Source of the DNA: a virus
Strand: one strand, 5' to 3'
IMG/VR virus record: IMGVR_UViG_3300035669_000001
Span: 1-64,000 of that record
Length of the DNA: 64,000 nt
The notes under the pieces are model-generated. The model made no database searches, was not told the origin of the DNA, and saw nothing but the letters and a program-made list of their open reading frames with translations. Position 1 is the first letter of the stretch. Every line of letters begins with the position of its first letter. A program made the translations under genes and the position numbers. This document shows positions 1 to 64,000 of the stretch, in pieces.

Positions 1-1
1 C

Positions 2-1354
2 TTCACCAAGCGCCGGGGCTACCTCAAGGCGCAGGGGAAGAAGGTCCCCTGGCCAGACGACTGGGACGCCGTGGACGCCGAGGACAAGGCCGAGATCGCC
101 GCCCTGGCCAAGAAGGAGGCCCTCTCTGGGTACGGGACGCACACCTGCGCCCTGGTGCTGGTGAACTCCCGGACCGAGCTTGAGTCGATGGTCCCGATGA
201 TGTGGGTGGCCTCCTCCAAGACCATGGTCACCCAGTACACCGGCAAGGTGATCGAGAGCATCGGGCTCATCAAGCTGGACCTGCTGGGGAGCAAGACGAT
301 GAGTGTGGTCAAGATGGCCTGCGACAACATCGGGATGACCCCGGCCGACCTGGACAAGATCCCCTTCAACTCCCCAGCGGTCTTCAGGATGATCTGTGAC
401 GGCGACACCGATGGCTTCTACCAGATGGAGGGGGCCACCACCAAGAAGGGCTGCAAGGAGGTCAAGCCCAAGAAGATCTCCGAGGTGATCGACATCATGG
501 CGCTGTTCCGGCCCGGGGTGATGAAGTCCGGTGCCGCCGACTCCTACATCGACCGGAAGTTCGGCCGGGAGGACCTGCCCAAGCGCCACGACCTGATCGC
601 CAGGCACACGGACTCCACCCGGGGCATCCTGCTCTACCAGGACCAGATCATCGCCATCCTGCGGGACCTGGGGATGGACCCGGACGACCTGACCCGGTTT
701 CTCAAGGCGGTCAAGGCGTCCAACAAGAACGTCACCGCCGCCAAGGTCGAGATCGACTACTACATGCCCATCGTGGAGCGGATGTGCCGGGACCGCGGGA
801 TGGGTACCGAGGACTGGGACTGGCTCCAGGGGGCCTTCACGGCCTTCGCGGAGTACTCCTTCAACGTGGCCCATGCCACCGTCTACGGGATCACCGCCTA
901 CCAGTGCGCCTACCTCGCGGTGCACTCCCCGGTGCATTTCCACGCCGCTCTGCTGGCCGTCGCGGCCGGTACCGACAAGGAGGTCCAGTACCTCCGGGTG
1001 ACCCGTCGTCGCAAGGTCAAGGTGAAGGGTCCCGACCTGAACGGCTCCGGTGCCGTCTACCGGGTGGACCCCACCGGCAGGTGGGTCCGGAAGGGCTTCC
1101 GGTCCATCGACGGCATCGGTCCCGGCACTGCTCCCGCGCTGGAACGCGGTCAGCCGTACATTGACTGGGAGGACTTCGTCACCAAGTCGATCGGGACGAG
1201 CATCGACGGGGTGAAGCCCTTCAAGAAGGGAAAGACGACGCCTGAGGAGCTGATAGGCACCGTCAAGGCCCTGTACGAGGCCGGGGCCTTCGAGGACTCA
1301 ATCGGCAACCCTCCGTTCGGAAGGAAAGAGAATGACACTGCTGCTGCTGTGTGA
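2..1354 (+). CDS. dnaE: DNA polymerase III alpha subunit (5'-truncated by window edge)
   Basis: Frame open from base 2; DnaE motifs KLDLLG, MALFRPG, GILLYQDQI, YSFNVAHATVYG, HhH-like GFRSIDGIG; no C-terminal OB fold visible. Confidence 0.93.
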   Translation, partial: FTKRRGYLKAQGKKVPWPDDWDAVDAEDKAEIAALAKKEALSGYGTHTCALVLVNSRTELESMVPMMWVASSKTMVTQYTGKVIESIGLIKLDLLGSKTMSVVKMACDNIGMTPADLDKIPFNSPAVFRMICDGDTDGFYQMEGATTKKGCKEVKPKKISEVIDIMALFRPGVMKSGAADSYIDRKFGREDLPKRHDLIARHTDSTRGILLYQDQIIAILRDLGMDPDDLTRFLKAVKASNKNVTAAKVEIDYYMPIVERMCRDRGMGTEDWDWLQGAFTAFAEYSFNVAHATVYGITAYQCAYLAVHSPVHFHAALLAVAAGTDKEVQYLRVTRRRKVKVKGPDLNGSGAVYRVDPTGRWVRKGFRSIDGIGPGTAPALERGQPYIDWEDFVTKSIGTSIDGVKPFKKGKTTPEELIGTVKALYEAGAFEDSIGNPPFGRKENDTAAAV

Positions 1355-1613
1355 CGTATGCAAGGGGGAGATCGAGGACAACACCTCGTCCTTCTCACTC
1401 GTGGTCCCGGCCAGGTACACCGACAACGGCGAGGCCTTGGGGATAGACGTCTGTGACGCTGCCTGTCTGCGGAACGTTGCGTTGTCCCTGGAAGGGCTGG
1501 ACGAGCCGGATACCCAGCCGGAGCTGATCCCTGACGCTGGTACCAGGCTGGACATCGGCCCCAACCCGCTGATGGCTATGGACGGCGTGGGCCAGGTGGA
1601 GATGCGCTCGTGA
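1332..1613 (+). CDS. Small Cys-containing hypothetical protein
   Basis: CDVC...DVCDAAC; overlaps neighbours as in a phage operon. Confidence 0.7.
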   Translation: MTLLLLCDVCKGEIEDNTSSFSLVVPARYTDNGEALGIDVCDAACLRNVALSLEGLDEPDTQPELIPDAGTRLDIGPNPLMAMDGVGQVEMRS

Positions 1614-2323
1614 CCCAGACCACCAACATCCCGTTCCGGGGCGGTCGGACGTGCATCTGCGTCGTTGTCTCACTGCCGCTGCTGGAGATGGTGCTGCTCA
1701 CCAAGGGCCTCCTCAACACCGAGATGGACATCTACCAGCTCGGCTACAACTCCGGCGGCGTCACGGCGTCCGCCGGCACTCACGACCTCGGTGGGAACAC
1801 CGACTGGGGTCAGTACTTCCAGGAGCAGATCGCGGTCGAGCGGTGGGCAGGCTGGACCACCCAGCGCCGCTACCCACCGAGCTTCAGCCCCCACGGCCAT
1901 GGCTGGCCGTGGAAGTGCCCCCACCTCTCCCGGGGTGGCAGGTCTCAAGCGGTCCAGTGGGCCAATCACACCAACGGCCTCGCCAACTACGGTCCCATCG
2001 AGGGTCCGTGGCCAGTCGTCAGCTGGCAACAAGGCGTCAAGAGAATGGAGAAGTACCTCATGGGATTCAAGGAAGACCTGGCTGACATGATCGATCGGCG
2101 AGTGTCAGCCTCACTGCCGGAGAAGATCTGGAACGCCGATGTGATCCCCAACCGCAGCATCGTCGGGGATCCCAAGAAGAACACGAACCTGGCGGCCAAG
2201 AACGCCATTGCCTTCCTGGGCGAGGACGCCAACAAGATCCCCGCCCTGGCCTCCAGGGTCACCAGTGTCGAGACGAAGCTCGACACCATCATCAAGCTGC
2301 TCGCCAAGCCACCGACCACCTGA
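1610..2323 (+). CDS. Endolysin, M15/LAS-type Zn peptidase
   Basis: SAGTHDLGGNTD and PHGH motifs typical of actinophage lysin peptidase domains; followed by holin-like gene. Confidence 0.75.
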   Translation: MTQTTNIPFRGGRTCICVVVSLPLLEMVLLTKGLLNTEMDIYQLGYNSGGVTASAGTHDLGGNTDWGQYFQEQIAVERWAGWTTQRRYPPSFSPHGHGWPWKCPHLSRGGRSQAVQWANHTNGLANYGPIEGPWPVVSWQQGVKRMEKYLMGFKEDLADMIDRRVSASLPEKIWNADVIPNRSIVGDPKKNTNLAAKNAIAFLGEDANKIPALASRVTSVETKLDTIIKLLAKPPTT

Positions 2324-2330
2324 GGAAGAC

Positions 2331-2753
2331 ATGGTCACCTACGAGATCGTCCTGAACGAGCGGGCCACCGCTCTGATCGTCGCCTACGCGGCCGCTATCG
2401 GCCTGCTCTACCCGGTGTTCCAGGCCATGCTGCAGAAGCCCTGGTGGAGCCCGCGTACCAAGGCCCTGCTGACCGTTGGCGGCGCCGTCGTCTTCGGCCT
2501 GGCCGGCTACCTGATCACCACCGACTTCGACTTCTCCGACCCCTCCAAGATCGTGCTCTGGCTGATCGGCCTCTACTCGGCCATCCAGCTGGGGTACCAG
2601 GCCCTGAAACGGCCGGTGCTGGACAAGGTGGAGCTGTCGGTCAACGGGAACTACCACGACTACCTGACCAAGAAGGGGCTACCTGTCGAGGGGGACCACA
2701 CGTCCATGGACCTCAGCGACGGGGACCTCAAGCCTCCACAGAACCTGTCTTGA
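2331..2753 (+). CDS. Holin
   Basis: ATG 2331 after GAGGAAG; three hydrophobic segments, LQKPWWSPRTKALL motif; adjacent to lysin. Confidence 0.75.
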   Translation: MVTYEIVLNERATALIVAYAAAIGLLYPVFQAMLQKPWWSPRTKALLTVGGAVVFGLAGYLITTDFDFSDPSKIVLWLIGLYSAIQLGYQALKRPVLDKVELSVNGNYHDYLTKKGLPVEGDHTSMDLSDGDLKPPQNLS

Positions 2754-3088
2754 CCGTCCATGACCTGGTGGTGGTTCGGTCGGACCGACACTGCGAGGCC
2801 ATGGTCAAGGTCAGGGGGATCTACACCCGCTGCGGGAAGTTCGCCGAGGACGTCCACCACCGGCTCACCAGGTCGCGTGGTGGAGACGTCCTCGACCGCG
2901 AGGGCGAGACCTACCACCTGATCAACCTGTGCCACAACCACCACATGTGGGTGCACGCCAACATCTCCGAGGCCACCCGGAGCGGGCTCTACCTGCTCGG
3001 TCAGGTCTTCATCGACGGAGGCCGGGTGCTCTACCTCGGTCCCGACCAGTACCTCTCACAGCGTTACGGAAGGAGTCTCAGTGCCTAA
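2750..3088 (+). CDS. HNH endonuclease
   Basis: RCEA-like CEA...RC...HHRLTRSRGG...NLCHNHHMWVH; TTG start overlapping holin stop. Confidence 0.8.
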   Translation: MTVHDLVVVRSDRHCEAMVKVRGIYTRCGKFAEDVHHRLTRSRGGDVLDREGETYHLINLCHNHHMWVHANISEATRSGLYLLGQVFIDGGRVLYLGPDQYLSQRYGRSLSA

Positions 3089-3857
3089 GTACGGGACGCT
3101 GGCCAAGGCCGCCGACACCTCGCGCAAGGTGCTGGACCTCTACGACGCCTACGTCCTCGGGCCGCGGAACCTCGCGAAGGAGGCCGAGGCGATCAGCTAC
3201 ATCCTCACCAAGAACCTGGAGAAGATCGAGACCGGGGAGCGGGACCGCACCCAGGCCTGGTCGGCGTCGTCCTCCGGAAGGTGCCTGCGCGAGCAGCAGT
3301 TCACCTTCCTCGGGATGCCCTCCAACCGCGGCGGCGTGGACCGGAAGAACATCTTCCTCAACGGCGACTACCTGCACCTGCGCTACCAGGTGGCCGGGCT
3401 GGTCGCCGGCTGGCTCACCGACGTCGAGGTCCCCCTCACCCACGAGGGGCTGGTCAAGGGCACGATGGATGGTGACCTGGTCTGGGGCGAGGTGCTGGAG
3501 CTCAAGAGCATCAATGACCGGGGCTACAAGCAGATCCTGGACCTCGGGCCGAAGGACGCCCACAAGGCCCAGGCCACCGCCTACATGCTCTGCAAGGGCT
3601 ACTCCACCACCAGGTTCGTCTACGAGAACAAGAACGACAACCAGAACTCCGAGTACGTCTTCGAGCTGACTGACGGCTGGGCCCTCAAGGTGCGTGAGGA
3701 GTGGGACCGGCTCAACGAGCTGACCGAGCAGCGGAAGCTCTCCCCGATGCTGCACGAGTGCATGAACCACCGGGGCTTCGACTGGAGGTACTGCGAGTTC
3801 TCCAAGATCTGTGAGGGGGCGAGATGGCCGAGGCGGCTCACCCTAGTATCCGACTGA
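3081..3857 (+). CDS. Cas4-like PD-(D/E)XK exonuclease
   Basis: SASSSGRCLR, GTMDG, LELKS, QATAYM, C-terminal C...YCEFSKIC. Confidence 0.85.
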   Translation: MPKYGTLAKAADTSRKVLDLYDAYVLGPRNLAKEAEAISYILTKNLEKIETGERDRTQAWSASSSGRCLREQQFTFLGMPSNRGGVDRKNIFLNGDYLHLRYQVAGLVAGWLTDVEVPLTHEGLVKGTMDGDLVWGEVLELKSINDRGYKQILDLGPKDAHKAQATAYMLCKGYSTTRFVYENKNDNQNSEYVFELTDGWALKVREEWDRLNELTEQRKLSPMLHECMNHRGFDWRYCEFSKICEGARWPRRLTLVSD

Positions 3858-4270
3858 GGCTGATCGACGAGGAGCTTCCCGACCTCGCCGCACCGGGGCA
3901 CATCCAGTACGGCCAGCGGGTCACTGACGTCCCCCTCCCGGTGGGGCTGGGGACCTACGACGAGCTGGTGGACGAGCTCCTGGGCTACGCCCACATCCTC
4001 AAGGGGCTGGCGGACGCACCGATGGCCTCGCCCTACCTGACGCTGATGGAGACCGCCACCGCCTACCTGGTGCGCGCGTACGAGATCGAGATGCTCATCT
4101 ACACCGGGGAGCACAACAAGACCCTGGAGAAGGAGTACTCCAACCTCCGCACCCGCCAGCTGCAGTCCTTCATCGACATGGCCAGGAAGATGGCCGACCT
4201 CGGCTCCCGGCGGCTGACCATGGAGCAGGTGCTGACCGAGCAGCGCAGGACCGAAGGGGAGCGGTGGTAG
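3824..4270 (+). CDS. Hypothetical helical protein
   Basis: High-GC3 ORF filling the gap between nuclease and RuvC. Confidence 0.65.
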   Translation: MAEAAHPSIRLRLIDEELPDLAAPGHIQYGQRVTDVPLPVGLGTYDELVDELLGYAHILKGLADAPMASPYLTLMETATAYLVRAYEIEMLIYTGEHNKTLEKEYSNLRTRQLQSFIDMARKMADLGSRRLTMEQVLTEQRRTEGERW

Positions 4271-4764
4271 TCGTCGGGATCGACTCGGCCCAGGACCGGG
4301 TGGACGCCGTGGCTATGGAGGAGGGCTGTTTCGTCCCCGGCCTGGCGGCGTTCACCATCGACCTGGCCAAGGTGAACAAGATGTACCCGCGAGGCCTGGT
4401 GCTCACCCGGATGCAGATGGCGGTGGCCTTCTGGCTCTCCGGGGTTTCTGAGGTGACGGAACAGGAACCCCAAGTTTTCATCGAGGAGTCCATCGTGATG
4501 CGTCACAACCTCAGAGTGGCCGTTCTGCTCGCGGAGACTGTGGGTATGCTGCTCGCGTTGCCTTATACCACCGAGGTGGTGCCGATCGACTCCTGGAAGA
4601 TGGCAGTGATCGGCAAGGGCGGTGTGGACAAAGAGACGGTGAAGCAGGGGATCATCCGCCGCCTACCGCAGACTGAGCAGATGTTCGGGAAGAGGCAGGA
4701 TCTGTTCGATGCCACAGGGGTTGCTATCTACGGAGCCGGAGTGCTACGACACCGTCCTCGATGA
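4264..4764 (+). CDS. ruvC: RuvC-like Holliday junction resolvase
   Basis: VVGIDS, VFIEE, WKMAVIGKGGVDKETV, DLFDATGVA. Confidence 0.85.
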   Translation: MVVVGIDSAQDRVDAVAMEEGCFVPGLAAFTIDLAKVNKMYPRGLVLTRMQMAVAFWLSGVSEVTEQEPQVFIEESIVMRHNLRVAVLLAETVGMLLALPYTTEVVPIDSWKMAVIGKGGVDKETVKQGIIRRLPQTEQMFGKRQDLFDATGVAIYGAGVLRHRPR

Positions 4765-5059
4765 CCCTTTCGAGATCCCCTGGCACAAGTCCGCAGCCTG
4801 TTACAACAAGGGCACCGAGCTGTACTTCCACGAGGGGCTGAAGAACGCCAAGCCGGTGGCGAGGCAGGCTAAGGCCCAGTGCATGTCGTGTCCGGTGCGC
4901 GACCTCTGCCTCCAGTCCTCTCTCGAGCACCGGGACCGTTACGGCATCTGGGGTGGTCTTACCCCCAGCGAGAGAGCCCGGCTGCTGTCCCGGATAGACG
5001 CCGGTGACCTGACCATAGACCAGGCGGTCTGGGCGGTGACCCATGTTCAGGCCGCTTGA
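4709..5059 (+). CDS. whiB: WhiB family transcription factor
   Basis: AAC...ELYF...AKAQCMSCPVRDLCL...YGIWGGLTPSER; start uncertain. Confidence 0.93.
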   Translation: MPQGLLSTEPECYDTVLDDPFEIPWHKSAACYNKGTELYFHEGLKNAKPVARQAKAQCMSCPVRDLCLQSSLEHRDRYGIWGGLTPSERARLLSRIDAGDLTIDQAVWAVTHVQAA

Positions 5060-5618
5060 GGAGCCGGAGTCCCTGGCTGACGAGAACACCGACATCCGCG
5101 AGATCATCTACCACTACCGGATGGCCGGGGAGACCCTGGCCTGGATCGCCGCGAAGCTGAACCTCAGCCTCAACCGAACCGCCACCTACATGCGGCAGTA
5201 CACCGTCGAGATGAGCAAGCACGTCAACCTGGAGGACCGCCAGAGCGTCGTCCAGATGGAGCTCGACCGCCTCGACCAGCTGCAGGCGTCCCACTGGGTG
5301 CCGGCCACGGAGTACCACGAGGTGGCGACGTTGGTCGGCAAGGGCGAGAGCGCCCACGTCGAGCTGGTGGAGGCCCCGCCGGACATCAACCACGCGAAGT
5401 TCGTCCTGGACCTGATGCGCCACCGGGCCAAGCTGCAGGGCCTGGAGCAGCTCAACCCGACCGACCAGAACGTCGTCCACCAGGTGCTCGTGGTGGGTGC
5501 CAGCCAGCAGGCCTTCCTGGAGGCGCTGCAGGCGGGCCAGCATCCCGCGTTGCCCAGCGGGCACCGGGATAATGATGTGGAAGGGGAAGCAGTCGAGGTA
5601 GAGGAGTTCACGACGTGA
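5043..5618 (+). CDS. HTH protein, probable terminase small subunit
   Basis: N-terminal HTH (RMAGETLAWIAAKLNLS), ELDRLDQLQ..W and RAKLQGLE segments resembling actinophage TerS-like proteins. Confidence 0.55.
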   Translation: MFRPLEEPESLADENTDIREIIYHYRMAGETLAWIAAKLNLSLNRTATYMRQYTVEMSKHVNLEDRQSVVQMELDRLDQLQASHWVPATEYHEVATLVGKGESAHVELVEAPPDINHAKFVLDLMRHRAKLQGLEQLNPTDQNVVHQVLVVGASQQAFLEALQAGQHPALPSGHRDNDVEGEAVEVEEFTT

Positions 5619-6013
5619 GTGCGGCGAAGGTGGACTTCGACATCTACGAGGGCGAGGACTGGGCCGTCCAGCTGTGGTGGACCAACGGCGACAACGTGCC
5701 CTACTTCGTGGCCCCGCCGATCCGGATGGAGATCCGCAACAGCGTCGGCGGCGTGGTCATCACCCTGCAGTCCAACGAGACCTCCACCGACTTCGACTCC
5801 GACCCGGACAACCAGTCGATCCTCTACAACTCCGAGTCCGGGCTGATCCAGCTGCACATCAAGTCAGAGGACACCGACAAGCTCGGTGCCAGTGGCGCCT
5901 ACCTTTACGACCTGTTCACCCACTACCGTGACCCGGTCACCGGCAAGGTCCGCAAGCGCCCCCTGATAACCGGCAAGGTCAACGTCACGCGGAGGGTCAC
6001 CCAGAATGTCTAA
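5615..6013 (+). CDS. Virion structural protein (baseplate/fibre adaptor-like beta-sandwich)
   Basis: DIYEGEDW...MEIR...GLIQLHI...T..L...YLYDL...LITGKVNV pattern. Confidence 0.6.
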   Translation: MSAAKVDFDIYEGEDWAVQLWWTNGDNVPYFVAPPIRMEIRNSVGGVVITLQSNETSTDFDSDPDNQSILYNSESGLIQLHIKSEDTDKLGASGAYLYDLFTHYRDPVTGKVRKRPLITGKVNVTRRVTQNV

Positions 6014-6707
6014 CAGCGTCACGCGGCTGAGCTCCGGGGACATCATCCACGTCCGCGAGGGCGCCCTGGCCGGCATCGGCCCGGCCGGTCCCACGGGTCC
6101 CTCGGGTCCCCAGGGTCAGGAGGGCGAGCCCGGGCCCCAGGGCATCCCCGGTCCCACCGGCCAGATCGACGACTTCTACACCCGGGCGCACAACACCGGG
6201 AACTCCCTCAGCGTGGCCACCGGCACCTCCACCCTGGTCTCCTACCCCACGGTGGTCAAGGACGAGCCGTCCCTGGTCTCCTCGCTGACCAACTTCACCC
6301 TGCCCATCGGGCTGTGGCTGGTGCGGGTGGCGGTGACCTTCACCAAGCCCGGCTCGGCCAACGCGGCCGGCTGGCGCCGGGTCTCGCTGGTCTACGACAC
6401 CGTCGAGGTGGAGGCGACCACCCAGAACGCCATCCCCGACCTGGACACCCAGTTCGCCCTGACCGGCCTGATAGAGGCCGTGGCAGCAGGCAGGGTGCTG
6501 TCGGCGCGTGTGCAGCACTCGGACTCGGTGGCCATCGCCGTCGTCTCCAGCATCTACATCACCAGGCTCGGTCCCGGGCCGTCTGGCCCGGCTGGGCCGC
6601 AGGGACCCGCAGGTCCTCCCGGACAGACCGGTCCCACCGGACCGCAGGGACCTCCCGGCTCCCTGGTGAACAACACCACCACCTACGCATCCATCGGAGG
6701 CAGCTGA
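6006..6707 (+). CDS. Collagen-like minor tail protein
   Basis: Two Gly-X-Y runs flanking a beta-rich (C1q/TNF-like) domain. Confidence 0.8.
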   Translation: MSNSVTRLSSGDIIHVREGALAGIGPAGPTGPSGPQGQEGEPGPQGIPGPTGQIDDFYTRAHNTGNSLSVATGTSTLVSYPTVVKDEPSLVSSLTNFTLPIGLWLVRVAVTFTKPGSANAAGWRRVSLVYDTVEVEATTQNAIPDLDTQFALTGLIEAVAAGRVLSARVQHSDSVAIAVVSSIYITRLGPGPSGPAGPQGPAGPPGQTGPTGPQGPPGSLVNNTTTYASIGGS

Positions 6708-7063
6708 TGAGCACTCGGCTCGTGCAGCGTCCCACCAGCGACCTTCCTGCCTGGTACGTGTCCACCGTCCTGCGGCGTGGCAGCACAGAGGTGGAGTTCA
6801 CCGGCAGCGGTGCGCCGTCACAGATGCCCTGCTACGGCCGGGTCGGGCTGGTCGCCTGGACCTTCGCGGTGACCGGGACGGTGCCTCCCACCGGTGAGTG
6901 GACGTTGGACTGCCCGATCCTGTCCGAGATCCCTAGCCAGGCACTGGGTCTACTGATCCAGGAGGCGACCATGGTCCCCCTGCACATCTCCGGCGGGATC
7001 GTCGCCATCCCCGCTCTGGACCCGACCAAGCCGTTCGGCATCCAAGGGATGGTGGCGCTGTGA
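6707..7063 (+). CDS. Hypothetical (tail cluster)
   Basis: ATG 6707 coupled TGATG to previous stop. Confidence 0.65.
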   Translation: MSTRLVQRPTSDLPAWYVSTVLRRGSTEVEFTGSGAPSQMPCYGRVGLVAWTFAVTGTVPPTGEWTLDCPILSEIPSQALGLLIQEATMVPLHISGGIVAIPALDPTKPFGIQGMVAL

Positions 7064-7395
7064 GCTTCCTCAAGACACCGATCAACGCCTGGGACGTCCC
7101 GGACGCCTCGGAGAACATCAACCGCGGTGCGCTGCACGTCCGGACGCTGGGGTACGAGGCCGAGCAGTTCACGGTCATGCGGTTCGCCAACATGGCCACC
7201 CTGCTGGCGAAGCTGGTGGGCGACAACGCTCCCAAGGACGGGATGGTCGCCTTCGTCGACGACGTCGACCAGCTGCTGTTGTACGCCGGCGGTGCCTGGC
7301 ACCGCGTCTACCCCACGGAACGGATGATCTACTCGGGAACGACCACCCCGGCAGCCTCGCTGGGCACGGTCGGCGACCTCTACTACCAGTTCTGA
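7060..7395 (+). CDS. Minor tail protein
   Basis: MRFAN...PKDGMVAFV...LLLYAGGAW and IYSGTTTP...GTVGDLYYQ motifs common in tail fibres. Confidence 0.7.
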   Translation: MSFLKTPINAWDVPDASENINRGALHVRTLGYEAEQFTVMRFANMATLLAKLVGDNAPKDGMVAFVDDVDQLLLYAGGAWHRVYPTERMIYSGTTTPAASLGTVGDLYYQF

Positions 7396-7399
7396 GCCC

Positions 7400-8419
7400 A
7401 TGGGAAAGCATCTGGTCAAGGACGAGACCGGGGTATGGCGCGACGCCCTGCCCTACATCCGCACGGCTGCTGGCTGGGCCCGGGTCAAGATCGGGTACCG
7501 CAAGACCAGCCCCACCGTCTGGACGCAGTTCTTCGTCCTCGACCTGACCATCCCGGCGGTCCCGGTGGTGACCTCCATCACCAGGGACGGCGCGCGGCTG
7601 AAGATCACCATCACGGCCCCGGCGAGCACCGACGTCAAGAGCCTCCGGGTCAAGGTGGGCAAGCGGATCGCCACCAACCTGGAGGTGGACTCCGACTACA
7701 TCACCACCGCCGACGCCAACGACCCGGCCTGGAGCGAGTGGCAGGTCACCCCCAACCAGGTGCGGACGAAGTACTACCCGGTGGCCGGCACGCTGACCAA
7801 CGGCGCCACCTACTACGTGACCGCCTGGGCGCAGGACGCCTCCCGGAACTTCAGCCCGCCAGCGGTGGCGAGCTTCAAGTACACCGAGCCGGTGGTCCCG
7901 GTGCCGGTCAAGAAGACCGCCTACGTCACCACCGTGGACACCACCACCTTCCGGCGGGTGCAGAACACCTACTACCGCGCCGACAAGCTGATGCGCCTCG
8001 GCAGCGTGAACGAGCTGGTCGGCCTGGCCTACTACTCGAACAAGATCGCCGCCACCTTGAAGAACGCCAAGCGGCTCACCCTGGTCAAGATCGGCCTGCA
8101 GCGCACCAACACCGACTACGTCGGCGCCGGGCAGTTCCGGCTGCTCGCTCACACCCAGACCGGCTACTCGGCGGTGGACATCGACACCGGCGGCCGGGTG
8201 GTGTTCTCCGATCCGGTCTGGCACACCCTCAACCGGGGGCAGTCGGCCTCTGTCGTGATCCCCGAGGCGTGGTACCCGGCGATCCTCGCGGGCAAGGTCA
8301 AGGGCTTCGGGCTGTACTCCCAGGTCTCCACCGGGATCGACACCATCGACCCCTACGCGGTGACGTTCCACGGTTTCGGCACAACCTCGGGCCGGGTCTA
8401 TCTCGAGTACGAGGAGTAG
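7400..8419 (+). CDS. Minor tail protein (FN3-like plus C-terminal domain)
   Basis: LTNGATYYVTAWAQD..RNFS FN3-like signature. Confidence 0.7.
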   Translation: MGKHLVKDETGVWRDALPYIRTAAGWARVKIGYRKTSPTVWTQFFVLDLTIPAVPVVTSITRDGARLKITITAPASTDVKSLRVKVGKRIATNLEVDSDYITTADANDPAWSEWQVTPNQVRTKYYPVAGTLTNGATYYVTAWAQDASRNFSPPAVASFKYTEPVVPVPVKKTAYVTTVDTTTFRRVQNTYYRADKLMRLGSVNELVGLAYYSNKIAATLKNAKRLTLVKIGLQRTNTDYVGAGQFRLLAHTQTGYSAVDIDTGGRVVFSDPVWHTLNRGQSASVVIPEAWYPAILAGKVKGFGLYSQVSTGIDTIDPYAVTFHGFGTTSGRVYLEYEE

Positions 8420-8423
8420 TTCC

Positions 8424-8729
8424 GTGATGACGGTCAGCGGACACATCCTCGGCGTCCGGAAGCTGTTCTTCCGTCCCTCGGTGACTGAGTTCCGCGACGA
8501 CCTGGGCAGGGTGTTCTTCACCAACAGCATCGTCGTCGAGCCGGACTCCAAGAGCTGGTTCTCGGTCGACCTGTTCGACGGCGAGGAGGTTCGCGACCCG
8601 CGCGGGTTGCCCTGGCGGTGGATCTGCACCGAGCACGTCAGCCGGGTCCAGGAGTTCAAGTTCGCCTTCGCCCCACGTCCGGGAGGATGGGACTACGCGC
8701 TGCTGCGTCCGATCGGAGGCGGGTTGTGA
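8424..8729 (+). CDS. Hypothetical (tail cluster)
   Basis: ORF with SD; coupled to the next gene. Confidence 0.6.
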   Translation: MMTVSGHILGVRKLFFRPSVTEFRDDLGRVFFTNSIVVEPDSKSWFSVDLFDGEEVRDPRGLPWRWICTEHVSRVQEFKFAFAPRPGGWDYALLRPIGGGL

Positions 8730-10624
8730 GAACGGTCAACGTCTCGGGCACCTACTACCTGGCCGACTTCCGCCCGGCCACCAACATCCGGATGCGGTTC
8801 ACCCCCACCGGCGTGCTGAAGTCGGTCGCCGAGAACCTCGTCGTGCTGGACATCCCGCGGGAGGCGCTGGCCAACAACCACGGTGAGTTCTCCATCGACC
8901 TGGTCCCGATGCAGGACGAGGTCACCCCGAAGCAGTTCCTCTACAAGGTGGAGCGCATCCAAGAGGGCCAGGTGGTCGCCTCCTGGCACATCCGGCTGGA
9001 CAAGGACACCCCCGACAACGTCAGCCTCACCAGCATCTGGCCCACGGCCAAGCCGTCCTTCATCGAGGTCTACCCGACCCTGGACGACGTCCGCTCGATC
9101 GCGGCCGACATGGACAACCAGGTCTACACCCGGGTGGACACCCTGCGGGGCGAGGTCAGCACCTACCGGGCGATGCTGGGCTCCAAGCTGGACACCGACG
9201 TGCTGGGGTCGCAGGTCCCCACCCTGCAGGACGGTCTCATCCGCCCGGAGTTCCTCCCCTCGGTGCGGATCGGCTCCGCCTTCGCGGCCGCCTCCCACGC
9301 CGAGATGCTCGGCCATGCGGGCACCCAGCAGTTCGACATCTGCATCCGCTACGACATCACCCAGCGCTACATCCTGATCGGTGAGGACCCGGCGGTCTTC
9401 ACCAACTGGGTGCTGCTGGACGACAACCTCGCCGTCTCCTCCATCAACGGCCACGTCGGCCGGGTGCTGCTGAACTACACCGACGTCGGCGCGGCACCGG
9501 CCAACCACGACCACGAGTCCCTGGCGGGGATGGACTACGTCGCCACCTACATGACCGGTGAGGTGCTGACCGGCCAGAAGCGGCTGATCGTCGGCGACAC
9601 CGGTGACGTGGTGCAGGCCAGCAACCGCGAGGTGGTGTTCAAGGACGCAGCCGGCGACGAGATGTACGCCATCCGGCCCTACCAGGTCACCCCGTGGACG
9701 GCCATCCCGGTCCAGGTCTTCACCGCCGCCGGTGTGCTGATCCCCTCAGCAGTCGCCACCGCCTCGGTGCGCAAGATCAACACCGACACCGCCGAGATCC
9801 GCATCACCTGCTCCAACGTCCTCGGCCCGGTGTACTTCACCACCACCGACGCCGGGGTCAACTTCGCGATGACCGACGCCGTCATCGGCTCCTGGGTGCT
9901 GACCACCCAGGCCGACGTCATCCTCGACGCAGGCGTGGTGGGGCAGCAGAGCAAGCGGGTCACCCCGATCGGCCTCGTCGTTCCGCAGACCTCGAGCAAG
10001 GTCTCGGTCAAGGGCACCATCCCCGGTGTCTTCCTGACCACCCAGCAGGTGTTCAAGCCGGTCGACCCGGACGAGCAGTACTCCCTGGAGGTGGGAGAGC
10101 TCAACCAGGGCGACCTGAGCGCCGACATCACCGGCTCGGGCCTCCACCAGATGCTGCACCTGACCATCCCGTCCGGTGAGCCCGGTCCGCGTGGCCTGGC
10201 GGGGCCACAGGGCCCCCAGGGGCCGGTTGGTCCCATAGGTCCGCCCAACGGTCCGCCAGGGCCTCCTGGGCCTGCTGGGCGCAGCGCGTACCAGGTCTGG
10301 CTGGACCTGGGGAACTCAGGCACGGAGTTCGACTTCATCGTCTCGCTGCGCGGACCCTCGGGGACCGGAGGCACGGGAGGAGGCGGTGGTCAGTTCCTGC
10401 TGGACAGCAACGGGATGCCCTACTTCCAGAGCCTCGACCCCACCATTGGCGCTCTGGTGCTGGACGCCTTCGGCAACCCGACCTTCGACACGGCGGTGTC
10501 CGCCTCGGGGACGATCCAGGTGGACGCGCAGGGCTTCCCGTACTTCGACACCGCGACCACCCCGGGAGTGCCCACCGGGACCATCAGCGTGGACTCCAAC
10601 GGATTCCCGCTGCTTGCCACTTAG
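8726..10624 (+). CDS. Tail fibre protein with short collagen segment
   Basis: GTG 8726; SSINGHVGRV..DVGAA motif, Gly-X-Y run, SAYQVW motif, C-terminal DxxGxPxF repeats. Confidence 0.8.
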   Translation: MRTVNVSGTYYLADFRPATNIRMRFTPTGVLKSVAENLVVLDIPREALANNHGEFSIDLVPMQDEVTPKQFLYKVERIQEGQVVASWHIRLDKDTPDNVSLTSIWPTAKPSFIEVYPTLDDVRSIAADMDNQVYTRVDTLRGEVSTYRAMLGSKLDTDVLGSQVPTLQDGLIRPEFLPSVRIGSAFAAASHAEMLGHAGTQQFDICIRYDITQRYILIGEDPAVFTNWVLLDDNLAVSSINGHVGRVLLNYTDVGAAPANHDHESLAGMDYVATYMTGEVLTGQKRLIVGDTGDVVQASNREVVFKDAAGDEMYAIRPYQVTPWTAIPVQVFTAAGVLIPSAVATASVRKINTDTAEIRITCSNVLGPVYFTTTDAGVNFAMTDAVIGSWVLTTQADVILDAGVVGQQSKRVTPIGLVVPQTSSKVSVKGTIPGVFLTTQQVFKPVDPDEQYSLEVGELNQGDLSADITGSGLHQMLHLTIPSGEPGPRGLAGPQGPQGPVGPIGPPNGPPGPPGPAGRSAYQVWLDLGNSGTEFDFIVSLRGPSGTGGTGGGGGQFLLDSNGMPYFQSLDPTIGALVLDAFGNPTFDTAVSASGTIQVDAQGFPYFDTATTPGVPTGTISVDSNGFPLLAT

Positions 10625-10668
10625 GGAAGAATGGTGCCCTGAGGGCCCCAAAGAGATGAGGAGCATCC

Positions 10669-11385
10669 ATGGCTGTCACACGTCTCGCCAAGGCCGACGT
10701 AGACGGCGACATCGTCGACTACCAGGGACGCAAGCTCGCCACCAGGGACCGGATCACCCACACCGGGACCCAGCTGGCAGCCACCATCTCCGACCTGCCC
10801 GAGGCGGTGCAGGACCTCGTCGCGGCTGTCTTCGGCGGGACGCACACCGGGATCACCTTCACCTACGACGACGCGACCGGCCGGATCACCGCGGTAGCCG
10901 CCGGTGGTGGCGGTGGGGCGGGGCTCGACGCCGAGGCCTTGATGGACTTCCTGGCCGGGGTCACCACCGCCGGCAAGGGCCTGGTCCAGGGCACCAACAT
11001 CACCCTGGTCTACGACGACGTCAACGATAAGATCACCATCTCGACCACGGCCACCCCGAACTCCACCGACGCCCAGCTGCGCGACCGCGCCCTGCACACG
11101 AACACCCAGCTCGCGGCGACCATCTCGGACTTCCAGGCCAAGGTCAACCAGTACGCCAACCCCTACGTCGACACCTCGATCGCCGGCTTCTACACCTCCC
11201 ACCCGTACCCGCAGCGACAGTGGGACTCGGGCACGTCCTCGTGGAGCGCGCGACCCGCCGTCCCGGCCAACGTGAGGGTCTGGTCGGACTCCACCCTGGA
11301 CGTCGCGGCTGTCCCGCCCCCGGGCGGTCTCCGCTACGACAAGTGGATCCCGCACCCGGACTCCCCGTACTGGCCGGTGCAGTAG
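10669..11385 (+). CDS. Tail fibre-associated protein
   Basis: Duplicated RDRxxHTxTQLAATISD and ITxxYDD repeats. Confidence 0.7.
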   Translation: MAVTRLAKADVDGDIVDYQGRKLATRDRITHTGTQLAATISDLPEAVQDLVAAVFGGTHTGITFTYDDATGRITAVAAGGGGGAGLDAEALMDFLAGVTTAGKGLVQGTNITLVYDDVNDKITISTTATPNSTDAQLRDRALHTNTQLAATISDFQAKVNQYANPYVDTSIAGFYTSHPYPQRQWDSGTSSWSARPAVPANVRVWSDSTLDVAAVPPPGGLRYDKWIPHPDSPYWPVQ

Positions 11386-12687
11386 ATGCCGCGGCACCAG
11401 GTACTGACCTATGACGGTGTCGGCTACTGGCGGGGACCCAGCGGCGTCGCCATCCCCGGCAGCGTCAGCACCGGCACGCTCTACCGCCCCACCAGGATCA
11501 CCCCGTCCGGAGGGACGGTCACCGTGGCCCAGCTGCAGGCAGCGGGCATCCAGGGGCTCACGGGTGTCACCAACTCCCAGCTGGTGATGTGGCCCGGTGC
11601 CAACCCGGACGCGGCGTTCTTCGATGACATCGTCAAGACGATGGCCGACACCGAGATCCTCATCCTGCCCGAGGCGACCCGTCCGGACGGCACCCCCTGG
11701 AAGTACCAGATCGACTCCGCGCCTGGCTTCCGCCGGGCCGCGAACATCAACTACTACTACTCGATGTCGCGCTACAAGAAGGGCGTGATCGGCCTCGGTC
11801 CCAACGTGCTGCTGGACACCAGCGTGTCCTCCTTCACGGCCCCGGCCCAGCCCAAGCCGGTGGCCAACGGCGGGACAGGCTTCTTCGACCCGGTGGACGG
11901 GGTGGAGAAGGTCGGCTGCCAGCACAAGATCCTGGAGACGACTGTCACCAAGTCCATCTTCGCCAACCTCTGCATGGTGGGCCGGTCCTTCGGCGGCATC
12001 GCCTACTCCGCAGTCGCCATGAGCAAGGGCGGCGGGATCATGCAGAACGTCTACATGAAGGGCGCCTCCCGGGGCTTCCAGAACTCTCCCAACGGCGAGT
12101 CCGGCGGCGTCTCCATCCGCTCGGGCAGCTCGGAGACCGGCGACCGTTCCGGGACGCTCATCAACTGTGAGATCGACTCCCGCGACGCCACCGGGGCTCG
12201 GGTCGGCACCTCCCCGTTCATGTTCAACAACAACGTCGGGGTCACCGCCATCGACGTCTACGCCCACCACGCGCGCGCCGGCATGCCCACCTGCTGGAGC
12301 GTGGACGGCCCGATCAACTACACCCGGGTGCGCAGCGAGTACAACGGCTCCTCCGGCAGCGGCCAGAACGGCCACTCGATGAACTTCGAGCTCTGCACCG
12401 GGGTGGCCGAGGTCAACGACTGCGACCTGATCTGCAACTACCTCGCCAACACCAACCCCAACGAGGCGAGCAACACCGGCATGCACATCGGCGGCGGCTC
12501 CGACGTCGCGCGCCTGCTGTTGAACGTCCGCAACACCCGGATCGACAAGGGCCCTCGCGCGCTCAACCCGAACGGCACCGCAGTGCTCGCCTGCCAGCTG
12601 TTCGGCTACGTCCCCCAGCAGGGCATCGACATGCACTACTACGACGCAGACGGCACCGAGCTGCCCTCGTTCATCTACGGAGGCTGA
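11386..12687 (+). CDS. Putative beta-helix tailspike/depolymerase
   Basis: Gly/Asn/Ser-rich alternating beta pattern in the C-terminal two-thirds; located in tail cluster; fold inferred. Confidence 0.5.
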   Translation: MPRHQVLTYDGVGYWRGPSGVAIPGSVSTGTLYRPTRITPSGGTVTVAQLQAAGIQGLTGVTNSQLVMWPGANPDAAFFDDIVKTMADTEILILPEATRPDGTPWKYQIDSAPGFRRAANINYYYSMSRYKKGVIGLGPNVLLDTSVSSFTAPAQPKPVANGGTGFFDPVDGVEKVGCQHKILETTVTKSIFANLCMVGRSFGGIAYSAVAMSKGGGIMQNVYMKGASRGFQNSPNGESGGVSIRSGSSETGDRSGTLINCEIDSRDATGARVGTSPFMFNNNVGVTAIDVYAHHARAGMPTCWSVDGPINYTRVRSEYNGSSGSGQNGHSMNFELCTGVAEVNDCDLICNYLANTNPNEASNTGMHIGGGSDVARLLLNVRNTRIDKGPRALNPNGTAVLACQLFGYVPQQGIDMHYYDADGTELPSFIYGG

Positions 12688-12688
12688 G

Positions 12689-13687
12689 ATGGCACTGTCG
12701 ACCAACACCGCCGAGATCACCGGCGGCACCAACGGCATGGCGGTGGTCTCCAACTCCCAGCCCGGGACCGGCACGTCGTTCACGGTGACGCTGGCCCAGG
12801 GCGGCACCATCACCCTGGACAACACGGTCAAGCACCGCGGGAGCTTCTCCTACAAATGCACCGCTGCCGTGGCGGGCCAGGTGGCCCGCGCTGACCAGGC
12901 GTTCCCGGCCGACCCCAACTTCGCCGCCGAGCCGTACTTCTACTTCGGCAACGGCTACCCCGACATCGAGAACCGGCTGATGGAGGTGCGCTCGGACCTC
13001 GCCTCGGTCTCCTACATCAACATCATGCCCTCGGGGCTGATCCGGCTCTACACGGCAGCCTCGGCCGTCCTGCTGGTCTGGACCTCCACCTCCCCGGTCC
13101 CGCTGAACCAGTGGTGGCGGGCCGCGATGACCCTCACCAAGGGCGGTGCGGCAGGCACCGGGACGCTGAAGTTCCGGGTCCACCAAGGTGCCAACGCCGA
13201 CTCGGCCACCCCGAGCGAGGAGTACCTGCGCACCGGCAACGCCGACCTCGGGGTCAACGACTTCACCATCTACCGGCGCGGCAAGGTGGGCTCGGGCAAC
13301 GGCTGGACGCTCAACTTCGACGACGACCAGTGGAACCCGGGCTCGGCCGCCTTCATCGGGCCGGTCTCATCCGCACCTCCAGTGCTCAACGTCTCGACCA
13401 AGAACATCCGCGAGTACGACACCTCGCAGTCCTCGCTCTCCGGTGCGGTGCTGTCGCTGACCCAGTCCTCAGGACCCACGGTGACCATCACCGGGCCGGT
13501 CAACGGCAAGTTCACCGTCGAGGTTCCCTCGCCCATGAACACCGCAGCCGTGCTCGACCTGGTGGCCACGCCGACTGTCGGCAGCCCGGTGCACTACCCG
13601 ATCACCATCTCCCCCTCGGGCGGGTCTGTCACGGTGCTCGAGCGGATCGGTCTCACCAACGACGGCGCGGGGAACTGGGTGCTCTGA
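12689..13687 (+). CDS. Putative lectin/LamG-like virion protein
   Basis: VPLNQWWR and FDDD motifs typical of ConA/LamG-like beta-sandwiches. Confidence 0.55.
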
Positions 13688-15198
13688 TGGACCTTCCGGC
13701 GTACCTTCGCTCGGGGACTGACACCTTCGTCTACGACGCGATACTCAACCACGAGTCGCGCATCCAGGTGGTGGAGACCACCGGTGGCGCGGGTACGGGT
13801 GGCACTAGGTGGTACCTCGGTGCCGGGGCTCCGGGGACTATCGCCGGCCAGGCAGTTGGGGACTTCTACCTCAACAGCACCAACGGTGACTACTACCAGC
13901 GTGACATCTCCTCCTGGACGCTGAAGGGCAGCCTCAGAGGTCCTCAGGGGGCCACAGGAGCCGCAGGAGCGACCGGGAGCACCGGACCCACTGGTGGTAC
14001 TGGCCCTGCTGGTCCAACGGGCTCTACGGGCCCACAGGGCGTCAAGGGCGACCCCGGGAACACCGGTGCCACCGGCCCCCAGGGACCACAGGGTGTGATC
14101 GGTCCTGCCGGTCCTCAGGGTGCCGAGGGTCCTGCGGGTCCGACAGGTCCCGCCGGCGGCGGCGGTACCGTCATCGACGCCTACAACGACATCTCGTCCC
14201 TTCCTGGCTACCCCACCACCTTCCCGCCAGCCATCGGGGCCACCTCCACAACTGCTGTAGCTGGCAACGACACACGGCTCACCGACCAGAGGGTGCCGAC
14301 CGACAACTCGGTCACCAACGCCAAGGTGCCAGTCGGTGCCGCCATCGCGGCCTCCAAGATCGCCGGTCTCGCCACGGTGGCCACCACTGGTGTCTACAGC
14401 GACCTCACCAGCAAGCCAGCGCTGGCAACGGTGGCTACCAGCGGGGCCTACAACGACCTCTCCGGTAAGCCAGCGCTCGCTGCTGTCGCTACGTCAGGCT
14501 CCTACACCGACCTGACCAATAAGCCGGCCGCTGTCCCCGAGTCCTTGCGGGGCAAGTCCCGGGCCTTCTCGGACCTGCTGGGCTCCAACAGCGGCAACTA
14601 CGCCCCGTTCATCTCCGCTGCCATCGCCACCGGGACCCTGGCTGTCGCTGCTGCTCCTGCTGCCAACCACATGGGTGTCATCCGGATCACCAGCTCGACC
14701 ACCACCAACTCCGGTGCCCGGATCCAGACCGACGTCAGTGCCATCCTGCTGGACGCAGGCGACTACGCCGAGTTCGTCTTCTCTATCGTCGCCACGGCCC
14801 TCACCACGATCCGGTGCGGGTTCCTCGACACCACCAGCGTCACCGACACCACTGACGGTGCCTACCTGGAGATCGTGGGTACGACAGCGTCCTTCAAGAC
14901 CGCGAACAACAACACCAGGTCGACCGCGGGCGCCACTGCCACTGTGGCGGCAGCCACCTGGTACCGGGCCGAGATCGAGATGGTCACTGCTACCGACGTG
15001 AGGTGCCGTCTCTACAACTCCGACACCGGGGCAGTGGTGCTGGCTGAGCAGACGCTGACCACCAACATCCCGGTTGCGGCCGGGCGTGCCACCGGGATGG
15101 GGATCGTCGTCACCAACTCCGGTACCACGGCTATCGACCTGGTGGACGTCGACCTTCTGAACTACGAGCGCAAGGCCGGTCTGGAGCGGGTGCGCTGA
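13687..15198 (+). CDS. Collagen-like tail fibre
   Basis: ATG 13687; WYLGAGAP...GDFYLN...GDYY, Gly-X-Y run, three 18-aa LAxVATxGxYxDLxxKP repeats. Confidence 0.85.
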
Positions 15199-16760
15199 TG
15201 GCCGGTTGGACAGCTGTCCCGGTCAAGGGGACCTTCGAGAACGCCGAGGGCATGCGCTCCGGCAAGTGGTCGGCAATTCTCGTCCAGAACGTCCTCAACA
15301 GTGACGCGGACGTGGTCCTCACCGCCGGCGAATGGGCCTCCGGGAAGCTCAACGTCACCCCAGGCTCTCCCAGCCTGGAGTTCGACGCACCGGCCCTGGA
15401 CGACCCGGCCAACTTTCCCAACGGCTTCGAGCTGGTCCTCCAGGTCTCCTTCGATAACGGGGGTCTGAGGTACAGGCTGCACCCGAGTGTTGACCTGCTC
15501 CCGGACGGTATCGACCTCTCCACGGTGGTGGTTCCCCAGGATCTTCCTGAGCTCTCTCCGCTGCTGGTGATGGGTGTCCCGAACGGATTGGCCACCCTGG
15601 GCGCTGATGGGCTCATCCCGGCCGACCAGCTGCCAGAAAGCGTTGGCGGCGTTGGCTACTCTGCGTACGACTTGGCTGTCCGGAACGGTTTTGAGGGCAC
15701 GTTGGCGGACTGGTTGATCTCCCTGGTGGGTGACCAGGGGCCACAAGGACCACAGGGGCCTCAGGGGGCTGTTGGTCCTAAGGGAGACGCTGGGAACACC
15801 GGTTCAGTAGGACCACAAGGTGCTCAAGGGACTACCGGAGGTACTGGTCCACAGGGACCGCAGGGCCTCAAGGGAGACGTCGGGGACACCGGTCCAGCAG
15901 GGCCACAGGGCCTTCAAGGGATTACCGGAGGTTCAGGGCTACAAGGCCCCAAGGGTGACAAGGGAGACGTCGGGGACACCGGTCCAGCAGGGCCACAGGG
16001 CTCTCAGGGTACGACCGGAGGCACTGGGCCTCAAGGACCGCAAGGCATCAAAGGTGACAAAGGTGATGTCGGTAATACCGGGTCGCAGGGGATACAAGGA
16101 CTCAAAGGTGACAAGGGTGATACCGGTACAACAGGAGCTACTGGGCCTCAAGGTCCGGTAGGCCCTGAAGGCCCCTCGGGTGCTTCTGGGTCTTCGCCTC
16201 GGCCATTCTCAGCCCAGTCAGACCAGTGGCAGAATCCTGTCAACCTGCAGACTCAGACAACTGGGACCCCAAACCAAGGCACGGTGTACCTGATGCCGTC
16301 CGATATAGGCCCGGTTGCGGCGGTTGTAAAAGGTCTAGGCTCTAACGTGTCCGTGGCGGCGGTGCTTGCCGCCGCCACCATTGTTGTTACGTATGGCATC
16401 TACAAGGACAACGGATCAGGTGGGGCGCCAGACTTTACACAACTGCTGGGCTCAGTCACCGTCGATCCGACCTCCACGGGCATCAAGCTAGGGTTGTTTG
16501 GCTCCCCACTCACTTTGCAGCCGGGACGCTATTGGGTGGCGTCACTGTATGTAGTTACTGGCAGCCCTACTACTGCACCATCCTTTACCTCTATTAGCAT
16601 TGCCAACACCAGCCTAGCGTTACCAGCAGCAACCGCTGTAGGGACAGTCAATAAAGCGTGGTTTATCTCATCACAAACGTCGCTACCGACGACTAACCCA
16701 CAAACGCTGGGCGTCTACGTCAACACTGCTGCACCCATCGTCGCGCTGAGATACAACTAG
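15198..16760 (+). CDS. Collagen-like tail fibre / receptor-binding protein
   Basis: Long Gly-X-Y run (about 15730-16190); C-terminal globular domain with A/T-rich codons. Confidence 0.85.
   Translation: MAGWTAVPVKGTFENAEGMRSGKWSAILVQNVLNSDADVVLTAGEWASGKLNVTPGSPSLEFDAPALDDPANFPNGFELVLQVSFDNGGLRYRLHPSVDLLPDGIDLSTVVVPQDLPELSPLLVMGVPNGLATLGADGLIPADQLPESVGGVGYSAYDLAVRNGFEGTLADWLISLVGDQGPQGPQGPQGAVGPKGDAGNTGSVGPQGAQGTTGGTGPQGPQGLKGDVGDTGPAGPQGLQGITGGSGLQGPKGDKGDVGDTGPAGPQGSQGTTGGTGPQGPQGIKGDKGDVGNTGSQGIQGLKGDKGDTGTTGATGPQGPVGPEGPSGASGSSPRPFSAQSDQWQNPVNLQTQTTGTPNQGTVYLMPSDIGPVAAVVKGLGSNVSVAAVLAAATIVVTYGIYKDNGSGGAPDFTQLLGSVTVDPTSTGIKLGLFGSPLTLQPGRYWVASLYVVTGSPTTAPSFTSISIANTSLALPAATAVGTVNKAWFISSQTSLPTTNPQTLGVYVNTAAPIVALRYN
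15869..16001 (+). repeat. 43-bp exact direct repeat within collagen-coding region
   Basis: CAAGGGAGACGTCGGGGACACCGGTCCAGCAGGGCCACAGGGC at 15869 and 15959. Confidence 0.85.
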
Positions 16761-16768
16761 GAGAACTG

Positions 16769-17032
16769 ATGGGCACCAGGCAGACGACGATTACCGAGTT
16801 CCGGGACGGTGTTATGGTCCGAACTGTTCCAGTCACCTACGAGACCACCCCGGAGCAGGACAACGACGAGGCGATACGGGGACAGGCGGCGCAGGCTCTA
16901 GCGACCAACCGGACATTCATCGGTCTCGCATCTCCGACCAACGCGCAGGTAGTCGCGCAGGTCAAAGCGTTGTCACGACAGAACAACGCACTGATTCGGT
17001 TGGCACTCGGGCTTCTCGACGGTACCGACTAA
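16769..17032 (+). CDS. Small protein, possible tail fibre chaperone
   Basis: Follows fibre gene, SD GGAGA, same atypical codon usage. Confidence 0.6.
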   Translation: MGTRQTTITEFRDGVMVRTVPVTYETTPEQDNDEAIRGQAAQALATNRTFIGLASPTNAQVVAQVKALSRQNNALIRLALGLLDGTD

Positions 17033-17060
17033 CACCGTGGTCTGAGGACATACTTGACCT

Positions 17061-18563
17061 GTGACCCGCATCCACCTGGAGCGTCCTCCTCGTAACGACG
17101 AGGAGCTCTACGCACTGGTCAAGACGCTCTGGGGTGTCACCATCCCCCGTCACAAGGTCTGCGTGGAGCACAACGCCCCCTTCGAGGCCTTCAGTGACGC
17201 CTTCTTCGCCAGGCACCCCCAGGGGCTGATCCACGGCTCCCGTGGCCTCTCAGGCAAGAGTGTGCTGATGTCCACTCTGGGACAGACCGTTGCTGCCGTG
17301 CTGGGGGCTGACTGCAACATCCTGGGTGGGTCGCTGTCACAGTCAACAAACGTGATGGAGTCGATGCAGCGCAACTGGGAGTACGAGAACGCCCCCACCT
17401 ACATGCTCTCGGCCAACATGAAGACCGAGCAGAGGCTCACCAACAGGGCCAAGGTGAGGCCTCTCACGGCCTCCCAGAAGACCGTGCGTGGCCCTCACCC
17501 GGCACGTCTGCTGCTGGACGAGATAGACGAGATGGACCCGCTGATCCTCTCCGCTGCCAAGGGCCAGCCGATGCCCCAGAAGAACTGGCTGGGGGTGACT
17601 ATCCCTGCCCAGACCCTGATGGCCTCCACCTGGCAGTACCCGGACAAGACCTTCGCGGCCGAGTACAAGCGGTTCAAGGAGGAGGACATGCCCATCTACA
17701 CCTGGTGCTTCAAGGACTCCGCGAACCCTGTCGACGGCTGGCTCACAAGTGAGATCATCGAGCAGAAGCGCCGTGAGGTCTCCCGCGAGATGTGGCGGGT
17801 GGAGTACGAGCTCGGTGAGCCCTCCATCGGCTCGCGCGCGATCGACACCGAGAGCGTCGAGGCGATGTTCGACGTGGGCGCCCCAACCCCCTTGAAGTGG
17901 ACCCGCGAGCACCAGGAGTACCAGATCCTGCGCTACGCCCCTGATCGCGAGTACGTGGTGAGCGCCGACTGGGCCAAGGAGAACGACTGGACCGTGATCG
18001 GGGTCTGGGACGTCACCCAGACGCCCATCCGGCTGGCCTACTACGTCCGGCTGCAGCGCCGGCCCTACCCCTACATGATCGGCATCTTCAACGTGCTGAT
18101 GCAGCGCTACCACGCCGAGGGCATCCACGACAAGACCGGCCTGGGGGGCGTGGTGGCCGACTACATCGACGGGGACGCCCGGGGCTTCCTGATGACCGGT
18201 GAGAAGCGCGACAACATGCTGAGTGAGTTCGTGGCGGCGGTGGAGGCCAACAAGATCCGGGCCTCCCGCATCGATACCTTCTACACGGCCTGCAAGTACG
18301 TCAGCGTGGACGACCTCTACTCCCGGTCCAAGGAGTTCCACCTCCCCGACGAGGTGTGCTCGGCGGCACTGGCCTGGAAGATGGTCTCCTCGAGGTGGCC
18401 GGCGGTGACCCCCTACGCGGCCCCCAAGAACGACAACAACTGGATGGGCACCGCGGTCGAGACGAACTTCCAGACCGACTACATGGACTCCGCAGGCATC
18501 CGCAGGGAGGGTGAGGTGGCCGAGAAGGAGCCAGAGCTGGGCTTCTCCCTCACCGGGGTCTAG
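17061..18563 (+). CDS. terL: Terminase large subunit
   Basis: Walker A variant GSRGLSGKS, VRGPHP, Walker B LLLDEIDEM, nuclease ADWAKENDWTV and PDEV. Confidence 0.92.
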   Translation: MTRIHLERPPRNDEELYALVKTLWGVTIPRHKVCVEHNAPFEAFSDAFFARHPQGLIHGSRGLSGKSVLMSTLGQTVAAVLGADCNILGGSLSQSTNVMESMQRNWEYENAPTYMLSANMKTEQRLTNRAKVRPLTASQKTVRGPHPARLLLDEIDEMDPLILSAAKGQPMPQKNWLGVTIPAQTLMASTWQYPDKTFAAEYKRFKEEDMPIYTWCFKDSANPVDGWLTSEIIEQKRREVSREMWRVEYELGEPSIGSRAIDTESVEAMFDVGAPTPLKWTREHQEYQILRYAPDREYVVSADWAKENDWTVIGVWDVTQTPIRLAYYVRLQRRPYPYMIGIFNVLMQRYHAEGIHDKTGLGGVVADYIDGDARGFLMTGEKRDNMLSEFVAAVEANKIRASRIDTFYTACKYVSVDDLYSRSKEFHLPDEVCSAALAWKMVSSRWPAVTPYAAPKNDNNWMGTAVETNFQTDYMDSAGIRREGEVAEKEPELGFSLTGV

Positions 18564-18646
18564 TTATCTGATCGTTATACGTCTCCCCTTCCATCCATTA
18601 CACGATCTGCGTAATGTGACGTGTGAGGTCAAAAAGAGGAGGCGTG

Positions 18647-18946
18647 GTGGCGACGAAGATCAAGGACAAGTACGCGACAGCCAGACCCGGCGATGCCGGC
18701 TACCTGGCGATATTCGTCGACACCGCGAAGAAGTTCTGCAACGTCTACGGTCCCTACCCCACCCGGGGAAAGGCTCAGACCCAGATCAACCGGTTCAGAC
18801 GGGACTGGGCCAAGGCGGTCGAGGAATCCGGTGCTGAGCCTCTGGGCCTACAGCATCTGATGTTCGTGCGTCCACTGCTCACCGAGGACATGTTCGGCAT
18901 CATCTCACCGAAGGAGGTCGGAGATGCAGGTCCTGGAGTGCCCTGA
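18647..18946 (+). CDS. Hypothetical protein
   Basis: SD GAGGAGG upstream; YGPYPTRGKA motif. Confidence 0.65.
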   Translation: MATKIKDKYATARPGDAGYLAIFVDTAKKFCNVYGPYPTRGKAQTQINRFRRDWAKAVEESGAEPLGLQHLMFVRPLLTEDMFGIISPKEVGDAGPGVP

Positions 18947-19259
18947 CTGCCACCTGACGCTGCAGCGGGTCGAGGAGGTCACCGACAAGAACAAGACTGT
19001 CGGCACCACCCAGCTCTCGAAGCACTGCTTCGACTACCACACGCTGCCCCAGATCCACGAGATGCTGAGGTACACCGCGGACCTGGTGGCGCGCAAGCGC
19101 CTGTCGGTCGAGGACGTCAAGGGCGTGTTCGCCCTGAAGTGCCCCGGGTGCGGTAAGTGGGGTCCGCAGGACTCCTACCTGTACCTGAGGATGGGCAACC
19201 GCACCGTGCTGTGCTGCTCGGAGTACTGCCTGACCGTCGTCAAGAAGCGCATGCAGTGA
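18924..19259 (+). CDS. Zn-finger-like protein
   Basis: CPDC, CPGC, CCSEYC. Confidence 0.7.
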   Translation: MQVLECPDCHLTLQRVEEVTDKNKTVGTTQLSKHCFDYHTLPQIHEMLRYTADLVARKRLSVEDVKGVFALKCPGCGKWGPQDSYLYLRMGNRTVLCCSEYCLTVVKKRMQ

Positions 19260-19474
19260 GAGGGCGTCCACCGGCCGACTACGCGGTGACCTACCAGCGC
19301 AGGGCCGACAACCTGCGCGGTGCCTGGCTGGTGGAGATCACCGAGCCGTCCGAGGCCGAGAAGATCGCGCGCAAGATCAGGCGGGACGGTGGCTACGAGG
19401 CCAGGTTCTTCCGCCTTGACCCAGAACTGTCCGTACTAGCAGTGAGGACTGCTGATGTTCCTGAAGTTGACTGA
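19256..19474 (+). CDS. Hypothetical protein
   Basis: GTGA-coupled start. Confidence 0.55.
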   Translation: MRGRPPADYAVTYQRRADNLRGAWLVEITEPSEAEKIARKIRRDGGYEARFFRLDPELSVLAVRTADVPEVD

Positions 19475-19718
19475 TCGAAATGGCGCGGTGGGCTGGTACA
19501 ACCTCAGCTCTGGCTGTGTGTTGCAACTGATCCCGACGAAGTTTCTTCCCGGAAAAGCCTATTGGGAGACCGGAGAGGAAGACGAGTACGTTCTTGGCAC
19601 CTTCATCTGTTGGGCAGTAGGGGTCGATGCGGTTGTCCAGGAGAGTGTTGACGAGATCATGGTCATGCTCAGCCGACCTCAGGCCATGATAAACGAGGGC
19701 AGGATGGCCTCGTGGTGA
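19455..19718 (+). CDS. Hypothetical protein
   Basis: MFLKLT...VQESVDEI pattern; SD GAGGA. Confidence 0.6.
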   Translation: MFLKLTDRNGAVGWYNLSSGCVLQLIPTKFLPGKAYWETGEEDEYVLGTFICWAVGVDAVVQESVDEIMVMLSRPQAMINEGRMASW

Positions 19719-20194
19719 CCCTCGTGCTGGAGCCGCTGGTGTACTACACGGATGGCTCCTGCTGGCCCAACCCAGGCCCTGGTGGATGGGCAGTGGTGAA
19801 GGAGGTAGGCGAGGGTGAGTACGAGGCTGTGGGGGTCGGTTCTGCCATCCTCACGACCAACGTGCAGATGGAGGGCCAGGCGCTGATCGAGGCCATGGTC
19901 ATCACCTCGGGCCTGACAGCGGTGATCCACACGGACTCGCTGTTCTGGGTCCAGGCGATGACGGAGTGGGCGTCGGTCTGGGAGCGCAGCGGGTGGAAGA
20001 ACTCCAACCACGAGCAGGTCAAGAACCTGGTGATGGTCAAGCACCTGTGGGGCCTGTACCAGCGGGGCAACGTGGGCCTCAGGTGGGTGAGAGGCCACTC
20101 GGGCTTCGCCGGCAACGAGTACGCCGACCAGGTGGCAGATGCAGCACGCAGGGGCCGAGAGCCCTTCACACGACCAGAGATGAGGACGGCATGA
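19712..20194 (+). CDS. rnhA: Ribonuclease HI
   Basis: YTDGSC.PNPGPGGWA, TTNVQME, IHTDS, WVRGHSG..GNEYAD. Confidence 0.95.
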   Translation: MVTLVLEPLVYYTDGSCWPNPGPGGWAVVKEVGEGEYEAVGVGSAILTTNVQMEGQALIEAMVITSGLTAVIHTDSLFWVQAMTEWASVWERSGWKNSNHEQVKNLVMVKHLWGLYQRGNVGLRWVRGHSGFAGNEYADQVADAARRGREPFTRPEMRTA

Positions 20195-20493
20195 CGGCAG
20201 TAGTAGCCAAGCGCTGGCTCAGCGACCAGGTACTGGTCGCAAGTATCGAAGGACCCAACAACGTCTACTCCTCGGTAGTCAAACAGATGCTCGACCAGCT
20301 GGACTCCCTGCTCAAGGAGAGGCCACGTCCGGACGACGACCCAAGTCACACGATCGTCTTGGTGCATCCCTACCCGAGTCAGTTCTCCCGAGAGGTAGTG
20401 GTGTTCCGAGGTAACAGGACGGAGGTCATCCGTGAGCTGCAGCATCTTGCCGATGAGCTGAGGTACGAGATCTACCAGGAGGAGAAAGCATGA
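20191..20493 (+). CDS. Hypothetical, paralog of next gene
   Basis: IVLVHP...EVVVFRGNRTEVIREL. Confidence 0.65.
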   Translation: MTAVVAKRWLSDQVLVASIEGPNNVYSSVVKQMLDQLDSLLKERPRPDDDPSHTIVLVHPYPSQFSREVVVFRGNRTEVIRELQHLADELRYEIYQEEKA

Positions 20494-20786
20494 CGATATT
20501 GGGGTCCAGGCAGATCGTTTCCAAGGAGGTGCTGATGAGGGGCTACGCGCCTGCCCAGGTGTGGGAGCAGGCAATCGGCAGGCAGCTGAGGAGCATGGAC
20601 GAGAAGGACAGGGAGCACCCAGGAGAGGTGGGGGACATCACGATCATGCTGATCCACCCCTCGGCGGATGTACCTGATGCTCACGAGGTCAGGATCTTGA
20701 GAGGGGACACCAGGGAGATGATCCATGAGCTCAAGGGCTTCGTGGACGACCTGGAGATGGACGCAATCGTAGGAGCCAAGAAGTGA
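20490..20786 (+). CDS. Hypothetical, paralog of previous gene
   Basis: IMLIHP...EVRILRGDTREMIHEL. Confidence 0.65.
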   Translation: MTILGSRQIVSKEVLMRGYAPAQVWEQAIGRQLRSMDEKDREHPGEVGDITIMLIHPSADVPDAHEVRILRGDTREMIHELKGFVDDLEMDAIVGAKK

Positions 20787-20989
20787 GCTATGTCATCGGG
20801 AGGTTCTTCAACGGCCATCCCAACACCGTCTACGCGACCCCGTACCACACCCTGGAGGAGGCCCAGTACAAGCTCTCCCAGATCACCCCGCTGGGTGATG
20901 TGAGGATTTATGAGCTGGTGGAGCCTACCTTGCCTGCTCGTGAGCAGGATCTCGAGGACGAGGACACTACATTGCCTGAGGAGCACTAG
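20783..20989 (+). CDS. Hypothetical protein
   Basis: GTGA-coupled start. Confidence 0.6.
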   Translation: MSYVIGRFFNGHPNTVYATPYHTLEEAQYKLSQITPLGDVRIYELVEPTLPAREQDLEDEDTTLPEEH

Positions 20990-21310
20990 GTGAGCGACAG
21001 GTCGTACAACTGGGTCATCGACCAGATGGGTCTGGACCCCCGAGAACCCCAGCCCAAGTACTTCGGGCTGCAGAGCGGGCACGAGTATCACACCATCGAG
21101 ATGGCCTCCCCACTAGGGCTGAAGATCTTCGGCTTCGGGTGGGACGAGGACTTCTGGTTCTACCGCAGAGGCTGGAAGGGGCACTTCGACCGGGTGGCCA
21201 ACGGCTACTGGGAGGACGGCGACCCCAACTGGTCGAGGGTCAGGAAGGAGATGCGGACGGTGAGTGACTGGAACCCCGCTGCTGCCTTCAAGATCCCGGT
21301 GGTGTGGTGA
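20990..21310 (+). CDS. Hypothetical Trp-rich protein
   Basis: SD GAGGAG; high GC3. Confidence 0.6.
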   Translation: MSDRSYNWVIDQMGLDPREPQPKYFGLQSGHEYHTIEMASPLGLKIFGFGWDEDFWFYRRGWKGHFDRVANGYWEDGDPNWSRVRKEMRTVSDWNPAAAFKIPVVW

Positions 21311-21314
21311 AGTT

Positions 21315-21749
21315 GTGAGCGTCTATGACCAGATGAGAGGCGAACTGTCAGATGCCCTGTACGGGGTATTTGATACCTCTCCCCAGTCGGTCCTGGTGAT
21401 GGCTGCGTTGCAGGTTCAGGCGATACAGGCAGAGGCCCTGGTGAGTATCGCCGAGACCTTGGCCAAGAGGGAGGAGCGGAAGACAAACCCGAAGCTCCGC
21501 ACCTTCGGGAAGGTGGGAGAGGTGGCCTGGACTCCTGACTTCCCGTCAGGAGTGGTCAAGCTGGCTGACATGGTGGTCCAGACCGAACTGGCTGACGAGA
21601 TCTACGGAGGTGACCCGACGCAGTACCACCGTCCCCAGGATCACAACAAGGGCAAGCGCGGGTACTTCCACATCGGGGACATCCATGAGTGCGACCGCTG
21701 CATCAAGGCAGCTACAGAGTCTCTACCGGAGGAGCAGGACAATGGCTGA
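21315..21749 (+). CDS. Hypothetical protein
   Basis: C-terminal H..H..ECDRC. Confidence 0.55.
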   Translation: MSVYDQMRGELSDALYGVFDTSPQSVLVMAALQVQAIQAEALVSIAETLAKREERKTNPKLRTFGKVGEVAWTPDFPSGVVKLADMVVQTELADEIYGGDPTQYHRPQDHNKGKRGYFHIGDIHECDRCIKAATESLPEEQDNG

Positions 21750-21978
21750 CCAGGACATCAGGGACACAGCGCCCAACCAGTGCCCGAGCGAGTTCGGGGG
21801 CTACACCGCCAAGGGCAACGGAGAGCCCCACGACCACAGGTGCGCCTGGGACGAGGGTCACCCGGGGCACCACAACTGCTACTGCGACGGTGTGGAGTGG
21901 AGCAACCTGGTCTGGACCCAGACAGGCAAGGTTCCGGTCCAGAGCATCAAGCTGGACGGCAGTGTGGTGACGGCATGA
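21742..21978 (+). CDS. Cys/His-rich microprotein
   Basis: CPS...HRCAWDEGHPGHHNC. Confidence 0.6.
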   Translation: MADQDIRDTAPNQCPSEFGGYTAKGNGEPHDHRCAWDEGHPGHHNCYCDGVEWSNLVWTQTGKVPVQSIKLDGSVVTA

Positions 21979-22109
21979 TCGAGGAGGGTGAGGTCGTCGT
22001 GGTCTGGTGCTGGCAGTGCAAGCAGGACACCGCCCACGTCGTGGTCAGCAGCGGCGGGGAGATCACCCTGGCAGAGTGCGAGACCTGTGGTGCGGAGGAC
22101 GAGCTGTGA
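21975..22109 (+). CDS. Zn-ribbon microprotein
   Basis: CWQC...H...CETC, ATGA-coupled. Confidence 0.65.
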   Translation: MIEEGEVVVVWCWQCKQDTAHVVVSSGGEITLAECETCGAEDEL

Positions 22110-22405
22110 GTATCAGGACTTCGCCGTACTACTGGCTGGAGTGTGATGCACCAGGGTGTGGTGCGAACAGCACTGAGGGTGATGACTACACCGCCTACGG
22201 GACCGAGGAGGGCGCCAAGGAGCAAGCGCAGGACGCAGAGTGGAAGCTCATCGAGGATGGTCGGCACTACTGCTACGAGCACGCCATGTATGTCTGCATG
22301 GAGTGTGGTGCTCTCGACCTGACCGAACTGGCCGGGGAGCGTGACTACCTCTGTGTGTCGTGCTTCTCCAAGACCAGAGAGGTCGAGGAGGTGGCTTCCC
22401 CGTGA
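22106..22405 (+). CDS. Double Zn-finger protein
   Basis: CDAPGC...HYCYEH and CMEC...CVSC. Confidence 0.7.
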   Translation: MSIRTSPYYWLECDAPGCGANSTEGDDYTAYGTEEGAKEQAQDAEWKLIEDGRHYCYEHAMYVCMECGALDLTELAGERDYLCVSCFSKTREVEEVASP

Positions 22406-22614
22406 ACCTCAACCTTCTGAGGCATGAGCACTACGCAGGAGAGCCTGCTGTGAGGAACGGCCGCACAGACCCCGTCCAGTGCTTCAAGTGCAAGCAGGCC
22501 TGGCCCTGTGCCACCCGGCTGCTGCTGGACGAGGTCGACAACCGGGACTACGAGATCAAGAGGTTCAGGGCTCTCCTGGAGGAGGCCGAGGTGGAGCAGG
22601 TGACACCACTGTGA
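22402..22614 (+). CDS. Zn-binding microprotein
   Basis: H...CFKCKQAWPCAT. Confidence 0.65.
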   Translation: MNLNLLRHEHYAGEPAVRNGRTDPVQCFKCKQAWPCATRLLLDEVDNRDYEIKRFRALLEEAEVEQVTPL

Positions 22615-22850
22615 AGACCTACGCCTACGTCACTGTGGAGCCCTCCTATGCCTGGAACGGCAACGTCACGGGCTTCAAGATGACCAAGATCCGCCAGAAC
22701 AAGCCTGCAGATGGACGGATCATCAAGGTCACCATGGAGCTGCCGGACAAGTTCTTCGACCCCGAGAACATCCAGGTGCAGGTCAGCGTTCCCGAGACTC
22801 CAGACCTCCCTGAGCCCAGTGCCACAGGTGAGGAGATGTATCTGACATGA
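22611..22850 (+). CDS. Hypothetical protein
   Basis: GTGA-coupled start. Confidence 0.6.
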   Translation: MKTYAYVTVEPSYAWNGNVTGFKMTKIRQNKPADGRIIKVTMELPDKFFDPENIQVQVSVPETPDLPEPSATGEEMYLT

Positions 22851-23044
22851 GCGACCCTCCCTACGAGCAGGCTTCGGTCTACTGGGCGGCCTTTCTGGCG
22901 GCCTACAAGAGGGATCAGGTGGCGCTGATGGAGACTGTGCGTGAGCTGGGTGTTACTGACGCCATGGACCTCCAGCACATCTGTGTACGCATCACAGCGG
23001 CCTGTGAGGTCCAGATTCGGCTCAAGGTGAGGGAGGGCGAATGA
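22847..23044 (+). CDS. Hypothetical protein
   Basis: ATGA-coupled start. Confidence 0.55.
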   Translation: MSDPPYEQASVYWAAFLAAYKRDQVALMETVRELGVTDAMDLQHICVRITAACEVQIRLKVREGE

Positions 23045-23301
23045 GGTTCGTGATGCTGTCCCTGGAGATGCCCCTGCTGGACGAGTGGCGCGAGTGGCTC
23101 ACCCAGCACGGGCTGGTGCCAGACGACATTCCCAACGGCTCTGTGCTGTTGTGCGACGACGAGACAAGGACGGTCCAGGTGGAGGTGTACGTGCGGGACG
23201 AGAACGGCTACCTGGTCTCTGACGGCCGTGAGGGGGTCCTCAGTGACCTGAGGACAGTACAGCTGGAAGCGCCGGCGCTGTCCTTCCCCGGGGAGTCGTG
23301 A
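23041..23301 (+). CDS. Hypothetical protein
   Basis: WLTQHGL.P.DIP...RDENG motif; SD GGAGG. Confidence 0.65.
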   Translation: MRFVMLSLEMPLLDEWREWLTQHGLVPDDIPNGSVLLCDDETRTVQVEVYVRDENGYLVSDGREGVLSDLRTVQLEAPALSFPGES

Positions 23302-23534
23302 TGGAGATCGAGGTGCTCGGCTACCAGGAGATCGACTACTGGATAGCCCGCAAGCAGCCCGGCTACAACGTCTGCAACGCCGTGGTCAGGCACCGCCTGG
23401 GGGCCACTGCGCCCTGTGTGCTGGAGAGGGGCCACGAACAGCCCCACGAGGCCATCTTCATCGTGAGGTACGAGGGTGAGGCCAAGGAGAGGCTTGCTGA
23501 GGACGGCTACCCGGAGGAGGAGATGGGCACATGA
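23298..23534 (+). CDS. Cys/His microprotein
   Basis: CNA...PCVLERGHEQPHEA. Confidence 0.6.
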   Translation: MMEIEVLGYQEIDYWIARKQPGYNVCNAVVRHRLGATAPCVLERGHEQPHEAIFIVRYEGEAKERLAEDGYPEEEMGT

Positions 23535-23641
23535 CCATCAACCCCTGGGGCTGGGCTGTGATAGGGCTCAACGTGGTCCTGGTGGTCCTGGTGACGATGG
23601 TGCTGCCCTTCTTCTTCGTCCGGAACGGGAGGCACCAGTGA
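23531..23641 (+). CDS. 36-aa single-TM peptide (not in ORF track)
   Basis: MTINPWGWAVIGLNVVLVVLVTMVLPFFFVRNGRHQ; coupled at both ends. Confidence 0.65.
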   Translation: MTINPWGWAVIGLNVVLVVLVTMVLPFFFVRNGRHQ

Positions 23642-23841
23642 TTACTCCCGAGGGATACCAGATGGGGCCTGTGGTAGGGCACGTCTACTACTTGCGCTGC
23701 CTGAACTGCGGGATGACCATCGAGGACAACTCCAGCGGCCAGTGGACCTCGGTCCACACTGCCTGGCACGACCGGATGCTCGCCTACATCTCCGACATGC
23801 TCGGCGCCCTCAACACTCTCAAGGGAGACCAACGTGCCTAG
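23638..23841 (+). CDS. Zn-finger microprotein
   Basis: CLNCG...HTAWH. Confidence 0.65.
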   Translation: MITPEGYQMGPVVGHVYYLRCLNCGMTIEDNSSGQWTSVHTAWHDRMLAYISDMLGALNTLKGDQRA

Positions 23842-23983
23842 TGCCATCACCTACACAGACGCCTTCGAGGTCAACGGCCAGAAGATCAAGACCTGCTCCT
23901 GCGGCGCCCTGGTCTTCGACACCTCCAAGCACACCAGCTGGCACAACGACCAGTTGTCCAAGGGACAGGAGTACCGCAGATGA
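23834..23983 (+). CDS. Zn-finger microprotein (not in ORF track)
   Basis: MPSAITY...CSCGALV...HTSWH; SD GGGAG. Confidence 0.6.
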   Translation: MPSAITYTDAFEVNGQKIKTCSCGALVFDTSKHTSWHNDQLSKGQEYRR

Positions 23984-24171
23984 GTGACCTCACCCTGGCC
24001 CAGGAGAACTCCGTACGCCTGGCTCAGAGGTGCGCCAGGCAGGCTATGTCCATCCAGGCTGTCCAGAGGGTTCACTACTCGTCCTTCACGGACCCGAACG
24101 GGCTCACGCTGTGTCACGAGGACGGACAGAAGTACCCCTGCACGACCATTCGACTGTTGGAGATGGAATGA
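23980..24171 (+). CDS. Zn-binding microprotein
   Basis: H...CHEDGQKYPCTT. Confidence 0.6.
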   Translation: MSDLTLAQENSVRLAQRCARQAMSIQAVQRVHYSSFTDPNGLTLCHEDGQKYPCTTIRLLEME

Positions 24172-25103
24172 GAGCGTCGGTACAGAAGGCCTGGTACCCC
24201 TGGGCGGCAGAACACGAAGGTGTCTGTACCTGGATGTACCCGGATACCCATAGGACCAAGGACGGCAGGTGGGATCCCCTTCCCACCACCGGGATAGGCA
24301 CCCAGTTCGGCGAGGGGCCCGAGACCCAACGCAACGTCAACTCCTTCGGGCTGTCACTGCCCTGGAAGACTGCTACCGGCAACTACGTGCGTGAAAGTGC
24401 GATCGTCAAGGAGTGGGAGAGGCTGAGGGGATTAGGCCTGATCGGAAGCGGTTTCGCTTATGAGTCCAAGGCCAAGCTCTTCCTGGACCAAGATGTGGTG
24501 CAGTGGTGCTTCGAGACCGACACCATCCTCAAGTGGGCCTCTGCTGACAAGACCTTCCCTAACACAGAGACCTGGCCTGCCTCAGCACAGCTGGCCTTCA
24601 TGGACATGCTCTGGTGGATGGGGGCTTCCTTCTTCGAGTCCTGGCCCAAGCTGAGCGCGGCACTGCACAGTGAGGACTTCTTCACCGCGGCCAGGGAGTG
24701 TGTCTCGGTGGCCAAGGCTGACCGGGACTACGAGCACCAGCAGCTGTTCACCAACGCTGGCAAGGTCGTGGCTGCCTACATCGACAAGGAGCACCTCTGG
24801 ATGCCCAAGGACGTCGTGATACCGATCACTCCACTCGGAGCAGAGACCTACCCGGCTCTGGTGGTCATCAAGGCCTCCCAGATAGCCAACACCCCCACCA
24901 AGTTCAACCTCCAGGCCTGGTACGTCCAGCGGATGCTCAAGAGGCTGGGGTTCTACACAGGGGCTGTAGACGGCCTGTGGGGCTCTGTGAGCGCCAAGGC
25001 CATGAACGCCTTCGTGGTTGACGCCAAGCACACTGGCGGGCTCTCAGCGGCCAACCTCAAGCTGCTCAGTGCCAAGTCCCGGTTCTTCCTGGACGTGGTC
25101 TGA
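24168..25103 (+). CDS. Second endolysin: lysozyme-like domain plus peptidoglycan-binding domain
   Basis: HEG...MYPD...TTGIG (T4-lysozyme-like E/D/T), WPKLSAAL..EDF..AARE; C-terminal VQRMLKRLGFYTGAVDGLWG. Confidence 0.8.
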   Translation: MRASVQKAWYPWAAEHEGVCTWMYPDTHRTKDGRWDPLPTTGIGTQFGEGPETQRNVNSFGLSLPWKTATGNYVRESAIVKEWERLRGLGLIGSGFAYESKAKLFLDQDVVQWCFETDTILKWASADKTFPNTETWPASAQLAFMDMLWWMGASFFESWPKLSAALHSEDFFTAARECVSVAKADRDYEHQQLFTNAGKVVAAYIDKEHLWMPKDVVIPITPLGAETYPALVVIKASQIANTPTKFNLQAWYVQRMLKRLGFYTGAVDGLWGSVSAKAMNAFVVDAKHTGGLSAANLKLLSAKSRFFLDVV

Positions 25104-25255
25104 TGGACCCGCTGGCCAAGGCCTTCGCCGCGGCACTGGTGGTGACCGCTCCTGGGACGTTCGCCTTCATGGTGAACTGGCTCAGGTCCCACCGGGACAC
25201 CAGGCACAGGAGCAGGAAGTGGAAGAAGGCCCACAGGAAGCGCTGGAAGCGATGA
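25103..25255 (+). CDS. 50-aa TM peptide with basic tail
   Basis: MDPLAKAFAAALVVTAPGTFAFMVNW...RKWKKAHRKRWKR; TGATG coupling. Confidence 0.6.
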   Translation: MDPLAKAFAAALVVTAPGTFAFMVNWLRSHRDTRHRSRKWKKAHRKRWKR

Positions 25256-25329
25256 GCTGGCTGCCCACTGTGGCCTTTACAGTGATCGTGGTGGTGATGG
25301 TGATGTTCCTCTGGAGGCACCGTGGCTGA
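25252..25329 (+). CDS. 25-aa TM peptide
   Basis: MSWLPTVAFTVIVVVMVMFLWRHRG; ATGA coupling. Confidence 0.55.
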   Translation: MSWLPTVAFTVIVVVMVMFLWRHRG

Positions 25330-25435
25330 CGCACTGGCGTGGTTCCTGGTCTCCATCATGGTCGGCCTCATGGTCGGGGACATGGTGGGTGGTATCTGGT
25401 CGCACTACCTGAAACATCATGGGCATCGGCGCTGA
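25322..25435 (+). CDS. 37-aa TM peptide
   Basis: MADALAWFLVSIMVGLMVGDMVGGIWSHYLKHHGHRR; SD GGAGG. Confidence 0.5.
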   Translation: MADALAWFLVSIMVGLMVGDMVGGIWSHYLKHHGHRR

Positions 25436-25514
25436 CCTCTGGCTGGCCTTCCTCGTGGGATGCTTGTACTGGCCCATGACGGGCCTTCGCATAACCTCAG
25501 AATGGAGCAGGTAA
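25419..25514 (+). CDS. 31-aa hydrophobic peptide
   Basis: MGIGADLWLAFLVGCLYWPMTGLRITSEWSR. Confidence 0.45.
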   Translation: MGIGADLWLAFLVGCLYWPMTGLRITSEWSR

Positions 25515-25603
25515 TGACTCGGAACGGCTACTACGGCGTTGGTGGAGTGATCGTGGTCGTCATCATCGTGCTGATCTTCCTCAAGGTCTTCCACGTCATC
25601 TGA
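25514..25603 (+). CDS. 29-aa TM peptide
   Basis: MTRNGYYGVGGVIVVVIIVLIFLKVFHVI; TAATG and TGATG coupling, SD GGAG. Confidence 0.6.
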   Translation: MTRNGYYGVGGVIVVVIIVLIFLKVFHVI

Positions 25604-25860
25604 TGGACGAGCAGCTCCTCATCAAGGGCCTCGCCTATCTCTCGTGCTCCTCACTGGTCTGTTCTGACCTCGGGATCGGGGACAGGTCCGAGACCTCCCA
25701 GGTTCTCAAGCGCGCCCAGGCCCACATGGAGTCCTGGCCCGAGGACAGGGAGGACGAGGTCACCGACCAGGGTGAGGCCATGATGGCAACGCTCGCCAAC
25801 GACCTGTGGGAGCAGGGCGAGATGATGATCCGGGAGGCCCTGACTCTTGATGCACAGTGA
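25603..25860 (+). CDS. Hypothetical acidic protein
   Basis: Coupled start; high GC3. Confidence 0.6.
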   Translation: MDEQLLIKGLAYLSCSSLVCSDLGIGDRSETSQVLKRAQAHMESWPEDREDEVTDQGEAMMATLANDLWEQGEMMIREALTLDAQ

Positions 25861-25883
25861 TACAAAGACTAGGTTTTGTATCA
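25858..25883. promoter_or_regulatory. Operator-like inverted repeat
   Basis: TGATACAAA-N8-TTTGTATCA, overlapping TATCAT -10-like hexamer, directly before an RHH-like gene. Confidence 0.55.
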
Positions 25884-26059
25884 TGGTGAATCAGACTGAA
25901 CGAACCCACCCGGTGATTACTCGGGTCAAGCCCGCAGGACTGGCGAAGATCAACGAGCTTCGAGGTGAGTGGAGCATCAGCGAGTACGTCAGGCAGGCAC
26001 TCGGCCTGGCTGTGAAGCAGGGCCTACGCGGTCCTCGGAAGGTTGACCTGTACCTATGA
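25883..26059 (+). CDS. Ribbon-helix-helix DNA-binding protein
   Basis: VITRVKPAGLAKINELRGEWSISEYVRQAL. Confidence 0.7.
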   Translation: MVNQTERTHPVITRVKPAGLAKINELRGEWSISEYVRQALGLAVKQGLRGPRKVDLYL

Positions 26060-26382
26060 CCACCCCTAGCCAGAACCTGCTGGCCTTCTTCGACTCAAGC
26101 CACTACGTCAACACCCGCCTGCAGCCCCTTGCCAAGATGTGCGAGCAGCTGGCCTGGAACATGGAGGACATCCTCCCGGACGGCCCAGAGAAGACCGCTG
26201 GCCTGAGGAAGCTCCTGGAGGCCAAGGACTGCTTCGTCAGGGCTGCCCTGACGATCTACCCCAACCCGAAGCCGGAGGACACAGATGTCCAGGAGTACGT
26301 CCCGGATACCCGGGAGGTCATCGGATTCAAGATCCCCCTGGCAGACCCCCGTGACGAGGACGTGATCGGGAGGGTGGAGTGA
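26056..26382 (+). CDS. Conserved phage helical-hairpin protein (Acb2/Tad1-like?)
   Basis: FF..SH...LQ...LPDGPEKTAGLRKLLEAKDCFVRAA. Confidence 0.5.
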   Translation: MTTPSQNLLAFFDSSHYVNTRLQPLAKMCEQLAWNMEDILPDGPEKTAGLRKLLEAKDCFVRAALTIYPNPKPEDTDVQEYVPDTREVIGFKIPLADPRDEDVIGRVE

Positions 26383-26693
26383 TGACCGGTGTGACAGATG
26401 ACCGCAACGACCCGGGCCTTGCCAAGGTCGACCCACAGACTGGACTACAGGAGACCTACCTAGTGCTCTCTGACGAGGAACGTACCAAAGACCTTGTCAG
26501 GCCTGTACGCCGTTCCTACCTGCACCTGAAGTGCGGTGGGGTGACCACGATGGGGCGCAAACTGGCTGAGACCTACGCGAGAGACCCGAAGTTCTACGAC
26601 GGAACCTACTGTGCAACTTGTCGGTACCACTATCCAGTGGGTGAGAACGGTGAGTTCGTCTGGGAGGGAACAGACGAGAAGGTGGGAACCTAA
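26379..26693 (+). CDS. Conserved phage Zn-binding protein
   Basis: YLVLS.EER...VRPVRRSYLHLKCG...AETYARDP.FY..TYCATC. Confidence 0.7.
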   Translation: MMTGVTDDRNDPGLAKVDPQTGLQETYLVLSDEERTKDLVRPVRRSYLHLKCGGVTTMGRKLAETYARDPKFYDGTYCATCRYHYPVGENGEFVWEGTDEKVGT

Positions 26694-27511
26694 CTGAACC
26701 CCTTGGCCTTGGCCCATGTCTCCAGGGCCTTCACAGCCTTCCCGGCCTTGGTGTAGCGGGAGACGATCCCCTTGCGCCAGTCCTGTGTGGAGGCCCACAG
26801 GAGGACGTCAGGGTCGGGCACAGGGGCAGGAGCGGTGACAGGAACGAGCACAGTGGCGTCTCCCTGGCGGTTCAGCAGCATCTCCTTGGTGTCTGCCTCG
26901 CTCATGTAGAAGCGTCCTCTCAGACCCCAGGTCTCCCTCCAGTGGTTGGTGAAGCCCACACGTCCCCTGTTCGGGTCCCACTCGTCCACGCAGAGCTCGT
27001 GGCCACCCCTCTCGATGGAGGTGGGGGTGATCTTCACCAGCCCCTCTGGATCAGGGTCGTCGAAGGTGTCCATCCAGCCCATGCCCATGATGATGCGGTG
27101 CTTCTGGAGGGCTCCCATGAAGTCGTCCCAGGTGAAGATGTGGGAGTAGCCCGACAGCAGCCCCAGCTGCACCGCAGCCTTGCCTCCTGCTAGCCCTGAG
27201 GTGCCGGTGTCGACCTTGCCGATCTTGGTGTCGTACCAGCCGGGAAAGGGGTCGAGCTTGGTCGCCAATGAGTAGCCCGCTACTCCGTACTCGAAGGTGA
27301 AGATCCCGGGTGGAACGGTCATGAAGAAGGGATCCGAGCCCAGCACGTCCAGGATGGAGAAGAACACGCACGCGCCCACGCCGTCCTGGTCCAGGATGCC
27401 GATGTTGGACTCGTGCTTGACAGGGCCGTAGGTGAGCCCTCTAGGCGCTGTGAACGCGTACGCCCTGCTCTTGGGGTCGTGTTCCAGCCTGCGTCCGAGT
27501 GTTCCTGGCAT
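26690..27511 (-). CDS. Papain-like (C1) cysteine peptidase
   Basis: DQDGVGAC (oxyanion Gln and catalytic Cys), GGHEL (His), FTNHW...WGLRG.FY (Asn). Confidence 0.85.
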   Translation of the reverse strand: MPGTLGRRLEHDPKSRAYAFTAPRGLTYGPVKHESNIGILDQDGVGACVFFSILDVLGSDPFFMTVPPGIFTFEYGVAGYSLATKLDPFPGWYDTKIGKVDTGTSGLAGGKAAVQLGLLSGYSHIFTWDDFMGALQKHRIIMGMGWMDTFDDPDPEGLVKITPTSIERGGHELCVDEWDPNRGRVGFTNHWRETWGLRGRFYMSEADTKEMLLNRQGDATVLVPVTAPAPVPDPDVLLWASTQDWRKGIVSRYTKAGKAVKALETWAKAKGFS

Positions 27512-27812
27512 TTCTCTCCTCAGTGTCTTGGGCCAAGGCCTCTGCGTGGGCCATCACCTGGTCGTAGCCCGACTGGGCCAGTGCGCGGATCTTCATGCCG
27601 TAGTCCCGAGGCTCCCAGGGCTTGCCCTTGAACATCAGCTCCATCAGGAAGTGGATGTCGGAGTGGGCGTTGCAGCAGATCTGGACCTTGTTCGAGGCCA
27701 CGTTCTTGCCCCCGTACCCGAGCGGGAAGACGTGATGGATCTCGTAGGAGACCTTGGACTCGTGGACGTGGCACACGAACCCGGTGTTACTCCTGGCCAC
27801 GGTGGCACTCAC
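27441..27812 (-). CDS. HNH endonuclease-like
   Basis: EIHHVFPLGYGG...NKVQICCNAHSDIH. Confidence 0.75.
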   Translation of the reverse strand: MSATVARSNTGFVCHVHESKVSYEIHHVFPLGYGGKNVASNKVQICCNAHSDIHFLMELMFKGKPWEPRDYGMKIRALAQSGYDQVMAHAEALAQDTEERNARNTRTQAGTRPQEQGVRVHSA

Positions 27813-27906
27813 AGACGCAGGGGGCGTGACAGGTCTTGCAGGTCAGCCGGCAGTCGGCGTGGTTGCCGTGGAAGCAGTAGGTCGAGAGGTAGACGTGGTC
27901 CTCCAT
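27787..27906 (-). CDS. Cys/His-rich microprotein
   Basis: HVYLSTYCFHGNHADCRLTCKTCHAPCVCECH. Confidence 0.65.
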   Translation of the reverse strand: MEDHVYLSTYCFHGNHADCRLTCKTCHAPCVCECHRGQE

Positions 27907-27952
27907 GGCTTTCATCCTAAGGTCGCGTGGACCCCGATGAGAGGATTGGCCT

Positions 27953-29950
27953 GTGAGTATCGACCAGTCCAACTACGCCCAGATGGTGGACGTCACCCAG
28001 GAGGGTGAGGTCAAGCAGCTGCCTGTCGGCGGGATGTTCGACGAGATGGGCGGGACCGGGCTCAAGCGCTCTGCGGGGGTCATCGACGAGGAGTTCATGC
28101 CCGCCCTCCGGGGCACCAAGGGCGTCGCGGTCTTCCGGGAGATGTCGCTCAACGACTACACCGTGGGCTCGTTGCTGTTCACGATCGAGATGCTGCTGCG
28201 CCAGATCGACTGGACGGTGACCGGGGACGACACCTCACCGGAGCAGTCAGAGGCTGTGCAGTTCGTGGAGGAGTGCATGGACGACATGTCCCACTCCTGG
28301 AACGACATGATCGCCGAGATCCTCTCGATGCTCACCTACGGGTGGGCCTGGCACGAAATCGTCTACAAGAAGCGGGTAGGGCCCTGGGAGACCGACCCCA
28401 AGAAGCGCTCCAAGTTCACCGATGGCCGGATCGGGTGGCGCAAGATGCCCATCCGGGCCCAGGAGACGCTGTTCCGGTGGATCTTCGACGTCGACGGCGG
28501 CATCAAGGGGCTCGTGCAGATCCCTCCCCCGGACTACACCCAGCGCACCTTGAGCATCGAGAAGGGCCTGCTGTTCCGCACCGGGATCCACAAGGGCAAC
28601 CCCGAGGGCCGGTCAATCCTTCGGAACGCGTACCGCCCGTGGTACTTCAAGAAGCGCCTGGAGGAGTTCGAGGCGATCGGGGTCGAGCGTGATCTTGCGG
28701 GCCTTCCATTCGCCAAGATCCCCAGCCGGCTGATGGACCCGAACGCCTCCCCTGCTGAGAAGCAGATGTACGCAGCGTTCAAGAAGCTCGTGGCCAACGT
28801 CCGGCGGGACGAGCACGAAGGGGTAGTGATTCCCAGCGACGTCGACGCCGAATCCAAGGCCCCCAAGTACGACTTCCAGCTCCTCGCCTCCGGGGGCAGC
28901 CGCACCTTCGACACCAACGCGCTGATCGGCCGCTACGAGCTGGCCATCCTCTCGACCGTTCTGGCCGACTTCCTCAAGCTGGGTCACGAGGGTCAGGGCT
29001 CCTACGCCATGCACGTGGACAAGACCGGCATCTTCCGGGCTGCTCTCAACACCATAGCCACTGCCATCGCCGACGTCTTCAACCGCTACGCGATCCCGAG
29101 GCTGTTCGCGGCCAACTCCTGGAAGCTGGACAAGCTCCCCAAGATCGAGCCCTCCAACGTCGACCCGCCCAACCTGGCCGAGCTGGGCCAGTTCATGACG
29201 TCCATGGCGGGCCTGGGGATGACCTTCTTCCCCGACCCCGACCTCGAGAAGTACCTGCGTGACACCGCGCACCTCCCCGCCCTCTCAGAGGAGCAGGAGG
29301 AGATGCACCGGATGATGAGCGAGCAGGCCAACGCGATGGAGTTCATGGGGGCCAAGCAGAAGGCCGAGATGGTGGGCCAGGGGATGACCCCCGAACAGGC
29401 CCAGATGCAGTCGGAGATGCCCACCCCGGAGATGCAGGCCCAGGATCCCCAGGCCCAGGCGACCAACCAGAAGATGCAGATGGACCAGGCGGCCTCTGAG
29501 CAGAAGATGGCCCAGGAGGCACAGTCCCACTCACTGCAGCAGGCCACCCAGGCCCAGGGGCTGGAGCAGGCCACCAAGGAGACCGACCTCAAGGCCAAGC
29601 AGGGCGAGGCCGAGCTGGCGACCGAGATGAAGCGGATGCAGATGGAGCTCGACGCCATGAAGGCCAAGATGGGCCTGGAGGCAGAGGGTTCCAAGCAGAC
29701 CCTGGACGCCAAGGCCAAGGGCTCCGCGCTCGACCTCAAGGCCAAGGAGGCGAGCACCAAGGCCGACCTGGACGCCAAGAGGCGGGGCAACGTGATCGAC
29801 CTGAAGGCCAAGCAGGCCCAGGCGAAGCTGCGTCCACAGCCGGCCGCAGGAAGGTCCAAGGGACGCGGAAGGGTGAGCAAGAACGGCAATCTCGGGCCTT
29901 CCAACGGCTGGGGCTGGCCGAACGATGACAACCCGTTCCGTAGGTCCTGA
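27953..29950 (+). CDS. Portal protein (Mu gp29/DUF935-like) with long C-terminal extension
   Basis: MLTYGWAWHEIVYK, GNPEGRSILRNAYRPWYFKK, GVERDLAGLP, AIPRLF..N. Confidence 0.92.
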   Translation: MSIDQSNYAQMVDVTQEGEVKQLPVGGMFDEMGGTGLKRSAGVIDEEFMPALRGTKGVAVFREMSLNDYTVGSLLFTIEMLLRQIDWTVTGDDTSPEQSEAVQFVEECMDDMSHSWNDMIAEILSMLTYGWAWHEIVYKKRVGPWETDPKKRSKFTDGRIGWRKMPIRAQETLFRWIFDVDGGIKGLVQIPPPDYTQRTLSIEKGLLFRTGIHKGNPEGRSILRNAYRPWYFKKRLEEFEAIGVERDLAGLPFAKIPSRLMDPNASPAEKQMYAAFKKLVANVRRDEHEGVVIPSDVDAESKAPKYDFQLLASGGSRTFDTNALIGRYELAILSTVLADFLKLGHEGQGSYAMHVDKTGIFRAALNTIATAIADVFNRYAIPRLFAANSWKLDKLPKIEPSNVDPPNLAELGQFMTSMAGLGMTFFPDPDLEKYLRDTAHLPALSEEQEEMHRMMSEQANAMEFMGAKQKAEMVGQGMTPEQAQMQSEMPTPEMQAQDPQAQATNQKMQMDQAASEQKMAQEAQSHSLQQATQAQGLEQATKETDLKAKQGEAELATEMKRMQMELDAMKAKMGLEAEGSKQTLDAKAKGSALDLKAKEASTKADLDAKRRGNVIDLKAKQAQAKLRPQPAAGRSKGRGRVSKNGNLGPSNGWGWPNDDNPFRRS

Positions 29951-32900
29951 TGCCCTGGGAGCGCACCGGCAGCGGCTACAAGACCGCCAAGGGCGGCTTC
30001 GTCCGTAATCCTGGTCAGTACGAGACCCTTAGGTCCAAGGGGATGTCCAAGAGACGTGCGGCCATGATCTCCAACTCGGTGGGCAAGTCCTACATCGGCG
30101 GCAAGTTCGTCCGGGCGGTGGACCTGACCGCCGAGCAGCGCAAGGTCCTGGGCGCAGGCAAGTACATCCTTTACCGCGGCCGCAACAAGCATGTCAGCAG
30201 AGGTCTTGAGAGGTTCGGACCGAACAACCAATGGAGGCAGTCTCGAGGAGCCAGCGGCAACCGGGGCACCCACCTCAACGAGTACAGGGCAGGGTGGAGC
30301 GCTACCAAGAACGTCGTCGCAGCGCCAGGGAACATGGGTGGTGCTCGCCGGAACAAGCAGGCGTACCGCCGGCTTGAGCAGGTCAACGGGGAGACCAACA
30401 CCGCTGCCTTCACCATCCGTACCGGGTCCAAGAGCACAGGCAAGTCCCACGTCTTCTACAACCGGAAGCGGATGCAGGAGGCCGAGAGTCATAAGCCCGG
30501 CTACCTGGCTGCCGTAGCTCCACACGAGCACGCCCATGCCGCTCCCAAGAGGTCCGGCTACCGGCTCTTCCAGGTCATCCAGGACCCTGCCACGCTGGGA
30601 CGCGAGGAGGCCAGGGCGGACTTCATCGCCTCAGGTGGGAAGCCGGTCAGGGGGCTGAAACGCACGTCCTTCTACGCCCACAACGCCCTGCGGGATCGAC
30701 AGGCGTCCAAGTACAAGTACGTGAAGGACGTCGGGGGCAAGCAGGGCGAGTTCGGTGCGTCCTACATCGCGCACACCCGGATGCTGCACAACAAGATCAG
30801 CAAGCCAAAGAAGGTGTCCAAGGCGTTCGGCGGGGTCAAGCGGGTGGCAGGAGCCTTCGCCAGGAAGCCCACAGCAGAGGCCGCGACCTTCGTGGACAAC
30901 CGGGTGGCTCAGGTTGCTCCCGGGATCACCAGGGCCGCTGCACCGCCGAAGAACGCCACCCAGTCACTGGTCAGCGACACGTTGGCCCACATCAACCGGG
31001 TCAAGGCCAGCCCTCCTGCTGCTGTCCCCTTCGCCCCGCACAAGCCCAAGACCATCGGGTCACTGGGGGCCGAGTGGCATCCCAAGCCACAGGCAGCCGC
31101 TGCGTCCGGGGCTCTCAGCTTCAAGGGCCACAAGGCGCCTCCGCTGACCAAGCCCGCACCAGCGAAGGCAAAGCCTGTTCAGGCACCCCCACCCGCTGCT
31201 CCTCGGCTCTCCCGTGTTGGTGCCCAGCGGAGCAGGTCGGGGTTCCAGGGGTTCACCCGGAGGCCCAGGGTTGTTCCTGCGGCCCCCAGTGCCCCTCCCA
31301 GGGCCGCTCCTGCAGTCACCAGGCCACCTAGTGCCCAGCCGGTGAGCACACCGACCCAGGCTCCGCGTGGCAACGGCCGGCGCAACGCCGGCATTGCAGC
31401 AGCCGGTGCAGGTGCGGTAGGTCTTACCGGAGCAGCGGTCTACTCGAGGAGGAAAAAGGTGGACGGCGTATCAAAGGCGTTCTCCCTACGCGGGGTCGCC
31501 CCGCGCCGGATGGGGGTCAACGTCGGCCAGCATGCCGGTGTGAACACACCACGCAGGGCCGGTGGCTTGTCGAGCATGTTCCAGCGGGGCAGTGCGCCGA
31601 AGCGCGCCATGCAGGCAGGCTCGCGGGAGATGGGTGTCGCTGCCAGCCCTCGTCGGCTGATGGGTCCAGGTGCCGCCCCAGGTGGCGGCATCAACCCCCG
31701 CGGGACTGGACGCCCTGCCAGTGCTGTGGGCCGTCCAGGACTGGCTGCTGCTCCCTCGGTGGCCGCCGGTGGTCCTGCCGCGGCCGCACCCAAGGTGGGA
31801 GGCATCGCCCGTCCGGTCGGTTCCGGCAGCAGGCCGGCGCCGAAGACCGGCGGGATGGCCCGGCCCTACGCCCCGGTGCCCAAGCCTCCGGTGACCACTC
31901 CCAAGCTGCCAGGGGCTGCTGCAGCGCGTCCGTACGCGCCTGTCCCTGTCGCTCCGAGGACCAGCAACCGGAACCGTAACCTTGCCCTGGGAGCAGGCGC
32001 TGTGGGTGCTGGCGGGCTCGGCATGGCCGGTGGTGCTCTCGGGCAGCGCAAGGTCCGCAAGTCCTTCTCGCCCAACCAGGCACGAGACGAAAGGGGCAGG
32101 TTCATGCCCATGGTGCAGATGCTCCAGGTCAACGACTTCGAGCAGACCGAGGACAACGTCGAGAAGAAGTTCGACCGGACCGACAAGATCATCGCCGGAC
32201 TGTCAGCAGTCGGGTTGGCCGGTGCCGGGGCTGCCGCCTACAAGGGCAACAAGGAGGCCAAGCGTCTGGGTGGCACGAAGGGACTCACCACCAAGGAGAA
32301 GATCTTCGGTGTCCGGGGCAAGGTTGCCCAGTGGGCCGGTACCGAGAAGCCCAAAGGTTGGAAGCCCTCGGACCGGGTGCACAAGTCTCTGCGGGTCACA
32401 GGGGCACGTCGGCTCCCGGGGTACAAGCCACATCCTGACGACGTGGAGGAAGCGGTCGCCCTGGCACGCAAGCAGTTCCCCGGTCGCAAGACGACCAAGA
32501 AGGAGGTCCTGGAGGAGCTTCAACCCTCTGGTGGTCTGGGTGGTGTAGCAGGTAGGGGCTTCGGGGCAAGGTCGAACCGCATCTCCAAGGGCTCTCCCGA
32601 CATGGCCGACGTCCACATCGAGGGTGTGCTGCGTCCGGTCGGCAAGATGCGTCGTGCCCGGGTGGAGAAGGGCATGGTCGTGGTGGGCAAGGCCGACGAG
32701 CCCCGCAAGCCCGGCCAGTGGAACGCCAACCAGCGTGCTGGCGCTGCTGGACTGGTGAGCACGTTGGCCGGTGGTGCCATTCCCCTCGGGGTAGGGATCG
32801 GCGCTGGCAGTGCTGCGCGCAAGGGCAAGCGGTTCAAGACCGGCGGCAACGCCTTCGTCCGCACCGGCGCGGAGGGCGGCGTCGGGGGTGCTGTGGGAGC

Positions 32901-33039
32901 AGGTGCGGGTATGTTGACCCGCAACCGTATGGCTACGAAGATCGGCGCAGCTCTCGGTGGAGGTGTCGGGACCGTCCACGGTGCCAATCGGTCGATCGCC
33001 AACTCACGTCGCAAGGGATACCTGAGGAGCGGTTTCTAG
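29950..33039 (+). CDS. Very basic modular head-associated protein (candidate polyprotein)
   Basis: 1029 aa, R/K/A/G/P-rich; about 10 [VI]xK[SAGKM] sites; HEHAH motif; RDERGRF; PDMADVHI. Confidence 0.75.
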   Translation: MPWERTGSGYKTAKGGFVRNPGQYETLRSKGMSKRRAAMISNSVGKSYIGGKFVRAVDLTAEQRKVLGAGKYILYRGRNKHVSRGLERFGPNNQWRQSRGASGNRGTHLNEYRAGWSATKNVVAAPGNMGGARRNKQAYRRLEQVNGETNTAAFTIRTGSKSTGKSHVFYNRKRMQEAESHKPGYLAAVAPHEHAHAAPKRSGYRLFQVIQDPATLGREEARADFIASGGKPVRGLKRTSFYAHNALRDRQASKYKYVKDVGGKQGEFGASYIAHTRMLHNKISKPKKVSKAFGGVKRVAGAFARKPTAEAATFVDNRVAQVAPGITRAAAPPKNATQSLVSDTLAHINRVKASPPAAVPFAPHKPKTIGSLGAEWHPKPQAAAASGALSFKGHKAPPLTKPAPAKAKPVQAPPPAAPRLSRVGAQRSRSGFQGFTRRPRVVPAAPSAPPRAAPAVTRPPSAQPVSTPTQAPRGNGRRNAGIAAAGAGAVGLTGAAVYSRRKKVDGVSKAFSLRGVAPRRMGVNVGQHAGVNTPRRAGGLSSMFQRGSAPKRAMQAGSREMGVAASPRRLMGPGAAPGGGINPRGTGRPASAVGRPGLAAAPSVAAGGPAAAAPKVGGIARPVGSGSRPAPKTGGMARPYAPVPKPPVTTPKLPGAAAARPYAPVPVAPRTSNRNRNLALGAGAVGAGGLGMAGGALGQRKVRKSFSPNQARDERGRFMPMVQMLQVNDFEQTEDNVEKKFDRTDKIIAGLSAVGLAGAGAAAYKGNKEAKRLGGTKGLTTKEKIFGVRGKVAQWAGTEKPKGWKPSDRVHKSLRVTGARRLPGYKPHPDDVEEAVALARKQFPGRKTTKKEVLEELQPSGGLGGVAGRGFGARSNRISKGSPDMADVHIEGVLRPVGKMRRARVEKGMVVVGKADEPRKPGQWNANQRAGAAGLVSTLAGGAIPLGVGIGAGSAARKGKRFKTGGNAFVRTGAEGGVGGAVGAGAGMLTRNRMATKIGAALGGGVGTVHGANRSIANSRRKGYLRSGF

Positions 33040-33042
33040 GCC

Positions 33043-35121
33043 ATGACCCAGCCCAAGGTCGTGATCCACGGGAAGTTCGAGGACGGAGACCTCCCCGCCC
33101 AGGGGACGCTGACGTTCTCCGACTTCGCCTTCTCCACCGACACGGTGGAGAACGTCATCCACGTCCCCCACACGGAGAAGGCCTACCTCGACCAGAACGG
33201 TGAGTTCTGGGTGGAGCTGCCCCTGAACGTGGGCATCAACTCCACCCCCACGCCCCGCCGGTACTCCGTGGACATCGCCGTCTCGGGGTTCGCCGACTCC
33301 TGGGAGTTCGTGCTCGACCCGACTTCCCTGCAGGTCGAGCTCTCCTCCCTGATGCCGGTCAACGCCCCGCCGGTGATCCCCTACCAGTACGTCTCCTCGC
33401 TGATGGGCATGACGGGCCCGATCACCTACTCCGACTTCATTGAGCGCGTCCCACAGCTGGCCCCGGACGCCGGCAAGAGCGCCTACGAGCTCTGGGTGGA
33501 CCAGGGCAACACCGGGTCGTTCTCCGACTTCCTGGACGACATCTCAGGCCCTCCTGGGATCATGGGGCCGCGCGGTGCCCAGGGAGACATAGGCACCGAG
33601 GGCCCACGGGGGCTGAGAGGCCCGGCTGGACCCCAGGGCAGGCCCTTCCACCTCGACGCCATCGTGATGACCGAGTCGGCTCTCAGTGGCGGTGGAGGGG
33701 TGCTCACCGACGACGAGCAGACCGTCCTGATGCCCAAGTGGAGCATCGTCGCCGTCTTGGAGAACCAGTCCTTCTACCACTTCGACGGGGTCGAGTGGCG
33801 CAACCTCGGCTCCTACAAGGGCGCGCAGGGGGAGCCGGGCAACACCCCGACCGCGGCCGACCTCGGGCTCGGGACCTTCGTGGGCCTCACCCCGGCCACG
33901 ATGCCCATCCCCGGCTCGGTGCAGATCGCCCTGAACACCCTGGCGGCCAACGTGGGCCAGGTGCAGAGTGTCAACGGCCAGGTCGGTGAGGTGGAGATCG
34001 GCGCGGACGACGTGGGTCTCGGCAACGTCGCCAACCTGGCTCCCTCCCAGATGCCCGTCTCGGCCGACACCCAGGCGGCCCTGAACGCCCTGAGCGTCCT
34101 GCTGGGGGGCAAGGAGCCCCTGCTGCCCTCGGGCGGCACGGTGACCACCTTCCTGCGCGGGGACAAGTCCTGGCGCACCCTGATCCCCGCTGACGTGGGT
34201 CTGGGGCAGGTGCGGAACTTCGCCTCGATGAACGTGCTGGGCTCGGTGAGCCTGGACGCCGTGACCTCCACCGGCACCTACCACCAGCCCTTTGACACGG
34301 TCGCCTCCACCGACCTGGGCTACCCGGTGAACAGGGCGGGCTTCCTGGTGGTGGTGGCCAACAACGACGGCACCAAGATGGTCGCCCAGAGCTACACCAC
34401 CTACGGCTACGCGGGGTCGGAGTCCCGGGTCTATCTGCGCGCGATCTACGCCACCAACTCCTGGGGCCCCTGGCGGCAGGTCTACACCTCATCGGGTGCT
34501 GACCCCTTCACGGCGCAGTCCTACCGGGGCACCTCGGGTGGAGGGGTGTCAGCCTCCGGTGTGGTGCATGCGCGGTCCTTCGTGGCCAGTGCGGGCATCT
34601 CGGCTTTTGACCTGGACTCCGCAGCAGGGGTGACGGTGTCCTACCCGCTGGCCCCGGTGGTCGGCACCCTGCCGGACGCCTTCCCACAGGGGTACTCGGT
34701 CTGGCGCCTGCAGGCCGGTGCAGCCGGCAGCCCCACCGGCTACCCGGTTCTCTCGGGCACACTGGAGAGCTACCGCAACACCTTCTACCCCAGGCAGCGC
34801 CTCACAGCAGTCGACGGCACGGTCTACACCAGGACCTTCTCGGGAACCTGGTCGCCCTGGAAGGTCAGCGACAACCTCCAGTTCCTGGCCGGTCAGGTGG
34901 CCATCCTGCCCTCTGCCATCGACGTCCCCACCTCGGTGGTGGTCAACCTTCCGGCTGGGAGGTTCAGCGTCCCGCCTGTTACCGTCGTCTCGGCCAACTC
35001 CTCGGTGCCCGACCGGATCCACGTCAGCACCCAGCTCGCCACGGTGGACTCCTTCACCGTCACCATGACCCGGTCGTCCGTGGCCAACACCTTCATCAAC
35101 TGGCTGGCCGTAGGAGTCTGA
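33043..35121 (+). CDS. Tail fibre with pyocin-knob-like domains
   Basis: SAYELW, collagen, VQSVNGQVG..DVGLGNV, two knob-like repeats ending WGPW/WSPW, C-terminal H-lectin-like INWLAVG. Confidence 0.8.
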   Translation: MTQPKVVIHGKFEDGDLPAQGTLTFSDFAFSTDTVENVIHVPHTEKAYLDQNGEFWVELPLNVGINSTPTPRRYSVDIAVSGFADSWEFVLDPTSLQVELSSLMPVNAPPVIPYQYVSSLMGMTGPITYSDFIERVPQLAPDAGKSAYELWVDQGNTGSFSDFLDDISGPPGIMGPRGAQGDIGTEGPRGLRGPAGPQGRPFHLDAIVMTESALSGGGGVLTDDEQTVLMPKWSIVAVLENQSFYHFDGVEWRNLGSYKGAQGEPGNTPTAADLGLGTFVGLTPATMPIPGSVQIALNTLAANVGQVQSVNGQVGEVEIGADDVGLGNVANLAPSQMPVSADTQAALNALSVLLGGKEPLLPSGGTVTTFLRGDKSWRTLIPADVGLGQVRNFASMNVLGSVSLDAVTSTGTYHQPFDTVASTDLGYPVNRAGFLVVVANNDGTKMVAQSYTTYGYAGSESRVYLRAIYATNSWGPWRQVYTSSGADPFTAQSYRGTSGGGVSASGVVHARSFVASAGISAFDLDSAAGVTVSYPLAPVVGTLPDAFPQGYSVWRLQAGAAGSPTGYPVLSGTLESYRNTFYPRQRLTAVDGTVYTRTFSGTWSPWKVSDNLQFLAGQVAILPSAIDVPTSVVVNLPAGRFSVPPVTVVSANSSVPDRIHVSTQLATVDSFTVTMTRSSVANTFINWLAVGV

Positions 35122-35122
35122 C

Positions 35123-35665
35123 ATGGGTCGTCTGGTCGAGAGACTGAGATGGCTTGCATCCAAGCCACTGCTGTTCGGGCACTGGATTGTGGAGAAGATC
35201 GACGACTCCAGGATCAAGGCGTGTCCGGTCACCCGGGCCCTGATCCGGCTCATCTCCTCGGCGACCTTCGTCTACGCGATGGCGATCATGGTCGGTGGTG
35301 AGAAGCGCTGGTCCCAGGTCACCTACTCGGTCCTCAACCAGTTTCCTGGTTCTCCGTACAGCTGGGCCTCGATCCTGATGACCACGACGGTGATGGTGAT
35401 GGCCGGGTCGCTGCTGGCCTCGCACGACCACTCCTGGGGCCAGTGGCTGAAAGACGCCGGGTTCTTCCTCGGGTGCCTGTGGTGGATCACCTTCGGGCTC
35501 TGCGTGGCCAGCGCGGTCACCCCCACCAACTCGGTGCCCTTCTCCACTGCGGTATTCCCGTTGCTGCCTATCGTCGTCTACGTCTGTCTGGGCATGGTCG
35601 ACGAGCGCAACTCCTTCGACGACGAGGAGATCTTCGCCAGGCCCTACCACTCACACCCCGCGTAG
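35123..35665 (+). CDS. Membrane protein (4 TM)
   Basis: Four hydrophobic segments. Confidence 0.75.
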   Translation: MGRLVERLRWLASKPLLFGHWIVEKIDDSRIKACPVTRALIRLISSATFVYAMAIMVGGEKRWSQVTYSVLNQFPGSPYSWASILMTTTVMVMAGSLLASHDHSWGQWLKDAGFFLGCLWWITFGLCVASAVTPTNSVPFSTAVFPLLPIVVYVCLGMVDERNSFDDEEIFARPYHSHPA

Positions 35666-35673
35666 GAGCCGCC

Positions 35674-36135
35674 ATGATCCAGAAACACTCCATCCCCTCG
35701 CCCAACCCTGTCGCGTTCGGGATGAGCGTTCTGCTGATGGTGGCGTTGGTACAGATAGCCAGGGGCCAGGGTGACGTGCCGGTCTCTCTCCAGGAGATGC
35801 CTACCACCGGGATCGTCGCGCTCTACGGGATGGCACTGGGCTGCCTGATGGTCATCGGGGGCAGCGCGTTCCAGGTCCCGTCGCGCTTCCTCTCGCTCCG
35901 CACCAGGATCAACGGCTTCTGGGTGGAGTTCTTCGGCAGTGTGCTGGTCGGCTTCGGTACGGTGGCCTACTGGCTGGCGATCTACCTGGTCAACCCGGTG
36001 CAGGGCACCCTTGCGGGGTTCTCCAGCGCCTGTCTCACACTCATGTTCTGTGGTCGGGGGATCCAGATCATCCGTCTCGTCCTCCGAGTGGGGAGGGAGG
36101 CGGATGCTCTCCGGGCGAAGGAGTCCCTCGAGTGA
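35674..36135 (+). CDS. Membrane protein (4 TM)
   Basis: ATG after AGGAG; four hydrophobic segments. Confidence 0.75.
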   Translation: MIQKHSIPSPNPVAFGMSVLLMVALVQIARGQGDVPVSLQEMPTTGIVALYGMALGCLMVIGGSAFQVPSRFLSLRTRINGFWVEFFGSVLVGFGTVAYWLAIYLVNPVQGTLAGFSSACLTLMFCGRGIQIIRLVLRVGREADALRAKESLE

Positions 36136-36539
36136 ACACGCAGCTGGTCTACAACGTGATCCTGGCGGTCGTCGGGACCACGTGGTTCGGCAGTGCCTTG
36201 ATGTTCTTCCTGACCCGGAGGCGCTTCCGCGCCGACGTCCGGAAGGTGGAGGCCACCATCACCACCGACGAGGCCAACACCGCACGGATCATCACCGAGA
36301 CCTCCTCCGGGCTGCTCAAGGACGTCAACGCCCAGTTGGCGGCCCAGGCCAACCGGATCGCCAGCCTGGAGCAGTCCCGGGTCGCCACCATCGCCTTCAT
36401 GCGCCGGCAGGGGATGGCCCTGCGGCAGATGCGGGACATCGTTCTCGTGCTCAACAAGGAGCTCGAGAAGGTCGACGGGAAGTCCCATCCGGTGCCCGAC
36501 ATCGACGAGATCCTCAACACCGACATCACTAGCCTGTGA
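36132..36539 (+). CDS. Single-TM coiled-coil protein (holin/lysis accessory-like)
   Basis: N-terminal TM, RRRFR, coiled coil, HPVP end. Confidence 0.7.
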   Translation: MNTQLVYNVILAVVGTTWFGSALMFFLTRRRFRADVRKVEATITTDEANTARIITETSSGLLKDVNAQLAAQANRIASLEQSRVATIAFMRRQGMALRQMRDIVLVLNKELEKVDGKSHPVPDIDEILNTDITSL

Positions 36540-36554
36540 TGGGAGAATCCTGGT

Positions 36555-39338
36555 ATGGCGTTCAACGAACACTGCGCTCAGCGCGTCTACGACATCGTCT
36601 CCAAGATGGACGACGACGAGGCCCAGATGTTCGGCCTCCTGGTGGCCCACGACGTGTGGTCGCGTGACGTCCGGGCCAACGAGCGGTACCTCCGCCGGCT
36701 GAAGGACTCCTACGATGCCGAGGTCACGGACACGGTTGCCAAGGCCCTCCTCGAGCACCTGGACGAGGGCGGCGACCCTGAGGCTGCTGTGGCGGTCGCA
36801 GCGGCTGTGGCAGTCGCGAAGGACGACGACGACTGGTGGAAGTTCCAGGAGCGCGACAAGCAGGGTCGCTTCGGCCGGATGACCGGTGCCCAGTACCGGG
36901 CCAACCTGAAGGCGATCAAGGCCAGTGCCAAGCTGACCCAGGCTGAGCGCAAGGCGCAGCTGAAGGACGCCAGGTCCGGACGGGCCAACTACCTCAGCGG
37001 CTCGGGGCTCTACGTCGACGTCAAGGGAGGCGGTCAGGGAGTCGTCCGAGGTACCCAGAGGTTCGAGCAGGACTGGAACCGCCCACCGGACGAGGAGTCC
37101 AACGCCACCACCACCTTCAACCGGCTGAAGACCGGCGGCCAGACGGTGCAGGCCATCGGCGCCGCCACGGGCAGCCAGAAGCTAGCCATCGCGGGTGCGG
37201 TGGGCAACTACGCCGGTCAGTTCGGCCCGGAGGCCGAGAAGGTCGTCGGGCCCTCCATCCGGCGGACCGCCTACCGCTACCGGGGGACAGAGCGTCGTCC
37301 CGACGCTGCCTACGTGCAGATCGCCCAGGCCAACCTCAACGAGGTCAAGCGTGAGGGGCAGCCGGTCACTGCGGAGCAGAAAGCCTTCGCGGCCGAGACC
37401 GCGGCGATCCGGTACTTCCTCGGTGACGACCCGACGGCTGGCAAGCGGGGCGGTGGCTCACGCATCCCCAGTGCGAAGCTCTCCGGGCTGCACCGCGCCT
37501 CGGGCCGGATCACCCCCTCCGAGGGCATCATGATCGACGCCAACGGCAACATCGCCCACCAGGCGGTCGGCTACGGCGAGGACCACTACCTGCCCTTCAA
37601 CCTCAAGAACCTCTCCGCGCTCAAGGGCGGCTCCTACATCCGGACGCGCGAGAGCGGCGGTCTGACCACCGAGGACATCTACACCGGTCTGGTGGCCGGT
37701 GCGCGCTCGATGACGGTGGTGAGCAACTCCGGGGTCTTCACAGTGGACTACGCCGACGACCTGCGCGGAGGCAGGCGCTACAACGACAAGGCCCGGCAGA
37801 TGGTCAGCCGCTACGGCCAGACCCTGGACGCGATCCAGTCCGAGAAGGTGGCCAACCCGGAGCGCGGCCTGTCCTCGCGGGAGAGGGCGAAGATCCAGGT
37901 CGAGACCGAGCAGAAGATCAACGAGGACCCGATCCTGCGGTCCTTCCCCGACGACCAGAAGAAGTCCTGGGTCAAGGAGGCGATCCAGCGCGCCGAGTCC
38001 ACCACCCAGCTGTCCGAGGACGAGATCGCCGAGATCGACCGGAAGTCCAAGGAGCAGGGCAAGACCAAGTCCGACCAGGACATCTTGTTCCGTCAGCTGT
38101 ACGACGAGAAGATCGACGCGGTCAGCCGCCGGCACTACCGGTTGGACGGTGAGGGTTACGCCACCTCGATGGAGGCGCTGCGCGAGCAGTTCCCCTACTA
38201 CATCTCCAACATCAGCTACCGCACGGTCAAGAGCAACGACTCGCTGGCTCCCGACAGGTTCAACCGGGCCACCGACAAGGGCTACGTCAAGCCGCGGTTC
38301 AACCGGCCCGAGGGAGCCCAGTCGGGCTACTACGACGACACCATCACCGGCAGGGGCAAGACCAGCGCCGACCGGACGGACTACCAGAACTGGCGGGTCC
38401 GGGCCAAGCGCGGGGGAGATGTTGCGGCTGTTGCGGATGTTGCGGCAACCACGGGTGCCCCCAACAGCATGAAGGCCACCCAGGACAAGTTCGCGGCCGA
38501 GGCCAAGGAGAAGGCCGGCGACCCGTTGATGAACAACGCCATCATCTCCGACGCCGACTCCCTCAAGGCCACCCACGAGGCCTCCCGCGAGGCCAAGGCC
38601 GGTGGCATCGGGATGCAGTACGAGGGTGTGCACGAGTGGTTCAACGCCGACGACTCCGAGCGGCACGCCATCATGGCCGACCCGGCCCGCAGGGCGAAGC
38701 TCAAGGCCGACATCACCAAGGTGAAGCGGGACTACGCCAAGGAGTTCGGTTCCTCCGCGCCGCAGAACATCGAGTTTGCCGAGAAGAAGGCGAAGACCGC
38801 CATGATGAGCGACGAGGTCCTCGCGGCCGAGAAGGCCCCGGACACCCCGCTGCGGATCACCGACGAGCAGTTCGAGCAGGCGGCTCAGACCGACCACATC
38901 CGCAACCTCACCCAGCAGGAGGACCACGACCTGCAGGCGATCAGCCAGGACCTGCGTACCCAGCGCGCCCTCACGGCGAAGGCGGGCAACGACAAGGAGA
39001 CCACGTCGCTCACCCAGCAGATCACCGCGCTGGAGTACGCCCGCGCCCTCAAGGCCCGCACCACCGAGGTGCCGACCGACGTCTACGCCGAGATCGCCCA
39101 GCGCACCAGCCCGACCAAGGGCACGCTCACCCCGGTGCCGAAGGTCTCGTCGAGGGCCACGCTCACGTCCACCCAGGCCACTGAGCAGGTCCGCCGGCTG
39201 CACAACCAGCACCGGCTCGGGCTGATCGACGCCAACGAGTTCGAGCGGAGCGTCAGAGAGGTCATCGAGGACTCCGACATGGACGATAACGAGAAGCAGG
39301 TTGAGTACCGCCGTGCTACCGGGAACATCATGCGGTGA
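36555..39338 (+). CDS. Large head-associated protein with degenerate JAB-like domain
   Basis: VSKM/VAKA/VAKD sites, RDKQGRF, E-GIMIDANG...LKGGSYIRTR..GGLTTEDI. Confidence 0.7.
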   Translation: MAFNEHCAQRVYDIVSKMDDDEAQMFGLLVAHDVWSRDVRANERYLRRLKDSYDAEVTDTVAKALLEHLDEGGDPEAAVAVAAAVAVAKDDDDWWKFQERDKQGRFGRMTGAQYRANLKAIKASAKLTQAERKAQLKDARSGRANYLSGSGLYVDVKGGGQGVVRGTQRFEQDWNRPPDEESNATTTFNRLKTGGQTVQAIGAATGSQKLAIAGAVGNYAGQFGPEAEKVVGPSIRRTAYRYRGTERRPDAAYVQIAQANLNEVKREGQPVTAEQKAFAAETAAIRYFLGDDPTAGKRGGGSRIPSAKLSGLHRASGRITPSEGIMIDANGNIAHQAVGYGEDHYLPFNLKNLSALKGGSYIRTRESGGLTTEDIYTGLVAGARSMTVVSNSGVFTVDYADDLRGGRRYNDKARQMVSRYGQTLDAIQSEKVANPERGLSSRERAKIQVETEQKINEDPILRSFPDDQKKSWVKEAIQRAESTTQLSEDEIAEIDRKSKEQGKTKSDQDILFRQLYDEKIDAVSRRHYRLDGEGYATSMEALREQFPYYISNISYRTVKSNDSLAPDRFNRATDKGYVKPRFNRPEGAQSGYYDDTITGRGKTSADRTDYQNWRVRAKRGGDVAAVADVAATTGAPNSMKATQDKFAAEAKEKAGDPLMNNAIISDADSLKATHEASREAKAGGIGMQYEGVHEWFNADDSERHAIMADPARRAKLKADITKVKRDYAKEFGSSAPQNIEFAEKKAKTAMMSDEVLAAEKAPDTPLRITDEQFEQAAQTDHIRNLTQQEDHDLQAISQDLRTQRALTAKAGNDKETTSLTQQITALEYARALKARTTEVPTDVYAEIAQRTSPTKGTLTPVPKVSSRATLTSTQATEQVRRLHNQHRLGLIDANEFERSVREVIEDSDMDDNEKQVEYRRATGNIMR

Positions 39339-41506
39339 GCGTCCCCGCCTTTGACCAGGAGCCACTGACGCCCCAGGAGGCCTACCAGGTCGACTACGTC
39401 ATCCGAGGGGCACAGGGGGGCTCCACGCTGGCTGTGGCGGCCGCACTGGGCGGGGCCTTCCTGGTGTACCGGGCGTACATGCGGAGACGCCTGCGGGAGC
39501 GCATGGGCTCGCTGGAGGGCACCACGCCCGAGGAGGTGATGCGCGAGACCAACCAGGTGTTCTCCACCTTCATGCCCACCTGGACGGCGATGGCCGCACC
39601 TGCTCTCTTGCAGGGCTACCTGTCCGGGGTGGCCGAGACGGAGTTCGGGCTGGACGAGGCGTTCCTGTCCGAGCTGGCCGATAACTACGCCTACTCCCTC
39701 GGGATGCACATCAACCAGGTCTCCGGCGACGCTCTCGTGCGCGGGTACGCGGCCCAGGTGAACCGGAAGGTCCCGGCCAAGGTCGCCCTGGGCAACGTGA
39801 TCGACGCGGTCGGGGTGACCAACTCCCACATGCGGACTCTGAACGTGATGCTCTCGGGCAAGGAGGACGCCAAGCTCAGCGAGACCCTGATCCCCTCGGT
39901 CAAGAAGGCCAGGGCACAGCGCCAGGTGATGGCCGCCCTCAACCAGCGCGCCGAGGTGATCGGCGACTCGGAGTCCTGGAACGCCAAGCAGCAGGGCAAG
40001 CAGATCGCCTGGTTGTACGCCCAGCGTCAGGGGTTCATCCCCTCCACCGCTACCCGGGAGTGGATCACCGCCGACGACGAGCGGGTCTGCCCGTCCTGCG
40101 GCCCGCTGCACAAGGTGGAGCTGCCGGTCGCCGAGCAGTTCGACATCCCGAACGTCGGCAAGTTCTGGTCCCCGCCCGTGCACCCGAGGTGCCGCTGCGA
40201 CGTGCGTCTCAAGGTCGGCCTGGGGCAGATCATCGCCAACAACGTGGTCTTCGGGCAGTTCGGCCGGCAGTGGCTCAAGCCCGACGACGTCGAGGAGGTC
40301 GGAAAGTCCGACAACCCCCACGACAACGACTGGGACACCCAGCCGAGACAGAAGACCGGCAGGTTCGGCGCGCGTCCTGAGGTTCGTTTCAAGGAGGCTG
40401 ACGTCGACCTCGATGCGGCCATCGCCCAGGCCACCCAGGCGGCGCAGATCGAGGACGCGGTACCCAAGGGTCCGATCCTCGGGCGAACGGTGCTGGGAAA
40501 GCCAGGGGTGATAGGCGAGACGACACTGGGCAAGCCTCCGGTGCTCGGCCAGGTCGTCCTCGGCAAGCCTCCTGTCCTCGGCGGGTCCAAGCTCGAGTCG
40601 CAGGGTCTGCAGGCCCAGCGGATGAAGTCTCACGCCCTGCAGGGCCGCAAGCTGGACAAGAGCAAGCTGGACCATGCCAGGCGGATGGCCCGGGCCGAGA
40701 TGGACGGCCGGATCATGGCACTGCCCGGGGACATCTCGGGCACGGTGGTGGACGACGAGGTCAAGGCACCCGAACCCGACTACTCCGACCTGGTGCCCAC
40801 TCCGGAACCCATGTTCGCCGTTGCCGATCCGCGTTGGGTTATTCGTGGACCAAACACCGACTCGCGTTCAATCAACGCTTCCAACGGTATGTACCGGCTG
40901 GACGGAGCCGAGGTGATAGGCGGGGTGGACAAGCTCCAGGCCAAGATCGAGGAGCTCGAGGCCGAAGCTGACGACGAGTACCTGGAGTACCTCTTTGACA
41001 GTAATGAGGCGAGCTACTTCGACAACGAAACCGGTTGGGAGAGTCCCGTCCCCGAGCACGTCTACGCCGCAGCTATGGAGTGGGTTCGGGCCCAGGAACA
41101 GACAAACATGGCGGTGGCGGACTTCACGGTCGAGCTTGATGCGTACGGGCCGCTGTGGACCAAGGACGGCACGCCGGTGGAGGGAGGGTACAACCATCCT
41201 GACTACGAGGCCCTCTACGAGAACGGGGATATTGAGTTTGACCTGGTTGACAGCCAGTACGTGCAGATCTCTGACATCGCGGACAAACTGAGTCTTTGGG
41301 AGCACGTCAGCGATACTCAGCCCCGGATCATCCAGCTGGACAAGGTCAGGGGCAACGACGTCGACTACGACCCTGACGGTGCTCCTTATGCCCAGGTGAG
41401 CGATAGCTACAAGATGGACGGGATGTCCACGGTCACCATCAACGGGAGGCACTATGTGACCGCCCGACTCGAACCGGCCTGGCTGGACGAAGGCGGGAGA
41501 ATGTAG
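39335..41506 (+). CDS. MuF-like (gpF/SPP1 gp7) minor head protein with C-terminal extension
   Basis: EWITADDERVCPSCGPLH...PPVHPRCRC. Confidence 0.88.
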   Translation: MSVPAFDQEPLTPQEAYQVDYVIRGAQGGSTLAVAAALGGAFLVYRAYMRRRLRERMGSLEGTTPEEVMRETNQVFSTFMPTWTAMAAPALLQGYLSGVAETEFGLDEAFLSELADNYAYSLGMHINQVSGDALVRGYAAQVNRKVPAKVALGNVIDAVGVTNSHMRTLNVMLSGKEDAKLSETLIPSVKKARAQRQVMAALNQRAEVIGDSESWNAKQQGKQIAWLYAQRQGFIPSTATREWITADDERVCPSCGPLHKVELPVAEQFDIPNVGKFWSPPVHPRCRCDVRLKVGLGQIIANNVVFGQFGRQWLKPDDVEEVGKSDNPHDNDWDTQPRQKTGRFGARPEVRFKEADVDLDAAIAQATQAAQIEDAVPKGPILGRTVLGKPGVIGETTLGKPPVLGQVVLGKPPVLGGSKLESQGLQAQRMKSHALQGRKLDKSKLDHARRMARAEMDGRIMALPGDISGTVVDDEVKAPEPDYSDLVPTPEPMFAVADPRWVIRGPNTDSRSINASNGMYRLDGAEVIGGVDKLQAKIEELEAEADDEYLEYLFDSNEASYFDNETGWESPVPEHVYAAAMEWVRAQEQTNMAVADFTVELDAYGPLWTKDGTPVEGGYNHPDYEALYENGDIEFDLVDSQYVQISDIADKLSLWEHVSDTQPRIIQLDKVRGNDVDYDPDGAPYAQVSDSYKMDGMSTVTINGRHYVTARLEPAWLDEGGRM

Positions 41507-41508
41507 CC

Positions 41509-42360
41509 ATGGACGTACTGGAGGCTCTGCGCGCGCACGGTGAGGCTGGGGCGGCTGTCGTGGACCTGCTCTACGGCGAGGGTGCGGAGGAGGTTGTCAA
41601 GGCTCTCAGTGAGGACCGCAAGCGGAAGATCGCCACCGCCTCCAACGTGGTCGGGATCGGCGCTGGGCTGGCTGCCATCCCCGGTGCCACCCGCGACTTC
41701 CGGAACGCCGCGAAGACTGCCAGGGGTGCCAGTGACAAACCGGTCGGCGTCCTGAAGCCGGTGGGCAAGATCCGGGGCAACATCCGCGGTGGTCTCAAGG
41801 CCACCAAGAACTTCCTGGGCAAGCCGAAGACCGCGCTGGCACTGGCCGGCGGCGGTCTGGCCCTGCAGGCGGGGAACGTCGGCGGGGACTTCGTGACCAA
41901 CCAGGTCCTCCGCGCCGACCAGAAGAAGTCGGGCGTCTCCAAGGGGCTGACCGACATCGAGTGGACCGGCGAGTTCTCCAAGATGGACACCGACAAGCGC
42001 CAGGTGTTCGGGTGGGCCTCGGTCACCGCGGTCGACGGCGTCCCGGTGACCGACCTCCAGGAGGACGAGATCGACCTCGAGGAGATCGAGAAGGCCGCCT
42101 ACTCCTACGTGGCCAAGTCCCGGGTCGGCGGCAACATGCACAAGAAGACCATCGACGGCTCCCCGGTGCACGTCTCCGACATGATCGAGTCCTTCGTGGT
42201 CACCCCGGAGAAGAAGCAGACGCTGCACCTGGGCAACGACACCCCGGAAGGGTGGTGGGTCGGCTTCCAGGTCAACGACGACGAGACCTGGGACGCGGCC
42301 AAGAACGGCGAGCTGGTGGGCTTCTCGATCCACGGAACGGGAAAGAGGCGTGACGGCTGA
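41509..42360 (+). CDS. XkdF-like prohead serine protease with N-terminal extension
   Basis: KRQVFGWASV...DLQEDEI...EKAAY...NMH...IESF...PEGWWVG...TWDAAKNGELVGFSIHG. Confidence 0.9.
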   Translation: MDVLEALRAHGEAGAAVVDLLYGEGAEEVVKALSEDRKRKIATASNVVGIGAGLAAIPGATRDFRNAAKTARGASDKPVGVLKPVGKIRGNIRGGLKATKNFLGKPKTALALAGGGLALQAGNVGGDFVTNQVLRADQKKSGVSKGLTDIEWTGEFSKMDTDKRQVFGWASVTAVDGVPVTDLQEDEIDLEEIEKAAYSYVAKSRVGGNMHKKTIDGSPVHVSDMIESFVVTPEKKQTLHLGNDTPEGWWVGFQVNDDETWDAAKNGELVGFSIHGTGKRRDG

Positions 42361-43589
42361 TGCCCATGGTGAAGCTGGTGTTCGTCCCGGAGACGACGAA
42401 CAAGCCGACCAGGCAGTCCCACAACATCGTGGCGCTGCCCAAGATCGAGCCTCTGCAGGGCAAGGGGAAGCCCCAGTTCGGGCGCAACGGCAAGCCGGTC
42501 AGCAACGTCTCCGATGCGCTGTTCGGGCGCGGGGGAGGCGTCCACACCGACGTGATCCGCAAGGCCCTGAGCAGGGAGCAGAAGGTGGGCGTGGGAGCCG
42601 CCGGCGTGGTAGGTGCCGGGCTGGCAGCAGGTTCGGTCGGACGAGCGGTCAGATACGGCGGCCAGGCGCGCAACGCCTTCCGGGTGGCCCAGGGTTTTAG
42701 TCATGGCCCCGCCCACCAGGCCGGGGCCACCCTCAAGCAGTACGGCGCACATCGCAGGAAGATGGCTCTCCGCAACGTGGGTGCGGCGACAGTGGCGGGC
42801 GGGCTCCTGGCTGGCGGTACGGCCGCCACGATGTCCAGTGCCAACGCAGCGAACCAGCGCCGCACCGGTGTGGCCAAGATGAGTGACGCGGAGCTTCGCC
42901 ACCGCAAGCGCGTCCAGGCCGGGATCAGCATCGGCACCTCCACCCTCGGTCTCTCCGCGCTGGGGTCAAAGGCCGGGGCCGGTGTGCTCCGCAAGCTCAA
43001 CAAGGCCCCGGGTGCGGCCCATCGGCTGGACAAGGCAACCACCAACCTGCTCACCAGCGGTGCAGGACTGGGTGGGGTCGGTGGGTTCAACTTCGCCTCG
43101 GTGCAGCGCCAGGAGGCCAGGAAGCGGACGCCGGTGGTAAAGGCTTACGACCCCGAGCGCAACCGGGAACGCAGGGCCAGGCAGGAGGCCAAGGTGGCAG
43201 GAGTCGTCGGAGGTGCAGCGTCCGGCGGTGCGCTAGCGGCTGGAGGTCTCGCAGCACGACGTGGGTTTCAACGCCGGGACGAGACCACCCGGATAGGTAG
43301 TCCGGTGGAGCTCGAACAGGAGGTTCTCCCCGGTGGCGGCAAGACCCGACTGGACCCGAGGGGGCGAGTTCACCACGGGCCTGCTCGGAAGTTCCGGACG
43401 GCGAACTTCGGGGAGAAGATGTCCTCGGCGACCAAGGTCAAAGGGCTCAAGGCCAGCCAGGTGAGGGCGGGCAAGGTCGGTGTCGGACTGGCCGCGCTGG
43501 GCGTCGGCGGGCTGGTTGCGTCGGACCGGATCGCCTCCTACTCCCGGGGGAAGGGGCGGAAGTACTCACCCCGGTTCAAGCGGGACTGA
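42360..43589 (+). CDS. Basic Gly-rich modular protein (candidate polyprotein)
   Basis: Three cassettes starting at IRK|A, VAK|M, VVK|A, each with two Gly/Ala hydrophobic segments. Confidence 0.75.
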   Translation: MPMVKLVFVPETTNKPTRQSHNIVALPKIEPLQGKGKPQFGRNGKPVSNVSDALFGRGGGVHTDVIRKALSREQKVGVGAAGVVGAGLAAGSVGRAVRYGGQARNAFRVAQGFSHGPAHQAGATLKQYGAHRRKMALRNVGAATVAGGLLAGGTAATMSSANAANQRRTGVAKMSDAELRHRKRVQAGISIGTSTLGLSALGSKAGAGVLRKLNKAPGAAHRLDKATTNLLTSGAGLGGVGGFNFASVQRQEARKRTPVVKAYDPERNRERRARQEAKVAGVVGGAASGGALAAGGLAARRGFQRRDETTRIGSPVELEQEVLPGGGKTRLDPRGRVHHGPARKFRTANFGEKMSSATKVKGLKASQVRAGKVGVGLAALGVGGLVASDRIASYSRGKGRKYSPRFKRD

Positions 43590-43627
43590 ACGGGTTGCAG
43601 GCTAAGACAGAATTGTGGGTGAGGAAC

Positions 43628-44806
43628 ATGCCAAAGCTCAGTGATCTGAACATCGACGAGGTCAGCCTCGTGCGCAAGGGCGCCAACCAACATGCCCGGG
43701 TGGCAATCGCGAAGTCAGCAGGAGGAGAAGTGGACGAGGAGTACTTCGACCAGGAAGGAAACGCGGTCGACGTCGAGGAGCTCGAGCATGGCGACATCGT
43801 CTTCGACTCTGACGGTGAGGCCTACCAGTACGACGAGCCTGGTGACGATGACGACGAGGTCGAGAAGGCCCTGTACGTCGGTGGCCGCGAGGTCACCAGC
43901 CGGGTCGGACGTGCCGCTGGCAAGGCGTACATCGGAGCCGGCCGCAAGGCCAAGTCCGCCAACAAGTTCCGGATCCAGACAGGTGCGATTGCCGGGCAGG
44001 CAGCCCGCAGGGGCGCCAAGCGTGTATCCAGCGCTGCCGGTACGGGTGCCGGGTTCGTCGCCGGCAACGCCAAGCGTGGTGCAGGGGCAGTGGCGGGAGC
44101 CGCACGTAGCACCGGCACGGCAGCCGGGAACGCGGGCAACGCCATGGGCGGGGCGATCCGCGGGGCCGCGGCGCAGACCGAGGGCTTCCTGCGCACCGAG
44201 AACAACGCCTTCAACACCCGCGGCCGGATCGGCGCCCTCGGTGCCGGTGGTGTGCTCGCCGGTGCCGGTGGCGGCTACGCGGCAGGCAGCAACGGCCGGG
44301 TCCGCAAGAGCGCGTCCGACGACCTCCGGGAGGAGCTCTCCAAGGCACTCACCGACGACGACCGGGACGAGGTGATCGCGAAGGCCTTCGGGTACGTCGA
44401 ACAGGCCGAGCAGGTCGCCCAGGAGGCCTGGGAGATCGCCGAGGAGGAGCGGGAGAACCGCCGGGCTGCGGAGTTCTACGAGGTGGCCAAGTCCTACGAC
44501 ATGGTCCCGGTGGATACCGAGGACCTCGCGATCGCCATGATGCACATGGCCGACCTGCTGCCCGAGGAGGACGTGCAGGTCATCGCCAAGGCCCTGGGCT
44601 TTGCGGCCGACGTGGCCGACGAGCTCTACGAGGAGCAGGGCAACGTGGGCGGTGGCGACAACTCCGACGTGATGGAGCAGCTGCAGACGTTCGCGCGCAA
44701 CCGGGTCGCCAAGTCCGGTGAGGGCTCAGCCGAGCAGTACCTGGTCGATGCCCTCAACCATGACCCAGCGGTGTACGACCAGTACCTCGCGGACAACAGC
44801 CGCTGA
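43628..44806 (+). CDS. Scaffolding protein carrying the protease EVSLV..AN strand and a basic insert
   Basis: MPKLSDLNIDEVSLVRKGAN; eight [VIL]xK[SA] sites; C-terminal PAVYDQY; lies before decoration and capsid genes. Confidence 0.8.
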   Translation: MPKLSDLNIDEVSLVRKGANQHARVAIAKSAGGEVDEEYFDQEGNAVDVEELEHGDIVFDSDGEAYQYDEPGDDDDEVEKALYVGGREVTSRVGRAAGKAYIGAGRKAKSANKFRIQTGAIAGQAARRGAKRVSSAAGTGAGFVAGNAKRGAGAVAGAARSTGTAAGNAGNAMGGAIRGAAAQTEGFLRTENNAFNTRGRIGALGAGGVLAGAGGGYAAGSNGRVRKSASDDLREELSKALTDDDRDEVIAKAFGYVEQAEQVAQEAWEIAEEERENRRAAEFYEVAKSYDMVPVDTEDLAIAMMHMADLLPEEDVQVIAKALGFAADVADELYEEQGNVGGGDNSDVMEQLQTFARNRVAKSGEGSAEQYLVDALNHDPAVYDQYLADNSR

Positions 44807-44829
44807 CCGGCGAAGGAGGATAGAACACC

Positions 44830-45249
44830 ATGGCTTACGACGAAGCGTGGCGGGCGGTCACTTTCAACGCTGACTCCTCGCTCGCCGGGTACACGGGTGT
44901 TCCTGGCGTGCCAGGATCAGTTAGCCCGAACTACGGCAAGGCGCTCTACAGGTTTGTGAAGGTCGTGGGCAAGCGCCTGGTGGGTCGAACCACCGGTGTT
45001 GCCGACCGCAACAAGACCGTGGGCATCTGTCAGAGCAAACCACAGGTGACCGGTGAGGCCGCTACCATCGCGATCCGGGGCGAGTCCCTGGTGTTCGCGG
45101 GCGGTGTCATCGCGGCCGGTGACATGGTCACCTCAGACGCCACTGGACGAGCTGTGACCACTGCGGTGGTGGCGGACCATCTTGGCCTCGCTGTCGAAGA
45201 CGCATCCGGAGCCGACGTGCTCACCACCGTGCTGCTTCGGTGCAACTGA
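44830..45249 (+). CDS. Capsid decoration/cement protein
   Basis: YRFVK...GICQSKP..GEAA...AGGVIAAGDMVTSDATGRA. Confidence 0.8.
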   Translation: MAYDEAWRAVTFNADSSLAGYTGVPGVPGSVSPNYGKALYRFVKVVGKRLVGRTTGVADRNKTVGICQSKPQVTGEAATIAIRGESLVFAGGVIAAGDMVTSDATGRAVTTAVVADHLGLAVEDASGADVLTTVLLRCN

Positions 45250-45262
45250 GAGGAGATGACCA

Positions 45263-46258
45263 ATGCCTCGTCCTGACATGGCAGATGTCCATATCAACAC
45301 CCCGCTGACCAACGTCAGCATCGCCTACATCCAGAACGCCTCCAACTTCATCGCCACCAAGGTCTTTCCCAAGCTCCCGGTGGACAAGAGGTCGGACCTG
45401 TACTGGAAGTACTCCAAGAGCGACTGGCGGCGTACCGACGTCCAGCGTCGTGCTCCCAGCACCGAGTCTCCGGGCACGGGCTGGAACACCTCGATGGACC
45501 AGTACTTCTGCCACGTCTACGCAGTGCACAAGGACATCGACGACCAGCTCCGGGCGAACGCGGACTCGGTCTTCCGGCTGGACAGCGATGCCACTGCCTT
45601 CGTGACGAACCAGATGCTCATCAAGCGCGACCTGGACTGGACCGCCTCGTTCTTCAAGACCGGGGTATGGGGCACGGACAAGGCGCTGCTGGCGACCGAT
45701 GCCAACCCGGAGAACATCCGCTGGGACCGGGCCACCTCGGACCCGATCGGTCTGTTCGGCACGCTGCAGCTCGCCTTCATCCAGCAGACGGGCTTCAAGG
45801 CCAACACCGCCGTGTGCGGTGCCAACGTCCTGAAGGCGCTGAAGAACCACCCGGCCATCATCGACCGGATCAAGTACACCCAGAAGGGCATCGTGACGAC
45901 CGACCTGATCGCCACCCTGCTCGACGTCGACCGGGTGTTCGCGGCCTACGCCACCTACTCCACCGGACCCACCATCCCTGATGCGGTGGCCCAGGACGCA
46001 GCGGCGACCAACACCTTCATCGCGGACCCCAACTCGGTGCTGTTGTGCTACTCCCCGGCCAGCCCGTCTCTGATGAGCCCGGCCGCTGGGTACACCTTCA
46101 CCTGGAAGGGCTACCTCGGAGGGAACGCGCAGGGGATCCGGATGACCCGGTTCCGCATGCCGGCCATCCGGTCGGACCGCATCGAGGCCGAGATGACCTA
46201 CGACATGCACGTGATCTCCCCGGACTGCGGTGTGTTCCTGACGAGTGTTGTCGGCTGA
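45263..46258 (+). CDS. Major capsid protein (HK97 fold, lambda gpE-like)
   Basis: HINTPLTNVSIAY.Q...FIA.KVFP, SDPIG, LKNHPAIIDRIKYT, PAAGYTF.W. Confidence 0.92.
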   Translation: MPRPDMADVHINTPLTNVSIAYIQNASNFIATKVFPKLPVDKRSDLYWKYSKSDWRRTDVQRRAPSTESPGTGWNTSMDQYFCHVYAVHKDIDDQLRANADSVFRLDSDATAFVTNQMLIKRDLDWTASFFKTGVWGTDKALLATDANPENIRWDRATSDPIGLFGTLQLAFIQQTGFKANTAVCGANVLKALKNHPAIIDRIKYTQKGIVTTDLIATLLDVDRVFAAYATYSTGPTIPDAVAQDAAATNTFIADPNSVLLCYSPASPSLMSPAAGYTFTWKGYLGGNAQGIRMTRFRMPAIRSDRIEAEMTYDMHVISPDCGVFLTSVVG

Positions 46259-46286
46259 GCCGATACTGGGAAGCAAGACAAGCCTT

Positions 46287-46319
46287 GAGGGCGTTCGGTC
46301 ATACAGGCTGGGCGCCCTC
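46287..46319 (+). terminator. Stem-loop downstream of capsid gene
   Basis: GAGGGCGTTCGGTC-ATACA-GGCTGGGCGCCCTC, 14 bp with G:U pairs valid on + strand; weak U tail. Confidence 0.6.
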
Positions 46320-46336
46320 TTGCATGAGGAGGACAG

Positions 46337-47053
46337 ATGGCCCTCGGGGACGTCAAGTACATCGTGGCCCGCGGTTTCCAGTCGCACCTGGGCTGGCACG
46401 TGATGGGAGAGCTAGCGCCCAAGGAGGCTGCCGAGTGGCACAACGTCATGTCCATCGTCGCCGCCGGCTACCTCATCCCCTACACCTACGAGACCGGCTA
46501 CGACCGGCTACCGCCCCACGTCTTCTCTGCAGTGGTGACGCTGCAGGAGGCCAAGGGCCTGATCGCGAAGGGAGACGCTCCGATGGCACTGGACTGGGAA
46601 CCGGCCCCTGAGCTGGTCGAGGCACAGCAGGTGATCGAGGCCGAGAAGGCCTCGGCAGAGCGCAACCGGGAGGAGGCCCAGGAGCGCGCGGTCAAGCAGA
46701 TCGCCGAGCTGCGCAACAACGAGGTCGACCCCCGTCCGGTGCTGGTACCGGACAAGACTGTCCTGGTGGACGCCAAGCGGCGCGAGGCCGAGAAGGCCGC
46801 AGGGTCGGACCGCCGCGAGGAGTACGAGGACTGGAACAAGGACCGGCTGGTCGAGGAGATCAACCTCCGCAACGAGGAGGACGACACGACCGACCGGATG
46901 CCGGTGGGCGGCACCAAGGGCGACCTGGTGCAGCGGCTCGTCGAGTACGACCTCACCAGTGCGCGGACGCAGCGCAAGGCCGCTCGGAAGACGTCCGAGC
47001 CGAAGAAGAAGGAGACGGACAGTGACCGAGAAGAAGCAGTCAAAGAAGGCTGA
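46337..47053 (+). CDS. Protein with SAP/HeH-like domain
   Basis: YEDWNKDRLVEEI...PVGGTKGDLVQRL. Confidence 0.7.
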   Translation: MALGDVKYIVARGFQSHLGWHVMGELAPKEAAEWHNVMSIVAAGYLIPYTYETGYDRLPPHVFSAVVTLQEAKGLIAKGDAPMALDWEPAPELVEAQQVIEAEKASAERNREEAQERAVKQIAELRNNEVDPRPVLVPDKTVLVDAKRREAEKAAGSDRREEYEDWNKDRLVEEINLRNEEDDTTDRMPVGGTKGDLVQRLVEYDLTSARTQRKAARKTSEPKKKETDSDREEAVKEG

Positions 47054-47393
47054 GGACCAGGAGAGCACCGGCCCGGGCACCGAGAGGAACGCCGAGGCCG
47101 AGCGTCGCAGAGACCTGGTCACCGGCGAGGAGGTACCCACCGACGACGTGGTCCTGGAGGAGGTGCCGCCGGAGGAGAACCCGGCCTTCACCGAGTCCAC
47201 CCTGCGCCAGAGCGACGCCGGGATCGTTGACGACGCCGACCGCGAGGCGGCCGAGAACACCGAGGACCCAGGCCCCAACGAGGCCGTGCTGGCCAAGGAG
47301 GAGGCCGACGCCGAGAAGGCCGAGGAGGCCCGCGCGGAAGCCAAGCGGCGCAACGAGGAAGACGACGAGAAGCGGGCCGCAGAGGACTCGTGA
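47022..47393 (+). CDS. Highly acidic low-complexity protein
   Basis: GTG 47022 after AAGGAG; E/D/A-rich. Confidence 0.65.
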   Translation: MTEKKQSKKAEDQESTGPGTERNAEAERRRDLVTGEEVPTDDVVLEEVPPEENPAFTESTLRQSDAGIVDDADREAAENTEDPGPNEAVLAKEEADAEKAEEARAEAKRRNEEDDEKRAAEDS

Positions 47394-47399
47394 CTACGG

Positions 47400-47504
47400 A
47401 TGAGCGGGGCTGACATCGCGCTGGTGATCAGCCTCGTCCTCATCGACGTAGTCGTCGTAGGTAGCCTGCTGGTGATCGGTCTGACCCTGAGGAGGAGAAG
47501 GTGA
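47400..47504 (+). CDS. 34-aa single-TM peptide (not in ORF track)
   Basis: MSGADIALVISLVLIDVVVVGSLLVIGLTLRRRR; stop overlaps next start. Confidence 0.55.
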   Translation: MSGADIALVISLVLIDVVVVGSLLVIGLTLRRRR

Positions 47505-47968
47505 CGTTCAGCTACCTGGACCCGAGCACCAACTTCCGGGACGGCCTGCGGCTGCTGTGCGGGGACACGACGCCCTCCCAGGTGCTCCTGCAGGACGAGG
47601 AGTACGACTTCGTCCGGGTCCAGTGGCCCGACGAGAGAAGCCCCTACATCCTGGCCTCCTACGCCTGCGAGATGATCGCGGCCAAGTTCGCCCGTGAGAT
47701 CAACATCTCGGCGGACTCCCAGACGGTGGGAGCGGACGTCCTGCAGCAGAAGTACCTCACCCTCGCAGAGCGGCTCCGCACCATCGCAAAGACGGCTCAC
47801 CCAGGCGAGGTCTATGTGGGTGGCATGGACTCCTGGGTGAGCTACGACCCATCGGTGGCGCCGCTAGCCTTCGGCACCCAGATGCACGACAACCCGGCCG
47901 CCGGCCAGCAGGACTACGGCGACAACCGGCAGCTGTTCGGCGACCCGCTGGTGGACTACGGACGATGA
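47501..47968 (+). CDS. Head-to-tail adaptor
   Basis: FSY.DP...RDGLRLLCGDT...LLQDEE...ACEMIAAKFAR. Confidence 0.8.
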   Translation: MTFSYLDPSTNFRDGLRLLCGDTTPSQVLLQDEEYDFVRVQWPDERSPYILASYACEMIAAKFAREINISADSQTVGADVLQQKYLTLAERLRTIAKTAHPGEVYVGGMDSWVSYDPSVAPLAFGTQMHDNPAAGQQDYGDNRQLFGDPLVDYGR

Positions 47969-48417
47969 CACTCGCAGACGACTCACCGATCTTCATGCGG
48001 GTCTCGCCCTACTCGCAGGCCTACATCCAGAACAAGGCCCAGGAGCTGATGAACTCCCGGGTCAAGATCTTCACCCCGGACCTGGGCGGCGGCACCTACG
48101 ACCCCGTCACCGGCGACGTGACACCCGGGGAGGGGACCTTCAAGTACGAGGGTCCCGCGCGCATCTGGGAGGTCCCCGGTGGCCAGAACATCGTCATCGG
48201 TGAGGAGGAGGTCACGGTCACCCAGACCTACCTCTCCATCCCCTACTGGGTAATGCCGCTGCCGGAGATGGACGACGTCATCGCCGTGCTCGAGTCCGAC
48301 GACCCGGACCTGGTGGGCCGGACGGTCATCATCCAGAACACCATCCGGGGCGGCGGGCTGCGGGCCTCACGGAGGTTCCAGGTCCAGGTCAGCGACTCGA
48401 AGAAGTCAGAGTGGTAG
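47965..48417 (+). CDS. Head-to-tail stopper
   Basis: M...V.I...YDPVTG...YEGPARI...YLSIP...DPDLVGR. Confidence 0.75.
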   Translation: MTLADDSPIFMRVSPYSQAYIQNKAQELMNSRVKIFTPDLGGGTYDPVTGDVTPGEGTFKYEGPARIWEVPGGQNIVIGEEEVTVTQTYLSIPYWVMPLPEMDDVIAVLESDDPDLVGRTVIIQNTIRGGGLRASRRFQVQVSDSKKSEW

Positions 48418-48867
48418 ATGAGCTTCGACCTCGACTACTCACAGGTGTCCGACCTGTCCCGCCGGCTGAGGCTGGCGCAGACCCTCGCGCCCAAGCGGAT
48501 GGACATCTGGCTGCACGAGGTGGTCGGCCCCAAGCTCAAGACCGCCATGCAGGACGCGGCCCCGGTGGACACCGGAAACCTCAAGTCCAAGATCATCCTG
48601 ATCACCGAGCCGGGGAAGATCCGGGTGGGCACCCACGGCGTCCCCTACACCAAGTACGTGGTGGAGGGCACCGCCCCGCACGACATCGTCCCCAAGACCT
48701 CCTCGGTGCTGGTGTTCAAGGTGGGCGGGAAGACGGTGTACGCGAAAAAGGTCCGCCACCCAGGCACCAAGCCCAATCCCTTCATGAAGGTCAGCGTCGA
48801 GCGGGTCATCGCGGAGTCCAAGTCCTCCCTGCACGGCATGGTGTTCAGCCTGAGGTCCGGTGGCTAG
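48418..48867 (+). CDS. HK97 gp10-like tail completion protein
   Basis: APVDTGNLK...YTKYVVEGT.PH.I...VRHPGTKPNPFM. Confidence 0.85.
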   Translation: MSFDLDYSQVSDLSRRLRLAQTLAPKRMDIWLHEVVGPKLKTAMQDAAPVDTGNLKSKIILITEPGKIRVGTHGVPYTKYVVEGTAPHDIVPKTSSVLVFKVGGKTVYAKKVRHPGTKPNPFMKVSVERVIAESKSSLHGMVFSLRSGG

Positions 48868-49321
48868 CGCGCCCGCCCGCGGGGACCTGTCCCGCTGGCT
48901 GAAGAACCTGCTGACCTCCAAAGGGCTGCTGGTGGAGCTGCTCAAGGCCCCCGCTGCCGGAGGCTGGGATAACGACCCGGGACAGCCGTCGAGCAAGTTC
49001 AAGCAGTACGTCACCTTGCTCCCGCTGGACGCCAGCGCCCCCACCGGGTCGATGGAGGACCCCGCGGAGATGTGGGCCTTCCCCTACATCCTGGCCTCGA
49101 CCGGCGTGAACCACGATCAGGTCGAGGGTCAGGCAGACAAGGCCCGTAGGATTGTCAATGAGATCGGGCGTGTGAATGTCACTCTCGGTGGTGAGGTCTG
49201 GCGGGTCTACGACGCGAGGATCAACTCCATCGGTGGGGTGGACATCACCCGGGCGATCGACCCGAATGAGTACACCCAGCGTGACGTGGTCATGGTTCGG
49301 ATCAGTAAGGAGAGACCGTAG
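48860..49321 (+). CDS. Tail terminator
   Basis: Position and size between gp10-like gene and major tail gene. Confidence 0.6.
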   Translation: MASAPARGDLSRWLKNLLTSKGLLVELLKAPAAGGWDNDPGQPSSKFKQYVTLLPLDASAPTGSMEDPAEMWAFPYILASTGVNHDQVEGQADKARRIVNEIGRVNVTLGGEVWRVYDARINSIGGVDITRAIDPNEYTQRDVVMVRISKERP

Positions 49322-49546
49322 ATGCCCAGCAAGAAAGCAGAGGCGCCGGAGCAGAAGCGCTCCGTTGACCGACAGGGCTACGTCACCATCGAGAAGGGTG
49401 GCGTCCAGGCCAAGATCGTCCCGAGCTCCTTCGCGGTGTGGGAGAAGAAGGGCTGGACGGAAGTATCCGGCGAGGCCGACCCGGCGAAGCTCGTCCCGAG
49501 CGACCTGTCGAAGCCTGTCGACGAAGACGAGAGCCAGGAGGGCTGA
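49322..49546 (+). CDS. Hypothetical protein
   Basis: SD AAGGAG; WEKKGW motif. Confidence 0.65.
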   Translation: MPSKKAEAPEQKRSVDRQGYVTIEKGGVQAKIVPSSFAVWEKKGWTEVSGEADPAKLVPSDLSKPVDEDESQEG

Positions 49547-49549
49547 TTC

Positions 49550-50029
49550 GTGTCCAAGCTGATTCCGAATGAGAACACCTGGCTCGGGTTCTCGTTGGCA
49601 TGTCTGGACCTGGCCGAGCCACTCCTGTCCGAGGTGACCGGGGCCGTCAACCTGACGAAGCTCCTGATGAGCATCAACGCCTCGACCACCGGCAACACGG
49701 TGCCCACCCCGACCCTGGACACCAAGTTCGAGACCTCCATCCCAGGCACGGTGACCGCCGCCTTCTCGGCGGACTTCTACCGCGACGACGAGAACGACCT
49801 CGCCTGGGAGACCCTCCCCCGCAACACTAAGGGGTTCTTCTTCCTCTGCCGCTTCGGTGGCAGCGGCCCGTTGAACCGCCCCAACACCGGGGACCCGCTG
49901 GAGGTATGGCCGGTCATGGTCACCTCCCGCTCCAACAGCAACAACACCAACAACGCGGTGATGACCTTCACGGCCACCTGCTCCATCCCGGTCGAGCCGG
50001 TAGAGGACGCGGTAGTCGCTGCGGCGTAG
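49550..50029 (+). CDS. Major tail tube protein
   Basis: Actinophage tube pattern (V.TP.L...FETSIPG...AWETL...GD.LEVWPV); precedes chaperones. Confidence 0.85.
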   Translation: MSKLIPNENTWLGFSLACLDLAEPLLSEVTGAVNLTKLLMSINASTTGNTVPTPTLDTKFETSIPGTVTAAFSADFYRDDENDLAWETLPRNTKGFFFLCRFGGSGPLNRPNTGDPLEVWPVMVTSRSNSNNTNNAVMTFTATCSIPVEPVEDAVVAAA

Positions 50030-50067
50030 CCTGAGACCAACCTATCCACCCAATAGGAAGGGCTCCT

Positions 50068-50478
50068 GTGCCTGCCTTGAAGCTCCAGTCCGAGGAGAGC
50101 CTGGCCGATGCCGCGGTGTCGGCCAAGGACGCTTTCCTGAAGAAGACCCGCCGGATCGACCGGCCGAAGATCACCCTCGGTGACCAGACCTACACCCTGG
50201 AGATCCACGCGCTCACGAACAAAGAGCTGAACACCCTCATCGACGAGCACCCGGCGCGCAAGAACAACGACGAGGACAAGCCCTACGGCTACAACCGGAC
50301 CACGCTGCCCCCTGCGCTGTTCGCGATGAGCGTCAAGGACCCGCAGATGACCCGCGAGGAGTGGGAGCAGGTCTGGATCTCCCCGGAGTGGTCCCCCGGT
50401 GAGCTGAGCCACCTCCTCGACCTGGTGATGTCCACCTCGACCCGGGGCTTCGACGTCCCTTTTGGCGCGAGAAGCTAA
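50068..50478 (+). CDS. Tail assembly chaperone (gpG)
   Basis: Between tube and tape measure; LIDEHP motif; ends at slippery site. Confidence 0.85.
   Translation: MPALKLQSEESLADAAVSAKDAFLKKTRRIDRPKITLGDQTYTLEIHALTNKELNTLIDEHPARKNNDEDKPYGYNRTTLPPALFAMSVKDPQMTREEWEQVWISPEWSPGELSHLLDLVMSTSTRGFDVPFGARS
50457..50463 (+). other. Programmed -1 frameshift site
   Basis: C CCT TTT (XXXYYYZ) in gpG frame; -1 frame reads PFWREKLRSDPEFN into ATG 50499. Confidence 0.85.
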
Positions 50479-50882
50479 GGAGCGACCCGGAGTTCAACAT
50501 GGAGATGGCGTGGTGCACCGACAAGGGCATCCCGCACTCGGTGCTGTTGGACTGGGACTCCGAAGACCGGGCCAAGCTCCACGCCTACCTGCTGGAGGAG
50601 TCGCTGCGCTGTGTGATGTGCGGCACCCAGCCCTGGGAGTGGGACCCGGAGCAGGGGGGCTCGCGGAGGGCCTACATCCCGGTCGAGCTGTTCTGTCCCG
50701 GCTGTTATGCCAAGCAGACGACTGCTGACGGCAACGACGCCCCGAAGGGCACCACGATCCAACTGGTTCCCCACTCCGAGACAATAGTGGAGGAGCAGAG
50801 ACAGCGGTACCTCAAGGAGCAACGACGGAAGGCCGAGGGTGGACGAGGACTACACAGTAGGCCTGAGAGCCGACACCCGTAG
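50457..50882 (+). CDS. Tail assembly chaperone frameshift extension (gpT)
   Basis: W..EDRAK...CVMCG...CPGC; in -1 frame of gpG. Confidence 0.8.
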   Translation, partial: PFWREKLRSDPEFNMEMAWCTDKGIPHSVLLDWDSEDRAKLHAYLLEESLRCVMCGTQPWEWDPEQGGSRRAYIPVELFCPGCYAKQTTADGNDAPKGTTIQLVPHSETIVEEQRQRYLKEQRRKAEGGRGLHSRPESRHP

Positions 50883-53800
50883 CTACGAGTCGTCCATCAG
50901 TGGTGCTGCCAGCATCACCAACACTCTCACCGCCTCTCTCGTACGGCTCGGTCAGACCCTCGGGTCGGTAGCCCAGCGGGCGGACCGCCGGCTCACCTTG
51001 ATCTCGGCGGCCGAGGCTGCCACCATCGTCGGCGTCACGGTGGCCGCGGCCCGGCTGGACCAGCAGATGTCCCAGCTGCAGGCCCGCCAGGTGATGTTGG
51101 ACCGGGGCACCAACAACTACCTCAAGACGGTCAACCAGCTGCGCACCGGGCTCGGGCTGACCTCGCAGGAGAGCATCGGCCTGGTCACCCAGCTGAACCG
51201 GCTCAACGTGCCCTTCAGCCAGCAGAAGACCTCGATCGAGAGCTACGTCCGGCTGGCCGCTGTCACCGGCGACTCCGTACAGGGGCTGGCCCAGGCCAAC
51301 ACCCAGTTCATGCGGACGATGGGCAACACCCAGCCGGTGGAGCGCTACTCCTCCATGGTGGCCAACCTGTCCGAGAAGTACGGCGCCGGTGCCCAGTCCA
51401 CCCTGGACTTCGCAAACCAGATCGCTCCGCTGTCGAAGGTGATGGGCATGAACGCCCAGGAGATCACCGGGATCTCCGCTGCCTTCTCCAAGGCCGGGCA
51501 GGACGGCTCCGCAGCGGGCAACGTCTACACCAAGATCCTCTCCGACGTGAACCGAGCCATCCAGTACGGCTCCCCGGAGGTGCAGGTCTACTCCGACATG
51601 CTCGGCAAGAGCGTGGAGCAGTTCAAGGCCATGCCCAAGGCCGAGGTCGTCACGGCCATCTTCGAGTCCCTCAACAAGGAGGGCCCGCAGGCCATCAAGA
51701 CCCTGGAGCGCCTCGGCCTGGAGGGGGTGCGCTCCCAGCGGGCCATCACCGCAGTGGTCCAGCAGGGCGGCCTGCGCCAGGGCATCGCCGACGCCAACGC
51801 TGGCTGGAACGACCCGGCCCGCTTCCGGGGTGCCTCCGACCAGGCCCTGAAGGGCATGAACGACCAGCTGGCCCGGGCGGGGGAGACCACCAAGGCTTTC
51901 GCGCAGGGAGTTGGTCAGACCTTCCTGCCGGCCGCCAACTCACTGGCCAAGGGCTTCAACGTCCTGCTCTCCCCGCTGCGGGTGCTGACCGACCTGTTCA
52001 ACTCCGACTCAGGGCTGGCGGGGGCGGTCAAGACACTGCTCGCCTTCGGGGCTGGAGCGGCTGTTCTGGCCCCTCTGATCCCACGGCTGCTGATGGGGCT
52101 GGCCGGAGCCTCCCTGCTGCCCACACTGGCCCGCGGGAGCCTGGGACAGGGCTTCCTGCTCGGCCGCAACCCCAACATGGCCCTGGGTGCCAACCAGCGG
52201 TCGTTCATGGAGGGCGGGGGCACCGCTGGCACCCGCACGCTGTTCCGCGGCGGCATGGCCCTGGGCGGGATGCTCAACGTCGGTGGGCGGCGGGGTGACC
52301 TCTCCCAGCACCGGTTCGTCGACCCGGTCACCGGGCGGGTGCGCGAGCACAGGTCGCTGCCCGGCTACGCGGAGTCGATGGTCCGCCTGGGGCTGATGAC
52401 CGAGGAGGACGCCGCCCGCAGCCTCAACCGCGAGGGCAGGGCACCGTACACCGGCGAGCTGACCGGGAGGGCGGCCAGCCTGGCAGCAGCGGGGCTGCCG
52501 GTCCCGGCGGGCGTGGCCAGGGACATCGAGAACGCCCGGCCGCGGGAGCGGCTCGGCACCCGCACGATCAACCGCGGAATCGGGTTCGCCGGCGACATGT
52601 TCCGGGCCCAGCTGAACCCGTGGACCAAGAGCTACCTGGACAAGTCGATGGAGGGCGGGCCGGACGCCGTCACCCAGGAGTCCCGCTGGCGCGACACCAA
52701 GCCGATCGCGAGCGTGCGGAGGTTCTTCAGCCAGGACGCCCTGGACGAGCAGGTCAAGGCGACCAAGGAGCACGCGGGCAACATCCGGTCCCAGACCAAG
52801 ATGCTCACCGAGATGACGGCCGAGCAGCGCCGGGTCTACCGGGAGTCCCACTCCATCGTGCGGAACTTCGGCAAAGAGCTGCTGATGACCGCTGGGACGG
52901 GCGCCAGGGCCACCGCAGGGCTCGGGTACGGCGCGGCCCGGCTGGGTGCCACCGGGCTGATGAAGGCCGGTGGAGGGCTGCTGAACCTCGCCGGTGGCCC
53001 CGCCGGGGTAGCCCTCGCCGCCGGGCTGGGTGCCTACACCTTGAACAAGGAGAACCGGGCCAGTTGGGAGGAGGGCATCAGGGGACGCGAGGGCGACCAG
53101 TCCGCCGGTGCCGACTACCGCAACGCCCTGGGGCTCGGGGAGAAGTCGCTCAAGAGCTTCGCTGAAGTGGTCAACCAGACCAACGCGGCGCTGAAGACCT
53201 CGGTCTCCTCGGTCGGTGAGGCCATCACGATCTCTGCCGAGGACATCGCCAGGGCGTCCGGGCGGGTCAACCTGATCGTGGACAACAACATCAAGACCAT
53301 GTCCGCGAACCAGGCGAAGATCTACGCCGGGGCCATCCTGCCCACCGCGGACCCGCGCGAGGCCCAGGCCCTCAAGCTCGACCTGATCGCCAGGTACGGC
53401 GGTGCCGAAGCCAAGAACATCCTGTCGGCCGGGATGGAGGGCGGCACCCAGAGCAACGCCTTCGGGATGATCGCCAACCAGCAACAGCAGTCCTGGGTGC
53501 CGAAGTGGCTCGGGACCTGGCAGGGGACGCAGACCCAGGCCACCAAGGACGCCGTGCAGATGGTGGCGGACACCAACAAGACCCAGATCGCGGCAGTGGA
53601 GCAACGCTCGGGTGCCTCGGGGGTGGGACAGCTCCAGCAGTCGAAGATGAACGAGTTCTTCGCAGCGGTGGACGACCGGGGACGCGCCGGCGGCAACGCC
53701 CGCGGCTACAGCCTCGGGGCGATGGGCTCCCAGACGTCCAAGGGCATGTACCAGAGCATGGCCCAGACCCTGGGGCTGGACGTCAACGACAACGCCTCCA

Positions 53801-56800
53801 AGGAGGCCGTGCAGCGGGTGCTGGACCGGCTGCGCAAGTCCGACACGACGGGGATGACCGACCCGCAGCGGCAGGCGCTGATCCAGCGGCTGCAGAACGA
53901 GGAGTTCGCCAACACCAGCATCGGCGCGCGCAGGGCCGAGATGATCGGGATGGGAGGCCAGTTCAGCGGGCTGGGGTACGAGGTCAAGGGGCTCTCGGAG
54001 GAGAAGCCCTTCCTGGCCATCCAGGGGATGGGCCTGGAGAACCTCCGCAAGACCTCGGTCGGGCGGACGGCCACCTCCTTCACCGGAGGGGGCACGGGCA
54101 GCAGCTTCAACGAGGCGCTGGCCAACGAGGGCAACCCGGACATCCAAGCCCACGCGGTGCGCGAGCTGCTGGACCGGACGATGACGGAGAACCAGGGCAA
54201 CTGGGCCTTCATCAACGCCGCGATGGTGGACTTCAAGCAGAACGCCGGCGCTGCCTCCCAGCAGTCCTCCCAGCTCGCGGACGCGCTGATGGCGGCCGGT
54301 GCAGCGGCCCGGCAGTTCTCCAACAACATGGAGGGGCGGAACACCCTGCCCCAGCGCGCCCAGTCGGCACTGACCGACCTGGCGGACGCCCAGAACGCCT
54401 ACCGGACCAACCCCAACGCACCGGGTGCCTACACCCGGGTCGAGGAGACCCGCAAGGGCGTGGAGGCCACCCTGGTCGAGGGCAAGGAGCGGATGGACTC
54501 CCTGGCCACCCAGATCCGCCAGGCCGAGGTGCAGCGCCGCCAGGGGATCGAGGCGATGGACCGCCAGCAGGCCAGGTCGCTGGAGAGCTACTACCGCCAG
54601 GCCGGGAACGCCGAGACCGACTTCGCCCGCTCGCGTGCGCGGAACACCGAGCAGTTCCAGCTCTCTCAGGCACGCGCGCAGGAGGACTTCACCCGGCAGC
54701 GCCGCAGGGGCGAGGCGGACTTCTTCAAGCAGCGCCGCCGCGGCGAGGAGGACTACAACCACCAGGTCGTCACGATGGCCAACGCGGCGGCCAAGAGCGT
54801 CTCCGACGTCTACGCCAGGATCAACGTGTCCAGGACGTGGAGCGCGCCCAACCTGCTGTCGAACATGGCCGACCAGCAGCGCAGGCTGGACGAGCAGCAG
54901 GCCAACCTGGCCCGCGCACGGCGGGCGGGCCTGTCCAACGCGGCCATCCAGCAGCTGGGGCTGAACGAGGCGGCCAACGCCCAGCAGCTCGAGCGGATGG
55001 TGCAGGACATGATCGACGACCCGCGGCTGGCTGCGCAGATGAACGCCGCGGTGAACAAGCGCCGCAAGACCGCCGGTGCCCTGATGAAGGACCCCGCCAA
55101 CGAGCAGTGGACCGAGATGGAGCGCCAGCGCAAGCTCGGCCTGCGTCGGTCCCAGGAGGACTTCAACGAGGCCATGGACCGCCAGGCCGCGGACTTCCGC
55201 AGGTCGGTGTCTCGAGGGCGCAGGGACTTCTCCCGGCAGATGAGCCAGGCTGCCGAGGACTTCTCGATCATGCGGGAGCGCCAGCGCAAGGAGCTGGACA
55301 TCTCCTTCCAGCAGATGCGCACGGACTTCAGGATCCAGCAGCGGATCAGCAAAGAGAACATGAGCACCTTCGCCAAGGACATCTCGCAGTCCTGGGCCGA
55401 CGTCTACAAGGTCATCCACGCCAACACCACCGGTGAGACCCGCAGGCAGTTCGAGGAGATCAACCGGATCTTCGGCATCTACGACAAGGTCACCAAGGAC
55501 CACAACAACACCCTGGTCGCCGACGTCACCGAGCCCTACCGGGCCCTCACCGCGGCCAAGCCGTTCCGGCTGACCAAGGGCGGGCCGCTGATGGCCATGG
55601 GCGGTCCAGAGAGTCCCTCGGACGTCGCACACGCCGCGGCCCTGGGAGGACCCGGTGGAGCCTCCGGGAACCCCGCCCAGGCCGATGGGGACACCTCCAA
55701 GAAGTGGAACCCGCTGGCCACGATGCACGTCAACACCCCCTACGGCAAGCGGGGCGCGTGGGCGGCCGGCTACCACACCGGCACGGACCTGCGGGGAACC
55801 ACCGGGACGCCCATCCACGCCGTCGCCCCCGGCAGGGTGGTGTTCGTCGGCTGGGGAGGGGCCTACGGGAACTTCACCAAGCTCGACCACGGCAAGGACG
55901 GCGCGGGGCGCAACGTGCAGTCCTGGTACGCCCACCAGTCCGCCCAGAACGTCCGCCGCGGCGAGGTCGTGGACGGCGGCGAGCAGATCGGCAAGGTCGG
56001 CTACACCGGTCGCGTCTTCCCCAAGGGGCCCGGAGGCTCCCACCTGCACCTGGAGATCCGGCTCAACGGCCGCGACGTCAACCCGATGTCCTGGCTGCGC
56101 GGGTCCTCGGGGGTGTCGGGTGCCGGTGGCACTGACGTCGGCGACCCCACCCAGATGCCCGACTGGTCGAAGATGAAGGGGGTCAAGGCGCACGCCGACT
56201 GGCTGGACGCCCTGGGCATGTTCGACCAGGGCTGGGCGAGCAAGAAGACCCTCCCGGCACTGCTGTCCGCCAGGTTCGCTGCCGACCTGGAGAAGGCCGG
56301 GCTCACCCCAGGCACCTCCAGCACACCGGGCAACCTCTCCAAGGGGGTCAGCGGGACCAACCAGGAGATCGGCCGGCAGATGATGCTCCGGATGGGCTGG
56401 GCGGCCAACCAGTGGCCCTCCCTGAAGGCGCTGTGGACCGGTGAGTCCAACTGGGACGAGCACGCCTACAACCGCTCCTCCGGGGCCACCGGCATCCCCC
56501 AGGCCCTGCCGGGGTCCAAGATGCGCTCCGCTGGTGCGGACTGGCGCACCAACGCCGCCACCCAGATCGAGTGGGGGCTGGGCTACATCAAGGACCGCTA
56601 CGGCTCGCCCTCCAAGGCCTACTCCACCTGGAACAACCGGCACCCGCACTGGTACGCCCAGGGCACCGAGTCCGCCCAGACCGGCTGGGGCGTGGTCGGC
56701 GAGAATGGTCCCGAGCTGCGCTACTTCAGGGGCGGGGAGCGGGTCCGCAACAACACCCAGCTGATGCAGACGGTGCTGTCCTCCAAGGCGCACGAGGTGG

Positions 56801-56961
56801 TCACCCCGTCCTCGACCGTGACCAACAACAACCGCTACGACCACTCGGTCACCTACACAGGTGAGATCAAGGTGGAGGCCAACGACCCGCTCGACTTCGA
56901 GCGGAAGCTGGAGAACAGGAACCGGCTGCGGAGCCTGACCACGCCGAGGAGGAGCAGATGA
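50839..56961 (+). CDS. Tape measure protein with M23 peptidase and lytic transglycosylase domains
   Basis: 2040 aa helical; HTGTD...YAHQ...HLHLE (M23); ESNW...SSGATGIPQALP...QIEWGLGYIKDRYG (transglycosylase). Confidence 0.93.
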   Translation: MDEDYTVGLRADTRSYESSISGAASITNTLTASLVRLGQTLGSVAQRADRRLTLISAAEAATIVGVTVAAARLDQQMSQLQARQVMLDRGTNNYLKTVNQLRTGLGLTSQESIGLVTQLNRLNVPFSQQKTSIESYVRLAAVTGDSVQGLAQANTQFMRTMGNTQPVERYSSMVANLSEKYGAGAQSTLDFANQIAPLSKVMGMNAQEITGISAAFSKAGQDGSAAGNVYTKILSDVNRAIQYGSPEVQVYSDMLGKSVEQFKAMPKAEVVTAIFESLNKEGPQAIKTLERLGLEGVRSQRAITAVVQQGGLRQGIADANAGWNDPARFRGASDQALKGMNDQLARAGETTKAFAQGVGQTFLPAANSLAKGFNVLLSPLRVLTDLFNSDSGLAGAVKTLLAFGAGAAVLAPLIPRLLMGLAGASLLPTLARGSLGQGFLLGRNPNMALGANQRSFMEGGGTAGTRTLFRGGMALGGMLNVGGRRGDLSQHRFVDPVTGRVREHRSLPGYAESMVRLGLMTEEDAARSLNREGRAPYTGELTGRAASLAAAGLPVPAGVARDIENARPRERLGTRTINRGIGFAGDMFRAQLNPWTKSYLDKSMEGGPDAVTQESRWRDTKPIASVRRFFSQDALDEQVKATKEHAGNIRSQTKMLTEMTAEQRRVYRESHSIVRNFGKELLMTAGTGARATAGLGYGAARLGATGLMKAGGGLLNLAGGPAGVALAAGLGAYTLNKENRASWEEGIRGREGDQSAGADYRNALGLGEKSLKSFAEVVNQTNAALKTSVSSVGEAITISAEDIARASGRVNLIVDNNIKTMSANQAKIYAGAILPTADPREAQALKLDLIARYGGAEAKNILSAGMEGGTQSNAFGMIANQQQQSWVPKWLGTWQGTQTQATKDAVQMVADTNKTQIAAVEQRSGASGVGQLQQSKMNEFFAAVDDRGRAGGNARGYSLGAMGSQTSKGMYQSMAQTLGLDVNDNASKEAVQRVLDRLRKSDTTGMTDPQRQALIQRLQNEEFANTSIGARRAEMIGMGGQFSGLGYEVKGLSEEKPFLAIQGMGLENLRKTSVGRTATSFTGGGTGSSFNEALANEGNPDIQAHAVRELLDRTMTENQGNWAFINAAMVDFKQNAGAASQQSSQLADALMAAGAAARQFSNNMEGRNTLPQRAQSALTDLADAQNAYRTNPNAPGAYTRVEETRKGVEATLVEGKERMDSLATQIRQAEVQRRQGIEAMDRQQARSLESYYRQAGNAETDFARSRARNTEQFQLSQARAQEDFTRQRRRGEADFFKQRRRGEEDYNHQVVTMANAAAKSVSDVYARINVSRTWSAPNLLSNMADQQRRLDEQQANLARARRAGLSNAAIQQLGLNEAANAQQLERMVQDMIDDPRLAAQMNAAVNKRRKTAGALMKDPANEQWTEMERQRKLGLRRSQEDFNEAMDRQAADFRRSVSRGRRDFSRQMSQAAEDFSIMRERQRKELDISFQQMRTDFRIQQRISKENMSTFAKDISQSWADVYKVIHANTTGETRRQFEEINRIFGIYDKVTKDHNNTLVADVTEPYRALTAAKPFRLTKGGPLMAMGGPESPSDVAHAAALGGPGGASGNPAQADGDTSKKWNPLATMHVNTPYGKRGAWAAGYHTGTDLRGTTGTPIHAVAPGRVVFVGWGGAYGNFTKLDHGKDGAGRNVQSWYAHQSAQNVRRGEVVDGGEQIGKVGYTGRVFPKGPGGSHLHLEIRLNGRDVNPMSWLRGSSGVSGAGGTDVGDPTQMPDWSKMKGVKAHADWLDALGMFDQGWASKKTLPALLSARFAADLEKAGLTPGTSSTPGNLSKGVSGTNQEIGRQMMLRMGWAANQWPSLKALWTGESNWDEHAYNRSSGATGIPQALPGSKMRSAGADWRTNAATQIEWGLGYIKDRYGSPSKAYSTWNNRHPHWYAQGTESAQTGWGVVGENGPELRYFRGGERVRNNTQLMQTVLSSKAHEVVTPSSTVTNNNRYDHSVTYTGEIKVEANDPLDFERKLENRNRLRSLTTPRRSR

Positions 56962-57452
56962 GGTACGACTACCAGGGCGGACCGGCCCGCCTCGCCAACG
57001 ACTTCGCGCTGGCCCTGGACGTAGAGGTCTCCTACGCGGGCCTGTGGCACAGCCTCAACGACCACTTCAACTACCGGATGGGCACCGAGGGGTTCGGGGT
57101 CGCCGAGCAGACCAGGCGCCGCAAGAGCGTCTCCAACGACTTCTTCGAGGGCGACTTCGAGGTGCGCTCGGTGCGTGCCAGCGTGAAGCGGACCCTGGAC
57201 GTCTGGGTGTACGGCGCCGACCAGGTAGAGGTCCAGGAGAACATCGCCAGGCTCGTGGACGAGGACAGCGGGTGGTTCTCCCAGGACGCCTACAACGTCC
57301 GGGTGCGCCTGAACGAGTACGCCGAGACCTGGCTCTGCGACTCCGCTGACTACTCGGTGGACGGGTCCCACATCTTCCTGCACAACTGCATGGCCCGGGT
57401 GCGGCTGACCTTCTCGACCGCGCCCAAGGTCTCCAAGGAGATCCTGCTGTGA
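56958..57452 (+). CDS. Distal tail-like minor tail protein
   Basis: Immediately after tape measure. Confidence 0.65.
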   Translation: MRYDYQGGPARLANDFALALDVEVSYAGLWHSLNDHFNYRMGTEGFGVAEQTRRRKSVSNDFFEGDFEVRSVRASVKRTLDVWVYGADQVEVQENIARLVDEDSGWFSQDAYNVRVRLNEYAETWLCDSADYSVDGSHIFLHNCMARVRLTFSTAPKVSKEILL

Positions 57453-57886
57453 GCGCCGGCGGGATCACCCAGGCCGGGATCGGCTACCTGCTGGACCTGC
57501 TCCGCAACGCCGTGGCACCGGCGCCCACCTACTACGTCGCCCTGGTGGCCCAGCTGCCGCCGGGGTTCACCATCGGCGGGGAGGAGCTCGACGAGCCGGA
57601 CTTCGCCGAGTACGCCCGCGCGGAGATAGTCAACGACTCCGCGTCCTGGGAGATCACCGACAATGTGATGTCCAACACCGGCGAGGTCACCTTCCCCACC
57701 GCCGGTGCGGAGTGGGGCCAGGTGAGCTACTGGGCGATCTGCGACCAGCCCCAGTCTCTGGGAGGATCGGTGCTGTGGTGCGGGCAGTTCTCCGAGCCGC
57801 TGTGGGTCGAGGACGGACAGCAGGTCTACCTCAACCCCGGCGAGCTCGGGCTGCCCATCTCGGGCAACCAGTGGCTGATGAGGTAG
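57449..57886 (+). CDS. Minor tail protein
   Basis: YVAL...E...YAR...N...VTFP...WG.V..WAI.D...G; paralog of 60897. Confidence 0.75.
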   Translation: MSAGGITQAGIGYLLDLLRNAVAPAPTYYVALVAQLPPGFTIGGEELDEPDFAEYARAEIVNDSASWEITDNVMSNTGEVTFPTAGAEWGQVSYWAICDQPQSLGGSVLWCGQFSEPLWVEDGQQVYLNPGELGLPISGNQWLMR

Positions 57887-57889
57887 CAG

Positions 57890-58741
57890 ATGAGCGTCAC
57901 CCCGTACGGCTTCGCCTCCGCGCAGGTGCGCTCCTTCGCACCGGTCGAGGACGACGGCGTCATCCCCCAGTCGGTCGTCGCCGTGGCCACCGAGGACTTC
58001 GTGCTGCTGGACGGCCAGCCGGTCGTGCCGGCCGTCTGGGCCGAGGCGGTGGGGGAGGTCACTGCGGAGGGCCTGTACTACGTGGAGCGTCCCTCCATCC
58101 TCGACATCCACTCCGACGCCATGGTGCGCTTCGTGGCGACCGAGGAGACCTTCGACACCGTCTCCTACGTCTGGAGCCCGCTGGCCTCTGAGATGGTCAG
58201 CAGGTACCAGCTGGACGGGTCCCCGCTGAGCGCCCCCGTCCTGGGGGAGAGCCGCTACCAGATCGGCCGGGAGATCTTCACCCCGGGCCACCTGGACTTC
58301 GCCGGGGCGGTGCTGACGAGCGACTTCAACGACGGCTTCGACGACGCCTTCTCCTTCACCATCGCGATGGCCCTCAACCTGTCCGACACCGGCTACAACC
58401 TCGTCACCTTCCTGGACGGCTCCTTCGTCTCGGTGGTCGACGGCGGGCTGCTGGCAGAGGTGGACGGGCACCGCTTCGGCGTCGACATCCCCCAGGGCCC
58501 CGCGGCCGCCACCCCGTTGTATGTCGTGCTGGACGTCACACCCCCCGTAGCGACCCTGATCGGTGCCACCGGCCCGGCCAAGATCTTCCGGGGGTCGTCC
58601 GCGGTGAGCGCGCGGACCACGTCCTTCGTCTTCACCCTGACCGGGGAGATGGAGCTGTTCAGCCTGGACGTCTGGGGCGACGAGAAGCCCGGGGTGGCCG
58701 AGATCGTGGCCCGCTACGCCTCCGTGCTGGGTGCCTCGTGA
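57890..58741 (+). CDS. Minor tail protein
   Basis: Tail-tip position, beta-rich. Confidence 0.65.
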   Translation: MSVTPYGFASAQVRSFAPVEDDGVIPQSVVAVATEDFVLLDGQPVVPAVWAEAVGEVTAEGLYYVERPSILDIHSDAMVRFVATEETFDTVSYVWSPLASEMVSRYQLDGSPLSAPVLGESRYQIGREIFTPGHLDFAGAVLTSDFNDGFDDAFSFTIAMALNLSDTGYNLVTFLDGSFVSVVDGGLLAEVDGHRFGVDIPQGPAAATPLYVVLDVTPPVATLIGATGPAKIFRGSSAVSARTTSFVFTLTGEMELFSLDVWGDEKPGVAEIVARYASVLGAS

Positions 58742-60900
58742 GGGCACCGGGAGCGACCAAGCACTACGGGGGCAAGGGCTACTTCCGGGTCCGGGTCAAG
58801 CACCCCTCGGGCAGGTGGCGCGACATCACCATGTTCCGGAGCAAGCCGGTCCTGGTGACCTCCTACTCCTCGGCCGACCCCTTCGGGGACACCTCGGCGG
58901 TGCTGACCTTCCCGCAGGTCACCGCCTTCGAGCGGCCGGGCTCGGGCGACCTGTGGTGGCTGGTGCCCTGGGCGGGCGTGGAGATCGTCTGGTACGACCT
59001 GGTGGACGGGGTCTCGATCCCCTCCGACTGGGTCTGGGAGGGCAACATCGTCTCCGAGGAGATCAGCAGCGACTACTCGGTGCAGTGCAAGGGCGCGCTC
59101 TACATGAGCGACAACTTCCAGGCCGCGCCCTTCTACCCCCAGTACCCGGTCCCCTACGAGAAGCTGATCGTGATGGCGCTGGACCCGGTCACCCACCCGT
59201 CGCTTAGGAACAAGCCCTGCAAGGTGGTCTGGCCGGAGGGGTGGAACGTGCGGGTGCCGGCCTTCGACGAGCCCTCCTACCTGTGGTTCCTGCGGCCCTG
59301 GGGCGTCGCCAAGGGCGAGCGCTGGTCGAGCCTGACGACACGCTCCACGGGCTCGTGGGAGCCGGTGCTGACCGGCTTCGTGCAGACCCTGCTGTCGACG
59401 ATGTACACCCCCGAGGGCGACCAGTGGACGCTGCTGAAGGAGCGCGGGAGGGTGCCGGTCCTGCGGGTTCGGAACCCGGTCCGGGCCCCTCAGGCGGACA
59501 CCCTGACGGTCTACCACGGCGCACCCGGGGTGACGGTGAGCCTCAGCCGCGACTTCAACCAGAGCGCGAACGTGATCTACGGGTCCGGAACCGACCTCGC
59601 GGGGAGCACGTTCTCCGGGGCCCAGGTCTCCACGGACGGCGAGAGCACCTACTACGAGCCCTTCGCGGCCCTCCCCCAGGTGCACCCGGCAAGCGGTGCC
59701 AACCCCCGGCTGGTCTCGACCATGACCCGCAAGGAGTCCCGGCTCACCTTCCCCTCCGGGATCGACGAGCTTGCGGCCAGGGACATCTCGACCACCCAGA
59801 TCCGGCGCTTCGCCGACCCGGGCTACACCGGCACGGTGACGCTGGAGAGCGACCCGTTCTCCGATGGCGAGCCCTTCAACCGGATGCTCGTCACCGCCGG
59901 CGTCTCGCTGCTGGTGAAGAACCTGCGGGGCGACGACGTGCTGTTCCACGTCTCGTCGGTGGAGGTGTCCCCGATGGACGGCACGGCCTCCCTCACGGTC
60001 GACACCAAGTTCCGGGACGCCGTCAGCGTGGCCGAGGTGCGCGCGCGTACGCGGGACGCCCTGGACCCCGTCTACGCCCTGCAGGTGGGCAAGGCCTCCA
60101 CCACGGTGCCCGACCTGCTCAAGCCCTGGTCCTACTCCGCTGGGTCGGGTGTGATCCCCTCCGGGTCGAGCCTGGACGCCACCCCGCTGTTCAAACAGAT
60201 GCCGCCGACCACCGCGTTCCCCTGGACGGAGTGGACCCGGAGGTTCCCGCCGAAGAAGTACCCGAAGTACTACGTCAAGGTCTCCCGCAAGGGACCCAAG
60301 GCCTCCGACCGCTGGCAAGACAACGGCTACAAGCCGACCGCCAAGCGCTCGATCGCGGTTCCCGTCAAGGCCTCCCAGACCGGGGAGGTCAGGCTGACCC
60401 AGATCGCGGCCTACGACGCGGACGGCAACCAGGTCAAGGTGCGCTTCCACGTCGGGGTCTACTTCAACTCCGGCGTCACCACCAACGACATGCCGATGAT
60501 TCCCAAGGGGGCCAAGGGCCTCCCCTACGCCGCGTCCGACCGCTACCCGTTCTTCCCCGAGGCCTTCGAGACCCACAAGCCCAACGGGGAGGAGCAGGAC
60601 AACCCGGCTGTGCTGCTGCCCCAGGGGGCCGAGATGGTGGTGGGCTGGGGGAACGTGAACGACCCGGCCGGCTACTCACCCGGTCTGTTCTCCTCCGGTG
60701 GGGCGAAGACCGGCAGGCTGGTCGACGAGACCGGGTGGTCCTTCGACACCTCCGGCTACGGGGACTTCGACAAGTACTCGGTCAAGAACAACGCCAAGAA
60801 CAAGTCGGCCGGAATGCTCTACATGATGGTGTTCTGTGACGATACGGCCGAGGATGTGTACTTCCTGGGCAGACTTTTCAGGAAGGAGCCTGGGACGTGA
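58738..60900 (+). CDS. Tail hub/Tal-like minor tail protein
   Basis: VWEG.I...VQCKGAL, ANVIYG.G, GTVTL..DP; position. Confidence 0.75.
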   Translation: MRAPGATKHYGGKGYFRVRVKHPSGRWRDITMFRSKPVLVTSYSSADPFGDTSAVLTFPQVTAFERPGSGDLWWLVPWAGVEIVWYDLVDGVSIPSDWVWEGNIVSEEISSDYSVQCKGALYMSDNFQAAPFYPQYPVPYEKLIVMALDPVTHPSLRNKPCKVVWPEGWNVRVPAFDEPSYLWFLRPWGVAKGERWSSLTTRSTGSWEPVLTGFVQTLLSTMYTPEGDQWTLLKERGRVPVLRVRNPVRAPQADTLTVYHGAPGVTVSLSRDFNQSANVIYGSGTDLAGSTFSGAQVSTDGESTYYEPFAALPQVHPASGANPRLVSTMTRKESRLTFPSGIDELAARDISTTQIRRFADPGYTGTVTLESDPFSDGEPFNRMLVTAGVSLLVKNLRGDDVLFHVSSVEVSPMDGTASLTVDTKFRDAVSVAEVRARTRDALDPVYALQVGKASTTVPDLLKPWSYSAGSGVIPSGSSLDATPLFKQMPPTTAFPWTEWTRRFPPKKYPKYYVKVSRKGPKASDRWQDNGYKPTAKRSIAVPVKASQTGEVRLTQIAAYDADGNQVKVRFHVGVYFNSGVTTNDMPMIPKGAKGLPYAASDRYPFFPEAFETHKPNGEEQDNPAVLLPQGAEMVVGWGNVNDPAGYSPGLFSSGGAKTGRLVDETGWSFDTSGYGDFDKYSVKNNAKNKSAGMLYMMVFCDDTAEDVYFLGRLFRKEPGT

Positions 60901-61256
60901 GCTTCTCCGACTACCTCGTGGAGAAGTGGCTGGGGGACTTCTCGACCTGTTTCGTGGCGCTGCACTACGACGACCCGAGGACCGCCGGCGCCTACGCCTC
61001 GGAGGTGTGGGGCGGGGCGTACGCGCGCTGCAGGGCCACCTTCTCCCTGCCCGGCAACCGGGTCACCTGGAACTCCACGGTGCTGCACTTCGCCGGTCTC
61101 CCCGGCACCCTCATCACCCACCTGGCGATCTGGGACGTGGAGGTGAACGGGAACTTCATGGCCTCCGGGGTGGTCCCCAACGGCCCCGTCCGGGTCGCTC
61201 CGGGCGGACGGTACGACCTCGGGGTCAACCAGTTCGCGGTCAGCATCCGGTCTTGA
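60897..61256 (+). CDS. Minor tail protein
   Basis: FVALHYDDP...EV.GGAYAR...ITHLAIWD...GNF; paralog of 57449. Confidence 0.75.
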   Translation: MSFSDYLVEKWLGDFSTCFVALHYDDPRTAGAYASEVWGGAYARCRATFSLPGNRVTWNSTVLHFAGLPGTLITHLAIWDVEVNGNFMASGVVPNGPVRVAPGGRYDLGVNQFAVSIRS

Positions 61257-61264
61257 TTCTGGGC

Positions 61265-61304
61265 AAAAAAAAAGGCCAGAGGCCCGCCCCCGAAGGGGCG
61301 GGCC
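61265..61304 (-). terminator. Intrinsic terminator between convergent operons
   Basis: Perfect 10-bp stem GGCCCGCCCC/GGGGCGGGCC, cUUCGg loop on minus strand, 9-nt U tract. Confidence 0.85.
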
Positions 61305-61310
61305 AGAGGC

Positions 61311-61598
61311 TCATTTGTAGGGACCGAACGAGCGGACGCGTGTGGGTTGACCGATGACCCCGTTGTCGTACAGGTCGATGATCTCCCCGCGGATCTTCTT
61401 GTTCGTCTGCTCGGCCACCAGACGTTCCAGGTCGGCCTTCATCTCCGGGGACGAACGGTAGACGATCTGCTGCGGTGGAGGGGGCTCGTACTTGTACTTG
61501 AGCACCTTGACGCACAGATACAACACGCTCCAGGTCAGGTTCACCAGGAACCCTGCAGCACCGACGACCTCGGCAGTGGACATCATCTCCGGGATCAT
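61311..61598 (-). CDS. Single-TM hypothetical protein
   Basis: N-terminal hydrophobic segment. Confidence 0.6.
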   Translation of the reverse strand: MIPEMMSTAEVVGAAGFLVNLTWSVLYLCVKVLKYKYEPPPPQQIVYRSSPEMKADLERLVAEQTNKKIRGEIIDLYDNGVIGQPTRVRSFGPYK

Positions 61599-61699
61599 GG
61601 GCGCCTCCGAACATAGAGGACTGTCCCGATGACGTACCCGATGATGCCAGCAGCGGCGACAAGGGAGATGATGAGGAGGACCTGGTTCATGACGCTCAT
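61595..61699 (-). CDS. Small TM peptide
   Basis: MSVMNQVLLIISLVAAAGIIGYVIGTVLYVRRRP; ATGA coupling. Confidence 0.6.
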   Translation of the reverse strand: MSVMNQVLLIISLVAAAGIIGYVIGTVLYVRRRP

Positions 61700-61953
61700 G
61701 GGTGGTCCTGAGGGTGCTTGTGCGCCCACGGGACGATCAGCCAAGTCGTCACGTACTTTCCGGTGGGGAAGGCTTTGTCGCCCGGAACGAACTCGCGGAT
61801 GACGTACTTTTGCATCCCGGTCTTGTGATGACGGATGCCGACCAGTCGTCCCCAACGCTCAGCAGGCTCACACCCGGCCCCGAGGGTCACACCCAGCTCC
61901 ACCTGGTCACCTGACTCTGGGGCGACATCGCGCCCGCAGATGCAGACAGTCAT
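61696..61953 (-). CDS. Hypothetical protein
   Basis: CICG start; SD GGAG; coupled. Confidence 0.6.
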   Translation of the reverse strand: MTVCICGRDVAPESGDQVELGVTLGAGCEPAERWGRLVGIRHHKTGMQKYVIREFVPGDKAFPTGKYVTTWLIVPWAHKHPQDHP

Positions 61954-62177
61954 GGTTGGCTCCTCGGCTTTCGGTAGGGCGATTTAAGCCAGCTTGGTTG
62001 GGGGTCACCGCGGTAGACCCCAGTTGCTTCCGAGAGACCGACCGTGTGTCCCTCACGCCATGCCTCGTAGCGCAGCCTTCGGAACTTACGGTCTTGGAGG
62101 AGGATGACTGCTGTCGCAAGGACTACGACCAGGAGAACGATGAAGCCTGCGAGGACGTAAGCAGCCCACGTGGTCAT
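61950..62177 (-). CDS. Single-TM hypothetical protein
   Basis: MTTWAAYVLAGFIVLLVVVL...AWREG...SPYR. Confidence 0.65.
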   Translation of the reverse strand: MTTWAAYVLAGFIVLLVVVLATAVILLQDRKFRRLRYEAWREGHTVGLSEATGVYRGDPQPSWLKSPYRKPRSQP

Positions 62178-62518
62178 TCCTGGCCCTTCGCGATCTCGTC
62201 GGATGAGGGTAACGTTTGCCGATCCCTGACCTTGACAGTGATCTGAAACATGTCGTCTGGGTCGATGCTCCACCGGCACTCGATGATCTCGCCCACGGCC
62301 GTCCCGTAGGCCGTACGCCAGATCAGTTGATCTCCCACCCGAACACCAGGCGAAGACCAACAGAAGCCACGCAAGAGGCCGTCCTGGCCTTGCTTAATGC
62401 TGAGGTCGTGACCCCAGTATTTGCGGGTGTAGTCGACAGTTCTCGTCATGCCGTCCCCCCCGACCTTACGGTGCTCGGCCATGATCGCGGCCGGGTCGAG
62501 CGGCTCAGAGGTAGACAT
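62174..62518 (-). CDS. Hypothetical protein
   Basis: DYT..YWGHD...VGD.LI...DPDDMF; alternative start 62449. Confidence 0.6.
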   Translation of the reverse strand: MSTSEPLDPAAIMAEHRKVGGDGMTRTVDYTRKYWGHDLSIKQGQDGLLRGFCWSSPGVRVGDQLIWRTAYGTAVGEIIECRWSIDPDDMFQITVKVRDRQTLPSSDEIAKGQE

Positions 62519-62858
62519 ACTCCACCCCGATGCCGCTGACCTTGTTCCCGTCCTTGTCGATCTCCGTTCCGGTGACGGAGATCCTTCGTCCTGAGGCGGG
62601 GTGGCGGTGCCAGCCCTTGGGCTCTCCCTCCCCGTCCCAGGCCTCGAGCGCGGCATGAGCAGCCTCGGTGGAGTGGTAGCACCAGCGGTCGGTGAAGCTG
62701 TAGTCGTCCCCGATGTCCCCGGTGATGATCGCCGCCGTGAACAGCATCGGCGACACCAGGGCGTACCTGTCACCGGGGAGGATCTTGGGTCCCTCGTAGT
62801 GGCACTTCTCGGCGAAGTCGGTGAGCCACTCCTCGGGGGTGGTTGTCAGTTCGGTCAT
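62505..62858 (-). CDS. Conserved phage protein
   Basis: MLFTAAI...DRWCY...AL.AWDGEGEPKGWHRHP.SGRR. Confidence 0.7.
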   Translation of the reverse strand: MTELTTTPEEWLTDFAEKCHYEGPKILPGDRYALVSPMLFTAAIITGDIGDDYSFTDRWCYHSTEAAHAALEAWDGEGEPKGWHRHPASGRRISVTGTEIDKDGNKVSGIGVEYVYL

Positions 62859-64000
62859 GTCTGTCCTAGCTCGGCCTCCTCGGCCGTGGTCAGGGGCTCG
62901 TGCCCGGCGTTTTTCGCTTTGGCGACGTCGAAGGTGATCCGGGTGGAGAAGCGCATCCGCTGTCCCCACCACCTGTTCATCTCGGCGACGTCTTCCTTGG
63001 AGGAGACCGTCCTGATGATGGTCTCGTTTCCTCGGTGGACGGCGTTGCCGGAAAGGTTGTGCGAGCCCTGGTAGATGCTCGCACGTCCCTTCCCGTACAA
63101 CGTCCCGTCGACCCAGAAGGTCTTGTCGTGAAGGTAGATCCCCAACCTCGGGTCCTTAGGCGTCCAGTGACCGTCCCAGGTCGGTAGACGGGCCGCGGTG
63201 ACCAGGTAGCGCACGATCCGCGGAGAAGTGTCCCCCGCGTTGTTGACCGCTACTTGGACGATGCAGCCGGCATCCCTAAGAGCTTTCAGCTGGACCGCTA
63301 CGGCCTTGCGCGCATCACTCCAGAAGAAGACCGCGACCCGGATGAGAGTACGTCCCCCGACGCCGTATCCGGGCTTGGCCTTGCAGCTGACATGTTTCAG
63401 AGCGTTGACCCATGGGTCCGGCTTCCCCGAGGTTGGGAAGTACTGCATCTGCAGGTTGCCGCACGAGACACCAGGGAAGTTGCGTCTCGTCCTGTCAGCC
63501 TGCAGAGCTTTGTGGAAGGCCACCAGCGAGCGGTACATGCACTCACCTGCGAACACCTGGGTGGAGTTCCAGGAACCGGCGTTGGTGCTGCCGGTGAAGT
63601 GCTGGGTACCGACTGCGCCCACCATGCGGTAGTAGCCACCGCCCGGCTTGGCGACGCTGGAGGCCGTCCAGATCTTGGCGTGCATCACCCCCGATGAGTC
63701 GGAGGTGAAGCAGGAGCCCTCGCAGACCCGCACGTAGGACTTCGCACGGGTGTTGGTGCCGAGGGTCTTGATGAGGGCATTGATCTTCCCGCTCGGCGGG
63801 ATACGCCTCTGCATCACCCCCTGGACGTGGACCCCGCGGCGGTAGGTCCGCTGCAGGGCGGCCAGGACATCCTGGTCGGCCCCGACGTAGGCGGACGACG
63901 GCTTGGCGGGGTCCCTGCCCAGGTCCAGGTTGGGGATGACGAACCGGAAGACCGACCCCCGAGGCATCGCGTCGAGGACCCCGATGGTCGTCCGGATGTA
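62855..64000 (-). CDS. Phospholipase D-family (HKD) protein, 5'-truncated by window
   Basis: MHAKIW...GTQHFT and LHDKTFWVD...GSHNLS..A...NET; IRVAVFFW. Confidence 0.85.
   Translation of the reverse strand, partial: YIRTTIGVLDAMPRGSVFRFVIPNLDLGRDPAKPSSAYVGADQDVLAALQRTYRRGVHVQGVMQRRIPPSGKINALIKTLGTNTRAKSYVRVCEGSCFTSDSSGVMHAKIWTASSVAKPGGGYYRMVGAVGTQHFTGSTNAGSWNSTQVFAGECMYRSLVAFHKALQADRTRRNFPGVSCGNLQMQYFPTSGKPDPWVNALKHVSCKAKPGYGVGGRTLIRVAVFFWSDARKAVAVQLKALRDAGCIVQVAVNNAGDTSPRIVRYLVTAARLPTWDGHWTPKDPRLGIYLHDKTFWVDGTLYGKGRASIYQGSHNLSGNAVHRGNETIIRTVSSKEDVAEMNRWWGQRMRFSTRITFDVAKAKNAGHEPLTTAEEAELGQT

Follow-up and report, generated by a model that had tools for sequence, protein, structure and literature searches.

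The procapsid genes of the phage analyzed here carry strongly basic modules rich in Gly and Ala, which were found fused to the head maturation protease, in a separate protein of 409 aa and in the linker of the scaffold, and whose borders coincide with a conserved phi-x-K motif. We lean toward reading these modules as protease-processed internal proteins of the head core, which would work like the internal proteins of phage T4 and are unrelated to them in sequence. The window, that is, the whole stretch of 64,000 nucleotides that was analyzed (positions 1 to 64,000 of IMG/VR record IMGVR_UViG_3300035669_000001), shows the gene order MuF-like gene, protease, 409-aa basic protein, scaffold, cement (decoration) protein, and major capsid protein. 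Two further gene products, a tape measure protein of 2040 aa with two lytic domains and the major tail protein, mark the phage as a siphovirus. The analysis suggests that the source is an uncultured 78-kb siphophage, and that the three genes between the MuF-like gene and the cement and capsid genes make up its procapsid core. The features of these genes are as follows, with a slash marking a junction.

41509-42360, plus strand: head maturation protease gene, 283 aa, with an acidic leader, a basic cassette and an XkdF-type catalytic domain
41509-41601, plus strand: protease leader, residues 1-31, net charge -5, LLYG motif, C-terminal end E-V-V-K31/A
41602-41943, plus strand: protease basic cassette, residues 32-145, net charge +15, pI 11.4, C-terminal end V-S-K145/G
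41944-42357, plus strand: XkdF-type protease catalytic domain, residues 146-283, PF14550
42360-43589, plus strand: gene for the 409-aa basic protein, pI 11.75, its start overlapping the protease stop by one base (TGATG)
42360-42878, plus strand: unit 1 of this protein, residues 1-173, leader-like ALFG ... VIRK68/A, C-terminal end G-V-A-K173/M
42879-43142, plus strand: unit 2, residues 174-261, MSDAELRHRKR module, C-terminal end P-V-V-K261/A
43143-43586, plus strand: unit 3, residues 262-409, YDPERNRERR module, with a basic C-terminal tail
43595-44806, plus strand: scaffold gene, ORF of 403 aa, directly upstream of the cement (PF09956) and capsid genes
43628-43714, plus strand: scaffold N-terminal motif LSDLNIDEVSLVRKGANQHARVAIAK40/S, a strand motif found elsewhere in head proteases
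43715-43867, plus strand: acidic stretch and small beta unit of the scaffold, residues 41-91, net charge -21, ending D-E-V-E-K91/A
43868-44308, plus strand: basic insert of the scaffold, residues 92-238, net charge +20, pI 12.0, ending R-V-R-K238/S
44309-44803, plus strand: conserved acidic helical C-terminal domain of the scaffold, residues 239-403, net charge -28, pLDDT >90

The MuF-like gene (39335-41506) is separate from the cassettes. Its product matched PF04233 (E value, 4e-6) with 28 bits, slightly under the Pfam cut-off of 29.6, and phrog_3517, annotated as "head morphogenesis" (E value, 4.5e-10). The cement protein was assigned to PF09956 and the major capsid protein to phrog_1005. 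A reading of the three ORFs as spurious was dropped because their third-position GC is high (0.82 in the 409-aa gene) and their homologs are conserved.

The protease scored 69.2 bits with the PF14550 profile (Peptidase_S78_2), for which the cut-off is 24 (E value, 4.2e-19), residues 155-280 covering positions 4-124 of the 126 in the profile, and 665 homologs were found. H211, S273, and H275 were invariant across 93 aligned sequences and are candidate catalytic residues; in the leader, L21 and G23 were nearly invariant. AlphaFold2 modeled the catalytic domain with a pLDDT of approximately 80-90, and the T4 gp21 protease (PDB 5jbl) was a structural match to the model over residues 151-276 (Z 5.9). 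Foldseek with the full model returned nothing at E ≤0.001, and searching PDB sequences with either the protease or the scaffold was unproductive.

A preliminary description of this DNA had placed a basic cassette inside the protease. The cassette is indeed basic, 114 aa long and bounded by VVK31/A and VSK145/G, but it lies ahead of the catalytic domain rather than within it, as PF14550 covers only residues 155-280. It consists of a first Gly/Ala segment (residues 41-59), a variable basic loop and a second Gly/Ala segment (residues 108-134), with G49, A52, G53, L119, G126, L134, and K145 invariant or at least 90% conserved, and was modeled as a helical hairpin (pLDDT 45-70). VIA-align paired the extension with nothing more specific than helical hairpins of a generic kind (Z up to 7.1, a score that is uninformative for helices). 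The cassette is conserved in more than 90 homologs; within the clade of the window it is an old part of the protein and not a recent passenger. The indel view holds deeper in the tree, where the Gly-zipper cassette is absent from three deep-branch proteases that have both leader and catalytic domain, which indicates that the cassette is not required for protease function everywhere.

The 409-aa protein had been described as three such cassettes in tandem. The units share architecture and composition: each contains two Gly/Ala segments, at residues 76-94 and 140-158 in unit 1, 185-203 and 230-248 in unit 2, and 279-299 and 370-388 in unit 3, and one homolog (P0122) has the same layout. Similarity beyond composition was confined to unit 1, which aligned with the N-terminal extension of the protease at a Smith-Waterman score of 94 against 39.9 ± 7.2 for shuffled sequences (z 7.5, reached in 0 of 300 shuffles) and which aligns within A4. 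By this alignment, unit 1 is a paralog of the protease extension. All remaining cassette pairs gave z ≤2, and the shuffle tests do not back a single homologous repeat family for all five cassettes. Speaking of one cassette family therefore rests partly on architecture, since the other cassettes lack significant mutual similarity. The unit 2 module also begins separate proteins in three loci (L062, L065, and L073).

Pfam and PHROG profiles contained no family for the 409-aa protein or any cassette, and a cultured-phage collection yielded no match to the DNA of the region or to the 409-aa sequence. A word-based search with this protein retrieved only three relatives, and a protein-language-model atlas returned weak viral "hypothetical" clusters (0.83-0.85) with generic helical-hairpin structures. 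In the cultured-phage collection, the protease matched four records only, through the catalytic domain alone, and none was a relative of this phage. The nearest cultured phages by capsid protein (approximately 42% identity), Pseudomonas KPP23, Arthrobacter Kovu, and Microbacterium ValentiniPuff, do not have the arrangement of protease, basic protein, and scaffold.

The third carrier is the scaffold. Judging from a GAGGA located 4 nt upstream and from the starts of homologs, which begin there, its start is probably ATG 43628 (392 aa) rather than TTG 43595. The functional class is a prediction with which position, acidity, and the helical C-terminal domain agree: the protein adjoins the decoration and capsid genes, is acidic and helical, and lacks an enzymatic domain. 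D21, E22, S24, V26, A30, N31, and K40 were invariant across 28 scaffolds, and the N-terminal motif matched phrog_3270 (104-139) and phrog_3017 (3-32), both annotated as head maturation proteases. Residues 50-80 were modeled with a pLDDT of 85-89. The motif phi-x-K was also seen inside conserved helices of the C-terminal domain and of the protease domain, where it may be structural.

The basic cassette previously noted between VEK91/A and VRK238/S of the scaffold was confirmed in full. It comprises 147 aa with 48% Gly plus Ala (23% Gly and 25% Ala) and a net charge of +20, in a protein of pI 4.6 whose neighboring pieces carry net charges of -21 and -28, and it has one clear Gly/Ala segment (residues 212-230) and a pLDDT below 50. 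Seventy-four homologous scaffold ORFs were found in related loci. The insert is missing in 35 of 45 unique homologs, including the closest relatives, four loci (L001-L004) with major capsid proteins 74-75% identical to that of the window, and is present in variable form in the other 10; linker lengths are correspondingly 88-107 aa and 134-232 aa. The insertion site is fixed, right after a conserved phi-G-K followed by S or A. By homolog alignment, the scaffold module is a true indel bounded by the motifs, as had been proposed. The insert of the window resembled other scaffold inserts only slightly (z 0.6-4), and it showed no DNA-level repeats, so that an origin by tandem duplication was rejected.

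Across the lineage, modules of this kind are shuffled among three contexts: fused ahead of the XkdF-type protease, in zero to three separate genes between protease and scaffold, and in the scaffold linker that joins the acidic N-terminal part to the helical C-terminal domain, the last in about a fifth of lineages, this phage included. They are approximately 90-150 aa long and strongly basic, and mostly have two uncharged Gly/Ala-rich segments around a hypervariable basic loop; the paired segments probably form a helical hairpin, according to the models. Variable loops also hold non-conserved phi-x-K sites. The proteins between protease and scaffold in related viral contigs (52 unique, up to 1145 aa) have a median pI of 10.9 and a median Gly/Ala segment density of 0.71 per 100 aa, with up to nine segments, against a median of 0 in MuF, capsid, and scaffold proteins. 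A search of 1.84 billion proteins with a profile of the protease extension returned only 229 representatives. Among the best 137 of these 229, 70 have no protease domain, and 42 are full-length stand-alone proteins (pI 10.1-11.7) with the cassette at the N-terminus. The same cassette thus occurs on stand-alone basic proteins that start at or just after phi-x-K: the motif lies within the first 16 aa in 20 of the 42 (p 1.6e-4), and most of the remainder start at the basic stretch before the first Gly/Ala segment, which corresponds to K31/A32 of the window protease. Conserved C-terminal motifs are kept in 36 of the 42.

The modules can also be read as mobile cargo, an unlikely reading in our estimation. 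Basic Gly-zipper hairpins would have landed between cleavage sites already present in essential head-assembly proteins, with the protease N-terminus, the scaffold linker, and polyprotein genes as landing places; packaged in this way at fixed stoichiometry and freed within the head, they would act after ejection on the host envelope or on the DNA, perhaps forming a channel or coating and protecting the DNA, in a Gram-positive host for instance.

The borders of the modules at sites of the VxK type, claimed earlier, were borne out by homologs. All 87 homologs compared have [VI]-x-K after the protease leader, with A in the following position in 56, S in 10, L in 10, and M in 7, and phi-x-K lies 18-28 aa ahead of the FGW motif, at the end of the protease cassette, in 92 of 92. 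Against a background of 0.12, 22 of the 25 homologs have the motif just ahead of the unit 3 module (binomial p 7e-18, which is not a true probability because the homologs are related), as do 9 of 11 internal occurrences of the unit 2 module. Junction statistics in general overstate independence for the same reason. At K91 of the scaffold, phi-G/x-K followed by S or A is conserved in the scaffold alignment. The raw count of phi-x-K was 10 in the scaffold against 3.6 expected, a number reached in none of 500 shuffles, and showed no excess in either the protease or the 409-aa protein; the motif is considered meaningful because of its conservation at homolog junctions and not because of its frequency. 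The commonest junction form is phi-x-K followed by S or A, and phi-x-K with A, S, G, or M as the next residue is probably the cleavage site of the prohead protease.

Alternatively, phi-x-K may be an ordinary feature of helices and linkers, and the cassettes fast-evolving, low-complexity disordered linkers that permissive sites tolerate and that serve no specific purpose. The variable lengths of the loops and scaffold inserts, the slight likeness of the window's insert to others, its low pLDDT and the fact that most scaffolds function without it agree with such a view. However, residues of the Gly/Ala segments are invariant or nearly so in 93 proteases, the architecture recurs in 52 unique proteins, the junction motif is present in all 87 and all 92 homologs, 36 of 42 stand-alone proteins hold the C-terminal motifs, and no DNA-level repeats point to slippage. 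Overall, linkers of this kind are a very improbable explanation.

The Gly/Ala stretches that had been quoted exist, two in the protease extension, six in the 409-aa protein and one clear one in the scaffold insert, and membrane-active ejection peptides could be imagined on their basis, with paired segments forming glycine-zipper hairpins that make or extend a DNA channel or depolarize the cell. The two uncharged segments of approximately 19 aa per unit are rich in small-xxx-small motifs with basic flanks, their hydrophobicity is like that of the Gly-rich segments of the tape measure protein of the same phage, and thin helical hairpins could conceivably traverse the tail tube. Nevertheless, the segments fall below classical transmembrane helices: by rough estimate, their Kyte-Doolittle mean is 1.0-1.6, and the summed apparent insertion free energy, on the Hessa scale, is +4 to +7 kcal/mol, which is marginal for insertion into a membrane. 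The second protease segment moreover holds the conserved polar residues Q120, N123, and D127 and the NRVL motif. Six cassette pieces matched none of the Pfam glycine-zipper families Gly-zipper_Omp, Gly-zipper_YMGG, and Rick_17kDa_Anti at E values up to 10, and gave weak matches to the unrelated families PT-VENN (E value, 0.05) and DMAC1 (E value, 0.06). In siphophages, the usual candidate for the channel is the tape measure protein, which here has 2040 aa and two lytic domains. Membrane activity is accordingly judged quite improbable.

The net charges of the cassettes (+11 to +20) are opposite to those of the scaffold pieces (-21 and -28). A use of the cassettes as an entry device for the procapsid core is as simple an assumption as their use as cargo: basic hairpins would bind the acidic stretch of the scaffold, recruit the protease and other core proteins, and at maturation be digested and expelled with the scaffold, with no role in the virion or in the following infection. 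Some route into the procapsid is required for the protease, which bears the conserved cassette through most of the lineage. The linker is strongly acidic in each of the 45 scaffold homologs that possess both anchor motifs, with a net charge of -16 to -30 in the 34 with a normal short linker (88-107 aa), the insert of the window sets that of its own linker to exactly 0, and the non-conserved phi-x-K sites of the variable loops could permit further digestion. On the other hand, the three deep-branch proteases without the cassette retain the leader, up to nine Gly/Ala segments in proteins as long as 1145 aa seem excessive for a recruiting tag, and peptides of 9-16 kDa with such a basic character would associate with the DNA entering the head instead of diffusing away. 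We regard an entry device as fairly unlikely. A predicted complex of the protease domain (residues 146-283) with the scaffold N-terminus (residues 1-60) was weak, scoring 0.45 against 0.00 for the best control; of 80 solved complexes, 58 reached this mark, as did 2 of 110 mismatched pairs, and scores of ≤0.60 included only 7 of the 80 solved complexes, yet both passing mismatches. At least 71% of contacts agreed between runs, the partner had a pLDDT of approximately 44, and this weak result was kept out of the evidence.

If the modules are internal head proteins, the procapsid core of the lineage would carry them on the protease, on separate genes and sometimes on the scaffold. After shell assembly, the protease would cut the phi-x-K junctions and free basic peptides of approximately 9-16 kDa; the acidic scaffold pieces would exit the head, and the peptides would remain with the incoming DNA, as in T4. 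What the sequences show is the anatomy of the proteins, their modular make-up, the indel status and the conservation of the motif. Cleavage, retention in the head, DNA binding, and any membrane activity or role after ejection are what we infer from the sequence, and the packaging in fixed stoichiometry and the DNA-condensing or membrane-inserting roles proposed in the preliminary description are likewise inference only. The modules look like a new, narrow family of internal head proteins with putative cutting and function.

A good understanding of internal head proteins and of how they are delivered is limited to a few models, namely T4, P22, T7, and the jumbo phages. Should the inference hold, a short leader or junction ending in phi-x-K would be a compact sequence rule by which a siphophage capsid is loaded with peptides, protease and scaffold would double as carriers, and the peptides would form a new, narrow basic family with charge neutralization, DNA protection, and membrane activity as candidate roles. 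The cleavage rule and the indel hot spot of the scaffold could possibly be used for packing foreign peptides into capsids.

Several known systems invite comparison. In the giant phages SPN3US and phiKZ, the prohead protease processes many proteins inside the head at a short motif before DNA packaging (PMC5694885, PMC10052503). Both belong to the jumbo myophages, whose ejection proteins are large and folded, number in the dozens and have no homology to the modules, whereas the modules are small, basic, and of low complexity and belong to a 78-kb siphophage. The class of 80alpha gp44 and SPP1 gp7 comprises capsid proteins of Gram-positive siphophages that associate with DNA and enter the cell with the genome (PMC7290940); they are MuF-type or other folded proteins, whereas the MuF-like gene here stands apart from the cassettes. 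The head protease of HK97 cuts the capsid protein at K103/S104 (PMC10275583). This Lys/Ser cut resembles the commonest junction here, for which the specificity is predicted, and the protease of the window shares the broad fold class, as seen in its match to T4 gp21 (PDB 5jbl, Z 5.9). It belongs to PF14550, however, and not to the HK97-type S78 family, and its putative substrates are separate core proteins and the scaffold, whereas the scaffold domain of HK97 is fused to the capsid protein.

The closest parallel in working is T4, whose internal proteins go into the core and, after trimming by gp21, stay in the head and are injected with the DNA (PMC9958956). IPI, IPII, and IPIII are non-shell proteins of the scaffolding core, present in hundreds of copies and provided with a capsid-targeting sequence. 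The T4 protease gp21 cuts after Glu in L/I-x-E motifs, whereas the candidate cut here follows Lys. The modules showed no PHROG or Pfam match to the IPI, IPII, and IPIII families, so that they may work like these proteins and are not members of them. T4 is a myovirus, whereas the phage described here is a siphovirus with putative packaging and injection of the modules, some of which it carries as a protease fusion or within the scaffold, an arrangement not described for T4. On the side of this phage, the parallel consists in short leaders at the N-terminus that end in a putative cleavage motif, in the basic nature of the proteins, and in an adjacent protease gene.

The source record is 77.9 kb long, with a CheckV completeness of 97%, and the window covers 64 kb of it. 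The genes in the window lie on the + strand with a G + C content of approximately 66%, and the head genes are arranged as follows.

27953-29950, + strand: portal protein (phrog_113)
Between portal and MuF, + strand: several large proteins without a family match
39335-41506, + strand: MuF-like protein (PF04233, 28 bits, just under the Pfam cut-off of 29.6; phrog_3517, E value 4.5e-10)
41509-42360, + strand: XkdF-type protease (PF14550)
42360-43589, + strand: 409-aa protein (no Pfam or PHROG family)
43595-44806, + strand: acidic scaffold-like protein
44830-45249, + strand: cement (decoration) protein (PF09956)
45263-46258, + strand: major capsid protein (phrog_1005; E value, 1.6e-82)

The portal-MuF interval (29950-39338) contains large family-less proteins (1029 and 927 aa) and a protein of 692 aa whose PHROG matches are tail-fibre-like, a content unusual in a head module. 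The window also encodes a major tail protein of 159 aa and a tape measure protein of 2040 aa that contains peptidase and transglycosylase domains, and on this basis the phage was assigned to the siphoviruses. The tape measure protein (50839-56961) has an M23-type peptidase region at approximately residues 1620-1760, a transglycosylase region at approximately residues 1830-1985, and several Gly/Ala hydrophobic segments resembling those of the cassettes. No cultured phage is close: capsid proteins are at most 43% identical (Pseudomonas KPP23/RSP and Arthrobacter phages), and the head gene arrangement of the window is absent from these phages. Comparisons were made with 80 related IMG/VR contigs whose capsid proteins are 59-75% identical to that of the window.

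ORF and composition analysis bore out the coordinates and compositions given for the protease, the scaffold and the 409-aa protein in a preliminary description. The protease consists of an acidic leader (residues 1-31, net -5) ending in EEVVK/A (a slash marks the candidate cut), a basic cassette (residues 32-145, net +15, pI 11.4) ending in GVSK/G, and an acidic part (residues 146-283, net -12) that contains the entire Pfam match (residues 155-280). The cassette is thus within the protein, as had been proposed, but ahead of the catalytic domain rather than inside it. The catalytic domain resembles T4 gp21 in structure (PDB 5jbl; Z 5.9, 102 residues aligned, rmsd 4.0). The stop codon of the protease gene and the start codon of the 409-aa gene overlap (TGATG, 42358-42362), which suggests translational coupling.

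The idea that the protease cassette is an indel did not hold in the clade of the window. Of the 665 homologs found, many align across 99% of the query with identities of 40-70%. Alignments of 26 and 93 sequences showed L21 and G23 of the leader, G49, A52 and G53 of the first Gly/Ala segment, L119, Q120, N123, G126, D127 and L134 of the second, and K145 to be invariant or nearly so. Free variation in the extension (leader plus cassette) was confined to the loop separating the two segments; that the cassettes are functionless linkers is, in our judgment, very improbable. For the extension, AlphaFold2 predicted a long helical hairpin at low confidence (pLDDT 45-70). On a deeper branch, the proteases of three related contigs (L046, L036 and L072; pI 5.1-5.5) retain the leader and catalytic domain without the first Gly/Ala segment, and where the second would lie there is, if anything, a far shorter Ala-rich stretch free of charged residues (absent from L046). 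The extension in other relatives ranges from 103 to 347 aa with up to two detected Gly/Ala segments. These absences and the length range indicate that the region has been modular over long evolutionary times.

The scaffold insert, in turn, proved to be an indel bounded by the motif, as predicted. Twenty-three homologs were aligned, and the linker was then measured in 45 unique homologs between the anchors DE[IV]S[LTV]V and [LF]SK[AS]: it was 88-107 aa in 35 and 134-232 aa in 10, with 221 aa in the window. The nearest relatives (L001-L004; capsid proteins 74-75% identical) have scaffolds without the insert. In every insert-bearing scaffold, the insert begins directly after a conserved phi-[Gx]-K-[SA] behind an acidic run, and its final part comprises a Gly/Ala-rich stretch and x-x-K-[SN] approximately 10 residues before the conserved D-x-L-R-E-E-L-S-K-A helix. 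At the same site, many insert-less scaffolds have two phi-x-K motifs a few residues apart, for example GVGK/SAFTAQKQGVAK/S in L004. In the window, the insert (residues 92-238) has a net charge of +20 and 48% Gly + Ala, between stretches of net -21 (residues 41-91) and -28 (residues 239-403). The inserts are hardly similar to each other (z 0.6-4.1, window versus others), and no DNA repeats making up the insert were found. AlphaFold2 with 28 homologs gave pLDDT below 50 for residues 85-233, between a beta unit and a confident helical C-terminal domain. The small beta unit (residues 50-80, 43742-43834; pLDDT 85-89) lies within the acidic part, with G55, G66 and G74 invariant. All three contigs whose protease is without the Gly-zipper cassette have a basic-insert scaffold (359, 308 and 362 aa for L046, L036 and L072), which hints at compensation between carriers, but not a strict one, since the window and contig L012 carry both cassettes.

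As listed, the scaffold ORF begins at TTG 43595; homologs start at the equivalent of ATG 43628 (MPKLSDL...), which has GAGGA 4 nt upstream, and the real scaffold is thus probably 392 aa long. Its N-terminal motif (43628-43714), IDEVSLV-x2-GANQHA-x4-AK/S, with D21, E22, S24, V26, A30, N31 and K40 invariant, matches positions 104-139 of phrog_3270 and 3-32 of phrog_3017, both annotated as head maturation proteases; in phrog_3017, the match precedes the stretch matched by the protease of the window (62-154). DEVSLV..GAN..A is a strand motif otherwise located within protease families phrog_3270, phrog_3017 and phrog_3244, and the protease gene ends approximately 10 residues past the conserved Ser (catalytic part 41944-42357). 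Through this motif the scaffold may be tethered to the protease, and the scaffold may complete the XkdF protease or dock onto it. Complex prediction of the protease with the scaffold N-terminus scored weakly and was set aside as evidence.

The 409-aa protein has a pI of 11.75. Related contigs carry 0-3 basic-protein genes between the protease and scaffold genes (140-1145 aa, median pI 10.9), whose products are rich in Gly/Ala segments, while the median is none for MuF, capsid and scaffold proteins. Two modules recur, starting with MSD-x-E-[LI]-R-x-R-K-K (unit 2 of the window, residues 174-261) and [YF]-D-[PSA]-E-x-x-R-x-x-R (unit 3, residues 262-409). The MSD module starts separate proteins in L062, L065 and L073; where it is internal, phi-x-K lies within 12 residues upstream in 9 of 11 cases, and the [YF]-D module is preceded by phi-x-K in 22 of 25 (background 0.12 for both). 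The homologous proteins P0122 to P0124 have the same junctions, with extra pieces between PVAK/AF and KVAK/AF. As the junctions recur in these relatives, the borders VAK173/M and VVK261/A are real module borders. The earlier view of three such cassettes in tandem stands for the shared design; homology among the units was not demonstrated, as unit 2, unit 3 and the scaffold insert showed no significant similarity to each other or to unit 1 in shuffle tests.

Unit 1 (residues 1-173) aligned with the full protease extension, from the leader (DLLYGEG...VVKA in the protease, DALFGRG...VIRKA in unit 1) through the closing V-x-K, with a Smith-Waterman score of 94 against 39.9 ± 7.2 for shuffles. When a profile of the extension was searched against 1.84 billion representative proteins, only 229 matched at E ≤ 0.001, and the best 137 of these comprised 67 with and 70 without a protease domain. 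Among the best 137, 42 full-length proteins without the domain are basic (pI 10.1-11.7) with an N-terminal cassette, and 36 of the 42 end in the conserved G-x-S-x-R-N-x-P-W. A phi-x-K lies within the first 16 residues in 20 of them (background 0.22, p = 1.6e-4), approximately 14 of which start with a clear leader, such as MTALSEISK/K; most of the others open at the basic stretch before the first Gly/Ala segment, equivalent to K31/A32 in the protease of the window. The cassette is a module that other proteins also use. Basic proteins of relatives (L062:5896-6663, L065:7937-8710, L041 and P0160-P0261) have one of two conserved C-terminal motifs, SAFG[VI]DH or [KR][RH]G[IV]S-x-RN-x-PW (36/42), which may serve in targeting or docking; the C-terminus of the 409-aa protein (...SYSRGKGRKYSPRFKRD) has neither in complete form.

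The bare count of phi-x-K was enriched in the scaffold only (10 versus 3.6 expected), and the case for the motif as a putative cleavage site rests on its position, not its count. [VI]-x-K follows the leader in 87/87 protease homologs (next residue A in 56, S in 10, L in 10 and M in 7), and phi-x-K lies 18-28 residues ahead of an FGW motif in 92/92 (next residue S in 47); both counts reflect conservation among related sequences and not independent events. The HK97 head protease cleaves after Lys before Ser, at K103/S104 (PMC10275583). We infer that phi-x-K is likewise cleaved in this phage.

Uncharged Gly/Ala-rich 19-mers occur at residues 41-59 and 108-126 of the protease, from residues 76, 140, 185, 230, 279 and 370 of the 409-aa protein, and at residue 212 of the scaffold. 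Their mean Kyte-Doolittle hydropathy (1.0-1.6) and apparent insertion free energy (+4 to +7 kcal/mol, a rough Hessa-scale sum) make them only marginally membrane-like, and comparable Gly-rich segments occur in the tape measure protein of this phage. That the cassettes are membrane-active ejection peptides is accordingly weakened by this marginal hydrophobicity, as well as by the conserved polar residues of segment 2 and the absence of a Pfam glycine-zipper match, and we regard it as improbable.

The T4 core forms within the shell from the protease, an acidic core protein and internal proteins present in hundreds of copies. Its protease removes N-terminal peptides from the internal proteins and degrades the scaffold, and on injection the internal proteins travel with the DNA (PMC9958956). 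The design in the window is alike in having basic modules, a protease and an acidic scaffold, with cleavage here putative. The scaffold linker has a net charge of -16 to -30 in the 34 homologs whose linker has the normal short length, and the basic modules carry +11 to +20 each; this complementarity would explain co-assembly. After cleavage, the acidic pieces could exit and basic peptides of 9-16 kDa would stay bound by DNA. A different possibility, which we consider unlikely, is that the cassettes are an entry device that serves in the assembly phase only and is then expelled. On balance, we lean toward the modules being processed internal head proteins.

The cassettes fall outside all Pfam, PHROG and PDB families, and literature searches yielded precedents from T4, SPN3US and 80alpha and nothing describing this cassette arrangement. 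Protease-processed internal head proteins are a kind already known; the anatomy described here is solid, and we infer the function. Compared with the known examples, the peptides here represent a new family, the candidate cut follows Lys, the phage is a siphovirus, and the modules occur as fusions to the protease and, in certain lineages, within the scaffold.
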